IMG/VR virus record: IMGVR_UViG_3300045988_182914
Span: 28,339-92,338 of that record
Reading direction: 5' to 3' (one strand)
DNA length: 64,000 nucleotides
DNA from: a virus
The notes under the pieces were generated by a model. The model ran no database searches. It had not been told where the DNA came from and saw only the letters and a program-made list of their open reading frames with translations. How positions within the stretch are numbered: position 1 is the stretch's first letter; the number at the start of each line of letters is the position of its first letter. Below are positions 1-64,000 of this stretch, piece by piece. Made by a program: the position numbers and the translations under genes.

Positions 1-16
1 GATTAAACGCTACAGA

Positions 17-40
17 TGTATCTTTGCCGGATGCTCTAAT
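17..40. repeat. 24 bp perfect direct repeat (tgtatctttgccggatgctctaat), copy 1; the second copy at 1291..1314 is the 3' coding end of gene 1281..1652
   Basis: Exact 24/24 match read directly. Copy 1 is followed by a stop and encodes a remnant LEHPAKIHL*. Confidence 0.8.
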
Positions 41-167
41 TAAGCACAAAATAAACAAAAATAACCCTCCCAAAACTCTTTAAAAGAGAAAAGGTTGGGT
101 TGTTTTTTGTCCGAGTTGTGTTACTTCTTTTATTATTAATTTTTTTAGCCAAGGGTGCGGACATTTT

Positions 168-677
168 TTATTTCCATTTTTCAGGCAATTCACCGCTTAT
201 TAAGATATATTCACCTGTCTGAAAAGCATTCCGACAAAGCCTATCATAAAAAGAGTTGTTTATTTTGGGATTGATTTCAAATACTCTACCCGTGGAACGC
301 TCTTTATATTTTACGACAAATGCATCCTCTGATAGATGCTTTAAGTATTCTTCTTTGTCAAAAGCCATCTCTGGACTTTTATTCATATTAGCATCTTTTT
401 TTGTTTTGTCATTGTTCCAGTTGTTTATTGTTGTTACCATATCTGATTTCTCAGTATGCCTTCCACATATACTGCAAATAGCAAATACATTTTCCGTTGT
501 TCCACCACAATAATATAATTTATCCTTTTCATACATCAATAAAGGTCTTTCCTTGCATCCGCAAGGGCATGGCTTCAAATTATCCCACGGATGATGACAT
601 TTACCGCTACCAGCCGAACCGATAATAATCGCATTTTTTTCTAGTGTTGAAGATTTTTTTCTTTTTTTCCAAAACAT
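168..677 (-). CDS. Hypothetical Cys-rich protein (zinc-ribbon-like CxxC/CPC motifs)
   Basis: 169 aa ORF on the minus strand with several CxxC pairs and a lysine-rich C terminus. No family recognised. Confidence 0.5.
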   Translation of the reverse strand: MFWKKRKKSSTLEKNAIIIGSAGSGKCHHPWDNLKPCPCGCKERPLLMYEKDKLYYCGGTTENVFAICSICGRHTEKSDMVTTINNWNNDKTKKDANMNKSPEMAFDKEEYLKHLSEDAFVVKYKERSTGRVFEINPKINNSFYDRLCRNAFQTGEYILISGELPEKWK

Positions 678-767
678 GTAAGCTCATCTACCTCTCTTTT
701 ATTATTTGCTCTGGATTCTGCTTCATAGCATCCATACACATCCGAAAAACTCTTTCAGCTCTTTTGT

Positions 768-1166
768 CTAGGTATCTATATTGTCGTCCTTTATAATTAT
801 TTGGATTTTCTCTTTAAACAATCCTTTTATACAGCAATCGCACACAGATTTATTCCATAGACTTTGTTTATTGGATAATTCCTGTATAGTACCTATCCAT
901 AATGGTTTCCCCAGTAATGAGGAATTTGTTTTATTAACTTTTTGCTTTCCTTCCATTATAACTAATTTTTGTGCATCCTTATAATCCATTCCTGCTTCGT
1001 GCAATAAATTCATTTTCTTAGACGCTATTCTATGTGAACGAAATCGTTTTGTATGATGATTTGCATTTATGTATGCCTTTTCTGTCCAGAGTTCACACTT
1101 TTGAAATCCGCAACTTATCAACAAATAGACTATTTGTTTTATCGTAATATTTTCATCATATAGCAT
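768..1166 (-). CDS. Hypothetical protein, possibly an HNH-like nuclease (weak)
   Basis: 132 aa with a C-x4-C ... NHH ... H ... CDCC arrangement reminiscent of zinc-binding HNH. It lies inside a segment bounded by 24 bp direct repeats. Confidence 0.35.
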   Translation of the reverse strand: MLYDENITIKQIVYLLISCGFQKCELWTEKAYINANHHTKRFRSHRIASKKMNLLHEAGMDYKDAQKLVIMEGKQKVNKTNSSLLGKPLWIGTIQELSNKQSLWNKSVCDCCIKGLFKEKIQIIIKDDNIDT

Positions 1167-1280
1167 AATTTATTATATATCCTTTTTTTCTTTCTTTATT
1201 AGTTGCTGATAATGTATACTTTTCAGTAGTCGCTTTTATTTTTTATATAGTAAAATTGCGATTTTTCTTTTATACATCTA

Positions 1281-1652
1281 TCAATCCTCCTGTATCTTTG
1301 CCGGATGCTCTAATATTTCAATAATCTGTCTGAGCTGATCCAGACTATATTTTGAATCAAGGCTGTGACTTACTTTTCTTTTAATCGAAAGAACAAGATT
1401 TTTTAATTCGATATAGTCTTTAGCTGCCTGTTCGGTCGCAAAGAGCCTCCTTGCCCAGCCACAGTTAACAACCTCTGTGAGATAATCATTTGCGCATGTC
1501 TGATATCTGCTTCCCCAGAAATCGTCTAATGTTACATATTTTCTGCCAACAGTTTTTACTGTTGCTTCAAATATCTTATTTTCTCTTGTACCGTAATCGT
1601 CTGTTACGATATATGCTTTTTGTCCTTTTTCGAAATCCTTTACTATTAACAT
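1281..1652 (-). CDS. Hypothetical protein
   Basis: 123 aa ORF. Its 3' end overlaps the direct repeat copy at 1291..1314. Confidence 0.5.
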   Translation of the reverse strand: MLIVKDFEKGQKAYIVTDDYGTRENKIFEATVKTVGRKYVTLDDFWGSRYQTCANDYLTEVVNCGWARRLFATEQAAKDYIELKNLVLSIKRKVSHSLDSKYSLDQLRQIIEILEHPAKIQED

Positions 1653-1665
1653 TGTTTTCCTCCAA

Positions 1666-1908
1666 TCATGTCAAATAATATCCTTTTTCTTTTATCATCT
1701 CAATATCACGTATATGCAGCATTTTTGTCACCTGCATTTGTTTATTCCCATAGCAGTTGTAGTCTGCAGTTACTTTGCGGCATCCATCCTCATTGGGCTC
1801 GCTGATATGAGTTATGTTTGTTACGTATTCTTCTACTAAATTCACAAAAGTCTTCTTCATTGTTTTCTTTTTAGGTACTATAAGTATGATAGATTTTGTT
1901 CTGCCCAT
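1666..1908 (-). CDS. Hypothetical small protein
   Basis: 80 aa ORF closely packed with its neighbours. Confidence 0.4.
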   Translation of the reverse strand: MGRTKSIILIVPKKKTMKKTFVNLVEEYVTNITHISEPNEDGCRKVTADYNCYGNKQMQVTKMLHIRDIEMIKEKGYYLT

Positions 1909-1954
1909 TAGCTTTCCATATAAAAACAGCCCGCATTTCTGCGGACTGCATCTT

Positions 1955-3118
1955 CTAAAACATCTCTTTTGGCCTTGTTTTTATGTCCATGGCAAGGATT
2001 TTATACTTGTCACCTGCGTCTATCTTTCCTTTAACGAAGTTAAGCGCATGCGAATCTATTGTCTCCTCAAGCACGCTTCTGACTGTTCTGGCATTGCCAA
2101 ATGTCATCAGTTTTCTCTCTTTTGCCATTCTGGTGTCAAATGCGGCATAGGCATTGTCAGCGACAGCATATCCTCTCTCTCCGGCCATTCCCATAAAAAT
2201 CTCCCTCATCTCCTGCTCGTTGTAATCCGGGAAGTCCAGATATTCCTTGACACGGGAAGCAAAGCCCGTGTTTGACCTGATAAGGTCTTTCATTTCATTC
2301 GTATATCCGGCAAGAATAAGGATAAACTTATCCCTGTTATCCTCCATTTCTTTGATAAGGGTTGCGATAGCCTGTGCTCCAAGCTCATCCTCTGCAAGGG
2401 CATACGCCTCATCTATGAACAGTACTCCGCCATAAGCCTGTCTTACTATATATCTTACCTTAATCGCCGTATTTCCTGTTGTTCCGGCTTTCAAAAAGTT
2501 GCCATCTATCTCAATGATTTTATTCTCTGAAATATATTTGTACTTATATAGAAGACCGGTGATTATTCTTGCCACAGTTGTCTTGCCTGTACCGGGACTT
2601 CCGTAAAATACCATGTGCCTGCCGCTCATCGAATTCCCGGTTTTGTCGTTTGTATCTTTTCTGCCACTTCGGTCAAATCGCATCCTTGCTTCCATTTCCT
2701 CAACCTTTTCCTTGACAGGAACGAGGCCTGTCAGCTTTTTCAGGTCGTCTTCCGGATTCTTTGAGCCCTTTTTCTTTATTTCTTTTAAAGCTGTATTCCC
2801 GATAATTCCTTCGATATTAGCTGTCTGCTGCATGTCAAGCTGCCTGCGCTCCTCCTTTGAGTAGTCGTACCGGTCCTTCCCGACACGCTGTCCGAACTCA
2901 TCATACTCACAGTCCGCCTTGTACACATTCATTATTTTCCCTGTCTTTTTAACAAAAAACAGTGGAATTGCACTGATTATTACAACTGCTGCTGTCAGCA
3001 CTGTATTCATCTTAGCAAAATATCCCATTACAAATACTACTATCAGACATACTGGAAAAGTCATTATGCAAAACATATTGACTAAAAACATAAGCCTGTA
3101 TTTCAATTTTAAACTCAT
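1955..3118 (-). CDS. AAA+ ATPase of the SpoVK/CbbX family with an N-terminal double transmembrane anchor
   Basis: Walker A FYGSPGTGKTTVAR and Walker B VLFIDEAYAL are present. Similarity to SpoVK/CbbX runs through ...LILAGYTNEMKDL... Two hydrophobic helices at the N terminus. Confidence 0.8.
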   Translation of the reverse strand: MSLKLKYRLMFLVNMFCIMTFPVCLIVVFVMGYFAKMNTVLTAAVVIISAIPLFFVKKTGKIMNVYKADCEYDEFGQRVGKDRYDYSKEERRQLDMQQTANIEGIIGNTALKEIKKKGSKNPEDDLKKLTGLVPVKEKVEEMEARMRFDRSGRKDTNDKTGNSMSGRHMVFYGSPGTGKTTVARIITGLLYKYKYISENKIIEIDGNFLKAGTTGNTAIKVRYIVRQAYGGVLFIDEAYALAEDELGAQAIATLIKEMEDNRDKFILILAGYTNEMKDLIRSNTGFASRVKEYLDFPDYNEQEMREIFMGMAGERGYAVADNAYAAFDTRMAKERKLMTFGNARTVRSVLEETIDSHALNFVKGKIDAGDKYKILAMDIKTRPKEMF

Positions 3119-3918
3119 TAATTCTCCTTTCTGAGCCTTTCCTTTAATATTCCATAAGCATCATTTATCTTCTGCGCATAATACGCCGCATCTTCATCAT
3201 CGTCCATTGTGTCCGGATGAAAAGTCTTCATAAGCTTATTCCTCTGTTTCCTGATTTCCTCCATGTCATATGTATCATCAACAAGCAGGGTTGCTTTTGC
3301 AAGAGTATATTCACGCTCATCTACAGCCCCAAAAAAGTCATCAAGGTTTCTGCTGTTGAGCGCCCTCTCCCATGCACGGTTTATAAGTGTCTCAAACATG
3401 CATAACACTTCAGGTGCCTCGTATGTGCAGCTTCCATCGTTATTCATCTGCGTAATTCTGCATACATCATCGCTTTTTATGATCCGCCTGAATTCAAGCC
3501 GCGGGCTGTGCAGGCTCATGTATATTTCAACATCCGCATGTATTCCACCCTTTGCCCACGCGGGATTTAATACTGCAAAGCTCATATCCCTGACATCCGC
3601 AAGATTAAATACATCATAGCAGCTATCTGGCAGCATGCCGCCATCAGTCAGTTTCTTTGCAAAGGCAATATACCCCATATGCTCATCAAGGACAAGCTCA
3701 CCATAACGCGCAGTCCTTTTAAATGACTTTATGATATACGGATGCCGCCTGACGTCTTTTTCTATATAAAACTTTATGTCTTCCATATCGAATTCAGAAA
3801 TTTTCTTTTTCATTTCTGATGGCAGTTTTTTACAGCAGTTCTTGCAGATTCTTTCATTTCCTTTAATGCTTCTGCTAAACAGTTTTCCGGTCTCCTGACC
3901 ACAGATGCAGCATTTCAA
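3118..3918 (-). CDS. J-domain (DnaJ-like) protein with an N-terminal zinc ribbon
   Basis: C-terminal ...YDMEEIRKQRNKLMKTFHPD... with the HPD motif typical of J domains. N-terminal CCICG...CKNCC. Its stop overlaps the start of the AAA+ gene (ATGA at 3118). Confidence 0.7.
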   Translation of the reverse strand: MKCCICGQETGKLFSRSIKGNERICKNCCKKLPSEMKKKISEFDMEDIKFYIEKDVRRHPYIIKSFKRTARYGELVLDEHMGYIAFAKKLTDGGMLPDSCYDVFNLADVRDMSFAVLNPAWAKGGIHADVEIYMSLHSPRLEFRRIIKSDDVCRITQMNNDGSCTYEAPEVLCMFETLINRAWERALNSRNLDDFFGAVDEREYTLAKATLLVDDTYDMEEIRKQRNKLMKTFHPDTMDDDEDAAYYAQKINDAYGILKERLRKEN

Positions 3919-4028
3919 AATTACATTCCTCCTACGTTCATATGCAGAGTATGTTTTTTATTTCTCTGAAAAAAGTTCAAAAAAAAGAGTTCCGGAATTC
4001 CAGAATTCTTTTTAAACGTATTTTTTTC

Positions 4029-4058
4029 GCAATGTTTTGAGAATAAGCTGTCATCTGC
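4029..4058 (-). pseudogene. 31 bp fragment identical to the C-terminal coding region of the Rpn-family transposase gene (47189..47218); likely a remnant
   Basis: Exact match cgcaatgttttgagaataagctgtcatctgc. The 61 aa ORF 3977..4162 contains MTAYSQNIA, as does Rpn. Confidence 0.35.
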
Positions 4059-4290
4059 TTTACTCCGTACCCGGCCAGTGCATAAAAAATCGGGAACGAG
4101 CGATTACCCATTCCCTGCAAAAATTTAATTTTTAATCGTGTCATTATATTAACATGATTCATTTATATCGTTAATATTTGAAACAAATTTAATATTTTTT
4201 GCGGATGGCTTATTTGTTCCCCTTTGCAAGTTATTTGCTCGTCTTTCCATATAAGCGCAAAAGAAAAAGAGAGGTTTCCCTCTCTTTTTT

Positions 4291-4641
4291 TTAGGCAACA
4301 CTTGCGCAGTATACCATGCGGTAGAACTCCGCTTTTGTAAAGGCCCCGTCTCCCGGATGGTTCTTTACATACCTGTCATATTCATTCTGACAGGCAGCGC
4401 AGTACTTAACACCTATTTTTACCACGCCGTTGTTCTTTTTTGCGTAGTCTAAAAGTGCTTCTGCATCCTCGCCGTCTATCGTGCGCAGGAATGTACCAAC
4501 GCTTCTTACCTCATCAGTCTGAAGTATAAACGCTTTGACAACATCCATTTTTATTTCGCAGAGCATTTCCTTTGAAGGCACAAACTCATCACCTTTGTAG
4601 TATTTGAGCTTTACGCGTGCCGTTTTTTCTTTCTTCTCCAT
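4291..4641 (-). CDS. Hypothetical protein
   Basis: 116 aa ORF. A bidirectional terminator lies downstream at about 4262..4290. Confidence 0.5.
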   Translation of the reverse strand: MEKKEKTARVKLKYYKGDEFVPSKEMLCEIKMDVVKAFILQTDEVRSVGTFLRTIDGEDAEALLDYAKKNNGVVKIGVKYCAACQNEYDRYVKNHPGDGAFTKAEFYRMVYCASVA

Positions 4642-4656
4642 GTTTCCTCCTATTTT

Positions 4657-4878
4657 TCATTCAATTTTTTCACACCTGTCCTCGCCGAAAACGACGCCAA
4701 GCGTACTACCATTATCCCATTTGACATGGATTGTTCCGATGTCATCAACACCAATGACATTTCCCTCTTCGCCGGGCTCAAGCCTTGAATAAGGATCATC
4801 CATGCGTATGAGTCTTACTCGTGTTCCTTCCGGATAATCATGCTTCAGTTTCTGCAGCATAGTATCTGATATACGCAT
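4657..4878 (-). CDS. DUF4314-like small protein
   Basis: 73 aa. The motif GEEGNVIGVDDIGTIHVKWDNGSTLGVVFGEDRC resembles DUF4314, which is common on Firmicutes mobile elements. Confidence 0.55.
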   Translation of the reverse strand: MRISDTMLQKLKHDYPEGTRVRLIRMDDPYSRLEPGEEGNVIGVDDIGTIHVKWDNGSTLGVVFGEDRCEKIE

Positions 4879-5687
4879 TACTGTTCCTCCTTTTCTGACT
4901 CGAGCATTATATAGCTTAAGTTTCTGTCATTATAGACAAAGTCCAAAAGATCCGGAATGCAGGCCTCAAGACTTGGATATTTATTTCTTACATATTCCTT
5001 CATATCCATCTGTCCGCCGTCGCCTTCTTCGACAGTTCCATAGTCAAGGTCGTATGTCTCATAGTAAACATAATCGACGATACCATCTTCCTCGTCTTCA
5101 GGCAGCAGGTTATCTCCCGTACCTTCGCTTATGCACAAAAGCTCATTCTTGGCCGGAACGAAGATTATAATCGGACTGTAATCTCCGTCCTTGCAGCACT
5201 CAGTCTTCTCAATTACTTCGTGGCATTGCCCCATGCGCATGCCGCCCTGAAGCAGTTTCGCCCAGTCATAAGCTGTATAACAAAATGCACAGTTAAGACA
5301 ATTTGCACTTCTGTCCGGATATTTTTCCCTGAACAGATCAAAAGCTTCCTTACGGTCTTTTGCCCTCACAATCAGGTATCCTCCCTGATATGGAAATTTT
5401 TTATCACTTCCAAAAGTGAAGAAAAACAATTCGTCCTTCGGACACTTGTCTTCCTTGACAAAATTAACTGTATCCACAACGACAGTCTCTCCGCAGCCTG
5501 TTACGTCAAGGGCATCGTAGACGAGTCCTTTGGGATTGCTGTCCTCGTTCACAAGTGTCTCTGACGATGTTCTGTTAAAGACCAGTGCCTCCCTGATTTT
5601 TCCTGTCTGTGTCTTGTAAAAGATGCGGTTTCCTGGGTACAGGTAATTGTAGGCCTCAAAAAAGGCCTCGATTTCATTGTTTGCCAT
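4878..5687 (-). CDS. Hypothetical protein
   Basis: 269 aa ORF with a conserved upstream motif at about 5700..5745. Confidence 0.55.
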   Translation of the reverse strand: MANNEIEAFFEAYNYLYPGNRIFYKTQTGKIREALVFNRTSSETLVNEDSNPKGLVYDALDVTGCGETVVVDTVNFVKEDKCPKDELFFFTFGSDKKFPYQGGYLIVRAKDRKEAFDLFREKYPDRSANCLNCAFCYTAYDWAKLLQGGMRMGQCHEVIEKTECCKDGDYSPIIIFVPAKNELLCISEGTGDNLLPEDEEDGIVDYVYYETYDLDYGTVEEGDGGQMDMKEYVRNKYPSLEACIPDLLDFVYNDRNLSYIMLESEKEEQ

Positions 5688-5762
5688 AATTTATATTTCC
5701 TCCATTTTTCTTTTTTCTATACAAAGAGTATGTTCGATTTATTAATATTCGAAAAACTATCA

Positions 5763-5800
5763 TTTTATAAATTGATAGTTATAATTTTTTGTGATATAAT
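5763..5800 (+). promoter_or_regulatory. Sigma70-like promoter TTGATA-17-TATAAT upstream of the plus-strand gene 5840..6313
   Basis: ttgatagttataattttttgtgatataat, read directly. Confidence 0.5.
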
Positions 5801-5839
5801 GAATGCAGATGGAAACATTGAGAGAAAAGGAGAAAAAAT

Positions 5840-6313
5840 ATGTCAAATGCAGAAATTGCAGCATGGGAGCTGGATAAAAAATTAGATGGCAGGTCTTTAC
5901 GTTACAAGATTGAAGACGCCCCTTATTATAAAAATCATAATGAAAAATCATTTGATACAATTCGGGAAATGTTGGAGCGCGTTGGTGTTAATCTCGAAAA
6001 AGACGATGACTGTCTTTCTATTTCAATTAATTCGCAAAAATACGCTGCCGCAGCAAGAACCTACGCCGGGCGCGGCCGCCGGTTTGCGTATCCCAAAAAT
6101 GAATATAAGGCATATACATATTCTGACATTGTATATATGCTTAACAGCATGTCTAACGATGAGGTTGCCTCTAAAATAGACATGCCGATTGCCACGTTTT
6201 ACAGGCACAAAAAAAGACTTGTAAATTCTGATTATTATAAGGCACTCGACACATCCAGACTGGATGACATCGAATACCTGAAAAGCTGCAGAGATTCCGA
6301 TATTTGCTTCTAA
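5840..6313 (+). CDS. Hypothetical protein, possible HTH-containing
   Basis: 157 aa ORF with RBS aaggagaaaaaat before the ATG. Segment SNDEVASKIDMPIATFYRHKKRL looks HTH-like. Confidence 0.55.
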   Translation: MSNAEIAAWELDKKLDGRSLRYKIEDAPYYKNHNEKSFDTIREMLERVGVNLEKDDDCLSISINSQKYAAAARTYAGRGRRFAYPKNEYKAYTYSDIVYMLNSMSNDEVASKIDMPIATFYRHKKRLVNSDYYKALDTSRLDDIEYLKSCRDSDICF

Positions 6314-6554
6314 ACAAAAAACCGCTGGATTATCCTGGCGGTTTTTCTGCATTTCTTGGCACGTACAGTATCTGCATAAAAATGTACCCAAATTGGGCAG
6401 ATAAACAAAAAGAGTACCCGTAACGGATACTCTTTTTTGTTTATTTCTTTGTAAATTCATACGGCTTCATTCTGGCATAATTGCAGTACATACCGGGATT
6501 TTCCCGTTGACTGTATATGTCAGGAACTAACGTTACTTTTTTCATGGCAGTTTC

Positions 6555-6980
6555 CTATGCAATAAAGTCAAACTTTACACCGCCGACTTTGCATTTCTGA
6601 ACTTCTGGATTAAAATTTTCAATTACCAGAAATTCATCTATACGGCATAATCCTGTTTCAAGTTCCTTGTCATTGAATGACTCTAAAAAATCTTTACAGT
6701 TGCCATCATACACCTCGTCGTATTCATCAGTTAATGGCTCTTCACTGTCACCATATATAATAACATCTTCATTATCAAGAGTTTCTTGTTTTGGATTTTT
6801 AAGCTTTATTATACAGTCACCGTTTATATCATGCTGAAGATGTTCATATGTAACAAGTATATCTGATTTGGACATATGCACTGGAAAGTCAAAGAATAAA
6901 GAATTTAATTCTGTATCATATTTCTTATACTCTGACATTACATGCTCGTACAATTCTTGTGAAGTTTTTATCGATTCCAT
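6555..6980 (-). CDS. Hypothetical highly acidic protein
   Basis: 141 aa, rich in D and E. Confidence 0.5.
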   Translation of the reverse strand: MESIKTSQELYEHVMSEYKKYDTELNSLFFDFPVHMSKSDILVTYEHLQHDINGDCIIKLKNPKQETLDNEDVIIYGDSEEPLTDEYDEVYDGNCKDFLESFNDKELETGLCRIDEFLVIENFNPEVQKCKVGGVKFDFIA

Positions 6981-7053
6981 ATTTTCTCCATTCTACCTGC
7001 CTATAAAGGGCAGGATTTTAAAAATCCATGCCCTTATTGGTCATGTTTACATG

Positions 7054-9174
7054 TTATTCTCCTATCATCTCAAGGAATTCATCCTCAGAAATGATAGGCA
7101 CGCCAAGTTCCTTAGCTTTCTTATTCTTTCCTGATGTACTTTCTACATCATTATTAATAAGATAGCTGGTTTTCTTAGTTACAGAGCCGGTTGCTTTGCC
7201 ACCCAGTTCTTCAATTTTCGTCTGCAATTCTGCACGGTTCTTGAAATGGTTAACTGAGCCGGTGATAACAAATGTCTTGCCGGAAAGAATATTTTTACTA
7301 GCAGGTACATCTGCTTCTGCTGGAACCTCGACATCAATCCATCTGAGCAAGTCATAAACTTCGGCATTGTTTGAGATTCTCCACATCTCATCCAGTAAAT
7401 TCTTCTCAAATGGAATCCATCCAAGATATCTGCTGCCCCAGTCCCAAAGACTGAGCTCAATCTTTTCTCCAATTCCGTCTATGCCTGTAAAACATTTACG
7501 ATTATAGACATCGTTGAAAAACTTCCTGACATCACCTTTGTAGGCCTTGTCAAACAATTTTGCCTGTCCTTTTCCTACCATAGGAATACCAAGCGCATGG
7601 ATAAACGGTACAAATGTTGTCTTACGGCTTCTCTGAATTGATTTCCAAATATTGTCATATGACTTCTGTCCAAAACCATCCATTGCAGCAATGTCACGCT
7701 CAAAAGTATCAAGTCTGTACAGATCTGCAAGCTGCTTAATGAAGCCCTTTTCAATAAATTTCTCAAGGGTTTTCTCTGACAGACCGATAATATCCATGCA
7801 GTCTCTCTCGCAGAAATGTACGAATTTCTTAACCTGCTTTACAGCACAGTTAGGATTTGTACACATCTCTACCTCAACGTCTCTGTCACCAGAATGTGTA
7901 ATCATTGGCGATGTTTCCATGCCACACACCGGACATGTACATGCATGAGACTCAGCGTAAGTAAGCTCATCTCCCGGTGTCATGTTTTTATCGACCTGTG
8001 GAATTATTTTATTACTTTTGAACACTGAAATCTTATCACCAACTCTCAGACGCAGTTTTTTAACGATTGATACATTATGTACGCTCGCTCTTGTAACTGT
8101 AGTTCCCTCAAGCTGTACCGGATCAAAGACTGCAACAGGATTAATACGTCCTGTTCTGCTAGGAGACCATTCAATTTCTCTCAAAGTGGTTTCAACACAC
8201 TCGTCAGCCCACTTGAAAGCAAAGCCTGTGAGCCTGTTAGGATGATGTCCTGTGACAGGAAGCGCGTCAGCAACTCTGTAATCATCCGATGCAACAACAA
8301 GTCCGTCTACAGGATAATCCAGTGTCTCTACTCTATCAGAGAAACTATTCATAACATTGATAATCTGATCCGGTAAATCTGAATCTACATCTGGATTGCT
8401 TGAATAAGCTCTTGCAAGCTCATGTTCAACAACACCAAATCCCAGTCTCTCAAGCAGTGTCAATGCACCAAAGAAAGTTTCAGGTACCTCAATTTTGTCA
8501 TCAGCAGCAGGCTCTATATGCACAAGCTTAAAAGCTTTAAACATAACCTTTCTGCCTCTAAGACCTGGTTCTTTGATTGTTATTGTTGAATTTGCAAGAT
8601 TACGAGGATTTGAATACTCCTCTTCATCCTCTTCCAGATTTGAATTAATTCTTTCAAATTCTGAATAAGTCATGAGAGCTTCACCTCTGGCCACTAATTT
8701 TCCTTTAAAACCAATGGTCATTGGAATACCTTCGATGTATGGTGCCTGATGAGTTATATCACTTCCTACCTCACCATTTCCGCGAGTAACAGACTGTACC
8801 AGACGGCCATTATTGTATTCCAGTACTATAGTACTACCGTCAAGTTTCCACATGACGTTACAGACTCCATCCCAAGACTCAGAAAAGACTTCTGGAAATT
8901 CGTTAATATCCTTTGTCTTATCAAGCGACAGTGCCGGAAACTCATGTTTGACTTTCTTAAGGCCATTTCCGCCAATCTCATCTGCACCAACTTTTTGTGT
9001 TGGGGAATCCGGCAGAATAATCCCTGTCTCTTTCTCAAGCTGTGCAAGCTCATCAAACATTGTATCCCACTCATAATTCGACATGATTTCGTCTTTGCCA
9101 TTATAGTAGGCATCTGATGCCTCATTCAGCTTGTTGATAAGTTTCTCCATGATTTTTACGTTTTCGTTGTTCAT
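7054..9174 (-). CDS. ligA: NAD+-dependent DNA ligase LigA
   Basis: 706 aa. Adenylation motif KLDGSTIV (KxDG), OB fold, Zn-finger CxxC, HhH and C-terminal BRCT, all in canonical LigA order. RBS GGAGGA sits upstream. Confidence 0.95.
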   Translation of the reverse strand: MNNENVKIMEKLINKLNEASDAYYNGKDEIMSNYEWDTMFDELAQLEKETGIILPDSPTQKVGADEIGGNGLKKVKHEFPALSLDKTKDINEFPEVFSESWDGVCNVMWKLDGSTIVLEYNNGRLVQSVTRGNGEVGSDITHQAPYIEGIPMTIGFKGKLVARGEALMTYSEFERINSNLEEDEEEYSNPRNLANSTITIKEPGLRGRKVMFKAFKLVHIEPAADDKIEVPETFFGALTLLERLGFGVVEHELARAYSSNPDVDSDLPDQIINVMNSFSDRVETLDYPVDGLVVASDDYRVADALPVTGHHPNRLTGFAFKWADECVETTLREIEWSPSRTGRINPVAVFDPVQLEGTTVTRASVHNVSIVKKLRLRVGDKISVFKSNKIIPQVDKNMTPGDELTYAESHACTCPVCGMETSPMITHSGDRDVEVEMCTNPNCAVKQVKKFVHFCERDCMDIIGLSEKTLEKFIEKGFIKQLADLYRLDTFERDIAAMDGFGQKSYDNIWKSIQRSRKTTFVPFIHALGIPMVGKGQAKLFDKAYKGDVRKFFNDVYNRKCFTGIDGIGEKIELSLWDWGSRYLGWIPFEKNLLDEMWRISNNAEVYDLLRWIDVEVPAEADVPASKNILSGKTFVITGSVNHFKNRAELQTKIEELGGKATGSVTKKTSYLINNDVESTSGKNKKAKELGVPIISEDEFLEMIGE

Positions 9175-9219
9175 ATTTTATTTCCTCCATTTTTCTTTAT
9201 ATATAACCTCAGTGACACA

Positions 9220-10186
9220 CTAATTGACTTTAATTCCAGTACATTCATAAAAAATGTCTGGATCAAAATTTGGAATACTTTTAATTATCTGTTTATCACA
9301 ATCAGATAACCCGTTCCACCACAACTGACCACATTTAGATTCATCAAGCACTTTGAGATAACCGCTTGTTGTTTCATAGGTTGGATATGCTGCTTTTTCT
9401 TCATCAGTCATATCTTCTTCAGATACCCATTCAACAACATTCTTTGGTATCTGATTCAGTAAATATTTTGCATCTGAATCCATCCATTCACGATATGTCA
9501 TATTTGATGGCTTATTAAACAGTATAATCTTCTGTTCTTCTGTGTTAAAACAACCAGTATTAAAAGACGATTTGTTCCAGTCCCCGGTGTTCCAGTCCCC
9601 GGTGTTGCAGTTTCCGGTGTTGCAGTTTCCAGTGTTCCTGTCCCCGGTGTTGTTGTTCCCAGTGTTCCAGTTTCCAGTGTTGCCGTTTTCAGTGTTGCAA
9701 ATTCCGGTGTTGCAGTCTCCGGTGTTCCAATTTCCGGTGTTGCAGTCTCCGGTGTTCCTGTTCCCAGTGTTCCTGTCCCCGGTGTTCCAGTTTCCGGTGT
9801 TGCTGTTTCCAGTGTTCCTGTTCCCGGTGTTATTATCCCCGGCGTTACAGAGACCCGTACATTTTTTTCCAATGTTGACAATCCGCAACACTTCATCCCA
9901 CGGGATTTCACGCACGATCTCTAACTTATTAGTGCATAACTCGTATCCGTCTGTCCTCACATCACCATAGGCAATGATTTCCGCTACCTTGTTTTTACTG
10001 TTGAAACTGTAATAGTTAAAACAGTCGGCAGCCGTCTGACAGAAGTGCATACCGTGATTGCAAATATCAAGCTCCCCTTCTTCCTCAAATTTTCCGGGGC
10101 AAGTGTACTGTTTCGTGTTGCCGTTAGGTGAACATGTCCAATCAGGTCTAAACACTTTAAATCCTTTTATTATCTCTTCGTTGTTC
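9220..10186 (-). CDS. Protein with about 30 tandem NTGxx pentad repeats (pentapeptide-repeat-like solenoid) between Cys-rich N- and C-terminal domains
   Basis: NTGNRNTGNSNTGNWNTGDRNTGN... is encoded by a 15-nt-periodic DNA repeat at 9570..9860. The likely true start is the MNNEEI ATG at 10186, downstream of GGAGGA. Confidence 0.7.
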
Positions 10187-10280
10187 ATTTGTTTTTCCTC
10201 CATTTTTCTTTATTTTTATATGGAAAGTATGATAGTTTTTACATTATTGGCACAAAAAAAAGAGGGAAAACCCTCTTTTT

Positions 10281-10481
10281 TTATTCAAGCTCAATCAATT
10301 CTGCTTCCTCTACATACTTTTTTGCCGCATCATATCCATTTCTATTAAGTTCGCCTTCAATGCTAAACCAAAGCGAATCTAAAAAATTTGGAACAGACGC
10401 CAAATCTTTATTCGGATATTTTTCTCTATACCGCTTATATGCTGTATTGTATAGTTCATCTACTAAATCACGTTTTAGCAT
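10281..10481 (-). CDS. Hypothetical small protein
   Basis: 66 aa ORF. Confidence 0.4.
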   Translation of the reverse strand: MLKRDLVDELYNTAYKRYREKYPNKDLASVPNFLDSLWFSIEGELNRNGYDAAKKYVEEAELIELE

Positions 10482-10519
10482 AATTGTTCCTCCAATCTTT
10501 ACAGTAAATCATCGTTTCA

Positions 10520-10886
10520 TTACCATTTATAATCATCTTCTTTTCCATATAAAGCACCACCAGGAAGAAACATTCCTAATGCCTCTATTTCATATCTTTC
10601 TAATAATTCTCCTTTTCTATTACCTTTAAGCCATATGAATCTTCTCATAACAACTTCTTCAGGTAATAAAATAGTTTTTTTGGTTGTGAGTTGTATTCCA
10701 ATACCAAGTTTTAGCATTATATCACCTGCACCACCATTTATAAGATATTGTCTTAAAACCTCTGTATATTGATTTAGATGCACGTCCGTTTGTGCAGCAC
10801 CATAAAACATTTGGTCGGTTAATCTATGATACTCAATGTAGTTACATTTCATATTATTTTCCTCCATTCTTATGTCTTCGTTGTTC
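10520..10886 (-). CDS. Hypothetical protein
   Basis: True start is probably MNNEDI after GGAGGA. Its 5' leader is near-identical to those of ligA and the NTGxx protein. Confidence 0.5.
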
Positions 10887-11007
10887 ATTTGTTTGTCCTC
10901 CATTTCTCTTTTTCTTTATTACACAAAAAGTATGATAGTTTTTACATTAATGAAATTTTGCACACAAAAATCCCGGCACATGCGTACCGGGAAATTAATT
11001 ATTATTT

Positions 11008-11274
11008 TTAGCTTTTCTGTACTTTTCTGTATTCATTCATGGTAAGCGCGATATAATCTGACACATTACTTTCGGGCTTTGGAAAAATTTCCTTGCATTT
11101 TCTTTCCAGCTCATCTGCCTGCTCATCAGATAAGCGGTATACAATCTCATGCTTTCGTCCACGGGCGTCTACATAAAAACATGTAAATGTTGGCATCATG
11201 TAAGTGTTCAAAAAACAGAGAAAGTTCTTTATACTCATTTTGTCCATTTTCTCTTTTGTCAGATGCTTTGTCAA
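11008..11274 (-). CDS. Hypothetical small protein
   Basis: 88 aa ORF. The IS element abuts its start. Confidence 0.4.
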   Translation of the reverse strand: MTKHLTKEKMDKMSIKNFLCFLNTYMMPTFTCFYVDARGRKHEIVYRLSDEQADELERKCKEIFPKPESNVSDYIALTMNEYRKVQKS

Positions 11275-11279
11275 CTACT

Positions 11280-11417
11280 CACGACCTAAAGGTCATGGGC
11301 TTGTAACTGCCCAGTCGTACTAACAGCTTACGCCTCCGACCTTTAACCCCAATAGATATCGCTATCTAAAGTGGCGTTACATCGCAGGGTGGTTGACAGC
11401 ACCCTTTGCAACAAAGT
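11280..11417 (-). ncRNA. Putative omega RNA (guide RNA scaffold) encoded at the 3' end of tnpB
   Basis: Location immediately 3' of the tnpB stop, as in characterised IS605 TnpB systems. Structure not verified. Confidence 0.4.
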
Positions 11418-12557
11418 TTACTCTGTTGCAACTGTATCAGGTACTTGGCTATCAGAAAGATAGTTTATTCCCATACGATACAGATTCATAGCTCCGATAC
11501 GGTCATCATTGGACTGATAGCCACAGTTTTTACAAGTAAACAAATGTATTTTCTTGTTACGGTTAGACTTTTCCGTATGCCCACAAACAGGACAACATTG
11601 ACTCGTATAACGAGGATCTACCTTAATTACAGAAGATTGATTCTGCTTTGCCTTGTAAATTAGTTTCTGTTCTAAACCATAGAACGACCACGACACAGAA
11701 ACATAACGGTCTTTTGTTTTGACACGCTCTGTAGCATTGCGAATACCCGACAAATCTTCTAATACAAAGAGTGTATGCTTCGGGTTATTCTCAACGAGTG
11801 CCTTCGATACACAATGGTTCACATCTTGCATCCAACGGTTTTCTCGCTGACCGATAGCTTTTAATCTTCGCCTTGAAGATGGAGTTTGTCGCATTTGGAG
11901 TTTTTTGCGAAGTTTGGAATAGTTAGCACGTTTCTGCTTGATAGCTTTTCCACTAACAAATCCAGACTTGTGATGACTGTCATAGGTTGCAACAACGAAG
12001 TTAATTCCTCTGTCAATGCCTACGACATTACAAATGTCAGAAATATTACTTTCTTTGACATCATAAGTTACTGGTATGTGAAGATAATATTTACCATGTT
12101 TGTTTGTGAGCTTGGCTGTACCAAACTTGTAAATAGAATGGTCAAAATATTTAGACATACCTTCAGCGAAATATGGCAGTTTAACACGACCATTCAGCGT
12201 ATTCACAGAAAAACAGTTTTGCGTTAAAGAATAATCTCTGTTCCAAACTAAATCATACTGAGGTTTCTTGAAGGTTGGTCGTATCCATTTATTTTGATTT
12301 TCGAGAATAGCTCTATATCGTGCAATGACCGTTTTCAAAACGGACTGAGCCATTTGCGATTTCAAACCAAATTTTTCTCTTAGAGTAGAATACAAAACTT
12401 TATTCAGTGAAAACTGCTTTAAATCATGAGTCTTGAATACATAGTCTGAAACATAATCACAGGCATCACGATAAACAGACATAGTTTCATCAAGCAAAAC
12501 TTTATCTGCATCAGTAGCGACTATTTGAACTTTTGCTGTTATAGTCATCTGTTCCAT
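11418..12557 (-). CDS. tnpB: TnpB (IS605 OrfB, RuvC-like RNA-guided nuclease)
   Basis: 379 aa. RuvC motifs GIDRG, LEDL and NDDRIGAMNL, plus zinc finger CPVCG...CKNCG. Confidence 0.9.
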   Translation of the reverse strand: MEQMTITAKVQIVATDADKVLLDETMSVYRDACDYVSDYVFKTHDLKQFSLNKVLYSTLREKFGLKSQMAQSVLKTVIARYRAILENQNKWIRPTFKKPQYDLVWNRDYSLTQNCFSVNTLNGRVKLPYFAEGMSKYFDHSIYKFGTAKLTNKHGKYYLHIPVTYDVKESNISDICNVVGIDRGINFVVATYDSHHKSGFVSGKAIKQKRANYSKLRKKLQMRQTPSSRRRLKAIGQRENRWMQDVNHCVSKALVENNPKHTLFVLEDLSGIRNATERVKTKDRYVSVSWSFYGLEQKLIYKAKQNQSSVIKVDPRYTSQCCPVCGHTEKSNRNKKIHLFTCKNCGYQSNDDRIGAMNLYRMGINYLSDSQVPDTVATE

Positions 12558-12640
12558 AGATGTACTCCCTTCATTGATATCTCACTAGATATAGTATATA
12601 ATATTAGTTAGTGAAAGTCAATAATTATCAGAGGTAGGCT

Positions 12641-13045
12641 ATGGACAATAGATATAATCGTCATAACAGACGAAAATACAGTCTAAAAGTACATATAGTT
12701 CTTGTAACTAAATATCGTAAGAAACTACTAAAAGGTTCTATTGCTGACGATGTTAAGCAAAAGATTTTTGATATAGCCAATACTCGTGGCTACGAAATAA
12801 TCGCTATGGAAGCAGACAAAGACCACATGCATTTTTTAATAAGTTATGATACGACTGATAGGGTTTGCGATATTGTTAAGATTGTAAAACAAGAAACACC
12901 ATATTACCTATGGCAAAAGTATGGCTCGTTTCTGTCTAAACAGTATTGGAAGAAAAGGATATTTTGGTCAGACGGATACTTTGCTTGCAGTATTGGAGAA
13001 GTATCGTCAGCGACTATACAAAAGTATATTGAAAGTCAGGGTTAA
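12641..13045 (+). CDS. tnpA: IS200-type TnpA (Y1 HUH transposase)
   Basis: 134 aa. Matches the IS200 family across ...HIVLVTKYRKKLL...HMHFLISY... including the HUH motif. Confidence 0.9.
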   Translation: MDNRYNRHNRRKYSLKVHIVLVTKYRKKLLKGSIADDVKQKIFDIANTRGYEIIAMEADKDHMHFLISYDTTDRVCDIVKIVKQETPYYLWQKYGSFLSKQYWKKRIFWSDGYFACSIGEVSSATIQKYIESQG

Positions 13046-13117
13046 TGGCTAAAGATTCACAAGGCTCCTCCCACCACCTGAAGGTAGTGGGTTTCCGCCT
13101 ACGGCAAACGAAAGGAT

Positions 13118-13558
13118 TTAATTTATGAAAATTGGCGCGTATATCTTACTCTTAACCCGCCAAATTATCAAATAAAGCGGTTGTCGGGCCATTAGAAACA
13201 GCTTTACCGAAAGGCAAATTGGTAGTACATCGACAATCAACTGCAGAAATGTTATACGATCTGGACCTATGTCAGCACAAAGACTGCTAACGCCAAGCAT
13301 ATCGTATTTGTAAATACAATGCGTTATATATGCTCCAGCCAGGCCTCCTGCCATAATGTACAGCATGTGCATGACAGCCTCGAAAACCACCTGTGTCTTA
13401 TACCCGCGCTGCCTGTACTTCTCCCTTGCATAGTCCGCATTTTCTGCTATTTTTGTCTCTTCAACTTTCTTTTCAATTTTTGCAAAAGTTGCTCTTTCCT
13501 CTATACTGCTTTCAATTTCTTCTTTTATGACTGAAAATATCTCTTTGATTTTTCCCAT
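13118..13558 (-). CDS. Hypothetical membrane protein; 3' end possibly altered by the IS insertion
   Basis: Start MGKIKEIF downstream of conserved motif at 13570..13605. Hydrophobic C-terminal segment. The ORF ends at the IS boundary. Confidence 0.45.
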   Translation of the reverse strand: MGKIKEIFSVIKEEIESSIEERATFAKIEKKVEETKIAENADYAREKYRQRGYKTQVVFEAVMHMLYIMAGGLAGAYITHCIYKYDMLGVSSLCADIGPDRITFLQLIVDVLPICLSVKLFLMARQPLYLIIWRVKSKIYAPIFIN

Positions 13559-13679
13559 CTGTAATTTCTGTCCTTTCGCGGATGTTCTACAAAGAGTATG
13601 ATAGATTTTTCTTATGTTTGCTTCATTTCCATCTAGGCAGCCCGCAAAAAAAAAAGCCGCGCAATGCAGCTCTCCTTTT

Positions 13680-13937
13680 TCATGCCCTTTCTTTGGCCCA
13701 TGCTTTAGGGCCTTTAAGATTTGCACAGACAGATTTATATATCATGTCTGTCAGTTCCCTGCCGTACACGCACTTTATTGCGTCCACAAGACTCGCCTGC
13801 ACGTCCTGACCGTCATCAATCTCCTCAATGGCTGACATCAGCGAATCCTCTCTTTCGTACTTGTCAGGCTTAATTCCAAGCCTGTCTAAAAGTGCGTCAT
13901 GAAGCTTAATAATTTCATTTCTCCTGTTTGTTTCCAT
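13680..13937 (-). CDS. Hypothetical protein
   Basis: 85 aa. The RBS aaggagga lies within the tandem duplication. Confidence 0.45.
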   Translation of the reverse strand: METNRRNEIIKLHDALLDRLGIKPDKYEREDSLMSAIEEIDDGQDVQASLVDAIKCVYGRELTDMIYKSVCANLKGPKAWAKERA

Positions 13938-14161
13938 TTTTGTTCCTCCTTAATCCCAGTCTTCCTTTTGTTCCTCCTTAATCCCAGTCTTCCATTGCAG
14001 CGACTGCTTCTTTTATGTCTTCTTTGCTTCTCCAGATACGGCACGCGTCGCATATCTTTATATTTTTTTTGTATGCGCACACCATCTCTCTTACCGCGCA
14101 CCTTAACCAACGCAATGTGCGCTGAATTTCCTGATGCACCGCAGAAATAGCATTCGTTCAT
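13886..14161 (-). CDS. Hypothetical Cys-containing basic protein
   Basis: 91 aa. Start MNECYFCG directly downstream of conserved motif at 14165..14212. Confidence 0.4.
   Translation of the reverse strand: MNECYFCGASGNSAHIALVKVRGKRDGVRIQKKYKDMRRVPYLEKQRRHKRSSRCNGRLGLRRNKRKTGIKEEQKWKQTGEMKLLSFMTHF
13942..13997. repeat. 28 bp tandem duplication (2 copies) duplicating the RBS region upstream of 13680..13937
   Basis: gttcctccttaatcccagtcttcc[ttt/att]t occurs twice in direct tandem. Confidence 0.8.
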
Positions 14162-14164
14162 GTT

Positions 14165-14212
14165 TTATCTCCACCTTTCTTTTTTATATAGAAAGTATGT
14201 TAGATTTTGTAA
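14165..14212 (-). promoter_or_regulatory. Example of the recurrent conserved promoter/5'UTR element (gene orientation AAAATCTAACATACTTTCTATATAAAAAAGAAAGGTGGAG)
   Basis: One of about 30 near-identical copies, each placed immediately upstream of an ATG. Confidence 0.6.
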
Positions 14213-14272
14213 AAGCCGGTGTCGCCTTTCCACATAAATATCCCCAGCACTTATGCACCGGGGATATGGTTT

Positions 14273-16741
14273 TTACACGCCGACTGATTCTTCAGCTTCG
14301 GCTTTCTTTGCATGATTTTTCTGTTTTGCAGCTTCACGCTCTGCGATTATCTCTTCCTGACGGTGTTTCATTGCCTCAAGGTTGAGTTTTGTACCACTAA
14401 ACACACCATCTATGTCTATTTTTGCAAGCAAATCGTTCGGAATTGAAACTTCTTCCAGATTTTTACAGTCTGCAAATGTCTTATTCAGATAGTTTACACT
14501 CTCTGGGATTTCAACTCTTCTTATATTTTCACATGCTCTGAATGCCGCTTCCCCAACATGTTTTACCCCGCCAGGAATCTTTATCACTCCGTCTTCAAGT
14601 TCATTGCGTTTTCCCATGTTTTTTATTAATGAACCTTCAAAAGATGCTCTGCCGATTTCTGTGAGGCTACTATTCTCCGCAATTACAACTGCGTTAAAAT
14701 CATGTTTGTTATAATAAAACACGGCATCCCCTATTTTCTCTGTGTTTTCAGATAAAACCACATTGTTGCGGTCTTTACTTAAAATATCCCCCTGATAACG
14801 GCCGGAGACTTCCTCTGAATAACGATATTTGCCAATATATGTCGAATGCTCTTCAAAGCTTTTTTCTTTATCAATCTGATCGCTTATTTCATTTCTGACT
14901 TTTGTGTAGTCAAATGCTGTAAGGAGCAGATGTCCATCTCTGCCGTTTTGTACATTTTTTACAATCATCGGCTCAAGGCCATTGACTTTTTCAAGATTAA
15001 CACAGCCTACAAAAGCATTATATTTGATACTCCTTATGTTCTCTGGAAGTGTGATGCTTCTGATTTTTTCATTAAGCATATATTCCGTGCCAATTTCTTC
15101 TGTTCCATCAGGAACTACAATATCCACCATTTCTTCGTTAGCATTAAGTTTACGGTTTTCACGGTCAATATCATTTTTCTCCGCGAGCTTTATAAAATCA
15201 TTTTCTTTTCTCATATATCGTTCAGCAGCTCTGCTAAAATCCTTTATTGAGTTGCTGTCTTTCATGAGTTCTTTTATTTCTTTCATTGAAAGATCTGTTA
15301 AATTCTTATAGTGACTGTCGTAATTTGGCGCTGCATACGCATAGTCAATTGACATTTCTTTGTCCAATACTGTATTTATTTCATTGCTGTATTTTTCAAG
15401 TTCTTTTTCGTCTGTATTTAACATAAAAGCTTTAAACTGTTCAAAATCATCTATTTGGATTTGTTCGTAAGGTTTATTAAAATACATTCCATAATTGTCG
15501 CACATAATACAATTGTTCGTAATCATGCCTGTGTTTGTTAAATCAGGAGTCTCATGTGCCACGACTTCTTTTAAAGCATTTATATATTCTTTTTGATTAT
15601 CTTCCTGATAACAAAAATCGGAAAATGCGTCTTCTATATTAATATTTCTAAGCGTATCTTTTGATATGATAATACCATCAGTTCTTGAAAAAGCTCCTTT
15701 TCCAACTTCCCTTACGCTGTCTGGAACTTTTATGACTGCAGGGCAGCCAGAAAAAGCATAGTTTCCTATCTTCTCAAGATTCTTACAGTACAAAAAGCTT
15801 ATATCAACGATTTCATTGCAATTCATAAATGCGCAATCGCCTATTTCTTTAACATTGTAAGGAATGTGTATAAAATTAAGACCTTTACAACCATGAAAAG
15901 CATAATTACCGATTTTTTCAAGTTCCTGTGGCAACTTTAAGCGGTCAAGACTTACATCATTTTCAAACACTCCTTCTGGCAGTTCCTTAAGCTGTTCCGA
16001 CAGATGAATGCGTGTCAATCTGTCACACTCTGCAAACGCATATTTTCCTATTTTTGCACCATTATTATCTGCTATATAAACTTCCGCAATATGTCCCTGT
16101 CCGGCAAAAGCATAGTCTCCGATGTCTTTTGCATTTGGCATATAAAGAACATTTCCACACACCGGAAGCTTTCTTGAATGCGCTTTCTCCCTCTCATCAT
16201 AAAAGTCATCATAATAACTTTTTTTATTCTGATTTTTATCATCTAAATCTTTTACATAATCACTGTCAAAAGTTTTGAAATTTTTATTATCAACAGCATC
16301 TCCAAACTCATCTTCCTGTACCATGTTAAGAACCTCATTATCGGCGTATTGATGAGATTCTACTTTTTCATCAGTAAGCGTAAATTCATTATGAAGATTG
16401 TCCTTAAAATAATTGTCAATGCTGGTATATCCATGTTCTTTAAAGTATTCTTTATTTTTTTCTGTTGCAAATTTTTCAATTATTTCCTTTGATTTCTCCT
16501 GATTCTTTTCATAATTAAAGAATTCTTCCTTTGTCATGTCGGTTGCATTATTATGCTGATAGTCTGGATAAAAGAATCCATCTTCTGATTCTTTCAATTC
16601 TTCAGAATCCTCAATGAAAACTGCCCCCGCTGTCTTACTTTCATTAAATATCTGCGGAAAATTGTATATGTTTGCCCATTTCTTATAATCTTCCTTGTCT
16701 ACTGGGCTTCCATCAGGCCCCTTGTATTCGAATTCACTCAT
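14273..16741 (-). CDS. BspA-type leucine-rich-repeat (LRR_5) protein with an acidic N-terminal region
   Basis: 822 aa. Repeated IGxxAFxxCxxLxxIxIP units typical of BspA-like LRR proteins. Confidence 0.8.
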   Translation of the reverse strand: MSEFEYKGPDGSPVDKEDYKKWANIYNFPQIFNESKTAGAVFIEDSEELKESEDGFFYPDYQHNNATDMTKEEFFNYEKNQEKSKEIIEKFATEKNKEYFKEHGYTSIDNYFKDNLHNEFTLTDEKVESHQYADNEVLNMVQEDEFGDAVDNKNFKTFDSDYVKDLDDKNQNKKSYYDDFYDEREKAHSRKLPVCGNVLYMPNAKDIGDYAFAGQGHIAEVYIADNNGAKIGKYAFAECDRLTRIHLSEQLKELPEGVFENDVSLDRLKLPQELEKIGNYAFHGCKGLNFIHIPYNVKEIGDCAFMNCNEIVDISFLYCKNLEKIGNYAFSGCPAVIKVPDSVREVGKGAFSRTDGIIISKDTLRNINIEDAFSDFCYQEDNQKEYINALKEVVAHETPDLTNTGMITNNCIMCDNYGMYFNKPYEQIQIDDFEQFKAFMLNTDEKELEKYSNEINTVLDKEMSIDYAYAAPNYDSHYKNLTDLSMKEIKELMKDSNSIKDFSRAAERYMRKENDFIKLAEKNDIDRENRKLNANEEMVDIVVPDGTEEIGTEYMLNEKIRSITLPENIRSIKYNAFVGCVNLEKVNGLEPMIVKNVQNGRDGHLLLTAFDYTKVRNEISDQIDKEKSFEEHSTYIGKYRYSEEVSGRYQGDILSKDRNNVVLSENTEKIGDAVFYYNKHDFNAVVIAENSSLTEIGRASFEGSLIKNMGKRNELEDGVIKIPGGVKHVGEAAFRACENIRRVEIPESVNYLNKTFADCKNLEEVSIPNDLLAKIDIDGVFSGTKLNLEAMKHRQEEIIAEREAAKQKNHAKKAEAEESVGV

Positions 16742-16966
16742 TTTCTTTACCTCCCAGATTTGAATTCCGATTAATGCTTACATATAAAGTATGATAGAAA
16801 CAAAAAAAATAACGGTTTTAATGAATTTACTGCGCAAAAAATCTCCTGACAACGTCAGGAGATGAATGCGCTGGATTTATATAGAAGCACATATCAGTAT
16901 GGATAAAAAATCATACTTATATCAGAAAGGCCAGCCTTATAAAACAAACCAGAGGAGGTGAATTCC

Positions 16967-18232
16967 ATGAGACAGATGAATCAGATGCCGTACATTATCG
17001 GCGCGGTAATACGCATATATCCTAGCAATAAACAGAAGCGCATTATCGCCAAAAATGACGGCGCCGCGCGTTTCATATATAACAGGCTTGTTGCCCGCGA
17101 CAGGGAGCTTCACGCCCTTGGAAGGGTCAAAAGATATTGTGAGCCTGTAGCTGCACGCATCTCATATCTTAAATCTCTTGGAACAAACCTCTCGGATTTG
17201 AAGGCTGTATATCCGTTCCTTGAGGATAAGGAAATTGATTCCCTTGCTGTCTGCAATGCAAAACAGAATTACCAGACCGCATGGAACAATTTCATGAAGG
17301 TCCCGGGCACGTCGATACCAACATTCCATAAAAAGGGATATTCAAAATCATACCAGACGAACTGCCAGTATCCTTCGGGATGCACCGACATCAAAAAGGG
17401 GAGTGTACACATGCTTGACCGTAAACATGTTCAGGTTCCAAAGCTGGGTTCTGTCAAGTTTAAGGATTCCGGCATGCTGCGGCGTATTTTTGCCAGAACA
17501 TCCGAAACACGCATAGGCTCAGTAAAAGTTGCAATGGATAACTGCGGCGACTACTGGATCTCCATGCAGGTCGGTTCGGTAGGTCCGCTCCACAATGCAA
17601 TGCCCGCAGTCGGACATGGTGTCGGAATAGATGTAAATGTCAAAAACCTTTACACGGACTCAGACGGAAATGAGGCTGAAAATCCAAAATTCTACACAAA
17701 AACAGAAAAGAAACTTGCCAAGGCACAGCGAAAGCTCTCAAGACGCATGGAGCGTGCCAAAAAAGACGGCAGGTCTTTATATGATGCAAAAAACTACCAG
17801 AAGCAGAGGCTTAAAACTGCAAAAATAAGCAGGTCAGTATCCCGCAGGCGCAAGGATTACCTTAATGTCCAGAGTAAGCGTTTAGTCGAAAGCCAAGACT
17901 TTATATTTACTGAGAACTTAAGCTCCAAAGCCATGATGAAAGATAATGACTATGCCAAATACATAGCTGATGTCGCATGGAGTAAATTCATCACAATGAT
18001 AAAATATAAATGCGGATTCTACGGCCGCATATTCGGCATGGTTCCGGCCAAAAACACCACGCAGATGTGTCATGTGTGCGGATTTATACTTACCGGTGAC
18101 AGTAAGCTCTCATTCAACGACCGTTCGTGGACATGTCCTAACTGCGGCACCTTCCATATGAGGGACCACAACTCTGCCATAAACATAAAAAACAGCGGAA
18201 CCCGGTTGTATTTACCAGATCCCGCTTTATAA
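16967..18232 (+). CDS. tnpB: TnpB (IS1341-type, no adjacent tnpA)
   Basis: RuvC-I GIDVNVKN, E in FTENLSS, RuvC-III RDHNSAINI, zinc finger CHVCG...CPNCG. GGAGG RBS before the ATG at 16967. Confidence 0.9.
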   Translation: MRQMNQMPYIIGAVIRIYPSNKQKRIIAKNDGAARFIYNRLVARDRELHALGRVKRYCEPVAARISYLKSLGTNLSDLKAVYPFLEDKEIDSLAVCNAKQNYQTAWNNFMKVPGTSIPTFHKKGYSKSYQTNCQYPSGCTDIKKGSVHMLDRKHVQVPKLGSVKFKDSGMLRRIFARTSETRIGSVKVAMDNCGDYWISMQVGSVGPLHNAMPAVGHGVGIDVNVKNLYTDSDGNEAENPKFYTKTEKKLAKAQRKLSRRMERAKKDGRSLYDAKNYQKQRLKTAKISRSVSRRRKDYLNVQSKRLVESQDFIFTENLSSKAMMKDNDYAKYIADVAWSKFITMIKYKCGFYGRIFGMVPAKNTTQMCHVCGFILTGDSKLSFNDRSWTCPNCGTFHMRDHNSAINIKNSGTRLYLPDPAL

Positions 18233-18425
18233 GACAATGAACACGCGTAGTTTGACAACTCACTACGTAACCGCTCCTTTACTGGTGTGCCACTGGCTGT
18301 CACTTCTGCGGAAGGACTTTCAAGCACGCTTTATCCGAGTAAGCTGTCTTCACAGACACGGATGTTTACACAAACTTCCGGTTTACAGACAGGTTTCCGA
18401 CAACGTCGGGAGTAGTTGACTTCTG
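18233..18425 (+). ncRNA. Putative omega RNA 3' of the solo tnpB
   Basis: Position only. Region contains stems such as ccggtttacagacaggtttccgacaacgtcgg. Not verified. Confidence 0.35.
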
Positions 18426-18502
18426 CCATATTATGATGTCCTCCTAAATCATTCAGTACTTATGCCAAAAGTATTATAGAAAATTAAAAACCAGCAGCTC
18501 TT

Positions 18503-18662
18503 TATATGGAAAGCCATTTTTCAAAATCATTTCTGACATACTATATGTGTAAAACAGGAATACAGATAAGCCTGTTAACATACAACTCCATTTTTCTTTT
18601 TAGATATGAGTCGGGGACGAAAGCCTCCGGCTATACGTTTGTCCAAAATTCCAAAAACAAAG
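18503..18662 (+). repeat. Structured repeat element, copy 1 (also at 53518..53662 and split at 61729..61812 + 62391..62445)
   Basis: About 85-90% identity among copies. Contains a conserved hairpin with a GAAA loop that shows compensatory changes between copies. Confidence 0.75.
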
Positions 18663-18943
18663 GCCATATACCCACAAAAGAGCACATGACCTCTGCTGCT
18701 GAACAGCACGGCGCAGCCGCTTCGCGAAATGCTTTTGCGCCATGGATGCTTTATAGCTTTGCTGTCGTTCATGCACCATTAAGTGGCTGTGCACAGGCCG
18801 ACAGTAGACAGGCCAGCCAAAGCCTGCCCGGCATCAACGGGCATCCCTTTCGTTTCTGCTGCTGCCTCTTGGGCCCTTCGACCCGGGAAATTCATGCAGC
18901 ATTCATTTCCTTCATTAAGTATGATTTATTTTTTCGCAAAAAA

Positions 18944-18976
18944 GAAGCCGGGCGATCAGAACCCGGCTTCGAAAAG
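18944..18976 (-). terminator. Rho-independent terminator hairpin (aagccgggcgatcagaacccggctt + T-run on minus strand)
   Basis: Perfect 9 bp stem followed by cttttttgcg on the minus strand. Confidence 0.6.
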
Positions 18977-19417
18977 TTGAGGAAATAGCATGATGACATC
19001 CAAATAATGTCTTCCCTGCTTAATATAAGTATGATAGATTTTTCTACCAATTTTCAAGCTTTTGTATTTGAAAAACAGAAACCTAGACAGTATACACCAT
19101 CCCGGCTTCCGCTTTTCAAAGATTTTTTTTGGAGGAATCGCCTTGATTACATCTTTTTTAGATGTCTTCCGCGTTCACTATAAGTATGATAAATTTTTCT
19201 GCGTGATATGTGTTTCTATATAAGTTTTAAACTAATTTACAAAAATATAGCATTCTTTCATCCCACGGCTGAAGCGTATAGCTTTCAGAATGCTATATTA
19301 CTGTAAATATTTCCTTTCTTCCTTTTCCTATAGTATGATTTTTCTTTCTCCTGAAATAAGCGCAGATTTTAAAAATAAACAGCAAAAACTTATATAGAAA
19401 GCCATAACTCGGCATAA

Positions 19418-19448
19418 TTTCTAACATACTTATGATATACAGAGAGAA
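19418..19448 (+). promoter_or_regulatory. Forward-oriented copy of the conserved promoter/5'UTR element upstream of cas12a
   Basis: tctaacatacttatgatatac about 30 nt before the cas12a RBS. Confidence 0.55.
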
Positions 19449-19475
19449 TTTTAAGCGAAAAAAGGAGAAATTGAG

Positions 19476-22400
19476 ATGAATACAGGTTTTAACGATTTCA
19501 CGAATCTTTCATCTGTTACAAAAACATTATGCAACAGACTGATTCCAACAGAAATCACGGCAAAATATATAAAAGAACACGGCGTTATTGAAGCCGATCA
19601 GGAAAGAAACATGATGAGTCAGGAGCTTAAGAATATCTTAAACGACTTTTACAGAAGTTTCTTAAATGAGAACCTTGTAAAAGTTCATGAACTCGATTTT
19701 AAGCCGCTCTTTACAGAAATGAAAAAGTATCTGGAGACAAAGGATAATAAGGAAGCTCTTGAAAAGGCACAGGATGATATGAGAAAAGCCATTCATGATA
19801 TTTTTGAGAGTGATGACAGATACAAAAAGATGTTCAAAGCAGAAATTACTGCTTCCGTCCTGCCGGAGTTTATCCTGCACAACGGAGCCTACTCCGCTGA
19901 GGAAAAAGAGGAGAAAATGCAGGTTGTCAAGATGTTCAACGGCTTTATGACATCATTTTCAGCATTCTTTACGAACAGGGAAAACTGCTTTTCAAAGGAA
20001 AAGATTTCATCATCTGCATGCTACAGAATTGTTGATGACAATGCAAAAATTCATTTTGACAACATCCGCATATACAAAAACATTGCAAACAAATTTGATT
20101 ACGAGCCTGAAATGATTGAGAAGATTGAGGAAGCTGCTGGTGGAGCTGATATTAGGAATATCTTTTCGTACAACTTCAATCATTTTGCCTTCAATCATTT
20201 TGTGTCGCAGGATGATATTTCTTCCTACAACTATGTCGTAAGCGGGATCAACAAGTTTATGAACCTTTACTGTCAGGCTTCAAAGGAGAAGTTTAGCCCG
20301 TACAGGTTAAGACGTCTTCACAAGCAGATACTCTGCATTGAGGAGTCTTTATATGATGTACCTGCAAAGTTCAATTCCGACGAGGATGTATATGCTGCGG
20401 TTAATGATTTTCTTAACAACGTCAGAGCCAAGTCTGTTATTGAAAGACTGCAGATGCTCGGCAAGAATGCTGATAGCTATGACCTTGATAAGATATACAT
20501 TTCAAAGAAGCACTTTACAAATATATCCCAGACACTGTACAGGGATTTCAGTGTAATCAATACTGCTCTTACCATGAGTTACATTGACACTCTCCCGGGC
20601 AAAGGCAAGACCAAAGAGAAAAAGGCTGCATCCATGACTAAAAACACTGAATTAATAAGCCTTGGTGAAATTGATAAACTTGTTGATAAGTATAACTTAT
20701 GTCCGGACAAAGCTGCAAGCACAAGGTCGCTTATAAGAAGCATTTCAGATATTGTCGCTGATTACAAAGCAAATCCGTTAACTATGAATTCCGGCATTCC
20801 GCTCGCAGAAAATGAGACTGAAATCGCTGTTCTTAAGGAAGCAATTGAACCGTTTATGGACATCTTTCGCTGGTGTGCAAAGTTCAAGACAGATGAGCCT
20901 GTTGACAAGGATACGGATTTTTACACAGAACTTGAGGATATAAACGATGAGATCCATTCTATTGTATCCTTATACAACCGTACAAGAAATTACGTAACCA
21001 AGAAACCGTACAACACAGACAAGTTCGGATTGTATTTTGGCACGTCTTCATTTGCATCAGGTTGGAGTGAAAGCAAGGAATTCACCAACAATGCCATTCT
21101 TCTTGCAAAAGATGACAAATTTTATCTTGGAGTGTTCAATGCCAAAAACAAACCTGCAAAAAGTATTATCAAAGGACATGATACGATGCAGGACGGTGAT
21201 TACAAGAAAATGGTCTACTCTCTTTTAACCGGACCTAACAAGATGCTGCCTCACATGTTTATAAGCTCAAGCAAGGCTGTACCGGTTTACGGACTGACAG
21301 ATGAGCTGCTTTCTGATTACAAGAAAGGCAGACATCTTAAGACGTCAAAAAACTTTGACATAGACTACTGTCACAAACTGATTGATTACTTTAAGCACTG
21401 TCTCGCACTGTATACTGACTGGGACTGCTTTAATTTTAAGTTCTCAGATACCGAAAGTTACAATGACATTGGTGAGTTCTACAAGGAAGTTGCCGAACAG
21501 GGATATTACATGAACTGGACATACATTGGAAGCGATGATATTGACAGTCTGCAGGAAAATGGCCAGCTGTATCTGTTTCAGATATACAATAAAGACTTTT
21601 CAGAAAAGAGCTTCGGAAAACCAAGTAAGCACACTGCTATTCTACGCAGTTTATTCAGTGATGAAAATGTTGCAGATCCTGTTATCAAGTTATGCGGCGG
21701 CACAGAAGCATTCTTCAGGCCAAAGAGCATAAAAACTCCTGTCGTTCACAAGAAAGGTTCTGTTCTTGTCAGCAAGACCTACAACGCACAGGAAATGGAT
21801 GAAAATGGAAACATTATTACTGTCAGAAAATGCGTGCCTGATGATGTTTACATGGAGCTTTACGGCTACTACAACAATTCAGGAACACCTCTTTCAGCAG
21901 AGGCGCTTAAGTACAAGGATATTGTAGACCACCGCACTGCCCCTTATGACATTATAAAAGACCACAGATATACAGAGGATGAGTTCTTTATCAACATGCC
22001 GGTGTCACTAAACTACAAGGCGGAAAACAGACGTGTAAATGTAAACGAAATGGCTCTTAAGTATATTGCTCAGACAAAGGACACTTACATCATTGGAATT
22101 GACCGTGGGGAGAGAAATTTGCTGTATGTATCAGTAATTGATACTGACGGAAACATTGTTGAGCAGAAATCCCTTAACATCATTAACAATGTGGACTATC
22201 AGGCAAAGCTCAAGCAGGTTGAAATCATGAGAAAACTGGCAAGGCAGAACTGGAAACAGGGTGTAAAAATAGCTGACTTAAAGAAAGGCTATTTGTCACA
22301 GGCAGTTCATGAAGTTGCCGAGCTTGTAATAAAATACAATGGTATTGTTGTCATGGAAGACTTAAACAGCAGGTTTAAGGAAAAGCGTTCAAAGATTGAG

Positions 22401-23267
22401 CGCGGGGTTTACCAGCAGTTTGAGACAAGCCTCATTAAGACTCTCAACTATCTGACATTCAAGGACAGAAAACCTCTGGAAGCAGGCGGAATTGCCAATG
22501 GTTATCAGCTTACATACATTCCGGAAAGCCTTAAAAATGTCGGAAGCCAGTGTGGATGCATTCTCTATGTGCCAGCCGCATATACATCAAGGGTTGATCC
22601 GACAACAGGATTTGTATCCTTATTCAAGTTCAGAGACATATCGTCTGAAAAAGTCAAGACGGATTTCATTGGCAGATTTGACTGCATCAGATATGATGCC
22701 GAGAAAGATTTGTTTGCATTTGAGTTTGATTACGATAATTTTGAGACATACGAGACCTGTGCAAAAACAAAATGGCGTGCATACACTTACGGCACCAGAG
22801 TTAAAAAGACGTTTCGAAACAGAAAGTTCGTTAGCGAAGTCATTATCGACATAACAGAGGAAATCAAGAAAACTCTTACTACCACAGACATAAACTGGAC
22901 AGATGGTCATGACATCAAACAGGAAATTATTGACTATGCACTCTCCTCTCACATATTTGAGATGTTCAAACTCACAGTGCAGATGAGAAACAGCTTATGT
23001 GAGTCGAAAGACAGAGAATATGATAAGTTTGTGTCTCCGATATTAAACGCGTCAGGAAAGTTCTTTGACACGGACGCTGCTGACAAATCGCTTCCTATCG
23101 AAGCAGATGCTAATGACGCATATGGTATCGCAATGAAAGGCTTATACAATGTACTTCAGGTGAAGAACAATTGGACCGAGGGCGAGAAATTTAAGTTTAG
23201 CAGACTCAGCAATGAAGACTGGTTTAGTTTCATGCAAAACCGTGCAGAAAAGACAGTAAACAAATAG
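19476..23267 (+). CDS. cas12a: Cas12a (Cpf1), type V-A effector, apparently catalytically intact
   Basis: 1263 aa. N terminus FTNLSSVTKTLCNRLIP. RuvC-I IGIDRGERNLLYVSVID, RuvC-II VVMEDLN, RuvC-III ADANDAYGIAMKG, Nuc QMRNS...SPILNASGKFFDTD. Confidence 0.97.
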   Translation: MNTGFNDFTNLSSVTKTLCNRLIPTEITAKYIKEHGVIEADQERNMMSQELKNILNDFYRSFLNENLVKVHELDFKPLFTEMKKYLETKDNKEALEKAQDDMRKAIHDIFESDDRYKKMFKAEITASVLPEFILHNGAYSAEEKEEKMQVVKMFNGFMTSFSAFFTNRENCFSKEKISSSACYRIVDDNAKIHFDNIRIYKNIANKFDYEPEMIEKIEEAAGGADIRNIFSYNFNHFAFNHFVSQDDISSYNYVVSGINKFMNLYCQASKEKFSPYRLRRLHKQILCIEESLYDVPAKFNSDEDVYAAVNDFLNNVRAKSVIERLQMLGKNADSYDLDKIYISKKHFTNISQTLYRDFSVINTALTMSYIDTLPGKGKTKEKKAASMTKNTELISLGEIDKLVDKYNLCPDKAASTRSLIRSISDIVADYKANPLTMNSGIPLAENETEIAVLKEAIEPFMDIFRWCAKFKTDEPVDKDTDFYTELEDINDEIHSIVSLYNRTRNYVTKKPYNTDKFGLYFGTSSFASGWSESKEFTNNAILLAKDDKFYLGVFNAKNKPAKSIIKGHDTMQDGDYKKMVYSLLTGPNKMLPHMFISSSKAVPVYGLTDELLSDYKKGRHLKTSKNFDIDYCHKLIDYFKHCLALYTDWDCFNFKFSDTESYNDIGEFYKEVAEQGYYMNWTYIGSDDIDSLQENGQLYLFQIYNKDFSEKSFGKPSKHTAILRSLFSDENVADPVIKLCGGTEAFFRPKSIKTPVVHKKGSVLVSKTYNAQEMDENGNIITVRKCVPDDVYMELYGYYNNSGTPLSAEALKYKDIVDHRTAPYDIIKDHRYTEDEFFINMPVSLNYKAENRRVNVNEMALKYIAQTKDTYIIGIDRGERNLLYVSVIDTDGNIVEQKSLNIINNVDYQAKLKQVEIMRKLARQNWKQGVKIADLKKGYLSQAVHEVAELVIKYNGIVVMEDLNSRFKEKRSKIERGVYQQFETSLIKTLNYLTFKDRKPLEAGGIANGYQLTYIPESLKNVGSQCGCILYVPAAYTSRVDPTTGFVSLFKFRDISSEKVKTDFIGRFDCIRYDAEKDLFAFEFDYDNFETYETCAKTKWRAYTYGTRVKKTFRNRKFVSEVIIDITEEIKKTLTTTDINWTDGHDIKQEIIDYALSSHIFEMFKLTVQMRNSLCESKDREYDKFVSPILNASGKFFDTDAADKSLPIEADANDAYGIAMKGLYNVLQVKNNWTEGEKFKFSRLSNEDWFSFMQNRAEKTVNK

Positions 23268-23398
23268 CTAGTGCAGACCGCAACTTGAATAAAAGGAAAT
23301 GCTTACAGTTCAATGGTACAAGGTAACAAATTAAGGACATAATGCATAAAAAGCTTACAGTTCAACCGTAAAATGTTGTGCAAGTGCACAATGTTAGG

Positions 23399-24095
23399 GT
23401 TGATACTGTGAGCGAAATGTCTACTAAGGTAGATTTCATCTATGTACTCGATTGCATACTTTGTTGATACTGTGAGCGAAATGTCTACTAAGGTAGATCA
23501 TGCGTTAACACACATATCAATTACGGTTGAAACTGTAAGCGGAATGTCTACTGGGGTAGATCTGCAATGGGTGAAAAAACATCCTCTAGTCGAAACTGTA
23601 AGCGAAATGTCTACTAGGGTAGATGATAGTCAAGATGATATCACAGTCATTGTTGAAACTGTAAGCGGAATATCTACTAGGGTAGATACAAAAAATATCT
23701 TTAATTTCTTCATCAGGTTGAAACTGTAAGCGGAATGTCTACTAGGGTAGATATATACTCTATAAGCTTATCTGATCCACGTTGAAACTGTAAGCGGAAT
23801 ATCTACTAGGGTAGATTTGATGATGCCACTATGGTTGAAAATGTTGAAACTGTAAGCGGAATGTCTACTTGGGTAGATACTATGATAATCATATGGACAC
23901 TGTGAGTTGAAACTATAAAGGAAATGTCTACTGAGGTAGATTTTCTCTTATTTTTTTAATTTGAATAAAGCTGAAACTGTAGGCAAAATGTCTACTGATG
24001 TAGATTATTCCCAGCATACCAAATAAAATATTTACTGATATAGATATATAGATAACTCAATTGAAGCTGTTAGCGAAATATCTATTAAAACAGAT
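23399..24095 (+). CRISPR. CRISPR array 1 (type V-A repeats, about 10 good plus 2 degenerate repeats, 26-29 nt spacers), leader at about 23340..23398
   Basis: 36 nt repeats ending AATGTCTAC-NNNN-GTAGAT (the Cas12a 3' handle hairpin). The array degenerates toward its 3' end. Confidence 0.95.
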
Positions 24096-24171
24096 CAGAT
24101 CAACAGTATAAGATGATGATAAAAAGCCTACAGCTCAGCCGTGAAATGTTGTACAAGTGCGTAATGTTAGG

Positions 24172-24986
24172 ATTGATACTGTGAGCAGAATGTCTACTAA
24201 GGTAGATCCTTTGACCATCTATTCTTCATGTTTGGTTGATACTGTAAGCGGAATGTCTACTTGTGCAGATGAGTTGCAGACGAATGGTTCTTTGCGTGTT
24301 GAAGCTGTAAGGAAAATGTCTACTGGTGTAGATATCATTTTGAATATCTTCCTTTCCTATGTTAAAACTGTAAGCGGAATGTCTACTGAAGTAGATCCTC
24401 TACCTTTTATCATTCGTTTTAATGTTGAAACTGTAACTATCCTTATCGGTCTGTAAATTCAATGTTGAAACTGTAAAGAAAATGTCTACTAGGGTAGATT
24501 GTACATCACTTGTAAAAGATGTAGGTTGAAACTGTAAGCAGAATGTCTACTAAGGTAGATATGAAATATTGTCCAGTGCTGTCTTCATTGGAACTGTTGG
24601 CGAAATGTCTACTAAGGTAGATCAGCTGAATTAATGGTTCCGTATTATCGCTGAGATTGTAAAGTGAAATGTCTACTGGTGTAGATTGATTATTACATCT
24701 CATAACCGTTCTGGTTGGGACTGTGAGCCAAATGTCTACTGGTGTAGATTATGTAGATGAGCAAAGAAACTCTCAGAAGGGCAGCGTTGATACTGTGAGC
24801 GGAATGTCTACTGGTGTAGATTCATTTTTTCATACGCATAATCAGAAAAGGTGAGTTGTGAGCAAAATGTCTACTGAGGTAGATTTCACAGAGAGTATGA
24901 TTTTTATTTGTTGAAACTGTAAAGAAAATGTCTACTGAGGTAGACGTGTAGATCACGGGTAGCAATATTTACTTGAAACTGTAAGG
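24172..24986 (+). CRISPR. CRISPR array 2 (about 13 repeats, one internally truncated at 24424..24437, last one truncated), own leader copy at 24121..24171
   Basis: Same repeat family. Leader about 85% identical to the array 1 leader. Confidence 0.9.
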
Positions 24987-24999
24987 AGGTAAATAAGGT

Positions 25000-25734
25000 A
25001 TGAATAAACTTAAAAACATGAATAAGAAAAAATCGTTTTGGAGTACATTAGTTAATGAATTCCTTGGAACTATTTTAATAACTTCTATTATAATTTATAT
25101 GATTGTGTTTATATTATTAGGAAGAGCTGGAATATTTAATTTTATGGGAGGTAGCAGTGATATAATAAACGGATTAGTTGCAGCAGCAGCCTTCCCAATT
25201 GTATTGGTCCTTGCATTATGTACAATAGTATTAATTATAAATATAGTAGCGTTTATTCCGCTTACTATACATAAAATTAAGGCCGTATATAATTACACCT
25301 ATCTTCCGCTTACCGCGGACGAGATTAAATATGCTTTGGATAAAAATATTATATCTTCTAAAGAAGATTATATTAAATTAATTTTGGATAATCTGCGTTA
25401 TGGAGTTACTAATAAACCATCTTTGTTTGAGTTTTTCTTTTCCACATGTTACATAACGTTCTCTCAAGAAGAGTTATATTCATTATGCAAAGCTTTTGAG
25501 AAAGTGTTTGATAGTCCGATTATAATTGATGATGATATGCTTTCATATCTTAATAAGTATGATACCAATTGTTCTCCTTTTGATGTAGCAAAATATAAAG
25601 ATGAAGTTTCGCTTACAACTATAAGGGAAGAATATGAAAATGGGAAAGATGCTACATTTGCGTTATACACGGATGGAGATAAATATAAAGAAATATTAGA
25701 AACAGTTGATTTCCCATTATATGTGGGCAAATAA
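25000..25734 (+). CDS. Hypothetical membrane protein (2 TM helices plus soluble domain) embedded between CRISPR arrays 2 and 3
   Basis: 244 aa, AT-rich. Its RBS aaggagg begins within the truncated terminal repeat of array 2. Confidence 0.6.
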   Translation: MNKLKNMNKKKSFWSTLVNEFLGTILITSIIIYMIVFILLGRAGIFNFMGGSSDIINGLVAAAAFPIVLVLALCTIVLIINIVAFIPLTIHKIKAVYNYTYLPLTADEIKYALDKNIISSKEDYIKLILDNLRYGVTNKPSLFEFFFSTCYITFSQEELYSLCKAFEKVFDSPIIIDDDMLSYLNKYDTNCSPFDVAKYKDEVSLTTIREEYENGKDATFALYTDGDKYKEILETVDFPLYVGK

Positions 25735-25865
25735 TTTCATTTTTCAAAAAACAGGTCCTATCCGTAATTAATACTGTAGAGAAAAATATTTTTTGAAGTA
25801 GAACGCAATATATAAAAAACATTACAGTTAAACCGTGAAACATTGTGCAGGTGCACAATGTTAGG

Positions 25866-26956
25866 GTTAAAACTGTAAGGGAAACGTCTACTGATGTAAA
25901 TGAAACCAAAGCTCCAGACTTAATGCATGTTAAAGTTGCGAACAGAATGTCTACTGGTGTAGATGAGTTGCAGACGAATGGTTCTTTGCATGTTGAAGCT
26001 GTAATAGAAATGTCTACCTAGGCAGATGCAGTCCCTGGAGATGTGAAGAAAGCGGTTAAATCCGTGAATAAAATGTCTACTGGTGTAGATAGTATTGTTG
26101 TTTTAATCATTTAGAGTTGAACCTGTAAGGAAAATGTCTACTGAGGTAGATATCATTGGGAATATCCCCTCCTTCTTTCGTTGAAACTGTAAAGAAAATG
26201 TTTACTGATGTAGATACCAGAAGTTTTATTATTGATTTAAATGTTGATACTGTGAGCGGAATGTCTACTGGTGTAGATTCATTTTTTCATACGCATGATT
26301 AGAAAAGTTGAGTTGTGAGCAAAATGTCTACTAAGGTAGATTCTGATAGTTTATATAGCGCAAGTGCGGTTGAAACTGTAAAGAAAACGTCTACTAGGGT
26401 AGATATGAAATATTGTCCAGCGCTGTCTTCATTGGAACTGTTGGCGAAATGTCTACTGGGGTAGATGCAATGAGTTTCTCCGGTAATTCATTCCAGATTA
26501 AAATTGCTAAAAAATGTCTACTTGTGTAGATTCATAGAGAGTGTGTTTTTATTTCTGGCTGAAGCTGTGAGCGAAATATCTACTGGGGTAGATGCCTGTC
26601 TCGTTAATCATGTTGGCTATAGTTGAAGCTGTAAATCAAAATGTAGATGAAAAACACTCAGAGAAAATCCGGAAAGATTGAGACTCTAAAAATATCTGCG
26701 AGTGCAGATTTCAGAACCGCAAGAACCGCCAAACAAAACTGTGGCCGAAATGTCTACTGGTGTAGATACAAAAGTCGCGGGGGTTCCCAAGGAGTTAAGG
26801 TTGTAAGCGAAATGTCTACTGAGGTAGATTTAATCTAGAATCAGATATTGAAAAACATTGAAGTCGCAGGTGAAATGTCTACTAGCGTAGATTTAATGAC
26901 AGATATGCATGTTGAAACTGTGAGCGGAATGTCTACTGAAACATACTAATGTAGAT
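25866..26956 (+). CRISPR. CRISPR array 3 (about 18 repeats, many degenerate), third leader copy at 25812..25865
   Basis: Same repeat family. Shares at least 3 spacers in the same order with array 2. Terminal repeat has a 10 nt insertion in the handle loop. Confidence 0.9.
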
Positions 26957-27075
26957 ACAAATATCAGTGTTGCTACATGCGCAAATCATTCGCTTTTCAA
27001 CATACAAACCATCGCTTAGACGCAAAAAAAAGAGCCGCATCATGCAGCTCTTCTTTTTTACTTATATTTTTGTTC

Positions 27076-27312
27076 CTATGCCACCTTCTCAAGCGCATAC
27101 ATGAAAGCCGCTGCCTCCCTGTCGCTCGAAATAAAGTCACCCCTGAATCTTACAAATTCGCTGATAAAATCCTTGTGCTTCTTGGCAAAATTATCAAATG
27201 CCCATGCAGCAAATCTTACTCCATTATCGGTACAGTCGTTTTCATACAGAGTGTCGCATTCCTTCTGAAACTGCTCTGCGAACTGACTTATATTGATGTT
27301 CTTAATCTCTGC
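27076..27312 (-). CDS. Hypothetical small protein
   Basis: Start MAEIKNIN after GGAGGA. Bidirectional terminator downstream at 27035..27060. Confidence 0.45.
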   Translation of the reverse strand, partial: AEIKNINISQFAEQFQKECDTLYENDCTDNGVRFAAWAFDNFAKKHKDFISEFVRFRGDFISSDREAAAFMYALEKVA

Positions 27313-27646
27313 CATCGTCTTTTCCTCCATTTTCCAAAATCTGCTCCACAAGCTTATGCACATCTTTATCATTGAAATACGGCATCTGCGGGTTTCCATT
27401 CTTGTCATACAGCGTAGCAGAATACCTGTCGTTTTCTTCCTCGTATATGACATCGAACGACACATTATCCGTACCTATGAATGCATAAGGCTCGTTATAC
27501 GCATTCTTGCAGCCCTGCAGGAACTGCAGCTCAATTTCCAGACAACACTCTTCTACCTCGTTTTCGTATTCCTCATTGGCAAGTGTTGCCTCTATCTCTG
27601 CTATTCTTAACAGTTGTTTGCCAAGTTCAGTCAAAACATATTCCAT
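27302..27646 (-). CDS. Hypothetical acidic protein
   Basis: 114 aa, D/E-rich. Confidence 0.45.
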   Translation of the reverse strand: MEYVLTELGKQLLRIAEIEATLANEEYENEVEECCLEIELQFLQGCKNAYNEPYAFIGTDNVSFDVIYEEENDRYSATLYDKNGNPQMPYFNDKDVHKLVEQILENGGKDDGRD

Positions 27647-27724
27647 TTTTGTTCTTCCATTCTCTTATTCTTCTCTTTCAAACATCAGGACCATCCCGTC
27701 GTTATTTTGCTCATATAAATATTT

Positions 27725-28363
27725 TTATCTATTAATCAAATCCAAGTGTGTATTCAGTTCGGTATAAAGCATAGGATTGTCATATAAAAAGTCTTTCACT
27801 GTGTAGCCGATTTCAATCAGTTTTTTGGAATTAGACCTTCTAAATCTTTTATAAGCACATGATACAGCTCCTAAAATATCCTCATAACGTTCTCTTAAAG
27901 AACCATTATATCCATGAATGGATGGATGGTCATAATCAGATATATCCACTACATAGAATGGTATATCTCCTAATTTAACATTTTTACCATATTCTCTAAT
28001 GTACTTAATAGCTGAGTGTAAATTATCTATCCAAACAATAGGTGTATCGCAAAAATCATATTTGCAAATTACAACTCTGATTGCAGGATTATATCCATCC
28101 CTTTCCATCTGCACGATAGAATTGATGTGATATTGAATATCACTGGCATGTCCTACATGTAATCCCCAATTGCATACTTTATAACCAAGTTTGCAAGATT
28201 CTATGTATAATTTACCTGCTTTAATCTGTATACCATCAGGATTACGTCTAATAACGTGTTTGCAAAACATATCCGTTAGGTTCATACTCAGTAAATCTTC
28301 TGAAATATTATCATTGATTTTAATATTCAAATCATCCATATTTTTTACCCTTTCTTTAGTCAA
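27725..28363 (-). CDS. Hypothetical protein (AT-rich)
   Basis: 212 aa ORF. No family recognised. Confidence 0.5.
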   Translation of the reverse strand: MTKERVKNMDDLNIKINDNISEDLLSMNLTDMFCKHVIRRNPDGIQIKAGKLYIESCKLGYKVCNWGLHVGHASDIQYHINSIVQMERDGYNPAIRVVICKYDFCDTPIVWIDNLHSAIKYIREYGKNVKLGDIPFYVVDISDYDHPSIHGYNGSLRERYEDILGAVSCAYKRFRRSNSKKLIEIGYTVKDFLYDNPMLYTELNTHLDLINR

Positions 28364-28543
28364 TAAAATTGATATTGTTATAAAATCAGTGGCGAAAAAC
28401 CCACAGGCTTGCCTGTGGGATGAAAGCCACTAAATTGCTAGTTTCCATCCATTTGTATGAACGGATCTTTTAATTTTTGATATAGGAAAATGATTTTGTA
28501 ATGCTATTCGCTTTCCTTTATCCTGAACACTTTTACTGCACAT

Positions 28544-28792
28544 TTACCCGTCTATGTCTTCAGGACGCTCTAAGGTATAATGGTTTTCATTATACACATA
28601 ATCATCGCCCCAGTCGGCATTTTCAGCCCACTGGTCGAAGCTGTCCAAGATATCCTCTGCCTCATCTCTTGAAAGATAATCACAGATTACATATCCGTGA
28701 AGGTCATCTTCCAGTCTGCCGTGCAGCTCTCCAATAAGTTCCTCTTTTAAATTGTCATTAATTTCTTTAATTGCTATAATTTTTTCCGCCAA
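28544..28792 (-). CDS. Hypothetical acidic small protein
   Basis: 82 aa, D/E-rich. Confidence 0.45.
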   Translation of the reverse strand: MAEKIIAIKEINDNLKEELIGELHGRLEDDLHGYVICDYLSRDEAEDILDSFDQWAENADWGDDYVYNENHYTLERPEDIDG

Positions 28793-28795
28793 TCT

Positions 28796-29107
28796 TTAGC
28801 ATGACATTAACATGCCATATTCATTTTCTGTAAGATAAATCTGTTTTCCGCTTTCTGATGTGCCAACTGTGTATACGGTCCCACTCTCCGTGGTTTTCCA
28901 CCCGCCAAACTCCAGCAGTTCGCCATCTCTTATCAGCAGGCTGTCAGCATCGTCATCCCTGCACAAAGCGTAACTATCGACATTATTTTCTTTTGTATGC
29001 CTGATGCGTCCTCCAAATTTAAGGCGGCAGAGCCCTTTGTTGAACATTTGCCTTAAATCGACATGACATCCTGCAGCTTTGTTCCTCCTTGTTTCTTCAA
29101 TATTCAT
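28796..29107 (-). CDS. Hypothetical protein
   Basis: 103 aa. Conserved motif at 29125..29160 immediately upstream. Confidence 0.5.
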   Translation of the reverse strand: MNIEETRRNKAAGCHVDLRQMFNKGLCRLKFGGRIRHTKENNVDSYALCRDDDADSLLIRDGELLEFGGWKTTESGTVYTVGTSESGKQIYLTENEYGMLMSC

Positions 29108-29370
29108 TTTTTATTGCTCTCCTTTCTTCTTTTTATATGGAAAGTATGTCAGAATTTAACAAAATGAATGATTTTTCCATATGAAAAAAGCTGCATGCAA
29201 GCAGCCCCTTTTCCTGTACAACAAAACAGAACCGGCGCTCCTTCCGGTCCTGTTCCGCGAAAACAAATTTTTAACAAAGTGTACAAGCTGCATAAGCTTG
29301 AAAGGTCTGTTCGGTATTCCCGGACATTATAAGTATGATAGATTTATCTGTTGAATATTGCTTTCCATAT

Positions 29371-29402
29371 AAAAAGAGCCCGGAAAACCGGGCTCATGCT
29401 TT
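29371..29402 (-). terminator. Rho-independent terminator (gagcccgg-aaaa-ccgggctc + T-run)
   Basis: Perfect 8 bp stem. Downstream of gene 29604..30005 on the minus strand. Confidence 0.6.
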
Positions 29403-29603
29403 GTAAAAATTCAGCTATAATACAACTCCTAATATGGACAATAAGATAGAAAAAATTATCCAAAAAACACATTGTGATACTTCTGATGCAGGAATTATGT
29501 CAAAAGGATCGTTCTTGTTGACATATATATCTACCTCTTTATTTAATTTAGGTCTTTTATTGTCGCTAAATTTTTGCTCTGTCGTTTTATATTCTTTACC
29601 GTT

Positions 29604-30005
29604 TTATAACCATATAGGGAAAACAAAAAAAAACGAAGCAATTATTTCTAAAATCATTAAGTGAACATATCGTTTATAATTCGGTTCTGGTTCAATATGG
29701 CTATAGTCCTTTTTATCAACATACAAAGTTATTTCTTTTCCTTTTTTAGGACGTTTCATCTCTTGATAATTTTTTGTGGTTGAAACATATTCTTTTCCAT
29801 CAATGAAATATTTGTAAGTTCCATTATATGATAACAATTTTGTTACACCCGCACTTCCGTCATAACTGATGCATACTCCTTTAGTAGCAAAACATTCATT
29901 TTTGACGAATTTGATTTTTTTTACACATATAATAATGCATGGAATCGTTATGAATAAAACAAAAATGTTGTCAGCGTCAAATCCTATGCTCATATTTCCC
30001 TCCAA
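29604..30005 (-). CDS. Hypothetical membrane protein
   Basis: 133 aa with two hydrophobic segments. Motif at 30015..30043 upstream. Confidence 0.5.
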   Translation of the reverse strand: MEGNMSIGFDADNIFVLFITIPCIIICVKKIKFVKNECFATKGVCISYDGSAGVTKLLSYNGTYKYFIDGKEYVSTTKNYQEMKRPKKGKEITLYVDKKDYSHIEPEPNYKRYVHLMILEIIASFFFVFPIWL

Positions 30006-30043
30006 ATAATTATGGTTTATATAGAGTATGATTTTTTTATTAA

Positions 30044-33000
30044 CTATTTTATTACAAACTTAACATTGTTTGAAGTTCTCAAGCTTAACAGGCTGATAAT
30101 CTCAGCAATTCCAGATAATTGAGAATTAATATTACTTTTAATTTTATCAAGATTTATAATCGCATTCATCACGCCAGATGTCCAGCCATCATACTTTTCC
30201 CATTCGTAAAACTTAGTCTCACCAAGTACCCGAATTTGAGATAAATTTGTTAGATACCTAATATAACCCAAATCATCATACTTAATTATATAATTATTAT
30301 TGTTATTATCGCTTATTTGCATCTCAAACAAATCTATATATGCATTTGATAGCTCATGATAACATATAATTTCATACATTTGTTTGGTGTCTGTACTAAT
30401 TGAAAATAGTGTATCAAAGATATCGCGAACTGCAACAACTGCTTTGACATATACAAAATGTTCTGTGAGCACTTTTAAACCTATATCTAAAACAGCTTCT
30501 AATACATCAGCTCCTATATCTGAAATATTTTTATAATATTCACCAGCAAGCACGTTTCTAATTGATAAAGCAGCCTTTTTCGCATGATTATCCTTGCTGT
30601 TATTAATTAAGTAAGTTAAGGCATCCAAATTCGCTTCAAATATTTCATTATTTGTATTGATAGTTGATAAACTATCAATAGTGTCTAAAATATCCATACC
30701 ATATCCGGCATATGTTATTCCATCTGATATTTTATCAACAATTTTCATTCCTTTCCCAACTTTATCCTTTATTTCAGAAACGTCTTTTAGTTTTTTGGTA
30801 TATGACATACCATTTGTGGTCATTCTCATATATGTTGCTTCTTCACTCGCATTATGTATTTTAGTAAATAACTTTGAAAAGTCTTCCGCTACTGCTTTTT
30901 CTACTGCATCATTGCTTGTAGCGCCGTTTATTACTTCTTTAACAGTTAATATATCTTTTGGGAAGTTATATTCATCTAAAGAATATTTTTTTACAGATTC
31001 TAACAATGAGTTTAAGATTTCAACGGCACTCTTCTTTTTCTGCTTCATCTCCTCCTGTTCAAAAGTTTCTTCTGTATCATAGTTCTTATAGTAATCTATG
31101 ATCAAATCTCTGTATATTTCATTTGTGTTCCATACACCAAATATAGCAGCACTTATTACCATAGTAGATTTTGATAACAGGTCATTTTGGAAATTATTTG
31201 CGGAATTCTCATAATAATAGTAATCATTATTTGTTAATGAATCTACATTATTAGCTGAAATAGCAACATCATTTTGTAATGGATCTGTACCATTTTTGAC
31301 TTCAGTATAATCATCTATTCCATCTCCATCACTATGAGTAAGAAATGGATTAGATTTCATTACTACATATACATATTTCCCGGTAGTCTGGACTTCGATT
31401 TCTTCTCCATTCTTTAAGCCATCTCCATCCCAGTCATCATTTTCGTTATAGTCTATATCCAAACCTGAAAGTTCTGTAGAGCCGTTGCTAAGGGTTAATG
31501 TTCCGTCTTTTATGAGGTTTGTATAATAATCACAAATGCCATCATTATTGCTGTCAGTCGTATAATCAATTGTTTCGTTTGAGATATTTTCATATATATT
31601 GGACAAATCTTCAGCTTTTTCTGCGAAATAATATTTTCCCTCTGTTTCATCTGCTAATTTCTTTAATAATGTTACATTGGCACTTCCTAATCCAATACTT
31701 AATATTTTTATTCCATTATCCTTTGCTGTAGCAATTAAATCATCATAGGAATATGACACAGTTGTATCTTCACCATCAGTCATAAAAATAATATATCTCT
31801 GGTTTCCAGATGCATCCGCTTTTAACTGGTCGATTGCGGCATGTATTCCGGCTGAGCCATTAGTTCCAGAATCCCATCCCCAGCCTGAATCGTTATATAT
31901 ACTATCTACTGCATCAATTAATTCCTGCTTATCATTTGTCAGCTCTGTCTTTATTTCTTCACAAGCGATAAACGAAATAACGCTTCCTTGATCTTTATTA
32001 AAGTCCATTTTATTAACGAAATCTTTCGTTAGCTGCTTTCTTATATCACCTGGATCATTGTCGTCCATACTTGCAGATCTGTCTATAACAAAAGCAATTG
32101 ACAGTCCGCTATTTTGACCATTTTCGTCTGGTTTTTTAATATCTGAATCCCATACGGTATCAACCATATATTTATTAAGAAGAATATATGTAGAAAAATG
32201 CGTTACCGTAGCTGTAATTTTTCCTTCTTGCACTGTCTGATTTTCTAATTCTTCAAACATCTTTGTAGATTCATTAAAATAATATATTCTTGGTTGGAAT
32301 GTATCAGATAATTGTCCAAGCGATTTATCATACTTAAATGTCATTTCAGCAGAATTAAATTTCCCGTCAACGCTAAAATTATACGCTTCTCCCAGATAGC
32401 CAGCAACCGATGGATTTATATATGGATTGTCATAAGAGCTTACAGGATCAATATTCAACGAATCTATATTTCCATCTACTAAATCAAGTTTTACTGACGG
32501 TACAACAGGGTTCTCCTTGGTAACTTCAGGATACCTTTCATAGCTTATTGTAAATGATTCATTGTACACAAGAGGATTATATCCATTACTGATTTCCCAT
32601 AAATCGTCAGCTCCATCACCATCCGTATCTTTATTGGTAGGACTTGTATTGTATCCAGTCAATTCCTCATTATCTAGCAAACCATCAGAATCACTATCAT
32701 TATTTGTCGGATCCGTTCCGATTTCATATTCTTTGCCATTTGAAATACCATCATTATCAGCATCTTCATTATAATCTGATATACCGTTGTCATCAGTATC
32801 CACCTTAAGTGGATCTGTCCCAAGTTCTACAACTTCTTGATAGTCAGTTAATCCATCTCCGTCCGTATCAGCTTTGTTTATATCTGTGCCGATATATTCC
32901 TCAATTACATCATAAATTCCATCATTATCAGAGTCTGTATTCGCACCAATAGTTTTATCGTAATTAAGACCAATAGAATCATATAGATAGACTGTTGTAC

Positions 33001-33970
33001 TTAACTCTTTTTCATCACCTGTTGCTGTTACAATAATTTCATTTTTCCCAGGGAAAAGGCCTATATTTGTTATTTTCCAGTTATCGGCCGACGGCGTATT
33101 TCCTTCAAATACCAGCTTGTCTTTATCATTGTAAACTTTAACATTTATATTATTGTATTTGTTGCTATTTTCTAACGTGCCGCTTAAACCATCAAGTTTT
33201 GATGATGTAAGATAATAATTGTTTACAGTATCGTATCCAAAGGTATCGGTATTAACTGTCAGTTTTCCCATATCTTCGGCGCGATCGTAATTTGTGATAA
33301 AATCAATATTTATTTCTTTATTATCAATTTTTATTTTGTGGGTGGTTGAAAAACTGCACTTCTCTAAATCATCCGCATATACACTTAATAACGACATATT
33401 TGATACTATAGCCACAACTAATACCAAAGAAATAATCTTATTTATCTTTTTCTTCTTGATTGCATATGCTAACAAACAAAGTCCAAAAAATAATAACATT
33501 ATGTAGCATACTATATTGTAATCATCATTTGTGTTGATCTTTTTTTCATTAGTTGCTACATTATTTTTTGCTGACAAATTATCTTTTGACTTTATTTCTT
33601 TGCTCTTATCAGGAGTTTTCGTCTCCGTATCCGTTTTTTTACTAGCTGAAACATTTTTTATCATTGCTGTAATATCATATTTTATAGAATCTCCAGCTTT
33701 GAGCGTTCCTATATCTTTTTGTAAATCACCTTTAGCAAACTCAATACTATCAGGTGAATTTATTTGTAGGTTAATACCTGTTACATCATATGAATTTGTA
33801 TTTTTTAATTCATATGTAAACTTCACCTTATCGCCTTCCTTATAAGTTCCCTTTTCCTCCGTTACGTTTACTTCCACTCCGTTTTGAACACTGCTGCTTG
33901 CATAAACTGAGTCTTTGCTTACAGCCAGCAGAATGATACCCATGAGTAGAATTCTTAAAAATTTCCTCAT
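30044..33970 (-). CDS. Large secreted/surface protein: signal peptide, TM segment, thrombospondin type 3 (DxDxDG) calcium-binding repeats, von Willebrand factor A domain (MIDAS DRSAS), about 500 aa helical C-terminal region
   Basis: 1308 aa. N terminus MRKFLRILLMGIILLAVS. TSP3-like repeats DTDGDGLTDYQE, DADNDGISNGKE, DSDSDGLLDNEE. VWA region IAFVIDRSASMDD...IIFMTDGED. About 30% GC, lower than its surroundings. Confidence 0.85.
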   Translation of the reverse strand: MRKFLRILLMGIILLAVSKDSVYASSSVQNGVEVNVTEEKGTYKEGDKVKFTYELKNTNSYDVTGINLQINSPDSIEFAKGDLQKDIGTLKAGDSIKYDITAMIKNVSASKKTDTETKTPDKSKEIKSKDNLSAKNNVATNEKKINTNDDYNIVCYIMLLFFGLCLLAYAIKKKKINKIISLVLVVAIVSNMSLLSVYADDLEKCSFSTTHKIKIDNKEINIDFITNYDRAEDMGKLTVNTDTFGYDTVNNYYLTSSKLDGLSGTLENSNKYNNINVKVYNDKDKLVFEGNTPSADNWKITNIGLFPGKNEIIVTATGDEKELSTTVYLYDSIGLNYDKTIGANTDSDNDGIYDVIEEYIGTDINKADTDGDGLTDYQEVVELGTDPLKVDTDDNGISDYNEDADNDGISNGKEYEIGTDPTNNDSDSDGLLDNEELTGYNTSPTNKDTDGDGADDLWEISNGYNPLVYNESFTISYERYPEVTKENPVVPSVKLDLVDGNIDSLNIDPVSSYDNPYINPSVAGYLGEAYNFSVDGKFNSAEMTFKYDKSLGQLSDTFQPRIYYFNESTKMFEELENQTVQEGKITATVTHFSTYILLNKYMVDTVWDSDIKKPDENGQNSGLSIAFVIDRSASMDDNDPGDIRKQLTKDFVNKMDFNKDQGSVISFIACEEIKTELTNDKQELIDAVDSIYNDSGWGWDSGTNGSAGIHAAIDQLKADASGNQRYIIFMTDGEDTTVSYSYDDLIATAKDNGIKILSIGLGSANVTLLKKLADETEGKYYFAEKAEDLSNIYENISNETIDYTTDSNNDGICDYYTNLIKDGTLTLSNGSTELSGLDIDYNENDDWDGDGLKNGEEIEVQTTGKYVYVVMKSNPFLTHSDGDGIDDYTEVKNGTDPLQNDVAISANNVDSLTNNDYYYYENSANNFQNDLLSKSTMVISAAIFGVWNTNEIYRDLIIDYYKNYDTEETFEQEEMKQKKKSAVEILNSLLESVKKYSLDEYNFPKDILTVKEVINGATSNDAVEKAVAEDFSKLFTKIHNASEEATYMRMTTNGMSYTKKLKDVSEIKDKVGKGMKIVDKISDGITYAGYGMDILDTIDSLSTINTNNEIFEANLDALTYLINNSKDNHAKKAALSIRNVLAGEYYKNISDIGADVLEAVLDIGLKVLTEHFVYVKAVVAVRDIFDTLFSISTDTKQMYEIICYHELSNAYIDLFEMQISDNNNNNYIIKYDDLGYIRYLTNLSQIRVLGETKFYEWEKYDGWTSGVMNAIINLDKIKSNINSQLSGIAEIISLLSLRTSNNVKFVIK

Positions 33971-34673
33971 CTTGTTCCTCCTGTTTATATAATTTTTATA
34001 ATTTTAATATCATCATAACATTTTCTTTTGTACAATCCCCAAAAAAAGGACATAGCTCATTCCTACTTGATATAAGCTTGCATTATACGGAATCAACTTT
34101 ATTATGCAGAAAGAGGCATATTCAAGTCAGACAAGTCCGCTTATGAACACTGTCTGCAAGCAGAATGCTAACAAAAAGAATAGAGTTGAAAGAGGTCTTT
34201 ATATTGATGGTAGTTACAATTGGAATGCTGACAGTGTTGGCGCATTTAACATACTGCGCTTATACTTTCAGGCACAAAAAATAGATACCAGACTTGATCC
34301 GATATCTATTTCATCACCTGAAGTAACAAAAGTAGCTGCGTAAAAAAACAGTATTGGTGTTATGGACGCACCTTGGATCCATAGACTTTTAAGTCTGTGC
34401 CCAGATGCTCGGTAATTCAATTACTGAGTAGTTCACAGTCAATACTTCAAACACTATACCTTATTAAAGTCCGGTGAAGGTAAAAAAAAGACTCCCCGAG
34501 AAATTTCAGGAAGCCTTTACATTACTGTATTGGTTACGATTTTTGCCGTTTTGCAACTTATTTAATTTTTTCAGGGGGCGTTGCCGATTCGTATCACAGA
34601 TTTAAGGAAGCACTGCATATATCATACTCCTTTTGATCACGTCCGAACGGCATCATTTTCGTCCACCATATTC

Positions 34674-35057
34674 TCATGCCATAAGTATCCTAATCTGAAG
34701 CATAGGCCTCTTCTCAGCCGTAAATCTCTCATTAACTGCAACCGTCTGATACAGCCTATTTCGGTACGCAATCGTGCGCTTACATACAGCATAATCTTCC
34801 CATTCTGCATCCATTCCCATTATCTTTCTCGCAGACTCTCTTACAAAGTCATCACTGTCCATTGATTTGAAAACATCCTTCGTGCGTCTTTCGTCTCTAT
34901 TTCCGGATGCAGTTTTAAAGCGGATTTTTCCTGCATAAATCATTATGCATCCTGTATTCTTCTCGCCGGAAACCTCATCAAGAAGCTTAAAAAGCGCGAT
35001 CTTTCCTTTCTCAAATATATCGTCTAATCTCATATCCTCTGTTCTTTCATTGCTCAT
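34674..35057 (-). CDS. Hypothetical protein
   Basis: 127 aa ORF. Confidence 0.4.
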   Translation of the reverse strand: MSNERTEDMRLDDIFEKGKIALFKLLDEVSGEKNTGCIMIYAGKIRFKTASGNRDERRTKDVFKSMDSDDFVRESARKIMGMDAEWEDYAVCKRTIAYRNRLYQTVAVNERFTAEKRPMLQIRILMA

Positions 35058-35129
35058 ATATAATGTCTCCTTTCTCGTGTGTCCTATTCCTGCTCATCTG
35101 CAAACATTGCAAGGCATCCTTCTCTTCTC

Positions 35130-35723
35130 CTAAAAGACGTCCATGCTCTCAAAATCTATTCTCAAGTCAACTATTTTCTGACAGTACGGCTCGCATCCTC
35201 GAAGTCCTGATGCACTCCTATGCGTATCCTTGTCTACATCTGTGCATCTTCTGCATAAATCTGCTTCCGCCAGCTCCTGTCTCGCAAGTTCTGCTGCAAT
35301 CGCTGTCGCTTTTGTATATACCTGCATGATGATTGCCGCAAGTGCCGGAGAATACGTTACAAGTCGGTTCCAGTTGAGCTGCCGCCCGAAGTTTTGCCAT
35401 AATCCGCTGTCTTCATAAAAAGCCAGGCGCCTCGACGCCCACTCTAACGCTCTCTTTTCATCCTGCGTTATGAACCGCGCGGCATTTTCAAGCATGGAAC
35501 AAAGCTTCTTGACAGCCGTATTTTCCGCCGCAATCGCGACCACATCTCTCAGACTGTCCCTGTCGGGCTCATCATCTGCTTTAAAATTTAATTTTTCTTT
35601 TGCGTATCCGATGGAATCAATAACACAGTTTCTGTCCACATCTGTCAGATGCATGTTTTGACACTGCATTTCTTTTATCAGATCCGGACTGATTACAGCC
35701 CACGCATACTCGCTTTCGTATAT
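35130..35723 (-). CDS. Hypothetical protein
   Basis: Start MIYESEY just downstream of conserved motif at 35735..35765. Confidence 0.5.
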   Translation of the reverse strand: MYESEYAWAVISPDLIKEMQCQNMHLTDVDRNCVIDSIGYAKEKLNFKADDEPDRDSLRDVVAIAAENTAVKKLCSMLENAARFITQDEKRALEWASRRLAFYEDSGLWQNFGRQLNWNRLVTYSPALAAIIMQVYTKATAIAAELARQELAEADLCRRCTDVDKDTHRSASGLRGCEPYCQKIVDLRIDFESMDVF

Positions 35724-35970
35724 CATGTTGCTTCCTCCTGTATAAAGTATGTCAGAATGCATTTTAAGCTATATCTTTCCATATAAATAAGCTGGTTTTC
35801 CTGTATTAACTTTTTCTTTCCACATCCCACACCCTGCCTGCGTATATAATAAACATCGTCAGCCAGCCTATGGCATATCCCCAGTCAATATCTCTTATTA
35901 ATCCTATTACTTCCTTCAAATTGTGTATCTTATGCCCTGATGGCGCTCTTCTCCTTATTTTTGTATCTTC

Positions 35971-36345
35971 TTATTTTATAATCTTGAACCTTTCTTTCCT
36001 GATCCGGTCGTTTTCCTCTTTGACCTGTCTTAAATGCTTCGACATGACTTCCTTATGTCTTTTGCCATGAGCGCAGTTGTTGCACAGTCCGTAGTTGACA
36101 TGCCCCTTGCCGCCATACGATGCAAAATACTCCCTTTCGTCTATCGCGCCGCATTCGCTACATTTTACGAATCTGTTGCCCTCAATGCTTACAACAGGCT
36201 TTTCTCCGGCCGATTCGATTATTTCATCAAGATGGCTTATAAGGTAGTAGAATGCTCCGAGCTGTTCTGCCGACCCACCCTTTGTCATCTCATGGTATTT
36301 TTCGAGTGTGTTTTTCTCGTTTTCCAAAAAACCACGTCCTTTCAT
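35971..36345 (-). CDS. Hypothetical zinc-ribbon protein
   Basis: 124 aa with CSECG...CNNCAHG. Confidence 0.5.
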   Translation of the reverse strand: MKGRGFLENEKNTLEKYHEMTKGGSAEQLGAFYYLISHLDEIIESAGEKPVVSIEGNRFVKCSECGAIDEREYFASYGGKGHVNYGLCNNCAHGKRHKEVMSKHLRQVKEENDRIRKERFKIIK

Positions 36346-36348
36346 ATA

Positions 36349-36564
36349 TTAATGCGCATTCTCAAGCTTATCCCGTATCAGGGCAAAAACTCTCTGTCTT
36401 GCGCATTCCCTGCCGACACCGTTTTCTGCCATGTCCTTTTCGATAAGCTTTCCGACTGCCCTGGCAATGTCTTTAAGCTCGCCTATATTCTTGGCTCCTG
36501 TCGCTTCTTTGTATACCTTTATTGTCTCTATCCTTGGATCCTTTGAATTTTCTGTCTCCTTCAT
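36349..36564 (-). CDS. Hypothetical small protein
   Basis: 71 aa. Motif at 36595..36640 upstream. Confidence 0.4.
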   Translation of the reverse strand: MKETENSKDPRIETIKVYKEATGAKNIGELKDIARAVGKLIEKDMAENGVGRECARQRVFALIRDKLENAH

Positions 36565-36656
36565 TTTGCTTTCTGTGCCTCCTTATCCTATTCTTTCTCC
36601 CTATATTAAGTATGTCAGATGGATGTTTTGCGAATGTCCTTCCATATAAGTTTCTG

Positions 36657-36902
36657 CTAGATCTGCGTATTTTTCAGATACGCAAGTATCATAATCACCG
36701 CCCTGTATTTTCTCGGATGGCTCATGATATCCTCAATTTCTGCTTCAAGGCCTGCCACGTCAGTTTCCATGCTGCTCTTGCTGAAAGCAAATCCGTCAAG
36801 CCCCGGCTTATTCTGTCTTTTGTACTCTTCTGCCGTCAGACTTCTTAACGCATCCGCCACATCTTTTGCACCTTTTCTTCTTAATATATTTCTGCTGTCC
36901 AT
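36657..36902 (-). CDS. Hypothetical small protein
   Basis: 81 aa. Confidence 0.4.
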   Translation of the reverse strand: MDSRNILRRKGAKDVADALRSLTAEEYKRQNKPGLDGFAFSKSSMETDVAGLEAEIEDIMSHPRKYRAVIMILAYLKNTQI

Positions 36903-36911
36903 AATTCCCTC

Positions 36912-37157
36912 CTAACTGACATGCACAGTCCATCTGTCGGTATACAGATATGATTCCTGCACACAGATATGCACCTTCTCTGCCTGCCTGTATTCCTCAA
37001 CACACGTCCTTGACCTTGTCCAGCCATCCTGAAGCACGCAGATGTCAGCCTCGCTCATATCTTCCACTATTACGGCATTCTCATCCATCTCGAAGATGCC
37101 TCTTATTATATTCCTGTTAATCTTCCGCCTTTTCGGCCTGATTATATAATAGTGCAT
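36912..37157 (-). CDS. Hypothetical small protein
   Basis: 81 aa. Confidence 0.4.
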   Translation of the reverse strand: MHYYIIRPKRRKINRNIIRGIFEMDENAVIVEDMSEADICVLQDGWTRSRTCVEEYRQAEKVHICVQESYLYTDRWTVHVS

Positions 37158-37417
37158 TATTTTTCCTCCCTCGGCATATATCTGCCATTCTCCAGCATTT
37201 CAATGCTTATCTGCCCAGGAATATCCTCTTCCTGCTTCAAAAATCCGCTGTATTCAAGGCTTCTCTCAAGGAAGCTCTGGTAAGTCTCATACAAACTGCA
37301 GCTGTCACACAAGCTGCCGGACGCCGCCTTCCTGTCGAATATCTGCACACATCGCAGGTCTTTTCTTCCCGAAACGGCATTTAGTATGGTGCATGTTTTT
37401 CTTTCCTCATACTTCAA
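37157..37417 (-). CDS. Hypothetical small protein
   Basis: 86 aa. Motif at 37440..37480 upstream. Confidence 0.4.
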   Translation of the reverse strand: MKYEERKTCTILNAVSGRKDLRCVQIFDRKAASGSLCDSCSLYETYQSFLERSLEYSGFLKQEEDIPGQISIEMLENGRYMPREEK

Positions 37418-38049
37418 TTTTTAAGCCTCCAAGCATTTTTCTTCCTTATATGGAAAGTATGATATTTTTTATCAGTGCTAATGGCTTTCCATATAAGAAC
37501 AGCTGCTTTTAGCCAGAAATCTGCAATGAAAATAAAAGTAATGTCAACAGAAAAAGTCCTGTGCCCATACAAGTACACAGAACTCTCAAACCCTTGATTT
37601 TACTGCATTTTTAGCGCAGGAAATATTACCGGAGTTTTATTTTGCTGAAAAATTTCTACAAAATTTCTGCAGTTTTTTTGTTTCTCTATCATATTCATAA
37701 CAATAGAAAATAAAAAAAATATCGTTTTTCAAATTCTACCAGCAGGATAATGACAAGATACAGAAATTGTGCTATAGTATGTATATCAAAGGAAAACAGT
37801 TATCTGCAAAAACGCAGGAGAAAGGAAAAAGATATGCTTACAGCAATTAAGTTTTGTAAAAGTTCATACAGTTGTAAACATAGTTCTTACTTTAAAAAGA
37901 ACTCTATTTTGATGCGCTTTTATATGAACGAAAATTCTGTCTGAAAAACATATTTACTGCATAAATATTTTTCTTTCATGTCGTTTATCTTAGGGCGCAT
38001 CCCGGATGAACGATTTTTTTATTGCTTAAAATGAAAGGAAATAATTATT

Positions 38050-38274
38050 ATGCCAGTAATAAACATGGAACAGACAGGAAAGCAGATTGCAGAATTAAGA
38101 AAGAACGCAAATCTCACTGTAAACGATATAAAGGAAGCACTCGCACTTACAACTGTAAATGCCGTATACAAGTGGCAGCGTGGACAAACGCTTCCAACGC
38201 TTGACAATCTTGTTGCGCTTGCAGCACTCTTCGGCTGCACAATAAATGATATTGTCATAACTGAGACAATATAA
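38050..38274 (+). CDS. XRE-family helix-turn-helix transcriptional regulator
   Basis: 74 aa. QIAELRKNANLTVNDIKEALALTTVNAVYKWQRGQTLP is the classic Cro/CI-type HTH. Confidence 0.75.
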   Translation: MPVINMEQTGKQIAELRKNANLTVNDIKEALALTTVNAVYKWQRGQTLPTLDNLVALAALFGCTINDIVITETI

Positions 38275-38283
38275 GAAACACAT

Positions 38284-38356
38284 GTATCATTAGCTCAGCT
38301 GGCAGAGCACTCGACTTTTAATCGAGCTGTCCGGGGTTCAAGTCCCCGATGGTACA
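38284..38356 (+). tRNA. tRNA-Lys (anticodon TTT)
   Basis: Manual cloverleaf fold. Acceptor GTATCAT/ATGGTAC, anticodon loop CTTTTAA, T-arm CGGGG-TTCAAGT-CCCCG. Confidence 0.8.
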
Positions 38357-38377
38357 TTACCGGCGGGTATAACATGA

Positions 38378-38458
38378 GGATAGGTATGCAAGTGGTTAAA
38401 TCGGGCAGACTGTAAATCTGTTGCTTCGGCTTCGTTGGTTCGAATCCAACCCTATCCA
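38378..38458 (+). tRNA. tRNA-Tyr (anticodon GTA), long variable arm
   Basis: Acceptor GGATAGG/CCTATCC, anticodon loop CTGTAAA, T-arm GTTGG-TTCGAAT-CCAAC. Confidence 0.8.
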
Positions 38459-38559
38459 CTAAGAAATTTCTTTTATTCAAGTCCTGCCCCGCCGACTTAA
38501 TTTTAAAACAAAGGAGATGATTTATAAATGATTGCAGACTTTAAAACTAATTTCATCAG

Positions 38560-38631
38560 GCTCTCGTAGCTCAGAGGTAGAGTACTTGGTTGAAGCCCAA
38601 GGGGTCGAAAGCTCAAAACTTTCCGGGAGCA
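38560..38631 (+). tRNA. Atypical tRNA-like gene, possibly tRNA-Phe (GAA), with non-canonical T-loop CTCAAAA
   Basis: Acceptor GCTCTCG/CGGGAGC (one G-U), anticodon loop TTGAAGC. The T-loop lacks the TTC motif, so it could be a pseudo-tRNA. Confidence 0.4.
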
Positions 38632-38635
38632 TTAT

Positions 38636-38719
38636 GGAGTGTTGGCTCAATTGGTACAGCAACTGTCTTGAAAACAGTCATTCCGAAAGGATATCTGAGT
38701 TCGAATCTCAGGCACTCCG
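38636..38719 (+). tRNA. tRNA-Ser (anticodon TGA), class II
   Basis: Anticodon arm ACTGT-CTTGAAA-ACAGT, long variable arm, T-arm CTGAG-TTCGAAT-CTCAG. Confidence 0.8.
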
Positions 38720-38748
38720 CTATATTAAAAAAACAATTTATATATTAT

Positions 38749-38834
38749 GCAGTGTTGGCAGAGTAGGTAATGCGCCGGATTGCTAATCCGAGGTCATCTT
38801 AACGGATGCAGGGGTTCGAGTCCCTTACGCTGCG
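38749..38834 (+). tRNA. tRNA-Ser (anticodon GCT), class II
   Basis: Anticodon loop TTGCTAA, long variable arm, T-loop TTCGAGT, acceptor GCAGTGT/ACGCTGC. Confidence 0.7.
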
Positions 38835-38898
38835 CTGTGTTAGTAGCTTAGGAGGTTTAATATCGTCAAATCCCGTCTAGCACCTTATATCTTATAAT

Positions 38899-38970
38899 GA
38901 TGATGTAGCCAAGAGGAAAAGGCATTAGTCTGCAAAACTAATATCGTGGGTTCAAATCCCATCATCATCT
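38899..38970 (+). tRNA. tRNA-Cys (anticodon GCA)
   Basis: Acceptor GATGATG/CATCATC, anticodon arm TTAGT-CTGCAAA-ACTAA, T-arm GTGGG-TTCAAAT-CCCAT. Confidence 0.75.
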
Positions 38971-39004
38971 CTCGAATATAATTCTCTTATTTACCACACT
39001 ATAT

Positions 39005-39036
39005 AAAAAATGTACGAATATATTTCGCACATTTTT
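39005..39036. promoter_or_regulatory. 32 bp imperfect palindrome AAAAATGTACGAATAT|ATTTCGCACATTTTT (candidate operator or origin site)
   Basis: Read directly. Shares the TGTACGA core with the second palindrome. Confidence 0.5.
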
Positions 39037-39051
39037 ATAAATTTAGAGCTA

Positions 39052-39079
39052 AATCGTACATTTTTAAATATGTACGATT
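39052..39079. promoter_or_regulatory. Perfect inverted repeat AATCGTACAT-N8-ATGTACGATT
   Basis: 10 bp perfect arms, read directly. Confidence 0.55.
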
Positions 39080-39379
39080 AGCCTTACAGCCCCGTATTTT
39101 GCGCGTATTCTCTGTTTTTATAAAAATCATATTTTTTAGTTATCCCCCACTGTAACCAAAAAACAAAAAAACTCTTTTTCGTACATTTTCATCTTATATG
39201 GAAAGCCAGAGGTGGTGTCCGAAGGCTGAAAAGCGGACGTCTGGTTCCGTTTAAAGCATGTGTAAAGCACCGTAAGTGTATGACTAAGAGCACAATTAAG
39301 CCTGCAGAAATACTGCAGCTGTATGGCTAGAAAAACTGCAGCAAAAAAGAGACCGCAATTCGAAGTCTCTTTTTTTTGC

Positions 39380-39832
39380 TCATTCTTCCAACTTGGCATT
39401 ATCAGCAAATGCTCTTGCCTCCTGCTCAGACGCAAATTCCTTAATATACCCGCCATATCTGAAATACTTCTTAGCATTTCTCTGCCTTTCAGTGATATGG
39501 TCAGTTACTTTAACATCAGCACCCACAATCTTTGGATAACTCTTCGTTCCGCCCCATTCAGCTGAAACCAGTACATACCACTTATCCTCTTTTGGCTTTT
39601 CCTTTTTGATTATGGGGAAATCCTTTGGATTCAGTTCTTTAAAGTCGGCCGGATCGTAAAAGTCCGTCTCGCCGTAGAACTTTCCGGTATGATGCCATTC
39701 AGCTTTCATGACGGCTCCGGCTTCAACTGCTCTTTTCTGCCATGCCTTAAGCTTCGACTTTGGAAGCAGTCCGTCTTCATAGGCAGCAACGGCATTGTTG
39801 CTCATACATTTCTCTCTGTTATATCCGCTCAT
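39380..39832 (-). CDS. Hypothetical protein
   Basis: 150 aa. Conserved motif at 39840..39890 upstream. Confidence 0.5.
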   Translation of the reverse strand: MSGYNREKCMSNNAVAAYEDGLLPKSKLKAWQKRAVEAGAVMKAEWHHTGKFYGETDFYDPADFKELNPKDFPIIKKEKPKEDKWYVLVSAEWGGTKSYPKIVGADVKVTDHITERQRNAKKYFRYGGYIKEFASEQEARAFADNAKLEE

Positions 39833-39983
39833 TTCTTATCCTCCATTTTTCTTTTTTTTGTAAAAAGAGTATGTAAGATTTTATATAGGCGGATGAGCTT
39901 CCATATAAAATGGCAGTATGCACAAAAAAGAACGCCTGAAAAACTTTTGTTTCTCAAGCGTCCTAAAATTTTGTCAAACAATA

Positions 39984-40733
39984 TTATATTTCGCAAATGC
40001 CGGGCTCGTACTTTGCAACCGGATTCAGCTTAAATTCATTGGCCAGATGTTTCTGCTTAATCACCTCGTCAATTTCTTTATCTTCGCAGGTCTCATTGCG
40101 AATAAAGGTATCCAGCTGCTCATACGTAAATCCAAAATTGTCTTCATCTGTCTTTCCACATAAACCGTCTGACGGTGTTTTGTCAACATACTTAGACGGC
40201 AGGCCAAGACAATGTCCAATGGCACAGACTTCAGACTTTGTCAAATATCCTAAAGGAGCCACATCCCCATCACCATCGCCGCCTATCGTAAAATAGCCGA
40301 CATAATCTTCAGAATAATTACATGTGTTAATCATTCTGCCATTATTACACTGACAGACTGCTCTTATCATCTTTGTACGTTCTCTTGGCGCAATATTCTG
40401 CCTGCACTGCTTCGTAATCTCGATTCCACAGTCCTGCAGCTGCTTGAAACTGGCCTCAAGTGCTGATCTTATGTTAATAGTATAGTTTCTGATACCCAAG
40501 AGCCTGCATACTTCAATAGAATCATTAATGTCTGACTGTTCTCCATCCGGCAGCATTACGCCGATGACCCTGTCTGCTCCGAGGGCCTTTACGCACAATG
40601 CCGCTGCTATTGTACTGTCCTTGCCGCCTGAAATGCCCAGTACGGCATTACAGCCTTTCCCATTTTCATCAAACCAGTCCTTAATCCATTTGATAAGATT
40701 TTCTGTCTGCTGTGCTGCATTGAAATTATACAT
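39984..40733 (-). CDS. nadE: NH3-dependent NAD+ synthetase NadE
   Basis: 249 aa. PP-loop GISGGKDS. Overall similarity to the NadE family. Confidence 0.88.
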   Translation of the reverse strand: MYNFNAAQQTENLIKWIKDWFDENGKGCNAVLGISGGKDSTIAAALCVKALGADRVIGVMLPDGEQSDINDSIEVCRLLGIRNYTINIRSALEASFKQLQDCGIEITKQCRQNIAPRERTKMIRAVCQCNNGRMINTCNYSEDYVGYFTIGGDGDGDVAPLGYLTKSEVCAIGHCLGLPSKYVDKTPSDGLCGKTDEDNFGFTYEQLDTFIRNETCEDKEIDEVIKQKHLANEFKLNPVAKYEPGICEI

Positions 40734-40734
40734 A

Positions 40735-41952
40735 CTATTTTTCCTCCTTAATCCTCCAGTCTATACATCTCTGAAGATAATCCACGTAATCCGGGTTTTT
40801 GCACATGCCTTTGCCTGGTGTGTCAGAAATCTTGGCTACGTCCATTCCGTTGCATCTTGTAGTTTTCATGACAATGTTGAGTGCAGGAACATCTGTATCA
40901 TTGCTTAAGTATGTGCCGATACCAAAAGCTACATTTGTTTCCTTGCAGAAATGTCTGTAGAGCTTGTCAGCACGCTCAAAGTCAAGACTGTCGCTGAATA
41001 AAAGTGTCTTTGTTTTAGGGTCAATTCCAAGGCTCCTGTAATGAGCAATCATCTTTTCACCCCACTCATACGGGTCTCCGCTGTCATGACGCACTCCTGA
41101 GAAAAGTGTCGCATAGGTAAGCTGGAAATCACGCAGGAAACAGTCTGTTGTGATTGTGTCAGTAAGCGCAATACCGTTTAATACTCCATACTCCTTAATC
41201 CATGCATCAAGAGCATACCAGTTTGAATATGCCGGATTGTGTTTGTGATTGCCCTGTCCTGTACACATAATCCACTCATGAGCCATAGTGCCTACAGGTG
41301 TAAGCCCATACTTCTTTGCAAGATACACATTTGATGTGCCGACAAACTTTGATGAACTGTGCAGGGTGTCGTTTAAATGTGCGAACTTCTGCACTGCAAG
41401 TTCCTGTGCTTCAGCAGAAAGTCTTCTTCTGAGACCAAACTCTGAGAATGTACCTGCGTACCAGTGTCCGTTCTTTAAATTCTCATACTTCGCATCCAGA
41501 CGCTTCTTAAAGCTGTCAAGCAGCTTATCATAGTCATATGTCATTCTGAAATACACTTCATTTACAATGGCAAGTGTCGGAATCTCATACATTGATGTGT
41601 TAAGCCATGTTCCTTTTGCCTCGATAGACAAGCCGCAAGGTGCATCTGTTCCTATCTCAAAATCCTCAAAACGTGGCTGCCAGAGACGAAGAAAATCAAC
41701 GTAAGAGCCTTTAATCCACTTGATATTGTCTAAATATGCAAGTTCATCTTCCGCAAACCGAAGCTTGCAGAATGCCTTAATCTGTTCTGTTATCTCCTGT
41801 ACCATTTCCGGTGTAAAATGCACATCCGTATTTCTGCACTTGAATGTCCATGTGGTCTTGTAATCCGTAAACTGATGGAATATTGTCTGACCCATCGAAA
41901 ATTTATACATGTCTGTCTCTAAAAGACTTGTGATTATCTGGTTTAATTTCAT
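40735..41952 (-). CDS. pncB: Nicotinate phosphoribosyltransferase PncB (E. coli-type, about 400 aa)
   Basis: 405 aa. SLLETDMYKFSMGQ, FVGTSNVYLAKKYGLTPVGTMAHEW, GVRHDSGDPYEWGEKMIAHYRSLGIDPKTKTLLFSDSLD and ISDTPGKGMC align closely with E. coli PncB. Confidence 0.92.
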   Translation of the reverse strand: MKLNQIITSLLETDMYKFSMGQTIFHQFTDYKTTWTFKCRNTDVHFTPEMVQEITEQIKAFCKLRFAEDELAYLDNIKWIKGSYVDFLRLWQPRFEDFEIGTDAPCGLSIEAKGTWLNTSMYEIPTLAIVNEVYFRMTYDYDKLLDSFKKRLDAKYENLKNGHWYAGTFSEFGLRRRLSAEAQELAVQKFAHLNDTLHSSSKFVGTSNVYLAKKYGLTPVGTMAHEWIMCTGQGNHKHNPAYSNWYALDAWIKEYGVLNGIALTDTITTDCFLRDFQLTYATLFSGVRHDSGDPYEWGEKMIAHYRSLGIDPKTKTLLFSDSLDFERADKLYRHFCKETNVAFGIGTYLSNDTDVPALNIVMKTTRCNGMDVAKISDTPGKGMCKNPDYVDYLQRCIDWRIKEEK

Positions 41953-42013
41953 GTATTCTCCTCCTTATTCTTACGTTATCAGTATGTCAGAAACCTTTTT
42001 GATAAATGGCTTT

Positions 42014-42556
42014 CTATATAATATTTACCTGAATCATCTTCATTGCTTCTATTGCTGTCTTATGACTTTCAGGCGTTACGCAGGCACAGGCATTTTCTAT
42101 CACGAACACCTCTGCATCTTTACAGAACGTCTTTGCAATCGCTACGTTGCTGATTACACATATTCCTGTGCAGAATCCGCAGAAATAAATCTCTGTATCG
42201 CTGTTGTCATATCCCGCAAGCAGTTCGCCAAGCTCTTTGCTGCCAAACGTCGGCTTGTCAATATAAGTAATATCGTCACAATTAACTCCACGCTCCTTCA
42301 TTGCATCTTTAAGACGAGCGTCTACTTCCCATCCGTTTGTCCCTTTAATACAGTGCACTACCGGAAGTTTCTTTCCTTCCTGAGTATTCAGATAGTTTTC
42401 ATCATGCGTATCCCTTGTGAATATCACGTCATCATATTTTCCTGACCTGATTTCATCTGCAATAACATTTGTCGCCACGTTACACTCCTTGTTTCCAAGA
42501 ACTCCTGTAATAAAATCATTCTGCGCATCCACTACTACTAAAATTTTCTTTGCCAT
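42014..42556 (-). CDS. pncA: Isochorismatase-family hydrolase, most likely nicotinamidase PncA
   Basis: 180 aa. VVVDAQNDF (Asp), conserved Lys in YIDKPTFG, Cys in FCGFCTGICV. Assignment as nicotinamidase is supported by operon context. Confidence 0.75.
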   Translation of the reverse strand: MAKKILVVVDAQNDFITGVLGNKECNVATNVIADEIRSGKYDDVIFTRDTHDENYLNTQEGKKLPVVHCIKGTNGWEVDARLKDAMKERGVNCDDITYIDKPTFGSKELGELLAGYDNSDTEIYFCGFCTGICVISNVAIAKTFCKDAEVFVIENACACVTPESHKTAIEAMKMIQVNII

Positions 42557-42568
42557 AATTATTTCCTC

Positions 42569-44023
42569 CTACATCATATAATCATCATTTGTTGCAGCCA
42601 TAAGGATTTTTCTAAGCTGCTTTAAATCTTTCCACATCCATCGTGGAACCAGATCCCTGACTTTGTCATAATCTTTCTTACACAGCAAATCTCTGATCAT
42701 TGTACTCGAAATTTCAATATCGCTTCTGCCAAGATTTCTGATGGTCACATTCTTTAAAATATCATCTGTAAACCAGTTTTCCGCAATCTTCGGATCGTCG
42801 TTGTAATAAAATGTAAAGCTTTTCTCTCCAATTTCATTAGCTATGTTGTAATAGAAGAAAGAACCCCATTCTTTTACATACTGGGCTGCATCCTCCATGC
42901 TCCAGTCTGATAAAGTCATAACCTTTACATCTGCACCGCTTAAATCCTCTTCCTGCAGTACGTTTTCAACAAGTCTTTTTCTGTATTCGATTGGAAACGG
43001 ATTTCTCTTTGTATAGCTTTTGTTTGCACTGCCTATCACAACAAGCAGATTTTCGCACTCCGATGCGGCCTGTTTTATCATGTTCAGGTGTCCGTTATGG
43101 AATGGCTGTGCCCTTGTGAGTATCACACCGTTTTTATATTTCTTCTGCACTTTAACCAGTTTACGTTCATCCATGTTAAGGTCAACATATCTGTACACAG
43201 CAGCCGGTTTTCTTCCGACAATAGGCCTCTGCGACCTGTCAAGTGAAACAAGCTGTCCTGCAATCTTCTCACGGAACACCTTTGGATGAACTTCCTTTCC
43301 TGAAAGAACCTCAAACACCTTAAGCAGATCCGGAATGGTAAACTCACGCGGCACAAGGTTAAACATAATGCCTGTATACTCAGCCTTATTCCTTATCCTC
43401 ATAAGTCCTTCCAGCATAATCTGGTCATGGTCAAAAGCAAGCTTTTCGTCTGATACACTGACCGGAATAAAATTTTCCACTGTAATTACACCGTTTTTAA
43501 ATTTCTCAGACTTGAGGGAGTATTCAATTTTAATCAAGTCGTTTGCGAACTCAAGTTTTTTATCTGCAAATTTCACATCGAACCATCTGGCATCCTTTGC
43601 GTCATCTCCTGCAACAGCAGCCTGCTCATATCCATATGGAAGCAGTGCAATGTATGCAATATCAATAATTCTCATACGAGGGTCCCTGTCCGGCTGGCTC
43701 ATGGTATAGAGCTGCTCAAGATAAATGTCTGTAAGACCTGTTTCCTCTTTAAGCTCCCTGCACGCTGCTTCATATGCGGATTCCTTTATATTAATAAATC
43801 CGCCCGGAAGCGCCCACTTGTCTATCTCCGGATGAGCCTTTCTCTTTATCAAAAGCACCTGCATACAGCTTAAGTCTTCCTTCATACGAAGCACCATCAT
43901 GTCAACTGTAACCGATGGCCTGTCATAATCACCCGGTTTATATTCTGCTAAAAATTCCTGTTCTGTTAATCCATTTACATCTACTTTATTCATGTGTTTA
44001 ACTCCTATAATTACTTTCTGCAT
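42569..44023 (-). CDS. Three-domain fusion: N-terminal Nudix hydrolase (ADP-ribose pyrophosphatase-like), central NrtR-like winged-helix segment, C-terminal NadM-type NMN/NaMN adenylyltransferase
   Basis: Nudix box GGFINIKESAYEAACRELKEETG. Central PREFTIPDLLKVFEVLSGKEV...FREKI resembles the NrtR wHTH. C-terminal LTRAQPFHNGH and LVVIGSANK are the (H/T)xGH nucleotidyltransferase signatures. Confidence 0.85.
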   Translation of the reverse strand: MQKVIIGVKHMNKVDVNGLTEQEFLAEYKPGDYDRPSVTVDMMVLRMKEDLSCMQVLLIKRKAHPEIDKWALPGGFINIKESAYEAACRELKEETGLTDIYLEQLYTMSQPDRDPRMRIIDIAYIALLPYGYEQAAVAGDDAKDARWFDVKFADKKLEFANDLIKIEYSLKSEKFKNGVITVENFIPVSVSDEKLAFDHDQIMLEGLMRIRNKAEYTGIMFNLVPREFTIPDLLKVFEVLSGKEVHPKVFREKIAGQLVSLDRSQRPIVGRKPAAVYRYVDLNMDERKLVKVQKKYKNGVILTRAQPFHNGHLNMIKQAASECENLLVVIGSANKSYTKRNPFPIEYRKRLVENVLQEEDLSGADVKVMTLSDWSMEDAAQYVKEWGSFFYYNIANEIGEKSFTFYYNDDPKIAENWFTDDILKNVTIRNLGRSDIEISSTMIRDLLCKKDYDKVRDLVPRWMWKDLKQLRKILMAATNDDYMM

Positions 44024-44047
44024 TTTTTATATTTACTTTATGTACTT

Positions 44048-44076
44048 ATTATAGTAGCTCTTAGTAACTATGTCAA
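44048..44076 (-). promoter_or_regulatory. Consensus sigma70 promoter TTGACA-17-TATAAT driving the NAD salvage operon
   Basis: Minus-strand ttgacatagttactaagagctactataat. Flanked by AAGTACTT/AAGTAC inverted elements that could be an operator. Confidence 0.7.
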
Positions 44077-44147
44077 GTACTTTATAGAATTAATTGTATT
44101 TTTTCGAATTTAGTGTGCTTCCACAGTCTATCCGTGGGAGACGCCAA

Positions 44148-44186
44148 TATATGAACTCAAAAAAAAGAGGTACATTTCTGTACCTC
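44148..44186 (-). terminator. Rho-independent terminator downstream of the flotillin gene
   Basis: Hairpin agaggtaca-tttc-tgtacctct with a T-run on the minus strand. Confidence 0.7.
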
Positions 44187-44197
44187 TTCTGCCTTTT

Positions 44198-45706
44198 CTA
44201 CATGTTCTCGTAGTCGAAGCATTCATCTTTTGAATCAGATGGAATCTTATTCTTATGCATTTCTGCTGTGGTTTCTTTTACCGCATTTTCAGTGATTTTC
44301 TCGCCAAAATCTGTTGCTACGTTAATATTGTTGTTAACTTTGGCGTCATATGTATTAGCTTTCATGACCTCGGTAAGGTCAAATCCGGTTGTCTCTTTTA
44401 CAGACTCGATGGTTTTAGCAAGCACCTGCGGAACATTGTCGCTTATAGCAGACATTCCACTGTCTCCTGCACCACCGATAATAGAAACCTTATCAATGCT
44501 CTCAAGTGGCTTAGCAATAGCCTCTGCCATCTGTGGAAGAACCTTGATAATCATCTCGGTCATTGCTGCCTTGCCGTATTTAGCCATAGCATCAGCTTTC
44601 TTTTCCATAGCCTCTGCCTCTGCAAGACCTTTTGCTCTGATACCTTCTGCTTCTGCCTCATACTGTGCCCTTGTTGCCTCGGCAGCCTGAAGCTTTGTAA
44701 ACTTCTCTGCTTCTGCTCTCTTTTCCTGCTCATACTTCTCAGCATCAGCTTTCTGCATACGGGCGTATTTCTCAGCATCCGCCTGTTTCTTTACTTCAGC
44801 ATCGAGTGACTTCTCGCGGACTGCAATCTCTTTCTCCTTGATTTCAGCCTCTTTTTCCTGCTTGGCAATGTTTGCGTCAGCAGTTGCGATCTCAATGGTT
44901 TTCCTCTGCTCCTGTTCCTGAATCTCATAAGCTGCATCAGCTTCAGCCTTTTTGATGTCTGACTGTTTCTTAAGCTCCTGCTTCTTGATTTCCAGTGCAT
45001 TGTTCTGCTCCGCAATAGCTGTCTCAGCTTCTACTCTTGCATCATTGGCCTGCTTGTCTGCGGCTGCCTTTGCAACAGCAATATCTCTTAAGCTTTCAGC
45101 CTTTGAAATCTGTGCTGATTTAGAAATACTTACAATTCTATCAATACCTAAATTCTCAATGACATCGGCCTTATCAGTAACATTCTGTACATTAAAGGAC
45201 ACAATATCTAAGCCCATCTTAGCCATATCCGGAGCTGCATTCTCCTGAACCTTATCAGCAAACTTCTTACGGTCCTGTACAATTTCCTCAAGCTTCATCT
45301 GACCAATAATTTCTCGGACATTACCCTGCAATACATCCACAACAGAAGTCCTGATGTAATCTTCATTCTTGTTAAGGAAGTTGCTTGCGGCAAGCTTCAT
45401 CTTCTCTGGATCCATGCTAACCTTGACTTTTACAGCCGAATCAATATTGACATTAATATAATCATTGGTTGGAACTGACTCCTCAGTTTTTACATCCACT
45501 GAAATCATCTTCAAAGTAAGTCTGTCAGTTCTCTGTAAGAACGGAATCTTGATCGATGACCGCCCGATTACATACTTTGGCTCCTTCTTAAGTCCACTGA
45601 TGATTACTGCCGTATCTGTTGGTGCCTTGACATATCCTGTAATAAGGATAAGAACAATGACTACCACAATGGCTGCTGCTACAAATATTAAGTTGTCCAT
45701 GTGCAT
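44198..45706 (-). CDS. Flotillin-like SPFH/band-7 protein (FloT/YuaG-like)
   Basis: 502 aa. N-terminal TM, SPFH domain, long Ala/Glu/Lys-rich coiled-coil repeats (EAEIKEKEIAVREK...). Confidence 0.85.
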   Translation of the reverse strand: MHMDNLIFVAAAIVVVIVLILITGYVKAPTDTAVIISGLKKEPKYVIGRSSIKIPFLQRTDRLTLKMISVDVKTEESVPTNDYINVNIDSAVKVKVSMDPEKMKLAASNFLNKNEDYIRTSVVDVLQGNVREIIGQMKLEEIVQDRKKFADKVQENAAPDMAKMGLDIVSFNVQNVTDKADVIENLGIDRIVSISKSAQISKAESLRDIAVAKAAADKQANDARVEAETAIAEQNNALEIKKQELKKQSDIKKAEADAAYEIQEQEQRKTIEIATADANIAKQEKEAEIKEKEIAVREKSLDAEVKKQADAEKYARMQKADAEKYEQEKRAEAEKFTKLQAAEATRAQYEAEAEGIRAKGLAEAEAMEKKADAMAKYGKAAMTEMIIKVLPQMAEAIAKPLESIDKVSIIGGAGDSGMSAISDNVPQVLAKTIESVKETTGFDLTEVMKANTYDAKVNNNINVATDFGEKITENAVKETTAEMHKNKIPSDSKDECFDYENM

Positions 45707-45777
45707 TTTTCTCCTTTTTTATAATGGATTTTTTTATATAATATTCCTTATTTGAACTTTGTCCAAAAAAGGAAATA

Positions 45778-46077
45778 TTAATCTGTTATCATAATAATGT
45801 CAGTGTATTCATAATCACTGATGTCGGCATATCCATACTTAAGCAGCTCTTCAACAATATCATTGCAGTTGAATCTGCTTATACCGACAAACATCAAACC
45901 TGCATTATGCGGCATGTCCTGCTGCGATACCAATAATCCGCATCTGTAAGTGTTTCCAAATTCATCCACCTCATCGTCAGGCTTATTATCAAACACCTTA
46001 ACCTTATGCTTGCAGTAATGTACATTTGTTACGGCAATGACCACGTCGGTACTACCCTGTTTAAATTTTAGTCGCAC
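45778..46077 (-). CDS. Hypothetical protein
   Basis: 99 aa ORF. Confidence 0.4.
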   Translation of the reverse strand: MRLKFKQGSTDVVIAVTNVHYCKHKVKVFDNKPDDEVDEFGNTYRCGLLVSQQDMPHNAGLMFVGISRFNCNDIVEELLKYGYADISDYEYTDIIMITD

Positions 46078-46100
46078 GCTTTTTTCTCCTCTCTAAATTT

Positions 46101-46397
46101 TCATCCAAATATCTTCTCAAATCTGCCTTTTGTGTAGTTGTATTTTTCGATGATTTTTTCTTCATACTTTACAACATACGTTTCAAGTTTCATTTTTAAA
46201 GCCGTATCTATCATGTTTTTGGTGCCTCTGCTGTCAGCTCTTAAAAATGCTATCAGCACACCGTTACAGCCCTTCTTCATGGCATATCTTGCCATTTCAC
46301 CGTTCCTTCTTGGTCCGGCCATTTTTCCGTAACGGCTCCAGTCAGCTGGAAATCTAGCAACAGCCATTCCTTCTTCTCTTGCATATTCCTCGCCCAT
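46101..46397 (-). CDS. DUF2493 / SLOG-family protein. The ORF continues upstream to about 46545 with no in-frame ATG (alternative start, 5' truncation or intervening element)
   Basis: ISGTCRGTDKMGEEYAREEGMAVARFPADWSRYGKMAGPRRNGEM matches the DUF2493 core. Upstream in-frame translation RIPVSGTTIISG continues the family N-terminal region. Confidence 0.6.
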   Translation of the reverse strand: MGEEYAREEGMAVARFPADWSRYGKMAGPRRNGEMARYAMKKGCNGVLIAFLRADSRGTKNMIDTALKMKLETYVVKYEEKIIEKYNYTKGRFEKIFG

Positions 46398-46551
46398 CTT
46401 ATCAGTTCCACGGCAGGTGCCGCTGATTATGGTTGTACCGCTTACTGGAATTCGCGCAGTCTTGAATATCCACCTGCAAACCTTATTTAATCTGGTCTGG
46501 TCTGGTCCGTGAATTCTCTGCTTCCTGCTATTATTACTCTGTTTTCAGGCA

Positions 46552-46805
46552 TCATATGACATCAGCTTCCTTTCTAAGACACACGCACGCCCCGGGTGGA
46601 GCATGCGCACGCTGCTGAAATTCTTTCGGATATGTCGGCATCCCGCTGTCGAGACCGGATACCGTCCAGGGAACTACTTCAGCTAAACCCGCGTGCATCC
46701 GGAAGGATTCGAACCTTAGCTGCCTGCCAAAACCAGACATCCGAATGCGATGATAAGCGGCGAACCGCCTGGCAGACATGACTGCATGCACACGGCATTG
46801 AAGAC
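46552..46805 (-). other. GC-rich (about 57%) structured non-coding element containing a tRNA-like minihelix (acceptor stem plus T-arm GGTTCGAATCC, lacking D and anticodon arms)
   Basis: Minus-strand GCATTCGG-23nt-TAAGG-TTCGAAT-CCTT-CCGGATGC. Further nested hairpins (GGCGGTTCGCCGC, CATCGCATTCGGATG). Lies between conserved motif 46820..46850 and the DUF2493 ORF. Confidence 0.45.
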
Positions 46806-46900
46806 ATACAGCTTCATGTCTGTCATTATAAGTATGATAGATTTTATACCCGTTTATAGGTTTCTATATAAATTTTCCATATTTTTCAGCTCGCAGTGCA

Positions 46901-46975
46901 ACGCACATATAATACTATAAGGTCTGAATTTTTGGTGCACCCTTGTTATCCTCTTTTGGACACAAAAAAAAGAAC
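46901..46975. repeat. About 70 bp direct repeat, copy A (copy B at 48205..48274), bracketing the Rpn transposase gene
   Basis: acgcacatataatactataaggtctgaatttttggtgcaccctt.ttat.ctcttttgg.cacaaaaaa at about 93% identity. Confidence 0.8.
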
Positions 46976-47016
46976 TTCGGCAAAACACCGAAGCCCTTTT
47001 ATAAAACAACTTCTTA

Positions 47017-48030
47017 TTATTTTATTCCTATTGCAAGCAAGATAGTATGCTCATCATATCCCTGCCTTGCCAGTTCCTCTTTTGTTACACCATTTCTCAA
47101 TTTTTGGACGGCTTCGGCCAGAAGATTCTGCCCTTCAACTCTGCCTTTAAGTATGCCCTGACTAATGCCTTTAGCCATATTTTTCTCCGCAATGTTTTGA
47201 GAATAAGCTGTCATCTGCCTTACCTCCTCTTCTATTGTTTTTGTTATCTTCACGCCGTGCCCAGCAAGCGAATCGAGTTTTTCCTGTTTCGACATCTCGT
47301 CGTTAACAAGATCCGTCAGAAAGCCTATCAGTTCCCCACTGGACTGCGTATAAGTATGATTTTTACTCAGTCTTATTATCTTCAGATACATTATATCATA
47401 CCGGTCTTCGATTGTCGAGCTGCTTACAACCATTCCATTTTTTTCAACTTCTTTTTGAAGGCTTATGGTTTCGATTGTTCCTGCACGTTTTTCAGGTGTC
47501 TCGGGGCATATCCAAATGGAATACACTTTTTTCAAACCGCCGTACTTGACAGGGTCGTCTTTTGAAAGAGTAAATTCTTTTCCACACTGTCTTGAAATCT
47601 CCCTGCACATGTAGAATATGCCTCTTTCTGATATATCATACCCCGGACGTTCCGCTTTCTGCCCTTCGATATTAATGTAAAGCTTAACGAAATCCGTTTT
47701 GCTGTCTGACAACTTGACAGGAGCCATAATCCACGACAGAATATCAAATTTGACAAGCTCTTCGCCTGCGACATAATCCTCCTGCGCAAGTTCTCCCGAC
47801 AGGACAGCATTCTCAAGCCCGGGCTCCACAGGTATGCGCATGAATTCCACATCGCCAAGAAGCGCTGTAATCTGTTCGTATGACAGATTTTTGCATTCAT
47901 CCACGCAGCCTTTGACGATTCGTGCCATGAACTGTTCATTCGACAGAAGCTTCTTAATACAGTTGTCTAACAGTATGTCTTCAGGTTCAAGCGCGACAAT
48001 GGTTTTTGCTGCTGATGTTAACTCTTCCAT
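47017..48030 (-). CDS. Rpn/YhgA-like PD-(D/E)xK family transposase (Transposase_31)
   Basis: 337 aa. C-terminal MTAYSQNIAEKNMAKGISQGILKGRVEGQ helix-repeat tail typical of the Rpn family. Confidence 0.75.
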   Translation of the reverse strand: MEELTSAAKTIVALEPEDILLDNCIKKLLSNEQFMARIVKGCVDECKNLSYEQITALLGDVEFMRIPVEPGLENAVLSGELAQEDYVAGEELVKFDILSWIMAPVKLSDSKTDFVKLYINIEGQKAERPGYDISERGIFYMCREISRQCGKEFTLSKDDPVKYGGLKKVYSIWICPETPEKRAGTIETISLQKEVEKNGMVVSSSTIEDRYDIMYLKIIRLSKNHTYTQSSGELIGFLTDLVNDEMSKQEKLDSLAGHGVKITKTIEEEVRQMTAYSQNIAEKNMAKGISQGILKGRVEGQNLLAEAVQKLRNGVTKEELARQGYDEHTILLAIGIK

Positions 48031-48204
48031 TTTTTGGTTTCTCCTTTCCTTTGTACTTTGTCTGTAAGTTACAAAAAGCCCGCAGGAAAGATACTTCCCG
48101 CAGACTGTGCGGGATAGTTCCCGTTAATAAGAAATTATGTTATTGCCTCCTTCTGTCATTTCTTATATGGAAAGTATGTAAGAAAATTTTCAGCCCACCG
48201 TGCT

Positions 48205-48274
48205 ACGCACATATAATACTATAAGGTCTGAATTTTTGGTGCACCCTTATTATTCTCTTTTGGGCACAAAAAAG
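48205..48274. repeat. About 70 bp direct repeat, copy B
   Basis: See copy A. Confidence 0.8.
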
Positions 48275-48355
48275 AGGCGCATCAGATGCATCTCTTCATT
48301 ACTGACATAATAAAAAGCCCCAGACATTATCCGAGACTTTGTTTTAAAAAAGAGT

Positions 48356-48652
48356 TTACCACGATTTTGCCATTTCTATGACGCGATTGAAATCGCGCTC
48401 AAATGCACGGCTATAAAAGTCCTTGATATTCTGCGGCGCATCTTCCGAGCAGCTCAGACCTATTGTTTTAGTTCTATAGTGTTCTCTCAACGTTTCTTTG
48501 TTGTAAATACAAATGATTCCCTGACATCCTCCAATGATTCTTGCTGATACAATCCAGTTGCCGACATCTTCCCTTTTTACCGAGTCTTCATCGGTAAAAA
48601 GATATTCCGTCTGCAACACCTTTTTATATCCTTCTGCCCATGCATCATACAT
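48356..48652 (-). CDS. Hypothetical protein
   Basis: 98 aa ORF. Confidence 0.45.
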   Translation of the reverse strand: MYDAWAEGYKKVLQTEYLFTDEDSVKREDVGNWIVSARIIGGCQGIICIYNKETLREHYRTKTIGLSCSEDAPQNIKDFYSRAFERDFNRVIEMAKSW

Positions 48653-48666
48653 TGACTATTGCCTCC

Positions 48667-49053
48667 TTACACTTCCTCATACTGATGTCCATATCGCTTC
48701 ATATATCCCTCGTATGAAGAATACAATGTTGCCTTATATATACGAGCAAGGCGTCTGCCTTCCTCTACACATTCATCGAATTCTTTCTTTGAAAAGTGTT
48801 TATAAAGCTGATCTTTGGAAGCTAAAATTTTACAGCCTGAGCCTGATGCAGTACTTGGTACATACTCAAAGCATGGATCGTACCCCATATCTCCGAATTC
48901 ACTGAAGAATACACCAATGACAGACACACCATCTGTGACTAACCCATACACACTTGTAGGGTTTTTCTTATTAATGAATGCTCTAAGCCCCTGTTTCTTA
49001 CAAACCTTAAGGTCTGCCAATAATTTTTCTCTTCTTTCTTCTGTTAAACTCAT
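48667..49053 (-). CDS. Hypothetical protein
   Basis: Start MSLTEERREK after GGGAGGAAAAAAT. Motif at 49065..49110. Confidence 0.5.
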   Translation of the reverse strand: MSLTEERREKLLADLKVCKKQGLRAFINKKNPTSVYGLVTDGVSVIGVFFSEFGDMGYDPCFEYVPSTASGSGCKILASKDQLYKHFSKKEFDECVEEGRRLARIYKATLYSSYEGYMKRYGHQYEEV

Positions 49054-49245
49054 ATTTTTTCCTCCCATTTTCTTTTTTATATAGAAAGTATGTAAGAAAT
49101 TAGAAAACTGAAAATTTTTATAGCTGCATGCACGGTCGCCAGAATTTTAGGTACACTGCTTCATTTGATTTTTTGCGCAGGATTTTTCAAAAACAAAAAA
49201 CATACTAATGATATACAAAAAATTGACTATGAAAGGAATTTTTAT

Positions 49246-50421
49246 ATGGAAAACAACAGCTCTTATTATAATCTGCCCGAAGCTTGTGCAACACTTGTTG
49301 TCGGCGCTTCTGGTTCAGGAAAAACACAAAATTTTGCAAAGCCTGCAGTTTTAAACCGTGGTCTGTCGCTGCATGAGCAGTCATTTGTCATTACCGACAA
49401 AAATGGCGAGATACTCAAAACATGTGCTCCTGTGTTAAAAGCAGATGGATATGATGTCATGTATCTTAATCTCACAAAATCATCGCTTGATGGCATTGAT
49501 GCAAGGGCGTGCCATTATAATCCATTCGCACACATTCAAACCAACTACGGATTAAGTTTCGCCGTAGATGCATTTTATAATGTAATTACAGATGAAAATG
49601 AAAAACATTCCTTTTGGACAGACGTTGAAAAACATCTTCTAACTGCACTGCTTGAAGCAATGCGTATTATGAACCTTGCTGACTGGAATTCTGCCGGAAA
49701 TCTCTTTCTGCAGGTGGCTGAATTTTTGAAAGCCGCACCGGAGCATGCTGAAAACAAGCTTGCAGAAATTGACAGCCTGTTTGAGAAAATCGGTGAGATT
49801 AATTTTTCGTGCACTGCAAAAAAAGAATATAATATTTTTTCAGATTCGACCCCGGCACATGTAAAAGACACCATTCTTCTCTCCCTGAGCAGCAGGCTAT
49901 CTGTCTTTGAATCTGATTTCTGCAAAAACCTTATGTCAGACGACAACATTGATTTTTCGGCGCTTAACAATGGAAAAACAGCATTTTTCATCATAATATC
50001 TCCTGACAGCAGATACACTTTTTTTACCCCAATGCTTCTGCATCAGCTTTTTATGTTTTTCCTTAAATCCCCGAGTCCAGAACATCCTGCACGCTTCATT
50101 TTGGATAATTTTGCCGACATAGGGTATATATCAGGTCTCTTTACATGCATGGGGATTTCCGAGCGTTTTAAGATAGACATTCTGGCGCAGTCTGTCAGCC
50201 AGATATGCACATTATATGGAAGGAGTATTTCTGAACTTAGAAAATATTTCGATACCGGCGTCTGTTTTAGCTCATGTTTTAAAGAAGATGCCCAATACTT
50301 TGAGAGTCTGTCTAAGGTTAACATTTCTTCAATGCCAAAAGACAAATGCCTGGTCTGCATGAACAACTCAAAACGCTTTTCAAAGAAGTCTTTTCTTGCT
50401 GAAAAAATATCCGCGCAATAA
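49246..50421 (+). CDS. VirD4/TraG-like type IV coupling protein ATPase domain (no N-terminal TM region; Walker B appears as DN instead of DE)
   Basis: P-loop LVVGASGSGKTQNF, SFVITDKNGE, RFILDNFADIGY and LAQSVSQICTLYG resemble TraG/VirD4 motifs. Likely start MENNSSYY. Confidence 0.65.
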   Translation: MENNSSYYNLPEACATLVVGASGSGKTQNFAKPAVLNRGLSLHEQSFVITDKNGEILKTCAPVLKADGYDVMYLNLTKSSLDGIDARACHYNPFAHIQTNYGLSFAVDAFYNVITDENEKHSFWTDVEKHLLTALLEAMRIMNLADWNSAGNLFLQVAEFLKAAPEHAENKLAEIDSLFEKIGEINFSCTAKKEYNIFSDSTPAHVKDTILLSLSSRLSVFESDFCKNLMSDDNIDFSALNNGKTAFFIIISPDSRYTFFTPMLLHQLFMFFLKSPSPEHPARFILDNFADIGYISGLFTCMGISERFKIDILAQSVSQICTLYGRSISELRKYFDTGVCFSSCFKEDAQYFESLSKVNISSMPKDKCLVCMNNSKRFSKKSFLAEKISAQ

Positions 50422-50467
50422 TTAGCCACACAAAAAAGGAGAACAGAAACTTCTGCTCTCCTCTTTT

Positions 50468-50623
50468 TTATGGCATCATTCTTTTTTGTTCCCTGATTCT
50501 GGCCATTACTCTCTTGGCCACATCTTCAGCTTCGTGGCATTCGTATCTGCCGGTATCAGGATTGTATCTGTTGTGCCTGCATTTTGCACAGGCACTCTCT
50601 GGTTCTTTACAGTATATGCTCAT
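50468..50623 (-). CDS. Small Cys-rich protein (51 aa), paralogous to a frameshifted copy at 58354..58495
   Basis: MSIYCKEPESACAKCRHNRYNPDTGRYECHEAED... with RBS ggaaaggaag. Not in the ORF track (under 60 aa). Confidence 0.4.
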   Translation of the reverse strand: MSIYCKEPESACAKCRHNRYNPDTGRYECHEAEDVAKRVMARIREQKRMMP

Positions 50624-50624
50624 A

Positions 50625-51095
50625 TCAGTCTTCCTTTCCAACCTCGATAATCAGCGCATGATCATGTATGGTCATGTATCTGATTTCGCAGTCATAAAAT
50701 GATTCGATCGGAATCTTGTTATCCTTATCGCATAATTTTGTATCATACGCCGGAGCATCAAGGTCGTTCCATGTGACGTCTTTGCTGCATTCGTATATTG
50801 CAAAATTAGCATTGAAGTCGAATTCCTGATTGTTTAATATGTCTCCAACCGTCAAATGCTTCTTTTCCCTGCATGCTTCTTTAAAAACATCGTCCACTGT
50901 GACGGTTCCTTTTTCCTGTCTGCTGTACCATCTGCACAGCCTGCCATCGCCGTCATCTTTAATGCTTATGACAATGTCATCCAGCATTGGAAGATCTATG
51001 TTGCCGCCTCTCATTTTGGCAATAAACATATCCTTATCTTTCCATATGCAGGTTATATAATCCTTATTACAGTTCTCCATCATTAATATCAACAT
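50625..51095 (-). CDS. Hypothetical protein
   Basis: 156 aa ORF in an operon-like string with overlapping stops and starts. Confidence 0.5.
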   Translation of the reverse strand: MLILMMENCNKDYITCIWKDKDMFIAKMRGGNIDLPMLDDIVISIKDDGDGRLCRWYSRQEKGTVTVDDVFKEACREKKHLTVGDILNNQEFDFNANFAIYECSKDVTWNDLDAPAYDTKLCDKDNKIPIESFYDCEIRYMTIHDHALIIEVGKED

Positions 51096-51427
51096 GCTTT
51101 TGTTTCTCCTCTTCTCTCAATGCATGATGCACATTGACATTCTTCTGCTGCCAGTACATCGTATGGATTTTCTTCATCCACAACAAATGTGTTGATGTTG
51201 TAGATAAATCCATGACTTCTTACAGTCCTGTCTTCCTTGCCCCAGTACCCAACAAGGGCTTTCATTCCTCTTACTGAACCTGTTGCATCAATGTATGTTG
51301 CATCAATGTTTGCGTGACAGCTGTGACTTAATCCTGTCGAGCCGTCCTTAATCCATGCAATTCCGCTCTTTCTGTCCCTGTGCAGTTCAGCACATGGACC
51401 TACATTTCTAACATACGTGTTTTTCAT
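51089..51427 (-). CDS. Hypothetical protein
   Basis: 112 aa. Confidence 0.5.
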   Translation of the reverse strand: MKNTYVRNVGPCAELHRDRKSGIAWIKDGSTGLSHSCHANIDATYIDATGSVRGMKALVGYWGKEDRTVRSHGFIYNINTFVVDEENPYDVLAAEECQCASCIERRGETKAC

Positions 51428-51939
51428 TTTGTATCTTCCTCCTGATATACGTAAATTCTGACCGGATAATCCTCGTTGCCATATGTTGTATCAACCATTA
51501 TCCTGTAGCAGTCTGACATAAAAGGCTTTATGAAATATCTCTCATTTGCTCCTTCGTATGTGGAAGCCATATGCTCCCTCATTGCCCAGCCGCAGCCTCG
51601 CGGGAAGCTCCTGTCAAGTTCGCTGATAATGTTTGTAACACCGCATATATCCTTTTCTGACACATGGCATCCTTTATCAACAAACCATCTTCCATGCCAG
51701 CCATTCTTGAAATACAACCGGAAATAGCCAATGCACTTTCTGCCATCAATGCCGCCGTTTTTTGTATCATCGTTTTCAAAGCCAAGCACGCATCTGTTGT
51801 CATTGACATACCCTCTAAGGTCAACATCATCAAGCTCACGCGGGCATCTGAACAGTTCCTGATACTCACCGCTGAACTGTCCATATACGATGCTGCATAC
51901 AGCTGTCTGGATCAGCTGTGTCTTATCTGCTTTACTCAT
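51424..51939 (-). CDS. Hypothetical protein
   Basis: 171 aa. Start overlaps the upstream stop. Confidence 0.5.
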   Translation of the reverse strand: MSKADKTQLIQTAVCSIVYGQFSGEYQELFRCPRELDDVDLRGYVNDNRCVLGFENDDTKNGGIDGRKCIGYFRLYFKNGWHGRWFVDKGCHVSEKDICGVTNIISELDRSFPRGCGWAMREHMASTYEGANERYFIKPFMSDCYRIMVDTTYGNEDYPVRIYVYQEEDTK

Positions 51940-52586
51940 TGCTGTTCCTCCTTATTACCATCAACAATTTCTCCTGCACCAAGGTCACGAAGCCACTTGA
52001 CGAGGTCCGCATCCGATACAGTGAAATCTTCTGCTGAGTATGGATACCTATTATAGGTATCGTTTTTTACGACTTCCGGTGAAAAGTTCTGGACACCTGC
52101 ATATTCCACCAGTTCCTTTGCAAGAAGCATTGGACTGTGCTTTTTTACAAGTTCCTCAACCGGCAGTCTGACTTCCTCATACAGTCCGATGCACTTAAGC
52201 ATATCGACCCATGGAAGCCACGAGTCGTCGAGGTCAACATAACAAAGAGCTGCAAAGTTCTCGTCACCGTTTTCTCCAAACTCTGTGTTCAGGTAGAACA
52301 CATCAAACGTATTCTCAAGGGACTCGTGGTCCTTAAGCTCCTCCTCGCTGAAATGAGGCTTCACAAGACAGCCGCCATAAGCAAGAAAATTAATATCTCC
52401 CATATTTGTCCATTCCGTTTTACTCATTGTCTGTTTCTCCTTTCTTCTCAACAGCTTCAATACATTCTGATAAATACCTGCTAAAGCTTCTGCCGGTAAG
52501 AACCTCAAAAAGCTCGCTGACTGATTTTTGGTCCACGGAATTTTCGTATATATCAAAAATCTCCCCGGACACTCCCGTTCTTTCAA
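51936..52586 (-). CDS. Hypothetical protein
   Basis: 216 aa. Confidence 0.5.
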   Translation of the reverse strand: MKERECPGRFLIYTKIPWTKNQSASFLRFLPAEALAGIYQNVLKLLRRKEKQTMSKTEWTNMGDINFLAYGGCLVKPHFSEEELKDHESLENTFDVFYLNTEFGENGDENFAALCYVDLDDSWLPWVDMLKCIGLYEEVRLPVEELVKKHSPMLLAKELVEYAGVQNFSPEVVKNDTYNRYPYSAEDFTVSDADLVKWLRDLGAGEIVDGNKEEQQ

Positions 52587-52734
52587 GAAGATGATTTTTT
52601 ATGCTTTCGTTCATAATGCCCGAAAGAACAGTATCGCAGTCCAGCACAAACGGTCCGCACTGCATCATCTTCTTTATTTTTTCAATTTTTTCATACGCTG
52701 TATAAATAGCGCTCTCCTTTTCTGCCATATTCAA
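52420..52734 (-). CDS. Hypothetical protein
   Basis: 104 aa. Motif at 52745..52790 upstream. Overlaps the 3' end of the next ORF in another frame. Confidence 0.4.
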   Translation of the reverse strand: MNMAEKESAIYTAYEKIEKIKKMMQCGPFVLDCDTVLSGIMNESIKNHLLERTGVSGEIFDIYENSVDQKSVSELFEVLTGRSFSRYLSECIEAVEKKGETDNE

Positions 52735-52901
52735 TTTCCTCCATTTCTCTTTTTCTGATATAAAGAGTATGTTTGAAAGAACAAAAATGGCATCAAAAAA
52801 AGTCCCGGTGAAATCCAGAACCTTTTGTTATTGAGAAAACCAAACATTTCCATATAAAATAAAAAATCATACTTTTTTTAAATAATCGCAAAAAAAAGGA
52901 A

Positions 52902-53495
52902 GTGAAAATATTGATTAACTATGAAACAGCCAAAGCTGAAGCCGGTGAATCTACCATAAAATGCAACAGAGTAACTTTTGTATGCGACAGCGCGCATTTT
53001 AATCAATGCATGGCAAAGAACAAGAAGAGGTGCCGAAATTTAAGCATTCTTACATGCATTTCTTCATTTGTATTCGTTGCACTTACAATTGCATCGCTTG
53101 TAACACTGGCTGCTTCTGCAGGATTTAAGATTCCGCCGGAAGCGGCTATACCATTTCTTGCAGTATTCGGGCTTTCATTTTCCGCCGAGAACAGACAACG
53201 GCCATATGCAGAAAAGCTTATTGCAGCTGACTATATTTTGAAGAATGACAGTGACTATATAATTCGTAGGAAAGACGAGCACACATGCCTTATGACAACT
53301 TTAAGAATGAGTGCGCAGGCAACCCATGCGGCAAAAGCCGGGCATACAGTGAATTTTGATTCACTCTATATTTCTGTCAGGGATAATACAGACAAATTGT
53401 CAGCGTTTTTAACCAGCAGCGAATTGAAAATATCTCTGATTCTTCGCACCGGAAGCCGAGATGTCTGGTTTGAAGTTCAGAATGAGCCGGAATAA
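52902..53495 (+). CDS. Hypothetical membrane protein (2 TM)
   Basis: 197 aa plus-strand ORF. Hydrophobic FVFVALTIASLVTLAASAGF and AAIPFLAVFGLSF. Confidence 0.45.
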   Translation: MKILINYETAKAEAGESTIKCNRVTFVCDSAHFNQCMAKNKKRCRNLSILTCISSFVFVALTIASLVTLAASAGFKIPPEAAIPFLAVFGLSFSAENRQRPYAEKLIAADYILKNDSDYIIRRKDEHTCLMTTLRMSAQATHAAKAGHTVNFDSLYISVRDNTDKLSAFLTSSELKISLILRTGSRDVWFEVQNEPE

Positions 53496-53517
53496 TAAAT
53501 AAAAAGTCAGCCAGACT

Positions 53518-53662
53518 TATATGGAAGGCCATTTCTCAAAATCATTTCTGACATACTATATGTGTAAGACAGAGGAAATCTGTTAATACACAACTCCAAT
53601 TTTCTTTTTAAATATGGGCCGGGCGCGAAAGTGTCCGGCCATACGTGTGTCCAAAAACGCAA
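53518..53662 (+). repeat. Structured repeat element, copy 2
   Basis: See copy 1. Hairpin GGCCGG-GCGC-GAAA-GTGT-CCGGCC at about 53608..53633. Confidence 0.75.
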
Positions 53663-53802
53663 AAACAGGAGCTGGAAAATATCCAGCCCCTGTTTTTGAT
53701 ATTTATTAAACAAATCATAAAGGAGTGTATACGCAGGGACTATTCTTCCCTGCAATATAAGTATGATATATTTTTCTTTCGATTTTCAGCTCTTCAGAAA
53801 AA

Positions 53803-54243
53803 TCATATCTCGTATTCTTCCTCTTCCTCGCGGGTTCTGCTTCTCCCCGCACGTCGCTGTCTTGACTCATCTGCTTCAATCTCATCTCTGTCTCCTTTAA
53901 GTTCATGGAGCGCTTCAAGGTCAAGCCTTGTTGATCCAAACACAGCGTCAATGTCGATGTTGTCAATGAACACATTTGTCAAATCCGCAAACTCCATATT
54001 CACGAACCTGTCAAAAACTCCATTGTCCGCTTTAATCGTCATATTGTAGTCATCGTTTTCATTCCCAAGACTGAGCCCGCAGATGTATGGCTCAAATCCT
54101 TTAATTGCATCAAACATGCCGTTTTTTATACACTTGCACTCTTTTGATATAATGAGGACAAGGTTCTCATCCACGGTATACAGCGTCTCTCCGCCTTCCT
54201 CAAGCCTTTCCCTAATTCTTCTTGCGATTTCTTCCTTACTCAT
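53803..54243 (-). CDS. Hypothetical acidic protein
   Basis: 146 aa with a C-terminal EEEEYEI tail. Confidence 0.45.
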   Translation of the reverse strand: MSKEEIARRIRERLEEGGETLYTVDENLVLIISKECKCIKNGMFDAIKGFEPYICGLSLGNENDDYNMTIKADNGVFDRFVNMEFADLTNVFIDNIDIDAVFGSTRLDLEALHELKGDRDEIEADESRQRRAGRSRTREEEEEYEI

Positions 54244-54374
54244 TTTTATCCTTCCTTTCTGATAATGATGTCTGTTAATGTTAATTAGCTACACAATATA
54301 TATGGATTTTGCAGAATTAACACAAAAAAGAGACTGTTTCCAGTCTCCCTTTTTCTATATGAAATTTTCTTTTC

Positions 54375-54836
54375 TTATCCGTAATATTCCTGAGCAAGGA
54401 AGTCCGGTTCGTTGTCTATCCCCAGCTCATTCATATATGTCTTGCAGATTTCTGTCAGTTTTTCTGCCGTGAGGTCTCTTTCCACCTCATTCATCTGCCA
54501 CGGATAACTTTCGCTGTAAAGAACTGCTGCAGATGTATTGCAATCGCCGTCAGGCGGACAGTAGTCAAACCTGACTCCGGTTTCCCTGGACATTATATTT
54601 GCAATGACTGCGCCAAGCCCTTGACATCCACTGCTGTCGCAGTCATAATCGCAGAAGACATCATCCAGATCAAACTGGTTTTTAGGAGAATAAGTAAGTA
54701 TTTCTTTATACACGTCTCTCTCCCGTTCTGTTCTGCAGAATGCCTCTTTATGTTTTTTTATGAACTGAACAAGAATCGAATCCTCAGCATCGCATTCAAA
54801 TCCAAATCCATAAACCATCATTGTGCTACTGCTCAT
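54375..54836 (-). CDS. Hypothetical protein
   Basis: 153 aa. Confidence 0.45.
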   Translation of the reverse strand: MSSSTMMVYGFGFECDAEDSILVQFIKKHKEAFCRTERERDVYKEILTYSPKNQFDLDDVFCDYDCDSSGCQGLGAVIANIMSRETGVRFDYCPPDGDCNTSAAVLYSESYPWQMNEVERDLTAEKLTEICKTYMNELGIDNEPDFLAQEYYG

Positions 54837-55042
54837 ATCTGTTCCTCCATTCTAAAGCATAATTTCGGCATAATCTTCTCTGCTTATGCCTGTTACATCG
54901 CAAACCTTGTCGATAAACTCCATATCGTCAAGACCGTGATACTCCGTAAGGCTGTTATCGTACCAGCCAATTATCGCGTTTTCCAGCGCTGTCTTAAGCG
55001 CTGTTGTGTCATATAATATACTGCTCATTTTGTTCTTCCTTC

Positions 55043-55609
55043 TTATGCTACATAGTCTAAATCAGCAACATTATCCACTGTTGCCTCATAGACTGCCTCA
55101 ATTTTTCCCGGCACATGACTGCCGATTTTAAGTGCATTTGCCAGTGTCAGGGCATCATCCCTGTTTACAGCGGCGACAAATGCCCGTCTGCCGCCTGTGA
55201 ATTCAACGATATAATACTTATACCGTTTCACCCTGTCAGCAATCTGTTTTGCCTTATTGATGTATAAAAACAGTTTTTCACGCTCATCTATCTCGTATCT
55301 GAGAAGATCCTCGTTACTCTTGTTTCTATAATACCAGTAAGTTTTTTCTCTTGCAGTCTGATAGCTGCAATTGTACTGCTTCATAAACTGGCGCACATTC
55401 GCATGCCATCTGCCCTTACTGATGTTGTTCATCAGCTCATTGTTTGAAAACAGGTCATCAACGGTCACATCATGCACAAGCGCGTATTTTTTTAAAAAAT
55501 CCATCGCCTCATACATATCAGTGCGGTCATCTATTGTGACCTGTTTCAGCTTTTCAGTGTCGGTTATTAACTTCCTTATCGCCTCCACTTCTTTTTCACT
55601 TAATTTCAT
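55043..55609 (-). CDS. Hypothetical protein
   Basis: Likely start MKLSEKEV after GGAGGAAAAAAT. Motif at 55620..55660. Confidence 0.5.
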   Translation of the reverse strand: MKLSEKEVEAIRKLITDTEKLKQVTIDDRTDMYEAMDFLKKYALVHDVTVDDLFSNNELMNNISKGRWHANVRQFMKQYNCSYQTAREKTYWYYRNKSNEDLLRYEIDEREKLFLYINKAKQIADRVKRYKYYIVEFTGGRRAFVAAVNRDDALTLANALKIGSHVPGKIEAVYEATVDNVADLDYVA

Positions 55610-55882
55610 ATTTTTTCCTCCATTCTTCTTTTTTATATGGAGAGTATGATATAAATTGAAAAAATGAAGTCTTCCGGCGACAACACCGAGCCCTGGCAAT
55701 GACGATATTTTCAAAATATCGTCAAACGGATATCTTTTCTGTATGTCCAAAAAGCCAGCAAATACAAGGCTTTCAGCCACTTTGCAGTATGGTGTCAAAA
55801 GAATCCGGACAAATTCCAAATAATATGACACCAAAAAAAAAGAGCCGCATCTCTGCAGCCCTTTGTTTATCATATCACTTTC

Positions 55883-56101
55883 TTATTCGCCGATTTCATA
55901 GACGACAAGAACGCTGTTAAGTCCCGCAACAGGCGTAACCGACACCACCCTTGCATTCTTTTCTTCCAGCGCATAGTTAATTTCATCCTCGGCGTCAGAG
56001 GCGGAATACATTTTTGCCACCTGTTTAGGCTTCGGTTTGTTGAGCAGATATTTCAAACAGCCGACCAGCTCGACTCCCGCCCTTGTTTCCCATACGTTCA
56101 T
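55883..56101 (-). CDS. Hypothetical small protein
   Basis: Start MNVWETRAG after GGAGGAAACTATC. Motif at 56110..56150. Confidence 0.45.
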   Translation of the reverse strand: MNVWETRAGVELVGCLKYLLNKPKPKQVAKMYSASDAEDEINYALEEKNARVVSVTPVAGLNSVLVVYEIGE

Positions 56102-56237
56102 GATAGTTTCCTCCATTCTTCTTTTTTTATATGGAAAGTATGTTAGATTTTGCATAAACCGGTATATGGTTTTCCATATAAGTATGCAAAAAAAGAGCCG
56201 CATTTCTGCAGCCCTTTATTGACCCAAGAGTAACTCC

Positions 56238-57962
56238 TTATTCAATCTTGTCCCATATGAGCTTGTACTGTTTATACAGATGTTCCGGGATATCCAGCTC
56301 TTTAATTTTTGTGTCGGCAAAAGCCGTTTCTGATATTTGTGCACGGATATTCTTATCGAAAATCAGATGACAGATATCTGCCCTGCTGAAAGCGTGTTCG
56401 TCGATTCTTACAGAGCCCGCTATCTTAACCTCATTGATATGAGTCAGTGAAAGACAGTCTCTGCCAAACCACTCAATACAATCCGGCAGGATGACTCTGG
56501 CTTTTATTCCTCCAAACACTCCATAAGGCAGATGCTTAAGACTGCTTTCCGACAGGTCAGCTTCTTTAATGTCTACACAGCCAGCAAAAGCGCGTTGTCC
56601 AAGTCCGTCCGATGTAAGGCTTTTAAGCACTACTTCTGTAAGTCCGGCATTTAAGAAAGCGCATTCGCCTATGCTTACAACATTCGACAAATCAAATGTC
56701 TTAAGCTTCATGCACATGTAAAATGCGTCAGCCTCAATTACAGATATATCTTCAATGTTTTTGACATTTTCAAGGTTCTCGCAGCTGCAAAATGTTCCCT
56801 GCTTAATGCGGTCACATCCTTTTGGCAGTATCACCTCGCAAATGCCTGTACATTCTCTGAAGCACTCAGCTCCAATTTCTGCATCATCAGGAATTTCCAC
56901 ACTGCCTGAAAGATTTCTGCATCTTGCGAACGCTTTGTCTCCTATATAAGTTACACTGCGCGGAATAACTATACTCTTAAGCATCGAGCCTAAGAAAGCA
57001 CCGTTTCCTATTATCCTTAGTCTTTCCGGAAGTTCAATACTTTCAATGCCTGCATCAACAAAAGCACCACGGTCTATTTTTACAATCAGCTTTGTACTGC
57101 CTGTGAACTTCACGTCTGCAAGCGCTCTGCATTGTGCAAAAGTTCTTTCTGGAATTTTTACAATTTCTTTGCCGCATACGTTGACAACAACGCTTTTCAA
57201 TTCATTGCAAAGCTCAAAAGCGCTTTTTTCTTTCAGAACATTTGCATTTTCTATAAAAAGCTCACGAATACCGCTTCCATAGAAAGCGTGTGATTCTATG
57301 CTCTTTATATTTTCCAACAGTGTCACAGACTTAAGACTCTTGCATTTTAAAAATGCGCCATATCCGATACTGCTTATATTTTCAAAGTTTATCTTTTTGA
57401 GATGTACGCATTCTGAAAAGCAGTTATTGGGAATAGCAACATTTTTATCTTCAAATATTACCTCTTCAAGCCTGCTGTTTGCAAACATCCCTTCGCGCAG
57501 TTTAAAGCCTTCAGGAATGACTACCTTTGTCAGATTTGTCATTGCAAAGACTTTCTGACCGGCACTTTTCAGGATTTTCGGAAGAACGACTTCTTTTATG
57601 CACGCGTTATTAAACGCGTCAGCACCTATATAATCCATAGTTTCCGGAAGCATTGCTTCTTCAAGCTTTGTATCTTCAAACGCAGATCGTCCAATGCGTT
57701 TCACTGATTCAGGAATTGTCACTCTTTTAAGATTCTTGCATGAATAAAAAGCTCCATCCCCAATTTCAACAACACCTTCAGGAATCACGACTTCTTCCAG
57801 CATGTACCGGTTCGCAAAAGTACGCGGACTTATTGTTATTACGCCTTCCGGTATGACCACTTTCCCTGTTTCTATGTGGCATGACTCCAGGACTCCGTTT
57901 TTTATGACAAACCCATTATTCTGAATATTTATTTTGTTTGTTTTGATCACGTTTACTTTCAT
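56238..57962 (-). CDS. BspA-type leucine-rich-repeat (LRR_5) protein
   Basis: 574 aa with repeated IPEGV..IG..AF..C..L units. Confidence 0.8.
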   Translation of the reverse strand: MKVNVIKTNKINIQNNGFVIKNGVLESCHIETGKVVIPEGVITISPRTFANRYMLEEVVIPEGVVEIGDGAFYSCKNLKRVTIPESVKRIGRSAFEDTKLEEAMLPETMDYIGADAFNNACIKEVVLPKILKSAGQKVFAMTNLTKVVIPEGFKLREGMFANSRLEEVIFEDKNVAIPNNCFSECVHLKKINFENISSIGYGAFLKCKSLKSVTLLENIKSIESHAFYGSGIRELFIENANVLKEKSAFELCNELKSVVVNVCGKEIVKIPERTFAQCRALADVKFTGSTKLIVKIDRGAFVDAGIESIELPERLRIIGNGAFLGSMLKSIVIPRSVTYIGDKAFARCRNLSGSVEIPDDAEIGAECFRECTGICEVILPKGCDRIKQGTFCSCENLENVKNIEDISVIEADAFYMCMKLKTFDLSNVVSIGECAFLNAGLTEVVLKSLTSDGLGQRAFAGCVDIKEADLSESSLKHLPYGVFGGIKARVILPDCIEWFGRDCLSLTHINEVKIAGSVRIDEHAFSRADICHLIFDKNIRAQISETAFADTKIKELDIPEHLYKQYKLIWDKIE

Positions 57963-58031
57963 TATTGTTCCTCCGTTTTATTTGTTTTTGCACAAAAAGA
58001 GCCGCATTGTGCAGCCCTTTTTTAAATAACT

Positions 58032-58340
58032 TTATTCCATGTTTATCGGAACACCATCCACTCCTGCGGATCCGTTTGAATCCGTCGGCGTGTAGTGGTC
58101 GCCCGGCATTGGAAAGAGTATTCTAAGGAGCAGATAATTGATTGCATCCTCCAGATACTCCGTATTTTTTGTTCTGTTGAATTTTATAAGGCATTTATCA
58201 AGCGAACCTAACGCATCAACTCTTCCGCCTCCAAAATTCTTGTTAGCCGGACCATATTTGTAATATGATATATCCAGCTTCTGTTTACAGCGCACGATTG
58301 TATCATCAATTGTGCGCTCCTTAATTGTCCTGTCTTCCAT
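58032..58340 (-). CDS. Hypothetical protein
   Basis: 102 aa. Confidence 0.4.
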   Translation of the reverse strand: MEDRTIKERTIDDTIVRCKQKLDISYYKYGPANKNFGGGRVDALGSLDKCLIKFNRTKNTEYLEDAINYLLLRILFPMPGDHYTPTDSNGSAGVDGVPINME

Positions 58341-58353
58341 CTTTTTTTCCTTT

Positions 58354-58495
58354 CTTATTTTTCTTCCCAGTCTTCGCAGCTGTCGTTATAGTCGATTGGA
58401 AGACCGTAATTGTCAGAGCACTCATTGCTGCAGGTGAACTCTCCTGCGTCCCTGTCATACCTGTTATACAGGCAGTTTCCACATCTTTCGTCCAT
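58354..58495 (-). pseudogene. Frameshifted paralog of the small Cys-rich protein at 50468..50623
   Basis: Frame A gives MDERCGNCLYNRYDRDAGGVHLQQ*. Frame B continues ...EEFTCSNECSDNYGLPIDYNDSCEDWEEK*. A single-base indel near gcaggaGgagttc would restore a 46 aa ORF sharing the C-x2-C-x2-NRY-x2-D-x-G-x-[YF]-x-C pattern. Confidence 0.4.
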
Positions 58496-58783
58496 CTACT
58501 TTTTCTCCTTTGTATTTTCTGTTTCCATGTCCATAAGCTCGATGCCGTTTTCATACAGCATCCCTGATATAGCACACGCCATCTTAAGCGGCACCTCCAT
58601 GCCAAGCATGTTCTGCAAATGCTGCCACTCATCCCATGTCATGATGCTGTCTTTTTCTGCCCTTGCAATTTCAAGAAGCTGTCCCTTCTTAAACTCCTCA
58701 AATGGCTCGTCAACATCTGACAATGCTCCCACATGAACAAGCCATGTGTTAATTTCTTCTTTCTCTTTCTTTGTGTAACCCAT
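58496..58783 (-). CDS. Hypothetical protein
   Basis: 95 aa. Confidence 0.45.
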   Translation of the reverse strand: MGYTKKEKEEINTWLVHVGALSDVDEPFEEFKKGQLLEIARAEKDSIMTWDEWQHLQNMLGMEVPLKMACAISGMLYENGIELMDMETENTKEKK

Positions 58784-58815
58784 ATGTCCCTCCTTTTCCT
58801 TACCATAGAAATGCC

Positions 58816-59028
58816 TTAAACAGAGACTCTGCCGTATCTTATGTGCATTTCTTTTAAAGCAATAACAGCCTTTTGAAGCGCGTCATTAAGTAAAGCCTCT
58901 GCATACAGCTTTCTGTCTCTTTCATCAGCATCTGGAAACTTTTCATCCACAATAGGATAAAGTGCTTCCAGTTTATAATCCGAAAATACATATTCGGTTA
59001 TAATTTTTTCTGCTTCTGTTTCAGTCAT
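58816..59028 (-). CDS. Hypothetical small protein
   Basis: 70 aa. Confidence 0.4.
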   Translation of the reverse strand: MTETEAEKIITEYVFSDYKLEALYPIVDEKFPDADERDRKLYAEALLNDALQKAVIALKEMHIRYGRVSV

Positions 59029-59062
59029 ATGTTCCTCCTTTTCCGCAAATATATAATCTCTG

Positions 59063-59530
59063 CTAAATCAATTTTCCTGCACGAAAAGAGTAATAGCCGT
59101 CTGTTCCAACTATGATATGGTCACAGAGCTCGATTTTCATCAGCTTTCCCGCTTCCATAACCTCTTTTGTTGTGTTTATATCATATTTTGACGGCGACAC
59201 ATCACCTGTAGGATGATTGTGGACCATAACAAACTGTGATGCTCCGCACAGCATAAGACGTATAAAAATTTCTCTGGTGCCTACAATCGAAGCGCTGACG
59301 TTGCCATGGGAAATCTCAAAGACGCCAAGCGGTCTGCACTTGACATTCATGGCAATAACCCATACGTGTTCCTCTGCCAGATATGAAGCATTAAAGACAT
59401 CATCCATGACCTTTTTGATCTTTTCCGGTGATGTCATTTTGTCCACATCCGGACAGTTCTTTGATTCCTCCTTAACTAAATAAGGATGCTGCTCCTCATT
59501 GAGCAGCATGTCATACTTTGTCACTCTCAT
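59063..59530 (-). CDS. RadC-like JAB/MPN-domain protein
   Basis: Start MRVTKYDM after GGAGGAAACAAA. Metal-binding signature HNHPTGDVSPSKYD (HNHPSG...PS..D). Confidence 0.8.
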   Translation of the reverse strand: MRVTKYDMLLNEEQHPYLVKEESKNCPDVDKMTSPEKIKKVMDDVFNASYLAEEHVWVIAMNVKCRPLGVFEISHGNVSASIVGTREIFIRLMLCGASQFVMVHNHPTGDVSPSKYDINTTKEVMEAGKLMKIELCDHIIVGTDGYYSFRAGKLI

Positions 59531-59820
59531 TTTGTTTCCTCCATTTTTCTTTTTATATGAAAAGTATGATAGAAAATAAAATACTGGACGCGAAAAACCG
59601 GCATCATTTCTGACGCCGGTTCCTCTTAGATGTCCGTAACTTTTTTGCGGTCGGATGTTCAGCTCTGACTGCACCATAAGTATGATAGATTTATTTTTCG
59701 TTTATTGCTTTCTATATAAGTTTTTGCATTAATATTCGCGAAAATGACCAAATCTCATTTTTCCTTTTTCTGACATACTTTCTGCAGATATTTTTTTTCA
59801 GAGAGGAGGAATAACAAACA

Positions 59821-60114
59821 GTGGCAGTTAACTACTACGAAATATTATGCGGCCAGAGCTCTTCGTGCAGGTCGATACAGCACAATCGTCTCATGCGCGG
59901 ATTGTCTGCCCAGAAAACCAAAACGTTCATTGTAAAATCCGATCATTATCCCGACATGACCGAGCTGACTGTACATTTCAGAAGCAAGCTCCGAGAACTA
60001 AGATGCGACGGCATATACGGAGTGAGATACATTTCCAAGGAAAACATTAACGAACTGTATTCGGAAAAAGAGCAGGAAAAGTTCCTCTCTTTTCCAGACA
60101 TGCAGGCATCATAA
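59821..60114 (+). CDS. Hypothetical protein (plus strand)
   Basis: 97 aa, possibly starting at GTG. Forward motif copy at 59765..59790 upstream. Confidence 0.35.
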   Translation: MAVNYYEILCGQSSSCRSIQHNRLMRGLSAQKTKTFIVKSDHYPDMTELTVHFRSKLRELRCDGIYGVRYISKENINELYSEKEQEKFLSFPDMQAS

Positions 60115-60178
60115 AACACTCATTGGCACGAAAAAAGCACCGGAATTCTCCGATGCTTCTTTTTTTTAAAAACAGTTC

Positions 60179-60670
60179 TTAAATGATATGAATGAAGTCT
60201 TTAAGTTCTGTATAGAGCGTTGTAAGGCCTTCCTTTTCCATATCTTTTCTGACCTCTTCAATCGGCCAGTTATTAGGATACTGAACACATGTGCCCCTGT
60301 CGTTTCTTGCAAGGCACTTATATCCTTTTTTCTCTCCCTTTTTAAAGAGCTTCTCATCTTCTACAAGATTGATAAGCTCTTCAGCAAGGAAGCTGAAGTC
60401 AATAATTCTTGGATCCGTTTCAAACAGAGCCTTAACTGCCTTGTCAGTGCTCTTGGCTGTCCACTCTGCTATGAGGCTGTCAACTCTTTTTTCAGCCTCC
60501 ACTGTATCAAATACAGGGTATCCTCCGCTTCCATCTGCGAAATCATTATACACCCCGACTTTTTTGTTATTCAGGTATATATTGGCGATAAAGCCCTCGC
60601 CTTCCATTCCGTATGTTTTCTTGACACTTTTGAACTGGAGATTATCTCCAGCAATTATCAATGCCGCCAT
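60179..60670 (-). CDS. Hypothetical protein
   Basis: 163 aa. Confidence 0.5.
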   Translation of the reverse strand: MAALIIAGDNLQFKSVKKTYGMEGEGFIANIYLNNKKVGVYNDFADGSGGYPVFDTVEAEKRVDSLIAEWTAKSTDKAVKALFETDPRIIDFSFLAEELINLVEDEKLFKKGEKKGYKCLARNDRGTCVQYPNNWPIEEVRKDMEKEGLTTLYTELKDFIHII

Positions 60671-60682
60671 CTTTGTTCCTCC

Positions 60683-60967
60683 TTATCTGCTTCTTTTTAT
60701 TTCATCAATATCTTTGACTCTAACTGCCACATAGTCGTTATGGTAAGAACTAAATACCGAATAGGCATTTAGTGTATTTCCTTCTTCTTCTATCTCGTCA
60801 ATGCTTTCGGTTCCGTATTCAAAATCGTCGGTATCTCCGTCTTCGTTATTGCGGTCATCATCAACCATGGCCATTAAAAGCCTTTTAACCTCGTCTTTTG
60901 TTCCTGTAAATTTGCTTACACAAGGCCCGTATTCTGTCGACCCTTCGATAATTATCCATTCCTCCAT
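60683..60967 (-). CDS. Hypothetical acidic protein
   Basis: Start MEEWIIIEG after GGAGGAAAAACATA. Rich in D and E. Confidence 0.45.
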   Translation of the reverse strand: MEEWIIIEGSTEYGPCVSKFTGTKDEVKRLLMAMVDDDRNNEDGDTDDFEYGTESIDEIEEEGNTLNAYSVFSSYHNDYVAVRVKDIDEIKRSR

Positions 60968-61649
60968 TATGTTTTTCCTCCTGTTTTCTATACTCAATCG
61001 AAAAACTTTCGATAGTGCCGATGAAACCGTTTAAGTTTTCCAGCCAGAGTTTTACACTTTTGTATGCATCCTCCATCCTGCCGTTATTAATATAGTGGTC
61101 AACAAATTCCTGCGGAATTTCTGTTTCCGATGGCAGAACTGACAGATATTTTTCTGTATAGTCCTTGCCGGTCATTACATCAATGACACTCCACTTGATG
61201 TCCGCAGCATACCACTTCCTGGCGCAGATAACTGTGCCATCATCTTCCACAGCATAGCCTGGAAGAATCATTAACGCGCTTAAGGTTATAATCTTCTCAT
61301 CTGCAGAAAAGGCCTTAAACTTTGCTGAGTCTATAATTGCTTTTGTATTTCTGCCCATTTCTACGACAAGCCCATGCAAGCTCTGCCAAAACTCAGGTGT
61401 TGCCTCCATGTCAATGAACCTGCCTGTCTCAGGCGCCTCTTTTCCGAAAAGCATTTCCTGACAATTTGGGCAGTAGCCTGTCTTTATGAACTCTCGCTCA
61501 AAGGCATCGAAGTCTGTAAGCTCGTCTTGTATCCTGCCACCATACATTGCATAGTGGCGATGCTCCGCTGCCATCGTCTCATCTTCTTTGAGTCCTATAA
61601 CCCTGCCGCACATCGGGCAGGTTCTCTTGATAAGTTCTGTTGTCTTCAT
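60885..61649 (-). CDS. Hypothetical protein with N-terminal zinc ribbon
   Basis: 254 aa with CPMCG...CPNCQ. Its 3' end overlaps the next gene by about 80 nt. Motif at 61660..61700. Confidence 0.5.
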   Translation of the reverse strand: MKTTELIKRTCPMCGRVIGLKEDETMAAEHRHYAMYGGRIQDELTDFDAFEREFIKTGYCPNCQEMLFGKEAPETGRFIDMEATPEFWQSLHGLVVEMGRNTKAIIDSAKFKAFSADEKIITLSALMILPGYAVEDDGTVICARKWYAADIKWSVIDVMTGKDYTEKYLSVLPSETEIPQEFVDHYINNGRMEDAYKSVKLWLENLNGFIGTIESFSIEYRKQEEKHNGGMDNYRRVDRIRALCKQIYRNKRRG

Positions 61650-61858
61650 TCTTTATATCCTCCATTTTTCTTTTTTTATATAAAGAGTATGATTGAAAGT
61701 AGAAAAACGAAAGGCTGTATGTGTTTTTATATGGAAAGCCATTTCTCAAAATCATTTCTAACATACTATATGTGTAAGACAGAGGAAATCTGTTAATACA
61801 CAACTCCAATTTGTTGAAATGACGGAAAGGAAAAATATGAAATATTTATTTTTTTTTA

Positions 61859-62131
61859 TTGTATGTAATAGTGGTAGGAGAGTTTTTGTTCAGCAGTCCA
61901 ATAAAAATTAAGAAAAACAGTGGTAATCCACGAGGACGGTATTTTTATAAACTGAGTGGTATTATTAACGTTATTTTTGGTAGTAGTGGCATAATTGCTA
62001 TAAATATATTGTTGATGAATAAGAATATTGTTCCACAAATGTACGTGTGGATAGGTATTATTGGTTTTATGCTCATTGAAGTATATGGAATGTTCTGTAT
62101 AGTAAAAATGATGTTATCGGTTGAACCTTAA
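61859..62131 (+). CDS. Small hydrophobic membrane protein (cargo of the insertion)
   Basis: 90 aa, 2 TM segments, very AT-rich. Confidence 0.4.
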   Translation: MYVIVVGEFLFSSPIKIKKNSGNPRGRYFYKLSGIINVIFGSSGIIAINILLMNKNIVPQMYVWIGIIGFMLIEVYGMFCIVKMMLSVEP

Positions 62132-62165
62132 CATCCCGATAAATTATGATTTGTGAGGTGATTAT

Positions 62166-62372
62166 ATGAAATGTCCTAAATATATTAAAGAAGCTCTTGA
62201 TAAGAGATTAAAGGCTGCACAACAATTTAACCATTACGATTTGATTGTTAGTGAATACATAGATAAGCATGATTTAGACGTAGATTCCTGTCATTATCAT
62301 GGTGGTTGCGAAAGTATTGTATTTCCCGAATCTTCTTATCACACAATCTTAGAAGCAATCAAAGAAAAATAG
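62166..62372 (+). CDS. Small soluble protein (cargo of the insertion)
   Basis: 68 aa. RBS gtgaggtgattat before the ATG. Confidence 0.4.
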   Translation: MKCPKYIKEALDKRLKAAQQFNHYDLIVSEYIDKHDLDVDSCHYHGGCESIVFPESSYHTILEAIKEK

Positions 62373-62490
62373 ACAGTTAAACTGAAATTTTCTTTTTAAA
62401 TATGGGCCGGGGGCGAAAGTCTCCGGCCATACGTGTGTATAAAAAGAAAAGAGAGGGAAAAATCCTCTCTAATCTTTTTGTTTTGACAAA

Positions 62491-63339
62491 TTAAAGGATT
62501 ACAAGCTGCCCTGTTGCTGCATTACACAGGTATGCATTGTTGGAAAGCTGCTCCTCTTCGGCCACCTCTGAGCCATTTACCTCTTTTACGAGGTCACTCA
62601 GATTGCTACCGAACGACATGTACGCTGGCAAAGCCAGTATTTCGTGGACAGACGACGGAATCAGCACGAGGTTTGTTTCCCCAAGCATCTGACTGATGCG
62701 CTTCACGACACGTCTGCTTGTGATTACGCCTGCACCAAACGATGTTGCTGCATTTGTTACAACAAGCATTGGAACTGGGTCTTCAATCTCCATATCTGCA
62801 GGAAGAAGTCCCTTTTCCTTTAACACGTCCATGATAGACATGATATTCACGTCTGCTGCGACATTTGCTTCCGCCGCCAGCCATGCCTCTTCCAAAGTCA
62901 CTCCAGTCACCTTGCAGACAGCATCTGCGAGCACGAAGCTGCTGTCTTCCTGTACACAGGAGGCATCTACACGGATGTATTTTTCAATACCCTGTGCAAA
63001 TGGCTTTACGACATCTGTTTCTTTGCCGCTGCCAGCCCTGCGTAAGCAGACCTTTGCAGTCTTAAGGATATTATCCCTTGTTACGGGATTTGCCTTTGAG
63101 GCTACATTGTACTGCGCCCTCATGTCAGCAGCAACCTCAGCGAGAGCGACATACACATCTTCGTTCTTGCATGCATTGACATGGTTTGCAATGTCATCAG
63201 TAACATTAAAGGACGGCCTTACGCTCTCCTTGCCAATGATGACAGATGGCTGGCCGTCTTTTTCTCCAACCATTGCCATTCCAGCCTCTAAACCGTTAAT
63301 TGTTTCTGCCACCATTGTGGCAATTTCCTTCTTTGTCAT
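62491..63339 (-). CDS. Hypothetical protein (about 282 aa)
   Basis: Start MTKKEIATMV after GGAGGAATTTAAC. Motif at 63345..63390. Confidence 0.5.
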   Translation of the reverse strand: MTKKEIATMVAETINGLEAGMAMVGEKDGQPSVIIGKESVRPSFNVTDDIANHVNACKNEDVYVALAEVAADMRAQYNVASKANPVTRDNILKTAKVCLRRAGSGKETDVVKPFAQGIEKYIRVDASCVQEDSSFVLADAVCKVTGVTLEEAWLAAEANVAADVNIMSIMDVLKEKGLLPADMEIEDPVPMLVVTNAATSFGAGVITSRRVVKRISQMLGETNLVLIPSSVHEILALPAYMSFGSNLSDLVKEVNGSEVAEEEQLSNNAYLCNAATGQLVIL

Positions 63340-63438
63340 GTTAAATTCCTCCATTTTTCTTTTTTGATATAACAAGTATGTTAGAATTAATAAAAATGAA
63401 AAAAGCCTGCAGGAATTATCCCACAGACTCTTTTTTGA

Positions 63439-63669
63439 CTAATAAAACGTTATCTCCGGTTTCATACCGGCGGCCAGCGCAGCCTTGTACACCGCCTGAC
63501 CTTTGTCATATCCGTGATCTTCGGCCCATTCCTCAATGGAACTGTACACGGGTTTCATTCCCGGAAAACAGAGATACTGCCCTCTGATTTCCTTTTCAAA
63601 ATATTTTTCTGCCCATTCTTTTGACACGCGAAAACTGTAATCGCGTGTCTGGATCTCTATTGTTTCCAT
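63439..63669 (-). CDS. Hypothetical small protein
   Basis: 76 aa ORF with RBS aggagaaaaac. Confidence 0.45.
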   Translation of the reverse strand: METIEIQTRDYSFRVSKEWAEKYFEKEIRGQYLCFPGMKPVYSSIEEWAEDHGYDKGQAVYKAALAAGMKPEITFY

Positions 63670-64000
63670 GTTTTTCTCCTTATGAAATAATTATTATTTG
63701 TGTTTAAATGTAGACAAATGTGTCTAGCTTACATTATCTAACCAGTAAATCTTAGAATATTTCCAAAGTACTTTACATTTTCTTGCGTTAACTTTCTTAC
63801 AATGTTTTGTTGGACTTTTGTTGGCGTTAATTGTTTATTATTAGCATCCAATACAAAAGCATAAATTTGTCATTTCTGACGCCTTCCTTTCGGAGAATTT
63901 TTCTTCGTGCCAATATCGAGTAGAGGACATGTGTTTCCCTGTTATCAATGCAGGACATTAGCATTGTTTCTTGGTTTGCACTCACAGAGCTTCAGACTGA

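What the first reader, a model, noticed from the sequence alone, without database searches (positions are those of the whole stretch)
24972..25734. A membrane-protein gene is inserted inside the CRISPR locus and takes its RBS from a truncated repeat
Array 2 ends in a partial repeat CTTGAAACTGTAAGG. This runs directly into AGGTAAATAAGGT-ATG of a 244 aa AT-rich protein with two TM helices and a soluble domain (25000..25734). The third leader and array follow immediately. A protein gene sitting between arrays and transcribed with them is unusual. It may be a regulator or accessory factor of the Cas12a system, an anti-defence or superinfection-exclusion gene expressed from the array promoter, or simply an insertion.
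Basis: seen in the sequence. Interest (0 to 1): 0.65.

Follow-up and report, generated by a model that had tools for sequence, protein, structure and literature searches.

The report
Membrane-protein gene lodged between Cas12a arrays
A real, conserved gene for a small membrane protein of unknown function sits in a spacer-like slot between two working Cas12a CRISPR arrays of a giant phage-like element from the human gut, most likely as captured cargo read out on the CRISPR transcript and not as a proven part of the CRISPR machinery.

Summary
Array 2 ends in the partial repeat CTTGAAACTGTAAGG (24972-24986). This abuts AGGTAAATAAGGT-ATG of a 244-aa ORF (25000-25734). A decayed repeat, leader 3 and array 3 follow.

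The ORF is a real gene: more than 125 homologues, dN/dS 0.2-0.33, two TM helices and a cytoplasmic α/β domain modelled at pLDDT 82. It matches no Pfam, PHROG, PADLOC, NCBIfam, PDB or BFVD entry.

The Shine-Dalgarno core GGAGG(A/T)AAAT belongs to the gene, because homologues with no repeat nearby also have it. The truncated repeat only abuts it.

The arrays work. The crRNA handle is 98% conserved, new spacers appear at the leader ends between strains, and one spacer matches another virus 27/27 next to a TTTA PAM.

The gene is intact at this position in every contig with the identical Cas12a that reaches far enough. Relatives in four other neighbourhoods still carry repeat remnants directly upstream, so gene and repeats move together.

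I found no promoter or terminator between array 2, the ORF and array 3, so co-transcription with pre-crRNA is likely but only inferred. No spacer targets the gene or its control regions, which argues against a CreTA-like circuit. The protein's function is unresolved. Interest is moderate.

The parts
19476..23267 (+). cas12a (1263 aa)
   Evidence: Pfam REC1, REC2, PI, RuvC and Nuc domains, E values from 1e-29 to 1e-89. Closest solved structures are ReChb and LbCas12a.
23346..23398 (+). leader 1
   Evidence: 53-nt motif found three times in the window and only at CRISPR units (family D8; nhmmer).
23399..24095 (+). array 1 (about 11 repeats, the last ones decayed)
   Evidence: Spacers are gained at the leader end between strains.
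24119..24172 (+). leader 2
   Evidence: family D8.
24173..24945 (+). array 2. Its first spacer (24208-24234) matches another virus. An internal truncated repeat lies at 24424-24437.
   Evidence: Protospacer 27/27 with a TTTA PAM in IMGVR_UViG_3300045988_131681.
24910..24953 (+). aberrant terminal repeat of array 2 (GTAGAC, followed by a duplicated GTGTAGAT)
   Evidence: Sequence read. Identical in L007 and L008. Predicted to form an extended hairpin.
24972..24986 (+). truncated repeat: the 5' 15 nt only, with the crRNA handle missing
   Evidence: Homologous to AAATTGCAGGG in L018 and AAGCTGCAGGG in L039.
24985..24989 (+). Shine-Dalgarno GGAGG, the gene's own, overlapping the truncated repeat by 2 nt
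   Evidence: GGAGG(A/T)AAAT is conserved upstream of homologues with and without repeats.
25000..25734 (+). 244-aa gene for a 2-TM protein with a cytoplasmic alpha/beta domain, from an uncharacterised family
   Evidence: 125 homologues. dN/dS 0.2-0.33. AF2 pLDDT 81.6. Distant family at 20-30% identity. No hit in any library.
25767..25803 (+). decayed full-length repeat downstream of the gene (stem destroyed)
   Evidence: family D10; alignment. The same feature lies after the gene in L018 and L039.
25813..25865 (+). leader 3, containing the 11-bp palindrome AACATTGTGCA/TGCACAATGTT
   Evidence: pair I16.
25866..26956 (+). array 3 (about 16 repeats). It shares diverged spacers with array 2.
   Evidence: L007 and L008 carry extra spacers at the leader end.
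27024..27060 (+). intrinsic terminator-like hairpin with a U-run: the first one on the + strand after leader 1
   Evidence: Fold of -11.9 kcal/mol, z = -2.8. No + strand terminator between 23200 and 27000.

Best explanation
The 244-aa ORF is a real, conserved accessory gene of a family of roughly 230-580-kb phage-like elements from the human gut. An ancestor captured it at the trailer end of a Cas12a array, so that it now occupies a spacer-like slot.

The layout is: terminal repeat, 26-nt spacer, truncated repeat, the gene's own SD and ORF, decayed repeat, leader 3, array 3. The capture was probably by recombination at or between repeats, not by transposition.

In the window's lineage the gene has no recognisable promoter or terminator. 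I therefore infer that it is transcribed from the upstream CRISPR leader(s) as part of the pre-crRNA. Cas12a's own RNase would cut at the last intact handle (24927-24945) and so define the 5' end of the mRNA. Transcription would then run on into array 3 and stop at the terminator near 27040.

The repeat next to the gene has lost its handle. Cas12a therefore cannot load the gene's 5' UTR as a guide or block its ribosome-binding site.

The protein is predicted to be N-in/C-in, with two TM helices and a cytoplasmic domain of about 150 aa whose fold is unmatched. It is cargo, comparable to a moron gene. It is possibly a membrane-level exclusion or defence-related factor expressed together with the anti-virus crRNAs. 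It is not a demonstrated Cas12a cofactor.

What is shown: the gene is real, the layout is conserved, the arrays are active, and gene and repeats are physically linked. What is inferred: co-transcription, processing by Cas12a, and the protein's role.
For: The gene is real. It has 125 homologues at 55-99% identity and a distant family at 20-30% identity. dN/dS is 0.22-0.33 in all pairs. The AF2 model has pLDDT 81.6.

The position is stable. The gene is intact and in the same place in all five contigs with the identical Cas12a that reach far enough, and in relatives 89% identical.

The SD is the gene's own.

Gene and repeats are linked. Repeat remnants lie directly upstream of the gene in four other neighbourhoods: L001 (context B), L018 and L039 (context E), and L034 (context G). 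In L001 and L018 they are the only repeats in about 20 kb.

The junction between truncated repeat and SD is shared by the window and by L018/L039. The sequence gene, decayed repeat, leader, array is also shared.

Truncated repeats occur elsewhere in the array, at 24424. No inverted terminal repeats, target duplication or transposase flank the gene.

No + strand terminator and no above-chance promoter lies between 23200 and 27000, and a terminator lies at 27024-27060.

The arrays are functional. The handle is 98% conserved, against 76% for the discarded 5' part of the repeat. Spacers are gained at the leader ends. One spacer has a 27/27 protospacer with a TTTA PAM.
Against: No transcript data exist, and the promoter scan is a crude sigma-70 consensus. 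In relatives the elements use a distinctive promoter, TTGGACAAA-N14-TATTATAT. That promoter is not seen at the window's leaders, so the real promoters here are unknown. A cryptic promoter upstream of the ORF cannot be excluded.

The persistent linkage of the gene with repeats across rearrangements could reflect function and not mere hitch-hiking.

The protein's role is a guess. No homology or fold match supports an exclusion or defence role.

In clade C (68-74% identity) the gene lies outside the array and converges on it. In contexts D and F no repeats are near. The position inside the array is therefore not essential to the family.
Confidence: 0.55

Rival explanations
1. Cas12a-gated gene. 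The repeat in the 5' UTR acts in cis as a switch. Cas12a binds or cuts the handle and holds the following 20-24 nt, which include the SD and the start codon, as a pseudo-guide. The membrane protein, acting as a toxin, abortive-infection or exclusion effector, is then made only when Cas12a is absent, titrated or inhibited. This would be a guard or addiction module analogous to CreTA/CrePA.
For: In L018 and L039 a near-intact handle (AAAATGTCTACTAGCGCAGAT, one mismatch) lies 20 nt upstream of the ATG and downstream of a canonical element promoter. The same GCAGAT variant occurs in working array repeats of the window. Repeat remnants accompany the gene in four further contexts. The product is a small membrane protein. 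A precedent exists for CRISPR-repressed protein toxins (10.1101/2024.01.05.574328).
Against: In the window's lineage, the most abundant one (441 contigs), the handle next to the gene is deleted. In L001 and L034 the handles are decayed with broken stems. By contrast, array handles are 98% conserved, so I see no sign of selection for Cas12a binding at this site. No spacer shows PAM-flanked partial complementarity to the gene, the leaders or the cas12a upstream region. The protein is 244 aa with a conserved soluble domain, unlike small toxins. Homologues in contexts C, D and F lack any upstream repeat.
Confidence: 0.12
2. Dedicated accessory of the type V-A system. The membrane protein takes part in interference, spacer acquisition or regulation of this Cas12a.
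For: The gene lies within about 1-4 kb of cas12a arrays in clades A and C, across dS of about 0.6-0.7. It lies between arrays or mini-arrays in both A and E. The arrays acquire spacers although no cas1, cas2 or cas4 was found in the window.
Against: Close homologues (79-80% identity) lie more than 10 kb from any cas12a. The gene's orientation relative to the array differs between clades. The family is unknown from any other Cas12a locus: only one hit among 185,579 GTDB species genomes and none in IMG/VR. It has no nucleic-acid-related domain or fold.
Confidence: 0.08
3. Unrelated passenger with independent expression. The gene happens to lie in a hypervariable region littered with leader and repeat units. 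It has its own unrecognised promoter, and its nearness to the arrays has no consequence.
For: The region next to the array in relatives is dense with scattered leader and single-repeat units. The gene's G+C (28%) differs from the arrays. The gene is found in many different neighbourhoods (contexts A-G).
Against: In L001 and L018 the only repeats in about 20 kb are those touching this gene. There is no room for a promoter between the repeat remnant and the SD (0-20 nt). In L001 and L018 the promoter lies upstream of the repeat, so the repeat is transcribed with the gene. No terminator separates the gene from leader 3.
Confidence: 0.25

Closest known systems
Type V-A (Cas12a) CRISPR loci carried by mobile elements or huge phages without an adaptation module
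   Same: A Cas12a effector. 36-nt repeats with a 3' UCUACU-N3-GUAGAU handle. A TTTA PAM. Spacers aimed at another virus. No cas1, cas2 or cas4 next to the effector.
   Different: Three tandem leader-plus-array units with very loose 5' repeat halves. Polarised spacer gain despite no adaptation genes in view. A protein gene sitting in a spacer-like slot between arrays.
CreTA / CrePA (CRISPR-repressed toxin-antitoxin; 10.1101/2024.01.05.574328)
   Same: A non-cas gene physically embedded in a CRISPR-Cas locus next to repeat-like sequences. The logic of coupling a potentially harmful product to effector activity would fit the L018-type layout.
   Different: No crRNA-like guide with PAM-flanked partial match to the gene's promoter. 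The gene lies between arrays and not between cas genes. The product is a 244-aa 2-TM protein, not an RNA toxin or a KilAC domain. Any control would act in cis on the mRNA, and the handle is lost in the window.
V-A CreR and viral Cracr crRNA-like RNAs (single psi-repeat, psi-spacer, terminator; 10.1101/2024.10.29.618823)
   Same: Single repeat-like units with an intact Cas12a handle outside the main array occur in relatives of this element (L011, L017, L022, L005). They also occur upstream of this gene in L018 and L039.
   Different: Here each unit has its own CRISPR leader motif or sits in the 5' UTR of protein-coding operons. No terminator follows it, and no match to a cas12a promoter was found. 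The element carries its own cas12a and does not hijack a host's.
Racr solitary repeat units (PMC10651486)
   Same: Isolated CRISPR-repeat mimics on a virus-like element.
   Different: The repeats are those of the element's own arrays. They are followed by guides or genes, and in the window the unit next to the gene lacks the handle altogether.
Mobile-element insertions into CRISPR arrays (IS elements; Tn7-like transposons that target repeats, PMC11837452)
   Same: Foreign protein-coding DNA interrupts an array at a repeat.
   Different: No transposase, no terminal inverted repeats and no target duplication. The homologous segment is just the SD and ORF plus 7 nt.
Synthetic Cas12a arrays embedded in mRNAs (for example PMC9943656; Campa et al. 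2019, cited from memory)
   Same: The inferred arrangement, crRNAs and an mRNA on one transcript separated by Cas12a's RNase, is what engineers built.
   Different: This would be a natural instance. It rests on architecture only, with no RNA data.

Membership tests
Type V-A CRISPR-Cas locus | Cas12a effector with REC, PI, RuvC and Nuc domains | tested here: met
   Pfam hits with E from 1e-29 to 1e-89. PDB Cas12a matches with E down to 1e-228.
Type V-A CRISPR-Cas locus | Direct repeats whose 3' end forms the UCUAC/GUAGA handle, at about 62-64-nt spacing | tested here: met
   38 repeats. Handle 98% conserved. Spacing 61-65 nt.
Type V-A CRISPR-Cas locus | Protospacers flanked by a 5' TTTV PAM | tested here: met
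   One protospacer found, 27/27 with TTTA. n = 1 only; two other spacers had no exact hit.
Type V-A CRISPR-Cas locus | Adjacent cas4-cas1-cas2 adaptation genes | tested here: not met
   None among about 45 window ORFs scanned with Pfam or PHROGs. Many MGE-borne systems lack them. Spacer gain is nevertheless seen.
CreTA / CrePA CRISPR-repressed toxin module | crRNA-like guide with at least 9-10 PAM-proximal nt matching the toxin promoter next to a PAM | tested here: not met
   No such match near the ORF, the leaders or the cas12a upstream region.
CreTA / CrePA CRISPR-repressed toxin module | Product toxic when derepressed | not testable with these tools
   Needs expression assays.
CreTA / CrePA CRISPR-repressed toxin module | Located within or between cas genes beside a degenerate mini-array | tested here: inconclusive
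   Repeat remnants flank the gene, but it lies between full arrays and not between cas genes.
Racr / Cracr viral repeat mimics | Solitary repeat unit on an element that lacks the cognate cas genes and mimics a host system | tested here: not met
   The element encodes its own cas12a, and the repeats equal its own array repeats.
Transposon or IS insertion in an array | Transposase and terminal repeats or target duplication bounding the insert | tested here: not met
   No transposase in 24987-25812. No terminal inverted or direct repeats. The TnpB genes lie upstream of cas12a.
Anti-CRISPR (Acr) / Aca operon | Small soluble inhibitor, usually with an HTH aca gene | tested here: not met
   Predicted integral membrane protein. 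No HTH neighbour. No PADLOC, Pfam or PHROG hit.
Phage superinfection-exclusion membrane proteins | Membrane localisation | tested here: met
   Two hydrophobic helices, N-terminus with net charge +4, prediction only.
Phage superinfection-exclusion membrane proteins | Homology to a known Sie/Imm/Ltp family, or block of DNA entry | tested here: not met
   No PHROG, BFVD or PDB match. The phenotype itself cannot be tested here.

The most novel reading that the evidence does not exclude
In this family of giant gut elements, CRISPR repeats may do double duty as a scaffold for expressing and shuffling protein genes. Genes would sit in spacer-like slots or directly behind single repeats in operon 5' UTRs. 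Cas12a's RNase would separate crRNAs from mRNAs on shared transcripts. Where the handle next to the gene is intact (L018/L039 type), Cas12a would hold the SD and start codon as a pseudo-guide, so that the membrane protein is translated only when Cas12a is missing or inhibited. That would be a cis-acting, post-transcriptional guard of the CRISPR system.
Probability: 0.1. Interest if true: 0.8.

Novelty: new variant of a known kind. Interest (0 to 1): 0.45.

Why it matters
If the inferred co-transcription is real, this is a natural case of an mRNA and crRNAs sharing one transcript that Cas12a itself resolves. So far that design is known mainly from engineering.

The recurrent travel of the gene with repeat remnants also suggests that CRISPR repeats can act as recombination handles. 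Such handles could move cargo genes around a genome.

The locus also shows an MGE-borne Cas12a system with several leaders, leader-end spacer gain without visible adaptation genes, and a spacer against another virus. This bears on how giant elements compete with other viruses.

The protein belongs to an unannotated family with an unmatched fold, so any phenotype would be new information.

Tried and rejected
- More loci. IMG/VR has no relative of the gene. GTDB species genomes have a single small contig.
- Self-targeting or regulatory spacers. I searched for full and seed-plus-PAM matches of all 38 guides in the window. Only chance-level 9-14-mers turned up.
- Transposon-type insertion. Rejected: no terminal repeats, no target duplication, no transposase.
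- 'RBS donated by the repeat'. Rejected after comparing upstream regions in seven contexts.
- My first idea, that the truncated repeat arose recently in the window's lineage by a deletion between two TAAG motifs. I dropped the 'recent' part, because L018 and L039 share the same truncated-repeat/SD junction.
- Targets of the single-repeat units in relatives. Two guides had no exact hit in IMG/VR.
- Literature. Searches for a described element of this kind, or for genes inside Cas12a arrays, found nothing specific.

Full report
**1. What is in the sequence**

The window carries a cas12a gene (19476-23267, 1263 aa) with all the Cas12a Pfam domains. Three tandem units follow directly, each a 53-nt leader plus an array:
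- leader 1 at 23346-23398, array 1 to about 24095;
- leader 2 at 24119-24172, array 2 to 24945;
- leader 3 at 25813-25865, array 3 to about 26956.

I count 38 repeats. The 3' crRNA handle AAUGUCUACU-N3-GUAGAU is 98% conserved. The 5' part of the repeat, which processing discards, is 76% conserved, and the loop 56%. That is the pattern expected if selection acts on the crRNA.

Array 2 ends with three odd features:
- an aberrant repeat, GTAGAC followed by a duplicated GTGTAGAT;
- a 26-nt spacer-like stretch;
- the partial repeat CTTGAAACTGTAAGG at 24972-24986.

This partial repeat abuts AGGTAAATAAGGT and the ATG at 25000 of a 244-aa ORF that ends at 25734.

After the stop come 32 nt, a decayed full-length repeat (about 25767-25803) and then leader 3.

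**2. The ORF is a real gene of an unknown family**
- It has 125 homologues at 55-99% identity, on contigs of up to 577 kb from human gut metagenomes.
- A profile search finds a wider family at 20-30% identity. Its members share the N-terminal KKKSF, two hydrophobic helices and the motif KIKAIxRYxYLPLTxDE.
- Pairwise dN/dS is 0.22-0.33.
- With the deep alignment AlphaFold gives pLDDT 81.6 and pTM 0.77. The model has helices 13-42 and 54-99 followed by an α/β domain.
- Hydropathy and charge (N-terminus +4) predict an N-in/C-in topology.
- G+C is 28-30%, against 35-41% around it.

**3. The surrounding element and the CRISPR system**

The window also holds:
- six tRNA genes;
- an NAD-dependent ligase, an NAD-salvage cluster, BspA-type LRR proteins and a protein like a type IV coupling protein;
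- two TnpB genes.

No cas1, cas2 or cas4 was found among about 45 ORFs scanned.

Relatives are contigs of 230-580 kb, full of small unannotated ORFs with occasional YopX, GP17, Thg1 and PARG hits. Two GenBank 'Bacteriophage sp.' fragments from human faeces belong to the same kind of element. IMG/VR has no relative of the ORF, and GTDB species genomes have one small contig. I call it a giant phage-like element. Whether it is a phage or a plasmid is not settled.

The CRISPR system looks active. Strains with the identical Cas12a differ by extra spacers at the leader end of array 1. Relatives 89% identical carry two or seven extra spacers at the leader-3 end of array 3. The first spacer of array 2 matches a 29.7-kb IMG/VR virus 27/27, directly after a TTTA PAM. 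Arrays 2 and 3 share several diverged spacers, so part of the array was duplicated.

**4. The gene in related loci**

I call the window's own arrangement context A and the six other neighbourhoods contexts B-G.

- **A.** Window, L007, L008, L023-L032. The order is Cas12a, arrays, truncated repeat, ORF, decayed repeat, leader, array. The gene is intact in every contig that reaches far enough.
- **B.** L001-L006, 79% identity. No cas12a within 10 kb. The gene is preceded by an element promoter and two decayed repeats. They are the only repeats in 20 kb. The cassette is flanked by a duplication of about 60 bp of a neighbouring gene's start.
- **C.** L011-L014, L017, L022, 68-74% identity. The gene lies 1-2 kb beyond the trailer end of the Cas12a array, convergent with it, with no repeat directly upstream and a terminator after it. 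In L011 and L017 its three-gene operon is itself headed by promoter, leader and a single repeat.
- **D.** L015, 55% identity. No repeats nearby.
- **E.** L018, L019, L039, 78-80% identity. No cas12a within 10 kb in L018/L019 (L039 was fetched with only 3-kb flanks). The order is promoter, hairpin, one or two repeats with a near-intact handle, truncated repeat, SD and ORF, decayed repeat, decayed leader, mini-array.
- **F.** L020, L021, L036, L037, 79-80% identity. No repeats nearby.
- **G.** L034, L035, 82% identity. A decayed full-length repeat, then 28 nt, then the SD and ORF, then a terminator.

On a protein tree, contexts A, B, E, F and G form one clade and C forms its sister clade.

DNA homology between the window and L001 covers only 24982-25741, that is, the SD, the ORF and 7 nt more.

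**5. What this says about the junction and the RBS**

The SD core GGAGG(A/T)AAAT is present upstream of the gene with or without repeats. There are two types:
- type 1, GGAGGAAAATTTT(T/G)ATG, in contexts C, F and G;
- type 2, GGAGGTAAATGATG, in contexts A, B and E.

The repeat therefore does not donate the RBS. It abuts it with a 2-nt overlap.

MAFFT aligns the window's AAACTGTAAGG with AAATTGCAGGG in L018 and AAGCTGCAGGG in L039, both directly before AGGTAAATG. The junction of handle-less repeat and SD is therefore shared by lineages A and E and is old.

No transposase, inverted terminal repeats or target duplication bound the gene. Another truncated repeat sits inside array 2 at 24424. Recombination or deletion at repeats is the simplest origin.

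**6. How it most likely works**

Between leader 1 and 27000 the + strand shows no terminator-like site, and promoter-like sites are no more frequent than in shuffled sequence. A hairpin with a U-run lies at 27024-27060.

I infer that the gene is transcribed from the CRISPR leader(s) as part of the pre-crRNA. Cas12a would cut at the last handle and so set the mRNA 5' end. The transcript would continue into array 3.

The repeat next to the gene lacks the handle, so Cas12a cannot take the 5' UTR as a guide.

In L001 and L018 the promoter clearly lies upstream of the repeat remnant. There the repeat is part of the gene's 5' UTR. This supports the view that this gene is normally expressed on a CRISPR-type transcript.

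The protein's role is unknown. A membrane-anchored cytoplasmic domain expressed together with anti-virus crRNAs fits an exclusion or defence-related cargo, but that is a guess. I put about 0.2 on any defence or exclusion role.

**7. Rivals**

*Cas12a-gated gene.* A CreTA/CrePA-like guard acting in cis is attractive for the L018 type, where a one-mismatch handle sits 20 nt before the ATG. Several points argue against it:
- the handle next to the gene is deleted in the window's abundant lineage and decayed in L001 and L034, whereas array handles are 98% conserved;
- no spacer has a PAM-flanked seed match to the gene, the leaders or the cas12a upstream region.

*Dedicated Cas12a accessory.* This is weakened by close homologues lying more than 10 kb from cas12a and by the family's absence from other Cas12a loci.

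*Fully independent passenger.* This is weakened by the gene and the repeats travelling together.

**8. Comparison with what is known**

The locus is a type V-A system by effector, repeat and PAM, and it lacks adjacent adaptation genes.

The single-repeat units in relatives resemble the V-A CreR and viral Cracr RNAs described in 10.1101/2024.10.29.618823. They differ in having their own leader motif and in sitting in operon 5' UTRs.

Insertion of transposons into arrays is known (PMC11837452), but this gene has no transposition features.

I found no described case of a conserved non-transposon protein gene occupying a spacer-like slot between active Cas12a arrays. The searchable library is incomplete, so this is not proof of absence.

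**9. Verdict**

- Observation: confirmed.
- Interpretation: partly supported.
- Novelty: a new architectural variant of a known kind of locus, carrying a gene of an uncharacterised family.
- Interest: moderate (0.45).
- The gated-translation or 'repeats as gene scaffold' reading is not excluded (about 0.1) and would be considerably more interesting if true.

Noticed in passing
window 23399-24095 and 25866-26956, compared with L007, L008, L024, L025, L028, L032: Strains differ by extra spacers exactly at the leader ends of arrays 1 and 3. This polarised acquisition occurs although no cas1, cas2 or cas4 was found in the window. The adaptation genes must lie elsewhere in the element or be supplied by the host.
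   Followed up: partly
window 24208-24234; L038 4578-4604 (minus strand): The leader-proximal spacer of array 2 matches IMGVR_UViG_3300045988_131681 (29.7 kb) 27/27, directly after a TTTA PAM. The element's Cas12a therefore targets another virus.
   Followed up: yes
window 24271-24297 / 25965-25991; 24561-24586 / 26405-26430; 24822-24848 / 26279-26305: Arrays 2 and 3 share diverged copies of the same spacers, in partly different order. This indicates segmental duplication and recombination of array segments.
   Followed up: partly
L011 6120-6540, 8711-8830, 8956-9101; L017 1000-1640 and 3247-3600; L022 6353-6640; L005 20224-20332: Relatives carry scattered units of promoter, leader motif and a single repeat with an intact handle. 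They often lie at the head of protein-coding operons, on the strand opposite the main array. They resemble V-A CreR/Cracr crRNA-like units. Their targets are unknown.
   Followed up: partly
L001 5376, 9836, 14728, 19128; L011 993, 6120, 6893, 8956, 18619(-); many other loci; window 45766(-): A distinctive conserved promoter-like element, TTGGACAAA-N14-TATTATAT, precedes many genes of these elements, including cas12a in L011. It is nearly absent from the window.
   Followed up: partly
L011 8475-8493, inside called ORF 8329-8697: A perfect Cas12a handle lies inside a called protein-coding ORF (reading MSTKVD). Either the ORF is spurious or a repeat has been incorporated into a gene.
   Followed up: no
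window 24927-24953: The terminal repeat of array 2 has GTAGAC followed by a duplicated GTGTAGAT, conserved in L007 and L008. It is predicted to form an extended 8-bp hairpin just upstream of the gene.
   Followed up: partly
window 25839-25862 (also in leaders 1 and 2): The leader contains a palindrome, perfect over 11 bp in leader 3 (AACATTGTGCA/TGCACAATGTT). It may be a protein-binding or integration-anchoring site.
   Followed up: no
window 38283-38971 and 39984-44023: A cluster of six tRNA genes lies next to an NAD-salvage set (NAD synthetase, NAPRTase, NUDIX-NMNAT fusion). This may be a counter-measure to NAD-depleting host defences.
   Followed up: no
window 11418-13045 and 16958-18232: Two TnpB genes lie upstream of cas12a. 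One has an adjacent IS200-type Y1 transposase, per the L023 gene table. The region between TnpB and cas12a replaces the canonical promoter seen in relatives.
   Followed up: no
L009 1-600: One relative has the gene preceded by unrelated DNA from position -14 upward, yet still followed by leader 3 and array 3. This variant has no arrays 1-2 or cas12a within the 585 nt available.
   Followed up: no
L018 9465-9860: Three short promoter-to-terminator units, possibly small-RNA genes, lie just upstream of the repeat-ORF cassette.
   Followed up: no

Follow-up and report, generated by a model that had tools for sequence, protein, structure and literature searches.

A host-like NAD+ salvage operon with a putative built-in NrtR repressor on a large, plasmid-like element

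On the minus strand of a 64-kb window (the whole stretch of DNA analysed here), positions 39984–43993 hold four consecutive intact ORFs, encoding an NrtR–NadM-type adenylyltransferase fusion, PncA, PncB and an NH3-type NadE. We think it likely that these form a functional NAD+ salvage operon, complete in itself and under its own repressor, that is essentially the host's own, resides on a large plasmid-like element and benefits its carrier through general NAD+ supply. An initial annotation had placed a four-gene minus-strand NAD+ salvage operon here, and the intact ORFs and their catalytic motifs agree with it; the gaps between the genes measure 12, 61 and 1 nt, and an AGGAG or GGAGG ribosome site lies 5' of every one of the four. 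All genes of the route from nicotinamide through nicotinate and NaMN to NAD are present and intact, as the annotation had claimed, and its assignments of PncA, PncB, a NadM-type adenylyltransferase and NadE are borne out by domain matches and catalytic motifs, with the NAD_synthase, NAPRTase, isochorismatase, Nudix, NrtR winged-helix and cytidylyltransferase-like domains that it proposed all matched.

The three downstream genes encode recognizable enzymes. The pncA product (42014..42556, minus strand; 180 aa) is a nicotinamidase of the isochorismatase fold (PF00857, 8e-21), with the triad D10, K101 and C133 and the metal-site residues D49, H51 and H68 all present; the nicotinamidases 1ILW/1IM5 and 3O90 are among its best relatives of solved structure, and it fits the E. 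coli-type equivalog model poorly (20 versus 174 bits). PncB (40735..41952, minus strand; 405 aa) is a nicotinate phosphoribosyltransferase (NAPRTase, 8.9e-68; 1YIR, 2.5e-93) that reaches 409 bits against a cut-off of 270 for TIGR01514 and carries the histidine of its GTMAHE motif at residue 225. The nadE product (39984..40733, minus strand; 249 aa) is a single-domain, NH3-dependent member of the NAD synthetase family (PF02540, 5.5e-47; phrog_11189, 4.9e-54; TIGR00552, 151 bits against a cut-off of 64), with an SGGKDS motif at residues 35–40.

The first gene (42569..43993, minus strand) is more unusual. Its ORF extends at most from 42569 to 44023, and the true start is almost certainly the ATG at 43993, giving a protein of 474 aa; an AGGAG stands 8 nt upstream of this codon, and all database relatives are 474–476 aa long. 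The protein comprises a Nudix domain (residues 28–165; PF00293, 2.7e-17), an NrtR winged helix (~210–270; PF21906, 4.3e-9, 36.8 bits against a cut-off of 27), a disordered linker (272–282) and a cytidylyltransferase-like adenylyltransferase domain (286–470; PF01467, 4.7e-10) of the NadM, or archaeal, NMN/NaMN type. The peptide in the middle of the protein that had been singled out as resembling NrtR falls within the winged-helix match, and in a Foldseek comparison the NrtR module aligns with the S. oneidensis NrtR–DNA complex 3GZ6 with a TM-score of 0.75 on the target. The Nudix box (GX5EX7REUXEEXGU) is intact at residues 65–87; the adenylyltransferase has its HNGH (299–302) and ISSTMIR (428–434) motifs and scores under the NCBIfam equivalog cut-off (64.5 versus 127 bits). 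Among 1.84 billion representative proteins, the order NrtR then NMNAT occurs in a single 50%-identity cluster, and this fusion appears to be the undescribed part of the system.

The transcription signals suggest a discrete, regulated unit. An intrinsic terminator at the end of the upstream flotillin gene (44163..44190, minus strand; 12-bp stem, then a T-run) precedes the operon, and another (39929..39964, minus strand; 16-bp stem, then a T-run) closes it. The textbook sigma-70 promoter that had been reported is there: TTGACA-17-TATAAT (44048..44076, minus strand) matches at 12 of 12 positions and is the sole exact match in the window, where 0.04 would be expected by chance. Its -35/-10 spacer is filled by an imperfect palindrome, TAGTTACT-AAG-AGCTACTA (44052..44070, minus strand), a candidate NrtR operator that occurs once in the window. 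In some 45 Lachnospiraceae nrtR promoters we find a 21-bp palindrome, A[AT]AGTAG-N7-CTACT[AT]T, and in many it lies between the -35 and -10 boxes; the fusion clade retains a palindrome variant of its own at the same promoter-spacer position, with half-sites that differ from the family consensus. When two mismatches are permitted, that consensus shows no enrichment in the window, and the AAGTACTT word adjoining the -35 box, unlike the spacer palindrome, is not conserved among relatives.

Most of this unit has close kin in the chromosome of its gut host. In Agathobacter, a chromosomal operon of fusion, pncA and pncB, followed by a Gln-type nadE, matches the window from ~40778 to ~44165 at 94–100% DNA identity, with long stretches at 100% over ~40900–44165; a cultured isolate, Agathobacter sp. 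LCP21S3_B2, and one Agathobacter MAG encode a fusion protein that is 96–97% identical, and chromosomes and elements share an identical PncA. The same promoter precedes the chromosomal operon at two loci (L011 and L012), and the sigma-70 promoter is unlike the rest of the element because the host's promoter travelled along with the genes. At the 5' side, homology ends at 44189 with chromosomal locus L011 and at ~44165 with L088/L089, so that the upstream terminator coincides with the edge of the DNA common to the host chromosomal copies; at the 3' side it breaks within pncB at ~40778, leaving the last ~45 nt of the gene (40735–40778) outside. By this comparison, everything between the promoter and a point shortly before the 3' end of pncB duplicates the operon on the Agathobacter chromosome, and we infer that transfer ran from chromosome to element. 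In a neighbour-joining tree, copies from elements and from chromosomes are intermixed, and exchange has therefore occurred more than once. An nrtR–pncA–pncB operon is standard on chromosomes across the Lachnospiraceae (~45 genomes). The initial annotation had stated that finding the same operon as ordinary chromosomal housekeeping of the host would count against it, and this is largely what the Agathobacter copies, 94–100% identical in DNA and with the same PncA, amount to.

The exception is nadE. Judged by its relatives, the short gene is of the element type rather than the host's Gln-dependent nadE, and is the sole element-type gene of the operon: at this position the host chromosome has a gene of 628–650 aa combining CN_hydrolase and NAD_synthase, while outside the cassette the nearest relatives of the window gene, 83–87% identical, lie in unfused five-gene operons on ~360-kb contigs. 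The promoter-to-pncB segment is joined to this element-type short nadE on an extrachromosomal element of 200–300 kb.

By gene content, this element looks more like a conjugative plasmid of 200–300 kb than a phage: the window encodes VirD4-like, RadC, ProQ/FinO-like and TnpB/IS200 proteins and a Cas12a with CRISPR arrays amid mainly small ORFs without family matches, and a search of the element for phage hallmark genes found none. Could the window instead be a variable island of the Agathobacter chromosome, the operon plain housekeeping and nothing mobile? Its uniform GC content (~40%), the identity of the operon to chromosomal copies, and LigA and tRNAs that could be chromosomal genes would fit, but we find this scarcely credible, since the chromosomal locus has other flanks (HflX, ABC transporters, MarR, NrdD and a type I R-M system) and another nadE, contigs on which a window protein or the context of the operon is found are 220–312 kb and 238 kb long, and window positions 25087–40903 are colinear with a related scaffold that was submitted as phage. 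A 27-kb fragment is also present in IMG/VR; this and the phage-labelled scaffold speak for a jumbo phage rather than a plasmid. The annotation's placement of the operon on a mobile element is upheld both by the VirD4-like, RadC, TnpB and Cas12a genes of the flanks and by the presence of the same cassette in a second, unrelated context on a 202-kb contig; the DNA common to that second element context (L001, L004) stops at 39879. That the operon is a neutral passenger, acquired through recent homologous recombination between chromosome and element and persisting by chance with no benefit to the element, is very unlikely. The 97.5–100% identity to chromosomal copies, the sharp breakpoints and the patchy, mosaic identity are what such an acquisition would leave, but the passenger reading sits poorly with four intact ORFs with strong ribosome sites, with a cassette kept intact in several element lineages and in at least two contexts, with complete nrtR/NMNAT/pncA/pncB/nadE operons on several divergent large elements, some of whose genes are only 42–56% identical, and with the more than 3000 publicly available sequences that make up the cluster of near-identical fusion proteins.

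How the operon might work can be proposed from homology and motifs. PncA would deamidate nicotinamide to nicotinate and PncB would convert nicotinate to NaMN; the NadM-type domain and NadE would finish the route, either from NaMN through NaAD to NAD or, Francisella-style, from NaMN through NMN to NAD. The N-terminal NrtR module probably binds the promoter-spacer palindrome and blocks RNA polymerase. ADP-ribose, a product of NAD+ cleavage, releases NrtR from DNA (PMC2330246) and would likewise free the module, so that operon expression would rise during NAD+ consumption. With its Nudix box intact, the fusion may hydrolyse ADP-ribose as well and thereby reset the switch. For the cell, the benefit would be an extra capacity for salvage that follows the ADP-ribose logic of the host copy.

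Such logic invites the reading of the operon as dedicated counter-defence, rebuilding NAD+ from nicotinamide when NADase immunity (Thoeris, SIR2, DSR or the short-Argonaute systems SPARTA/SPARSA) strikes, with NADase-made ADP-ribose as inducer: in effect, a fourth NAD+ reconstitution pathway. Recurrence of the mobile operon on several large elements, its probable control by an ADP-ribose-sensing module, the intact Nudix box and the NAD-consuming ligase that had been reported on the same element (LigA, 7054–9174; phrog_3869, 9.6e-162) all accord with it, and the principle has been shown for phages by NARP1–3; in P. aeruginosa, moreover, an NAD-depleting toxin lifts the repression of an NrtR-controlled Preiss–Handler pathway (pncB/nadD2/nadE), which neutralises the toxin (PMC11535050). 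Nevertheless, we consider a dedicated role unlikely. The host chromosome already has the same operon, promoter and operator, and the element therefore brings dosage, not new capability; besides the missing phage hallmarks, 43 smaller ORFs yielded neither an NADase nor any other PADLOC defence family, Pfam scans found no SIR2 or TIR domain, and a route of four enzyme steps costing ATP and PRPP would be slow compared with NARP1 or NARP2. Under the preferred reading of general NAD+ supply, the benefit may include some buffering against NAD+-depleting immunity.

Several known systems share features with the operon. An nrtR–pncA–pncB–nadD–nadE operon was described in Clostridium acetobutylicum in 2008 (PMC2330246); this and the Lachnospiraceae operons have the gene set and order seen here, NrtR first, with a palindromic operator overlapping the promoter and ADP-ribose as the expected inducer, but in the window the adenylyltransferase is of the NadM rather than the NadD type and translationally fused to NrtR, the copy is mobile, and nadE is short and NH3-type. 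P. aeruginosa salvage pathway I (pncA–pncB1–nadD2–nadE) is likewise an NrtR-repressed Preiss–Handler route that is de-repressed on NAD+ destruction (PMC11535050), yet it is chromosomal, proteobacterial, and has a separate regulator and a NadD-type enzyme. The fusion itself, with PDB matches 2QJT and 2QJO, resembles the bifunctional NadM–Nudix enzymes of Synechocystis, Francisella and Acinetobacter and the NatV of phage KVP40 (NARP2) in pairing an archaeal-type NMN adenylyltransferase with an ADP-ribose-type Nudix domain, whereas its order is reversed, Nudix first, with the NrtR winged-helix DNA-binding domain between. Enterobacterial NadR (HTH, NMNAT and ribosylnicotinamide kinase) analogously joins a repressor and an NMN adenylyltransferase in one polypeptide (PMC2330246); its DNA-binding domain is unrelated, a kinase stands where the fusion has Nudix, and it uses NAD as co-repressor, in contrast to the ADP-ribose predicted to act as inducer here.

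Mobile elements are likewise known to rebuild NAD+ from breakdown products or precursors through NARP1 (Adps and Namat), NARP2 (NadV and NatV) and NARP3, a name already taken by the pair PnuC and NadR-like (PMC13464706). The window operon differs from these in chemistry and enzymes, with no Adps/Namat, Nampt or PnuC/NadR, and its route would pass through nicotinate and require an amidation step. The distinct third route that had been proposed is, as an observation, not new, complete Preiss–Handler clusters having been published in 2024 for gut jumbo phages (PMC11662467). These 'NAD-jumbo phages' (Li et al. 2024, Microbiome) are, similarly, large gut mobile genomes with complete Preiss–Handler/salvage clusters, comprising pncB–nadD–nadE with pncA mentioned, and with NAD-consuming enzymes such as ligases; they are, however, called phages, with NrtR unmentioned, whereas the window element lacks phage hallmarks and carries a near-identical copy of a host operon. 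Adjacent pncB and nadE genes also occur in huge phages in GenBank.

The initial annotation had read four NAD-salvage genes on the minus strand of the window, and profile searches bear this out: the open reading frames (ORFs) encode NadE (39984-40733; PF02540, 5.5e-47; TIGR00552, 151.5 bits against a cut-off of 63.65), PncB (40735-41952; NAPRTase, 8.9e-68; TIGR01514, 409 bits against a cut-off of 270), an isochorismatase-family PncA (42014-42556) whose operon position is kept across Lachnospiraceae, and a three-module fusion protein. The four genes are separated by gaps of 12, 61 and 1 nt, each preceded by an AGGAG/GGAGG site. On sequence grounds the fusion most likely starts at ATG 43993 and is 474 aa long; this codon has a Shine-Dalgarno site, database relatives are all 474-476 aa, and an exact-protein look-up of the 484-aa ORF form returned no match, the annotated form being 474 aa. 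A TTGACA-17-TATAAT promoter at 44076-44048 is the sole exact match in the window (0.04 expected by chance), and terminators at 44190-44163 and 39964-39929 bracket the genes. With a unique promoter and terminators on both sides, the operon is therefore a self-contained transcription unit.

The fusion, also on the minus strand, combines a Nudix domain (PF00293, 2.7e-17), an NrtR-type winged helix (PF21906, 36.8 bits against a cut-off of 27) and a cytidylyltransferase-like domain (PF01467, 4.7e-10). Its AlphaFold model (mean pLDDT 76.9) contains an NrtR module, a disordered linker (residues 272-282) and a separate adenylyltransferase domain. The earlier suggestion that the middle of this protein resembles the NrtR winged helix holds, both by the PF21906 score and by Foldseek superposition of the NrtR part on the Shewanella oneidensis NrtR–DNA complex 3GZ6 (TM 0.75 on the target). 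The N-terminal Nudix fold matches PDB entries 2FML (1.1e-37) and 3GZ5 (3e-25), with Foldseek in agreement on the fold, and its Nudix box (residues 65-87, GX5EX7REUXEEXGU) is canonical and invariant in an alignment of fused proteins and eight free-standing relatives; in NrtR-family proteins, an intact Nudix signature accompanies real ADP-ribose pyrophosphatase activity (PMC2330246). The adenylyltransferase domain matches PDB 1F9A (1.8e-10) and carries HNGH (299-302) and ISSTMIR (428-434), which fit (H/T)xGH and ISxTxxR; it falls below curated cut-offs (NF002243, 64.5 against 127 bits; TIGR01527, 50.8 against 181). Solved relatives of the whole protein comprise the NrtR family (2FML, 3GZ5/3GZ6/3GZ8, AraR), NadM–Nudix proteins (2QJT, 2QJO) and archaeal NMNATs.

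Among 1.84 billion representative proteins, this domain order is confined to one 50%-identity cluster, the remaining two-domain matches being classical NadM–Nudix proteins, and the literature examined makes no mention of an NrtR–NMNAT fusion or of an NrtR-controlled operon on a mobile element. The part of the system that appears undescribed is a lineage-restricted fusion of regulator and enzyme, together with repeated exchange of the genes between chromosome and element. One further locus (L038) was considered as a second, divergent fusion and rejected, since the NrtR match and the NMNAT match there do not share a reading frame; we treat it as unfused. On another, 6.8 kb contig (L003, 61-1611 and 4784-6214), a fusion gene at 70% identity is followed by pncA and lies ~3 kb from a large tyrosine recombinase, a DUF6262 gene and an AAA ATPase, which may represent a third, integrative context.

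The remaining enzymes retain their catalytic signatures. PncA has an isochorismatase fold with the triad D10/K101/C133 and metal ligands D49/H51/H68, and aligns to the solved nicotinamidases 1ILW/1IM5 and 3O90; its score against the E. coli-type equivalog model is weak (20 bits against 174). PncB carries the phospho-histidine motif GTMAHE (221-226) and matches PDB 1YIR (2.5e-93). NadE, at 249 aa, is a single synthetase domain with an SGGxDS PP-loop (SGGKDS, 35-40) and no CN_hydrolase domain; its best PDB match, 3FIU, is likewise 249 aa and is, we presume, the Francisella NMN synthetase that partners NadM. If 3FIU is indeed an NMN synthetase, the route may run from NaMN through NMN to NAD instead of through NaAD. 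NadM enzymes may pair either with NMN synthetase or with NAD synthetase (PMC3376133). We regard the cassette as a genuine NAD+ salvage operon that is probably functional and is predicted to respond to ADP-ribose.

A 21-bp palindrome, A[AT]AGTAG-N7-CTACT[AT]T, recurs upstream of ~45 nrtR genes, often twice: one copy takes up the -35/-10 spacer and the other precedes the ribosome site. At the spacer position the fusion clade carries a diverged version, TAGTTACT-AAG-AG(C/T)TACTA, on chromosome and element alike; this candidate operator is present once in the window. The initial annotation had set a textbook sigma70 promoter apart from an element-specific motif; it is indeed exact and unique in the window, and with the spacer palindrome shared by chromosome and element it is the host's presumably autoregulated nrtR promoter. 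The word AAGTACTT, singled out there in the promoter region, is not conserved among relatives and was rejected as the operator. De-repression by ADP-ribose, likewise raised there, would by analogy follow the established NrtR model: ADP-ribose is known to relieve NrtR DNA binding (PMC2330246), and NrtR-type de-repression against an NAD-depleting toxin has an in vivo precedent (PMC11535050). A search of the window for the family consensus AGTAG-N7-CTACT with up to two mismatches found 16 sites against 19 expected; with no enrichment, there is therefore no evidence for NrtR control of other element genes, and within the window no sign of the operator at those genes, LigA included.

Comparison with chromosomal relatives points to the source of the operon. 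The NrtR part of the fusion is ~60% identical to free-standing Lachnospiraceae NrtRs; [Bacteroides] pectinophilus has nrtR–pncB amid housekeeping genes, and a scan of species-representative genomes yielded 55 loci, usually arranged as nrtR–pncA–pncB and at times with nadE or a separate NMNAT in addition. That layout was already described in 2008 for Clostridium acetobutylicum (PMC2330246). The fusion itself occurs at 96-97% identity in a cultured isolate, Agathobacter sp. LCP21S3_B2, and in one Agathobacter metagenome-assembled genome, where the chromosomal copy is followed by a glutamine-dependent nadE of 628-650 aa and lies near HflX, ABC transporters, MarR, NrdD and a type I restriction system. 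Compared in 300-nt steps, window positions 40900-44165 match the chromosomal copies at 94-100% identity and are without any difference over long stretches (100%), and the PncA protein is identical at every residue in Agathobacter chromosomal and element contexts. Homology ends at ~40778, 45 nt short of the pncB stop, and at ~44165-44189, in the upstream terminator.

Within the cassette, the sequence comparison leaves only the short nadE as an element-type part: its nearest relatives outside the cassette, 83-87% identical, lie on ~360 kb contigs that carry an unfused operon of nrtR, NMNAT, pncA, pncB and nadE. A host-like segment with an element-type nadE tail makes the window's cassette a chimera. 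In a neighbour-joining tree of the shared segment, element and chromosomal copies interleave, which we read as at least two exchange events between chromosome and element. A 202 kb contig carries the same 4.4 kb cassette (39879-44292) in surroundings unrelated to those in the window. We conclude that the operon is probably the host's own, duplicated on a large mobile element, and not a counter-defence device that the element evolved. On the ~360 kb contigs L081 and L083 (1-4600), the unfused five-gene operon is immediately preceded by components of tellurite-resistance-like stress systems: a P-type ATPase, a vWA-TerF-like protein and a Ter-type ATP-grasp protein.

What kind of element carries the cassette is a matter of probabilities. 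A conjugative plasmid is favoured by a VirD4-like (CD1115 family) coupling-protein homologue at 49246-50421, on the plus strand and opposite to its neighbours. Its identity to genes from conjugative plasmids of Firmicutes is 27-32%, and among 1000 matching plasmid records 742 are typed conjugative; at 391 aa it looks short for the family. A faecal scaffold sharing the window's last 325 bases has a full T4SS set, topoisomerase III, RecD2-like helicases and an actin-like (ParM-like) partition protein. Searches of ~65 ORFs in the 64 kb window (PHROGs and Pfam) detected no capsid, portal, terminase or tail families; the ORFs do include RadC, a ProQ/FinO-like protein, IS200, two TnpB, BspA-type LRR proteins and LigA, beside six tRNAs and Cas12a with long CRISPR arrays. 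The 'NAD-jumbo phages' (PMC11662467), phages with genomes of >200 kb, likewise have a complete salvage or Preiss–Handler set; contigs related to the element here measure 202-312 kb, and the window has the VirD4-like gene and no phage hallmark family in its 64 kb. That the element is a phage has some probability, since window 25087-40903 is colinear with a scaffold whose deposit name is "Bacteriophage sp." and IMG/VR contains a 27 kb fragment with the cassette. At the DNA level three unannotated faecal scaffolds of that name are the only matches in the phage collection, none of whose records has most of the fusion protein in one place. In IMG/VR the cassette was found on that one fragment only, relatives of the LigA region reach only 43% identity, and the VirD4-like gene has no relative; in PLSDB, window 44300-64000 had no DNA match and protein searches gave distant NrtR homologues only. 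No useful account of a named megaplasmid or jumbo phage from Agathobacter emerged from a literature search. Roughly weighed, the element is probably conjugative plasmid-like, a jumbo phage is considerably less likely, and some other type less likely again.

The operon had been put forward as a candidate counter-defence against NAD+-depleting immunity, a role compatible with our data but not specifically supported by them. Its strongest form would make the NrtR–NadM fusion operon an ADP-ribose-triggered, self-inducing NAD+ reconstitution route (PncA–PncB–NadM–NadE) that shields an Agathobacter jumbo phage or large conjugative plasmid from NADase immunity (such as Thoeris, SIR2 or short Argonaute), with one polypeptide sensing ADP-ribose, possibly destroying it and catalysing one step, and with repeated gene conversion with the host copy keeping operator and repressor matched to the host's; as a joint proposition we consider this unlikely. 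None of the pairs that define the known phage NAD+ reconstitution pathways NARP1-3 (Adps and Namat; NadV (Nampt) and NatV; PnuC and NadR-like) is present in the cassette, NARP3 being the PnuC and NadR-like pair (PMC13464706); the phosphoribosyltransferase here is instead a NAPRTase, with no PRPS-like, PnuC or NadR-type protein beside it. PADLOC found no match among 43 smaller window ORFs. Li et al. (2024, PMC11662467) reported complete salvage or Preiss–Handler sets in 174 of 668 gut jumbo phages, with pncB–nadD–nadE clusters and NAD-consuming enzymes; in GenBank, huge phages have pncB and nadE adjacent. An extra supply of NAD+ under host-like control is the more economical explanation, and we prefer it to counter-defence.

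Should the preferred reading hold, the operon would be a clear example of host vitamin B3 salvage genes, with their regulator and operator, copied onto a large gut mobile element, the element and host copies repeatedly exchanging sequence. Such a case would assign the element to a named host genus, Agathobacter, with no need for culturing. It would also provide a natural three-module protein (sensor, DNA binder and enzyme) for the study of NrtR-type regulation fused to catalysis, and would warn against taking all NAD-synthesis genes of mobile elements to be anti-defence.

Several other features of the window and its relatives deserve mention. A complete Cas12a (Cpf1) gene (19476-23267, plus strand; RuvC_1 8e-89, NUC, REC1, REC2, PI), with no cas1, cas2 or cas4 seen, is followed by two long CRISPR arrays (23388-26950) with at least 34 copies of an unusually degenerate 36-nt Cas12a-type repeat (…AATGTCTACTnnnGTAGAT) and a 244-aa ORF (25000-25734) between them. 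The stretch upstream of Cas12a is flanked by two genes for TnpB (OrfB_IS605 / Cas12f-like TNB), the TnpB/IS200 features lying at 11418-12557 (minus), 12641-13045 (plus) and 16958-18232 (plus); the one IS200-type Y1 transposase match among the smaller scanned ORFs is probably the 134-aa ORF at 12641-13045. Six tRNA genes (Lys, Tyr, Phe, two Ser, Cys; 38283-38971, plus strand) follow ~1 kb downstream of the operon and on the other strand; in the related scaffold MT835946.1 this interval is several kb longer. That scaffold, otherwise colinear, lacks the 1308-aa protein encoded at 30044-33970 (minus strand), which has bacterial TSP3 repeats and a vWA domain and is therefore a variable insertion. 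Beyond the window's left end (L071, 20362-20510), a gene with a Pfam match to the anti-CRISPR AcrIC5 ends a long one-strand run of ORFs of 50-100 aa that resembles an anti-defence or early-gene island. Element relatives (L084-L086, 6006-6457) have a 149-aa YAcAr/SLOG-domain ORF two genes upstream of a flotillin gene; near the corresponding position the window has a 98-aa ORF (46101-46397, minus strand) without a match to that domain. Elsewhere, a fusion of YAcAr and NAD synthase (protein P0134) shares 80% identity with NadE of the window, a hint that this nucleotide-binding domain and NadE may be functionally linked.
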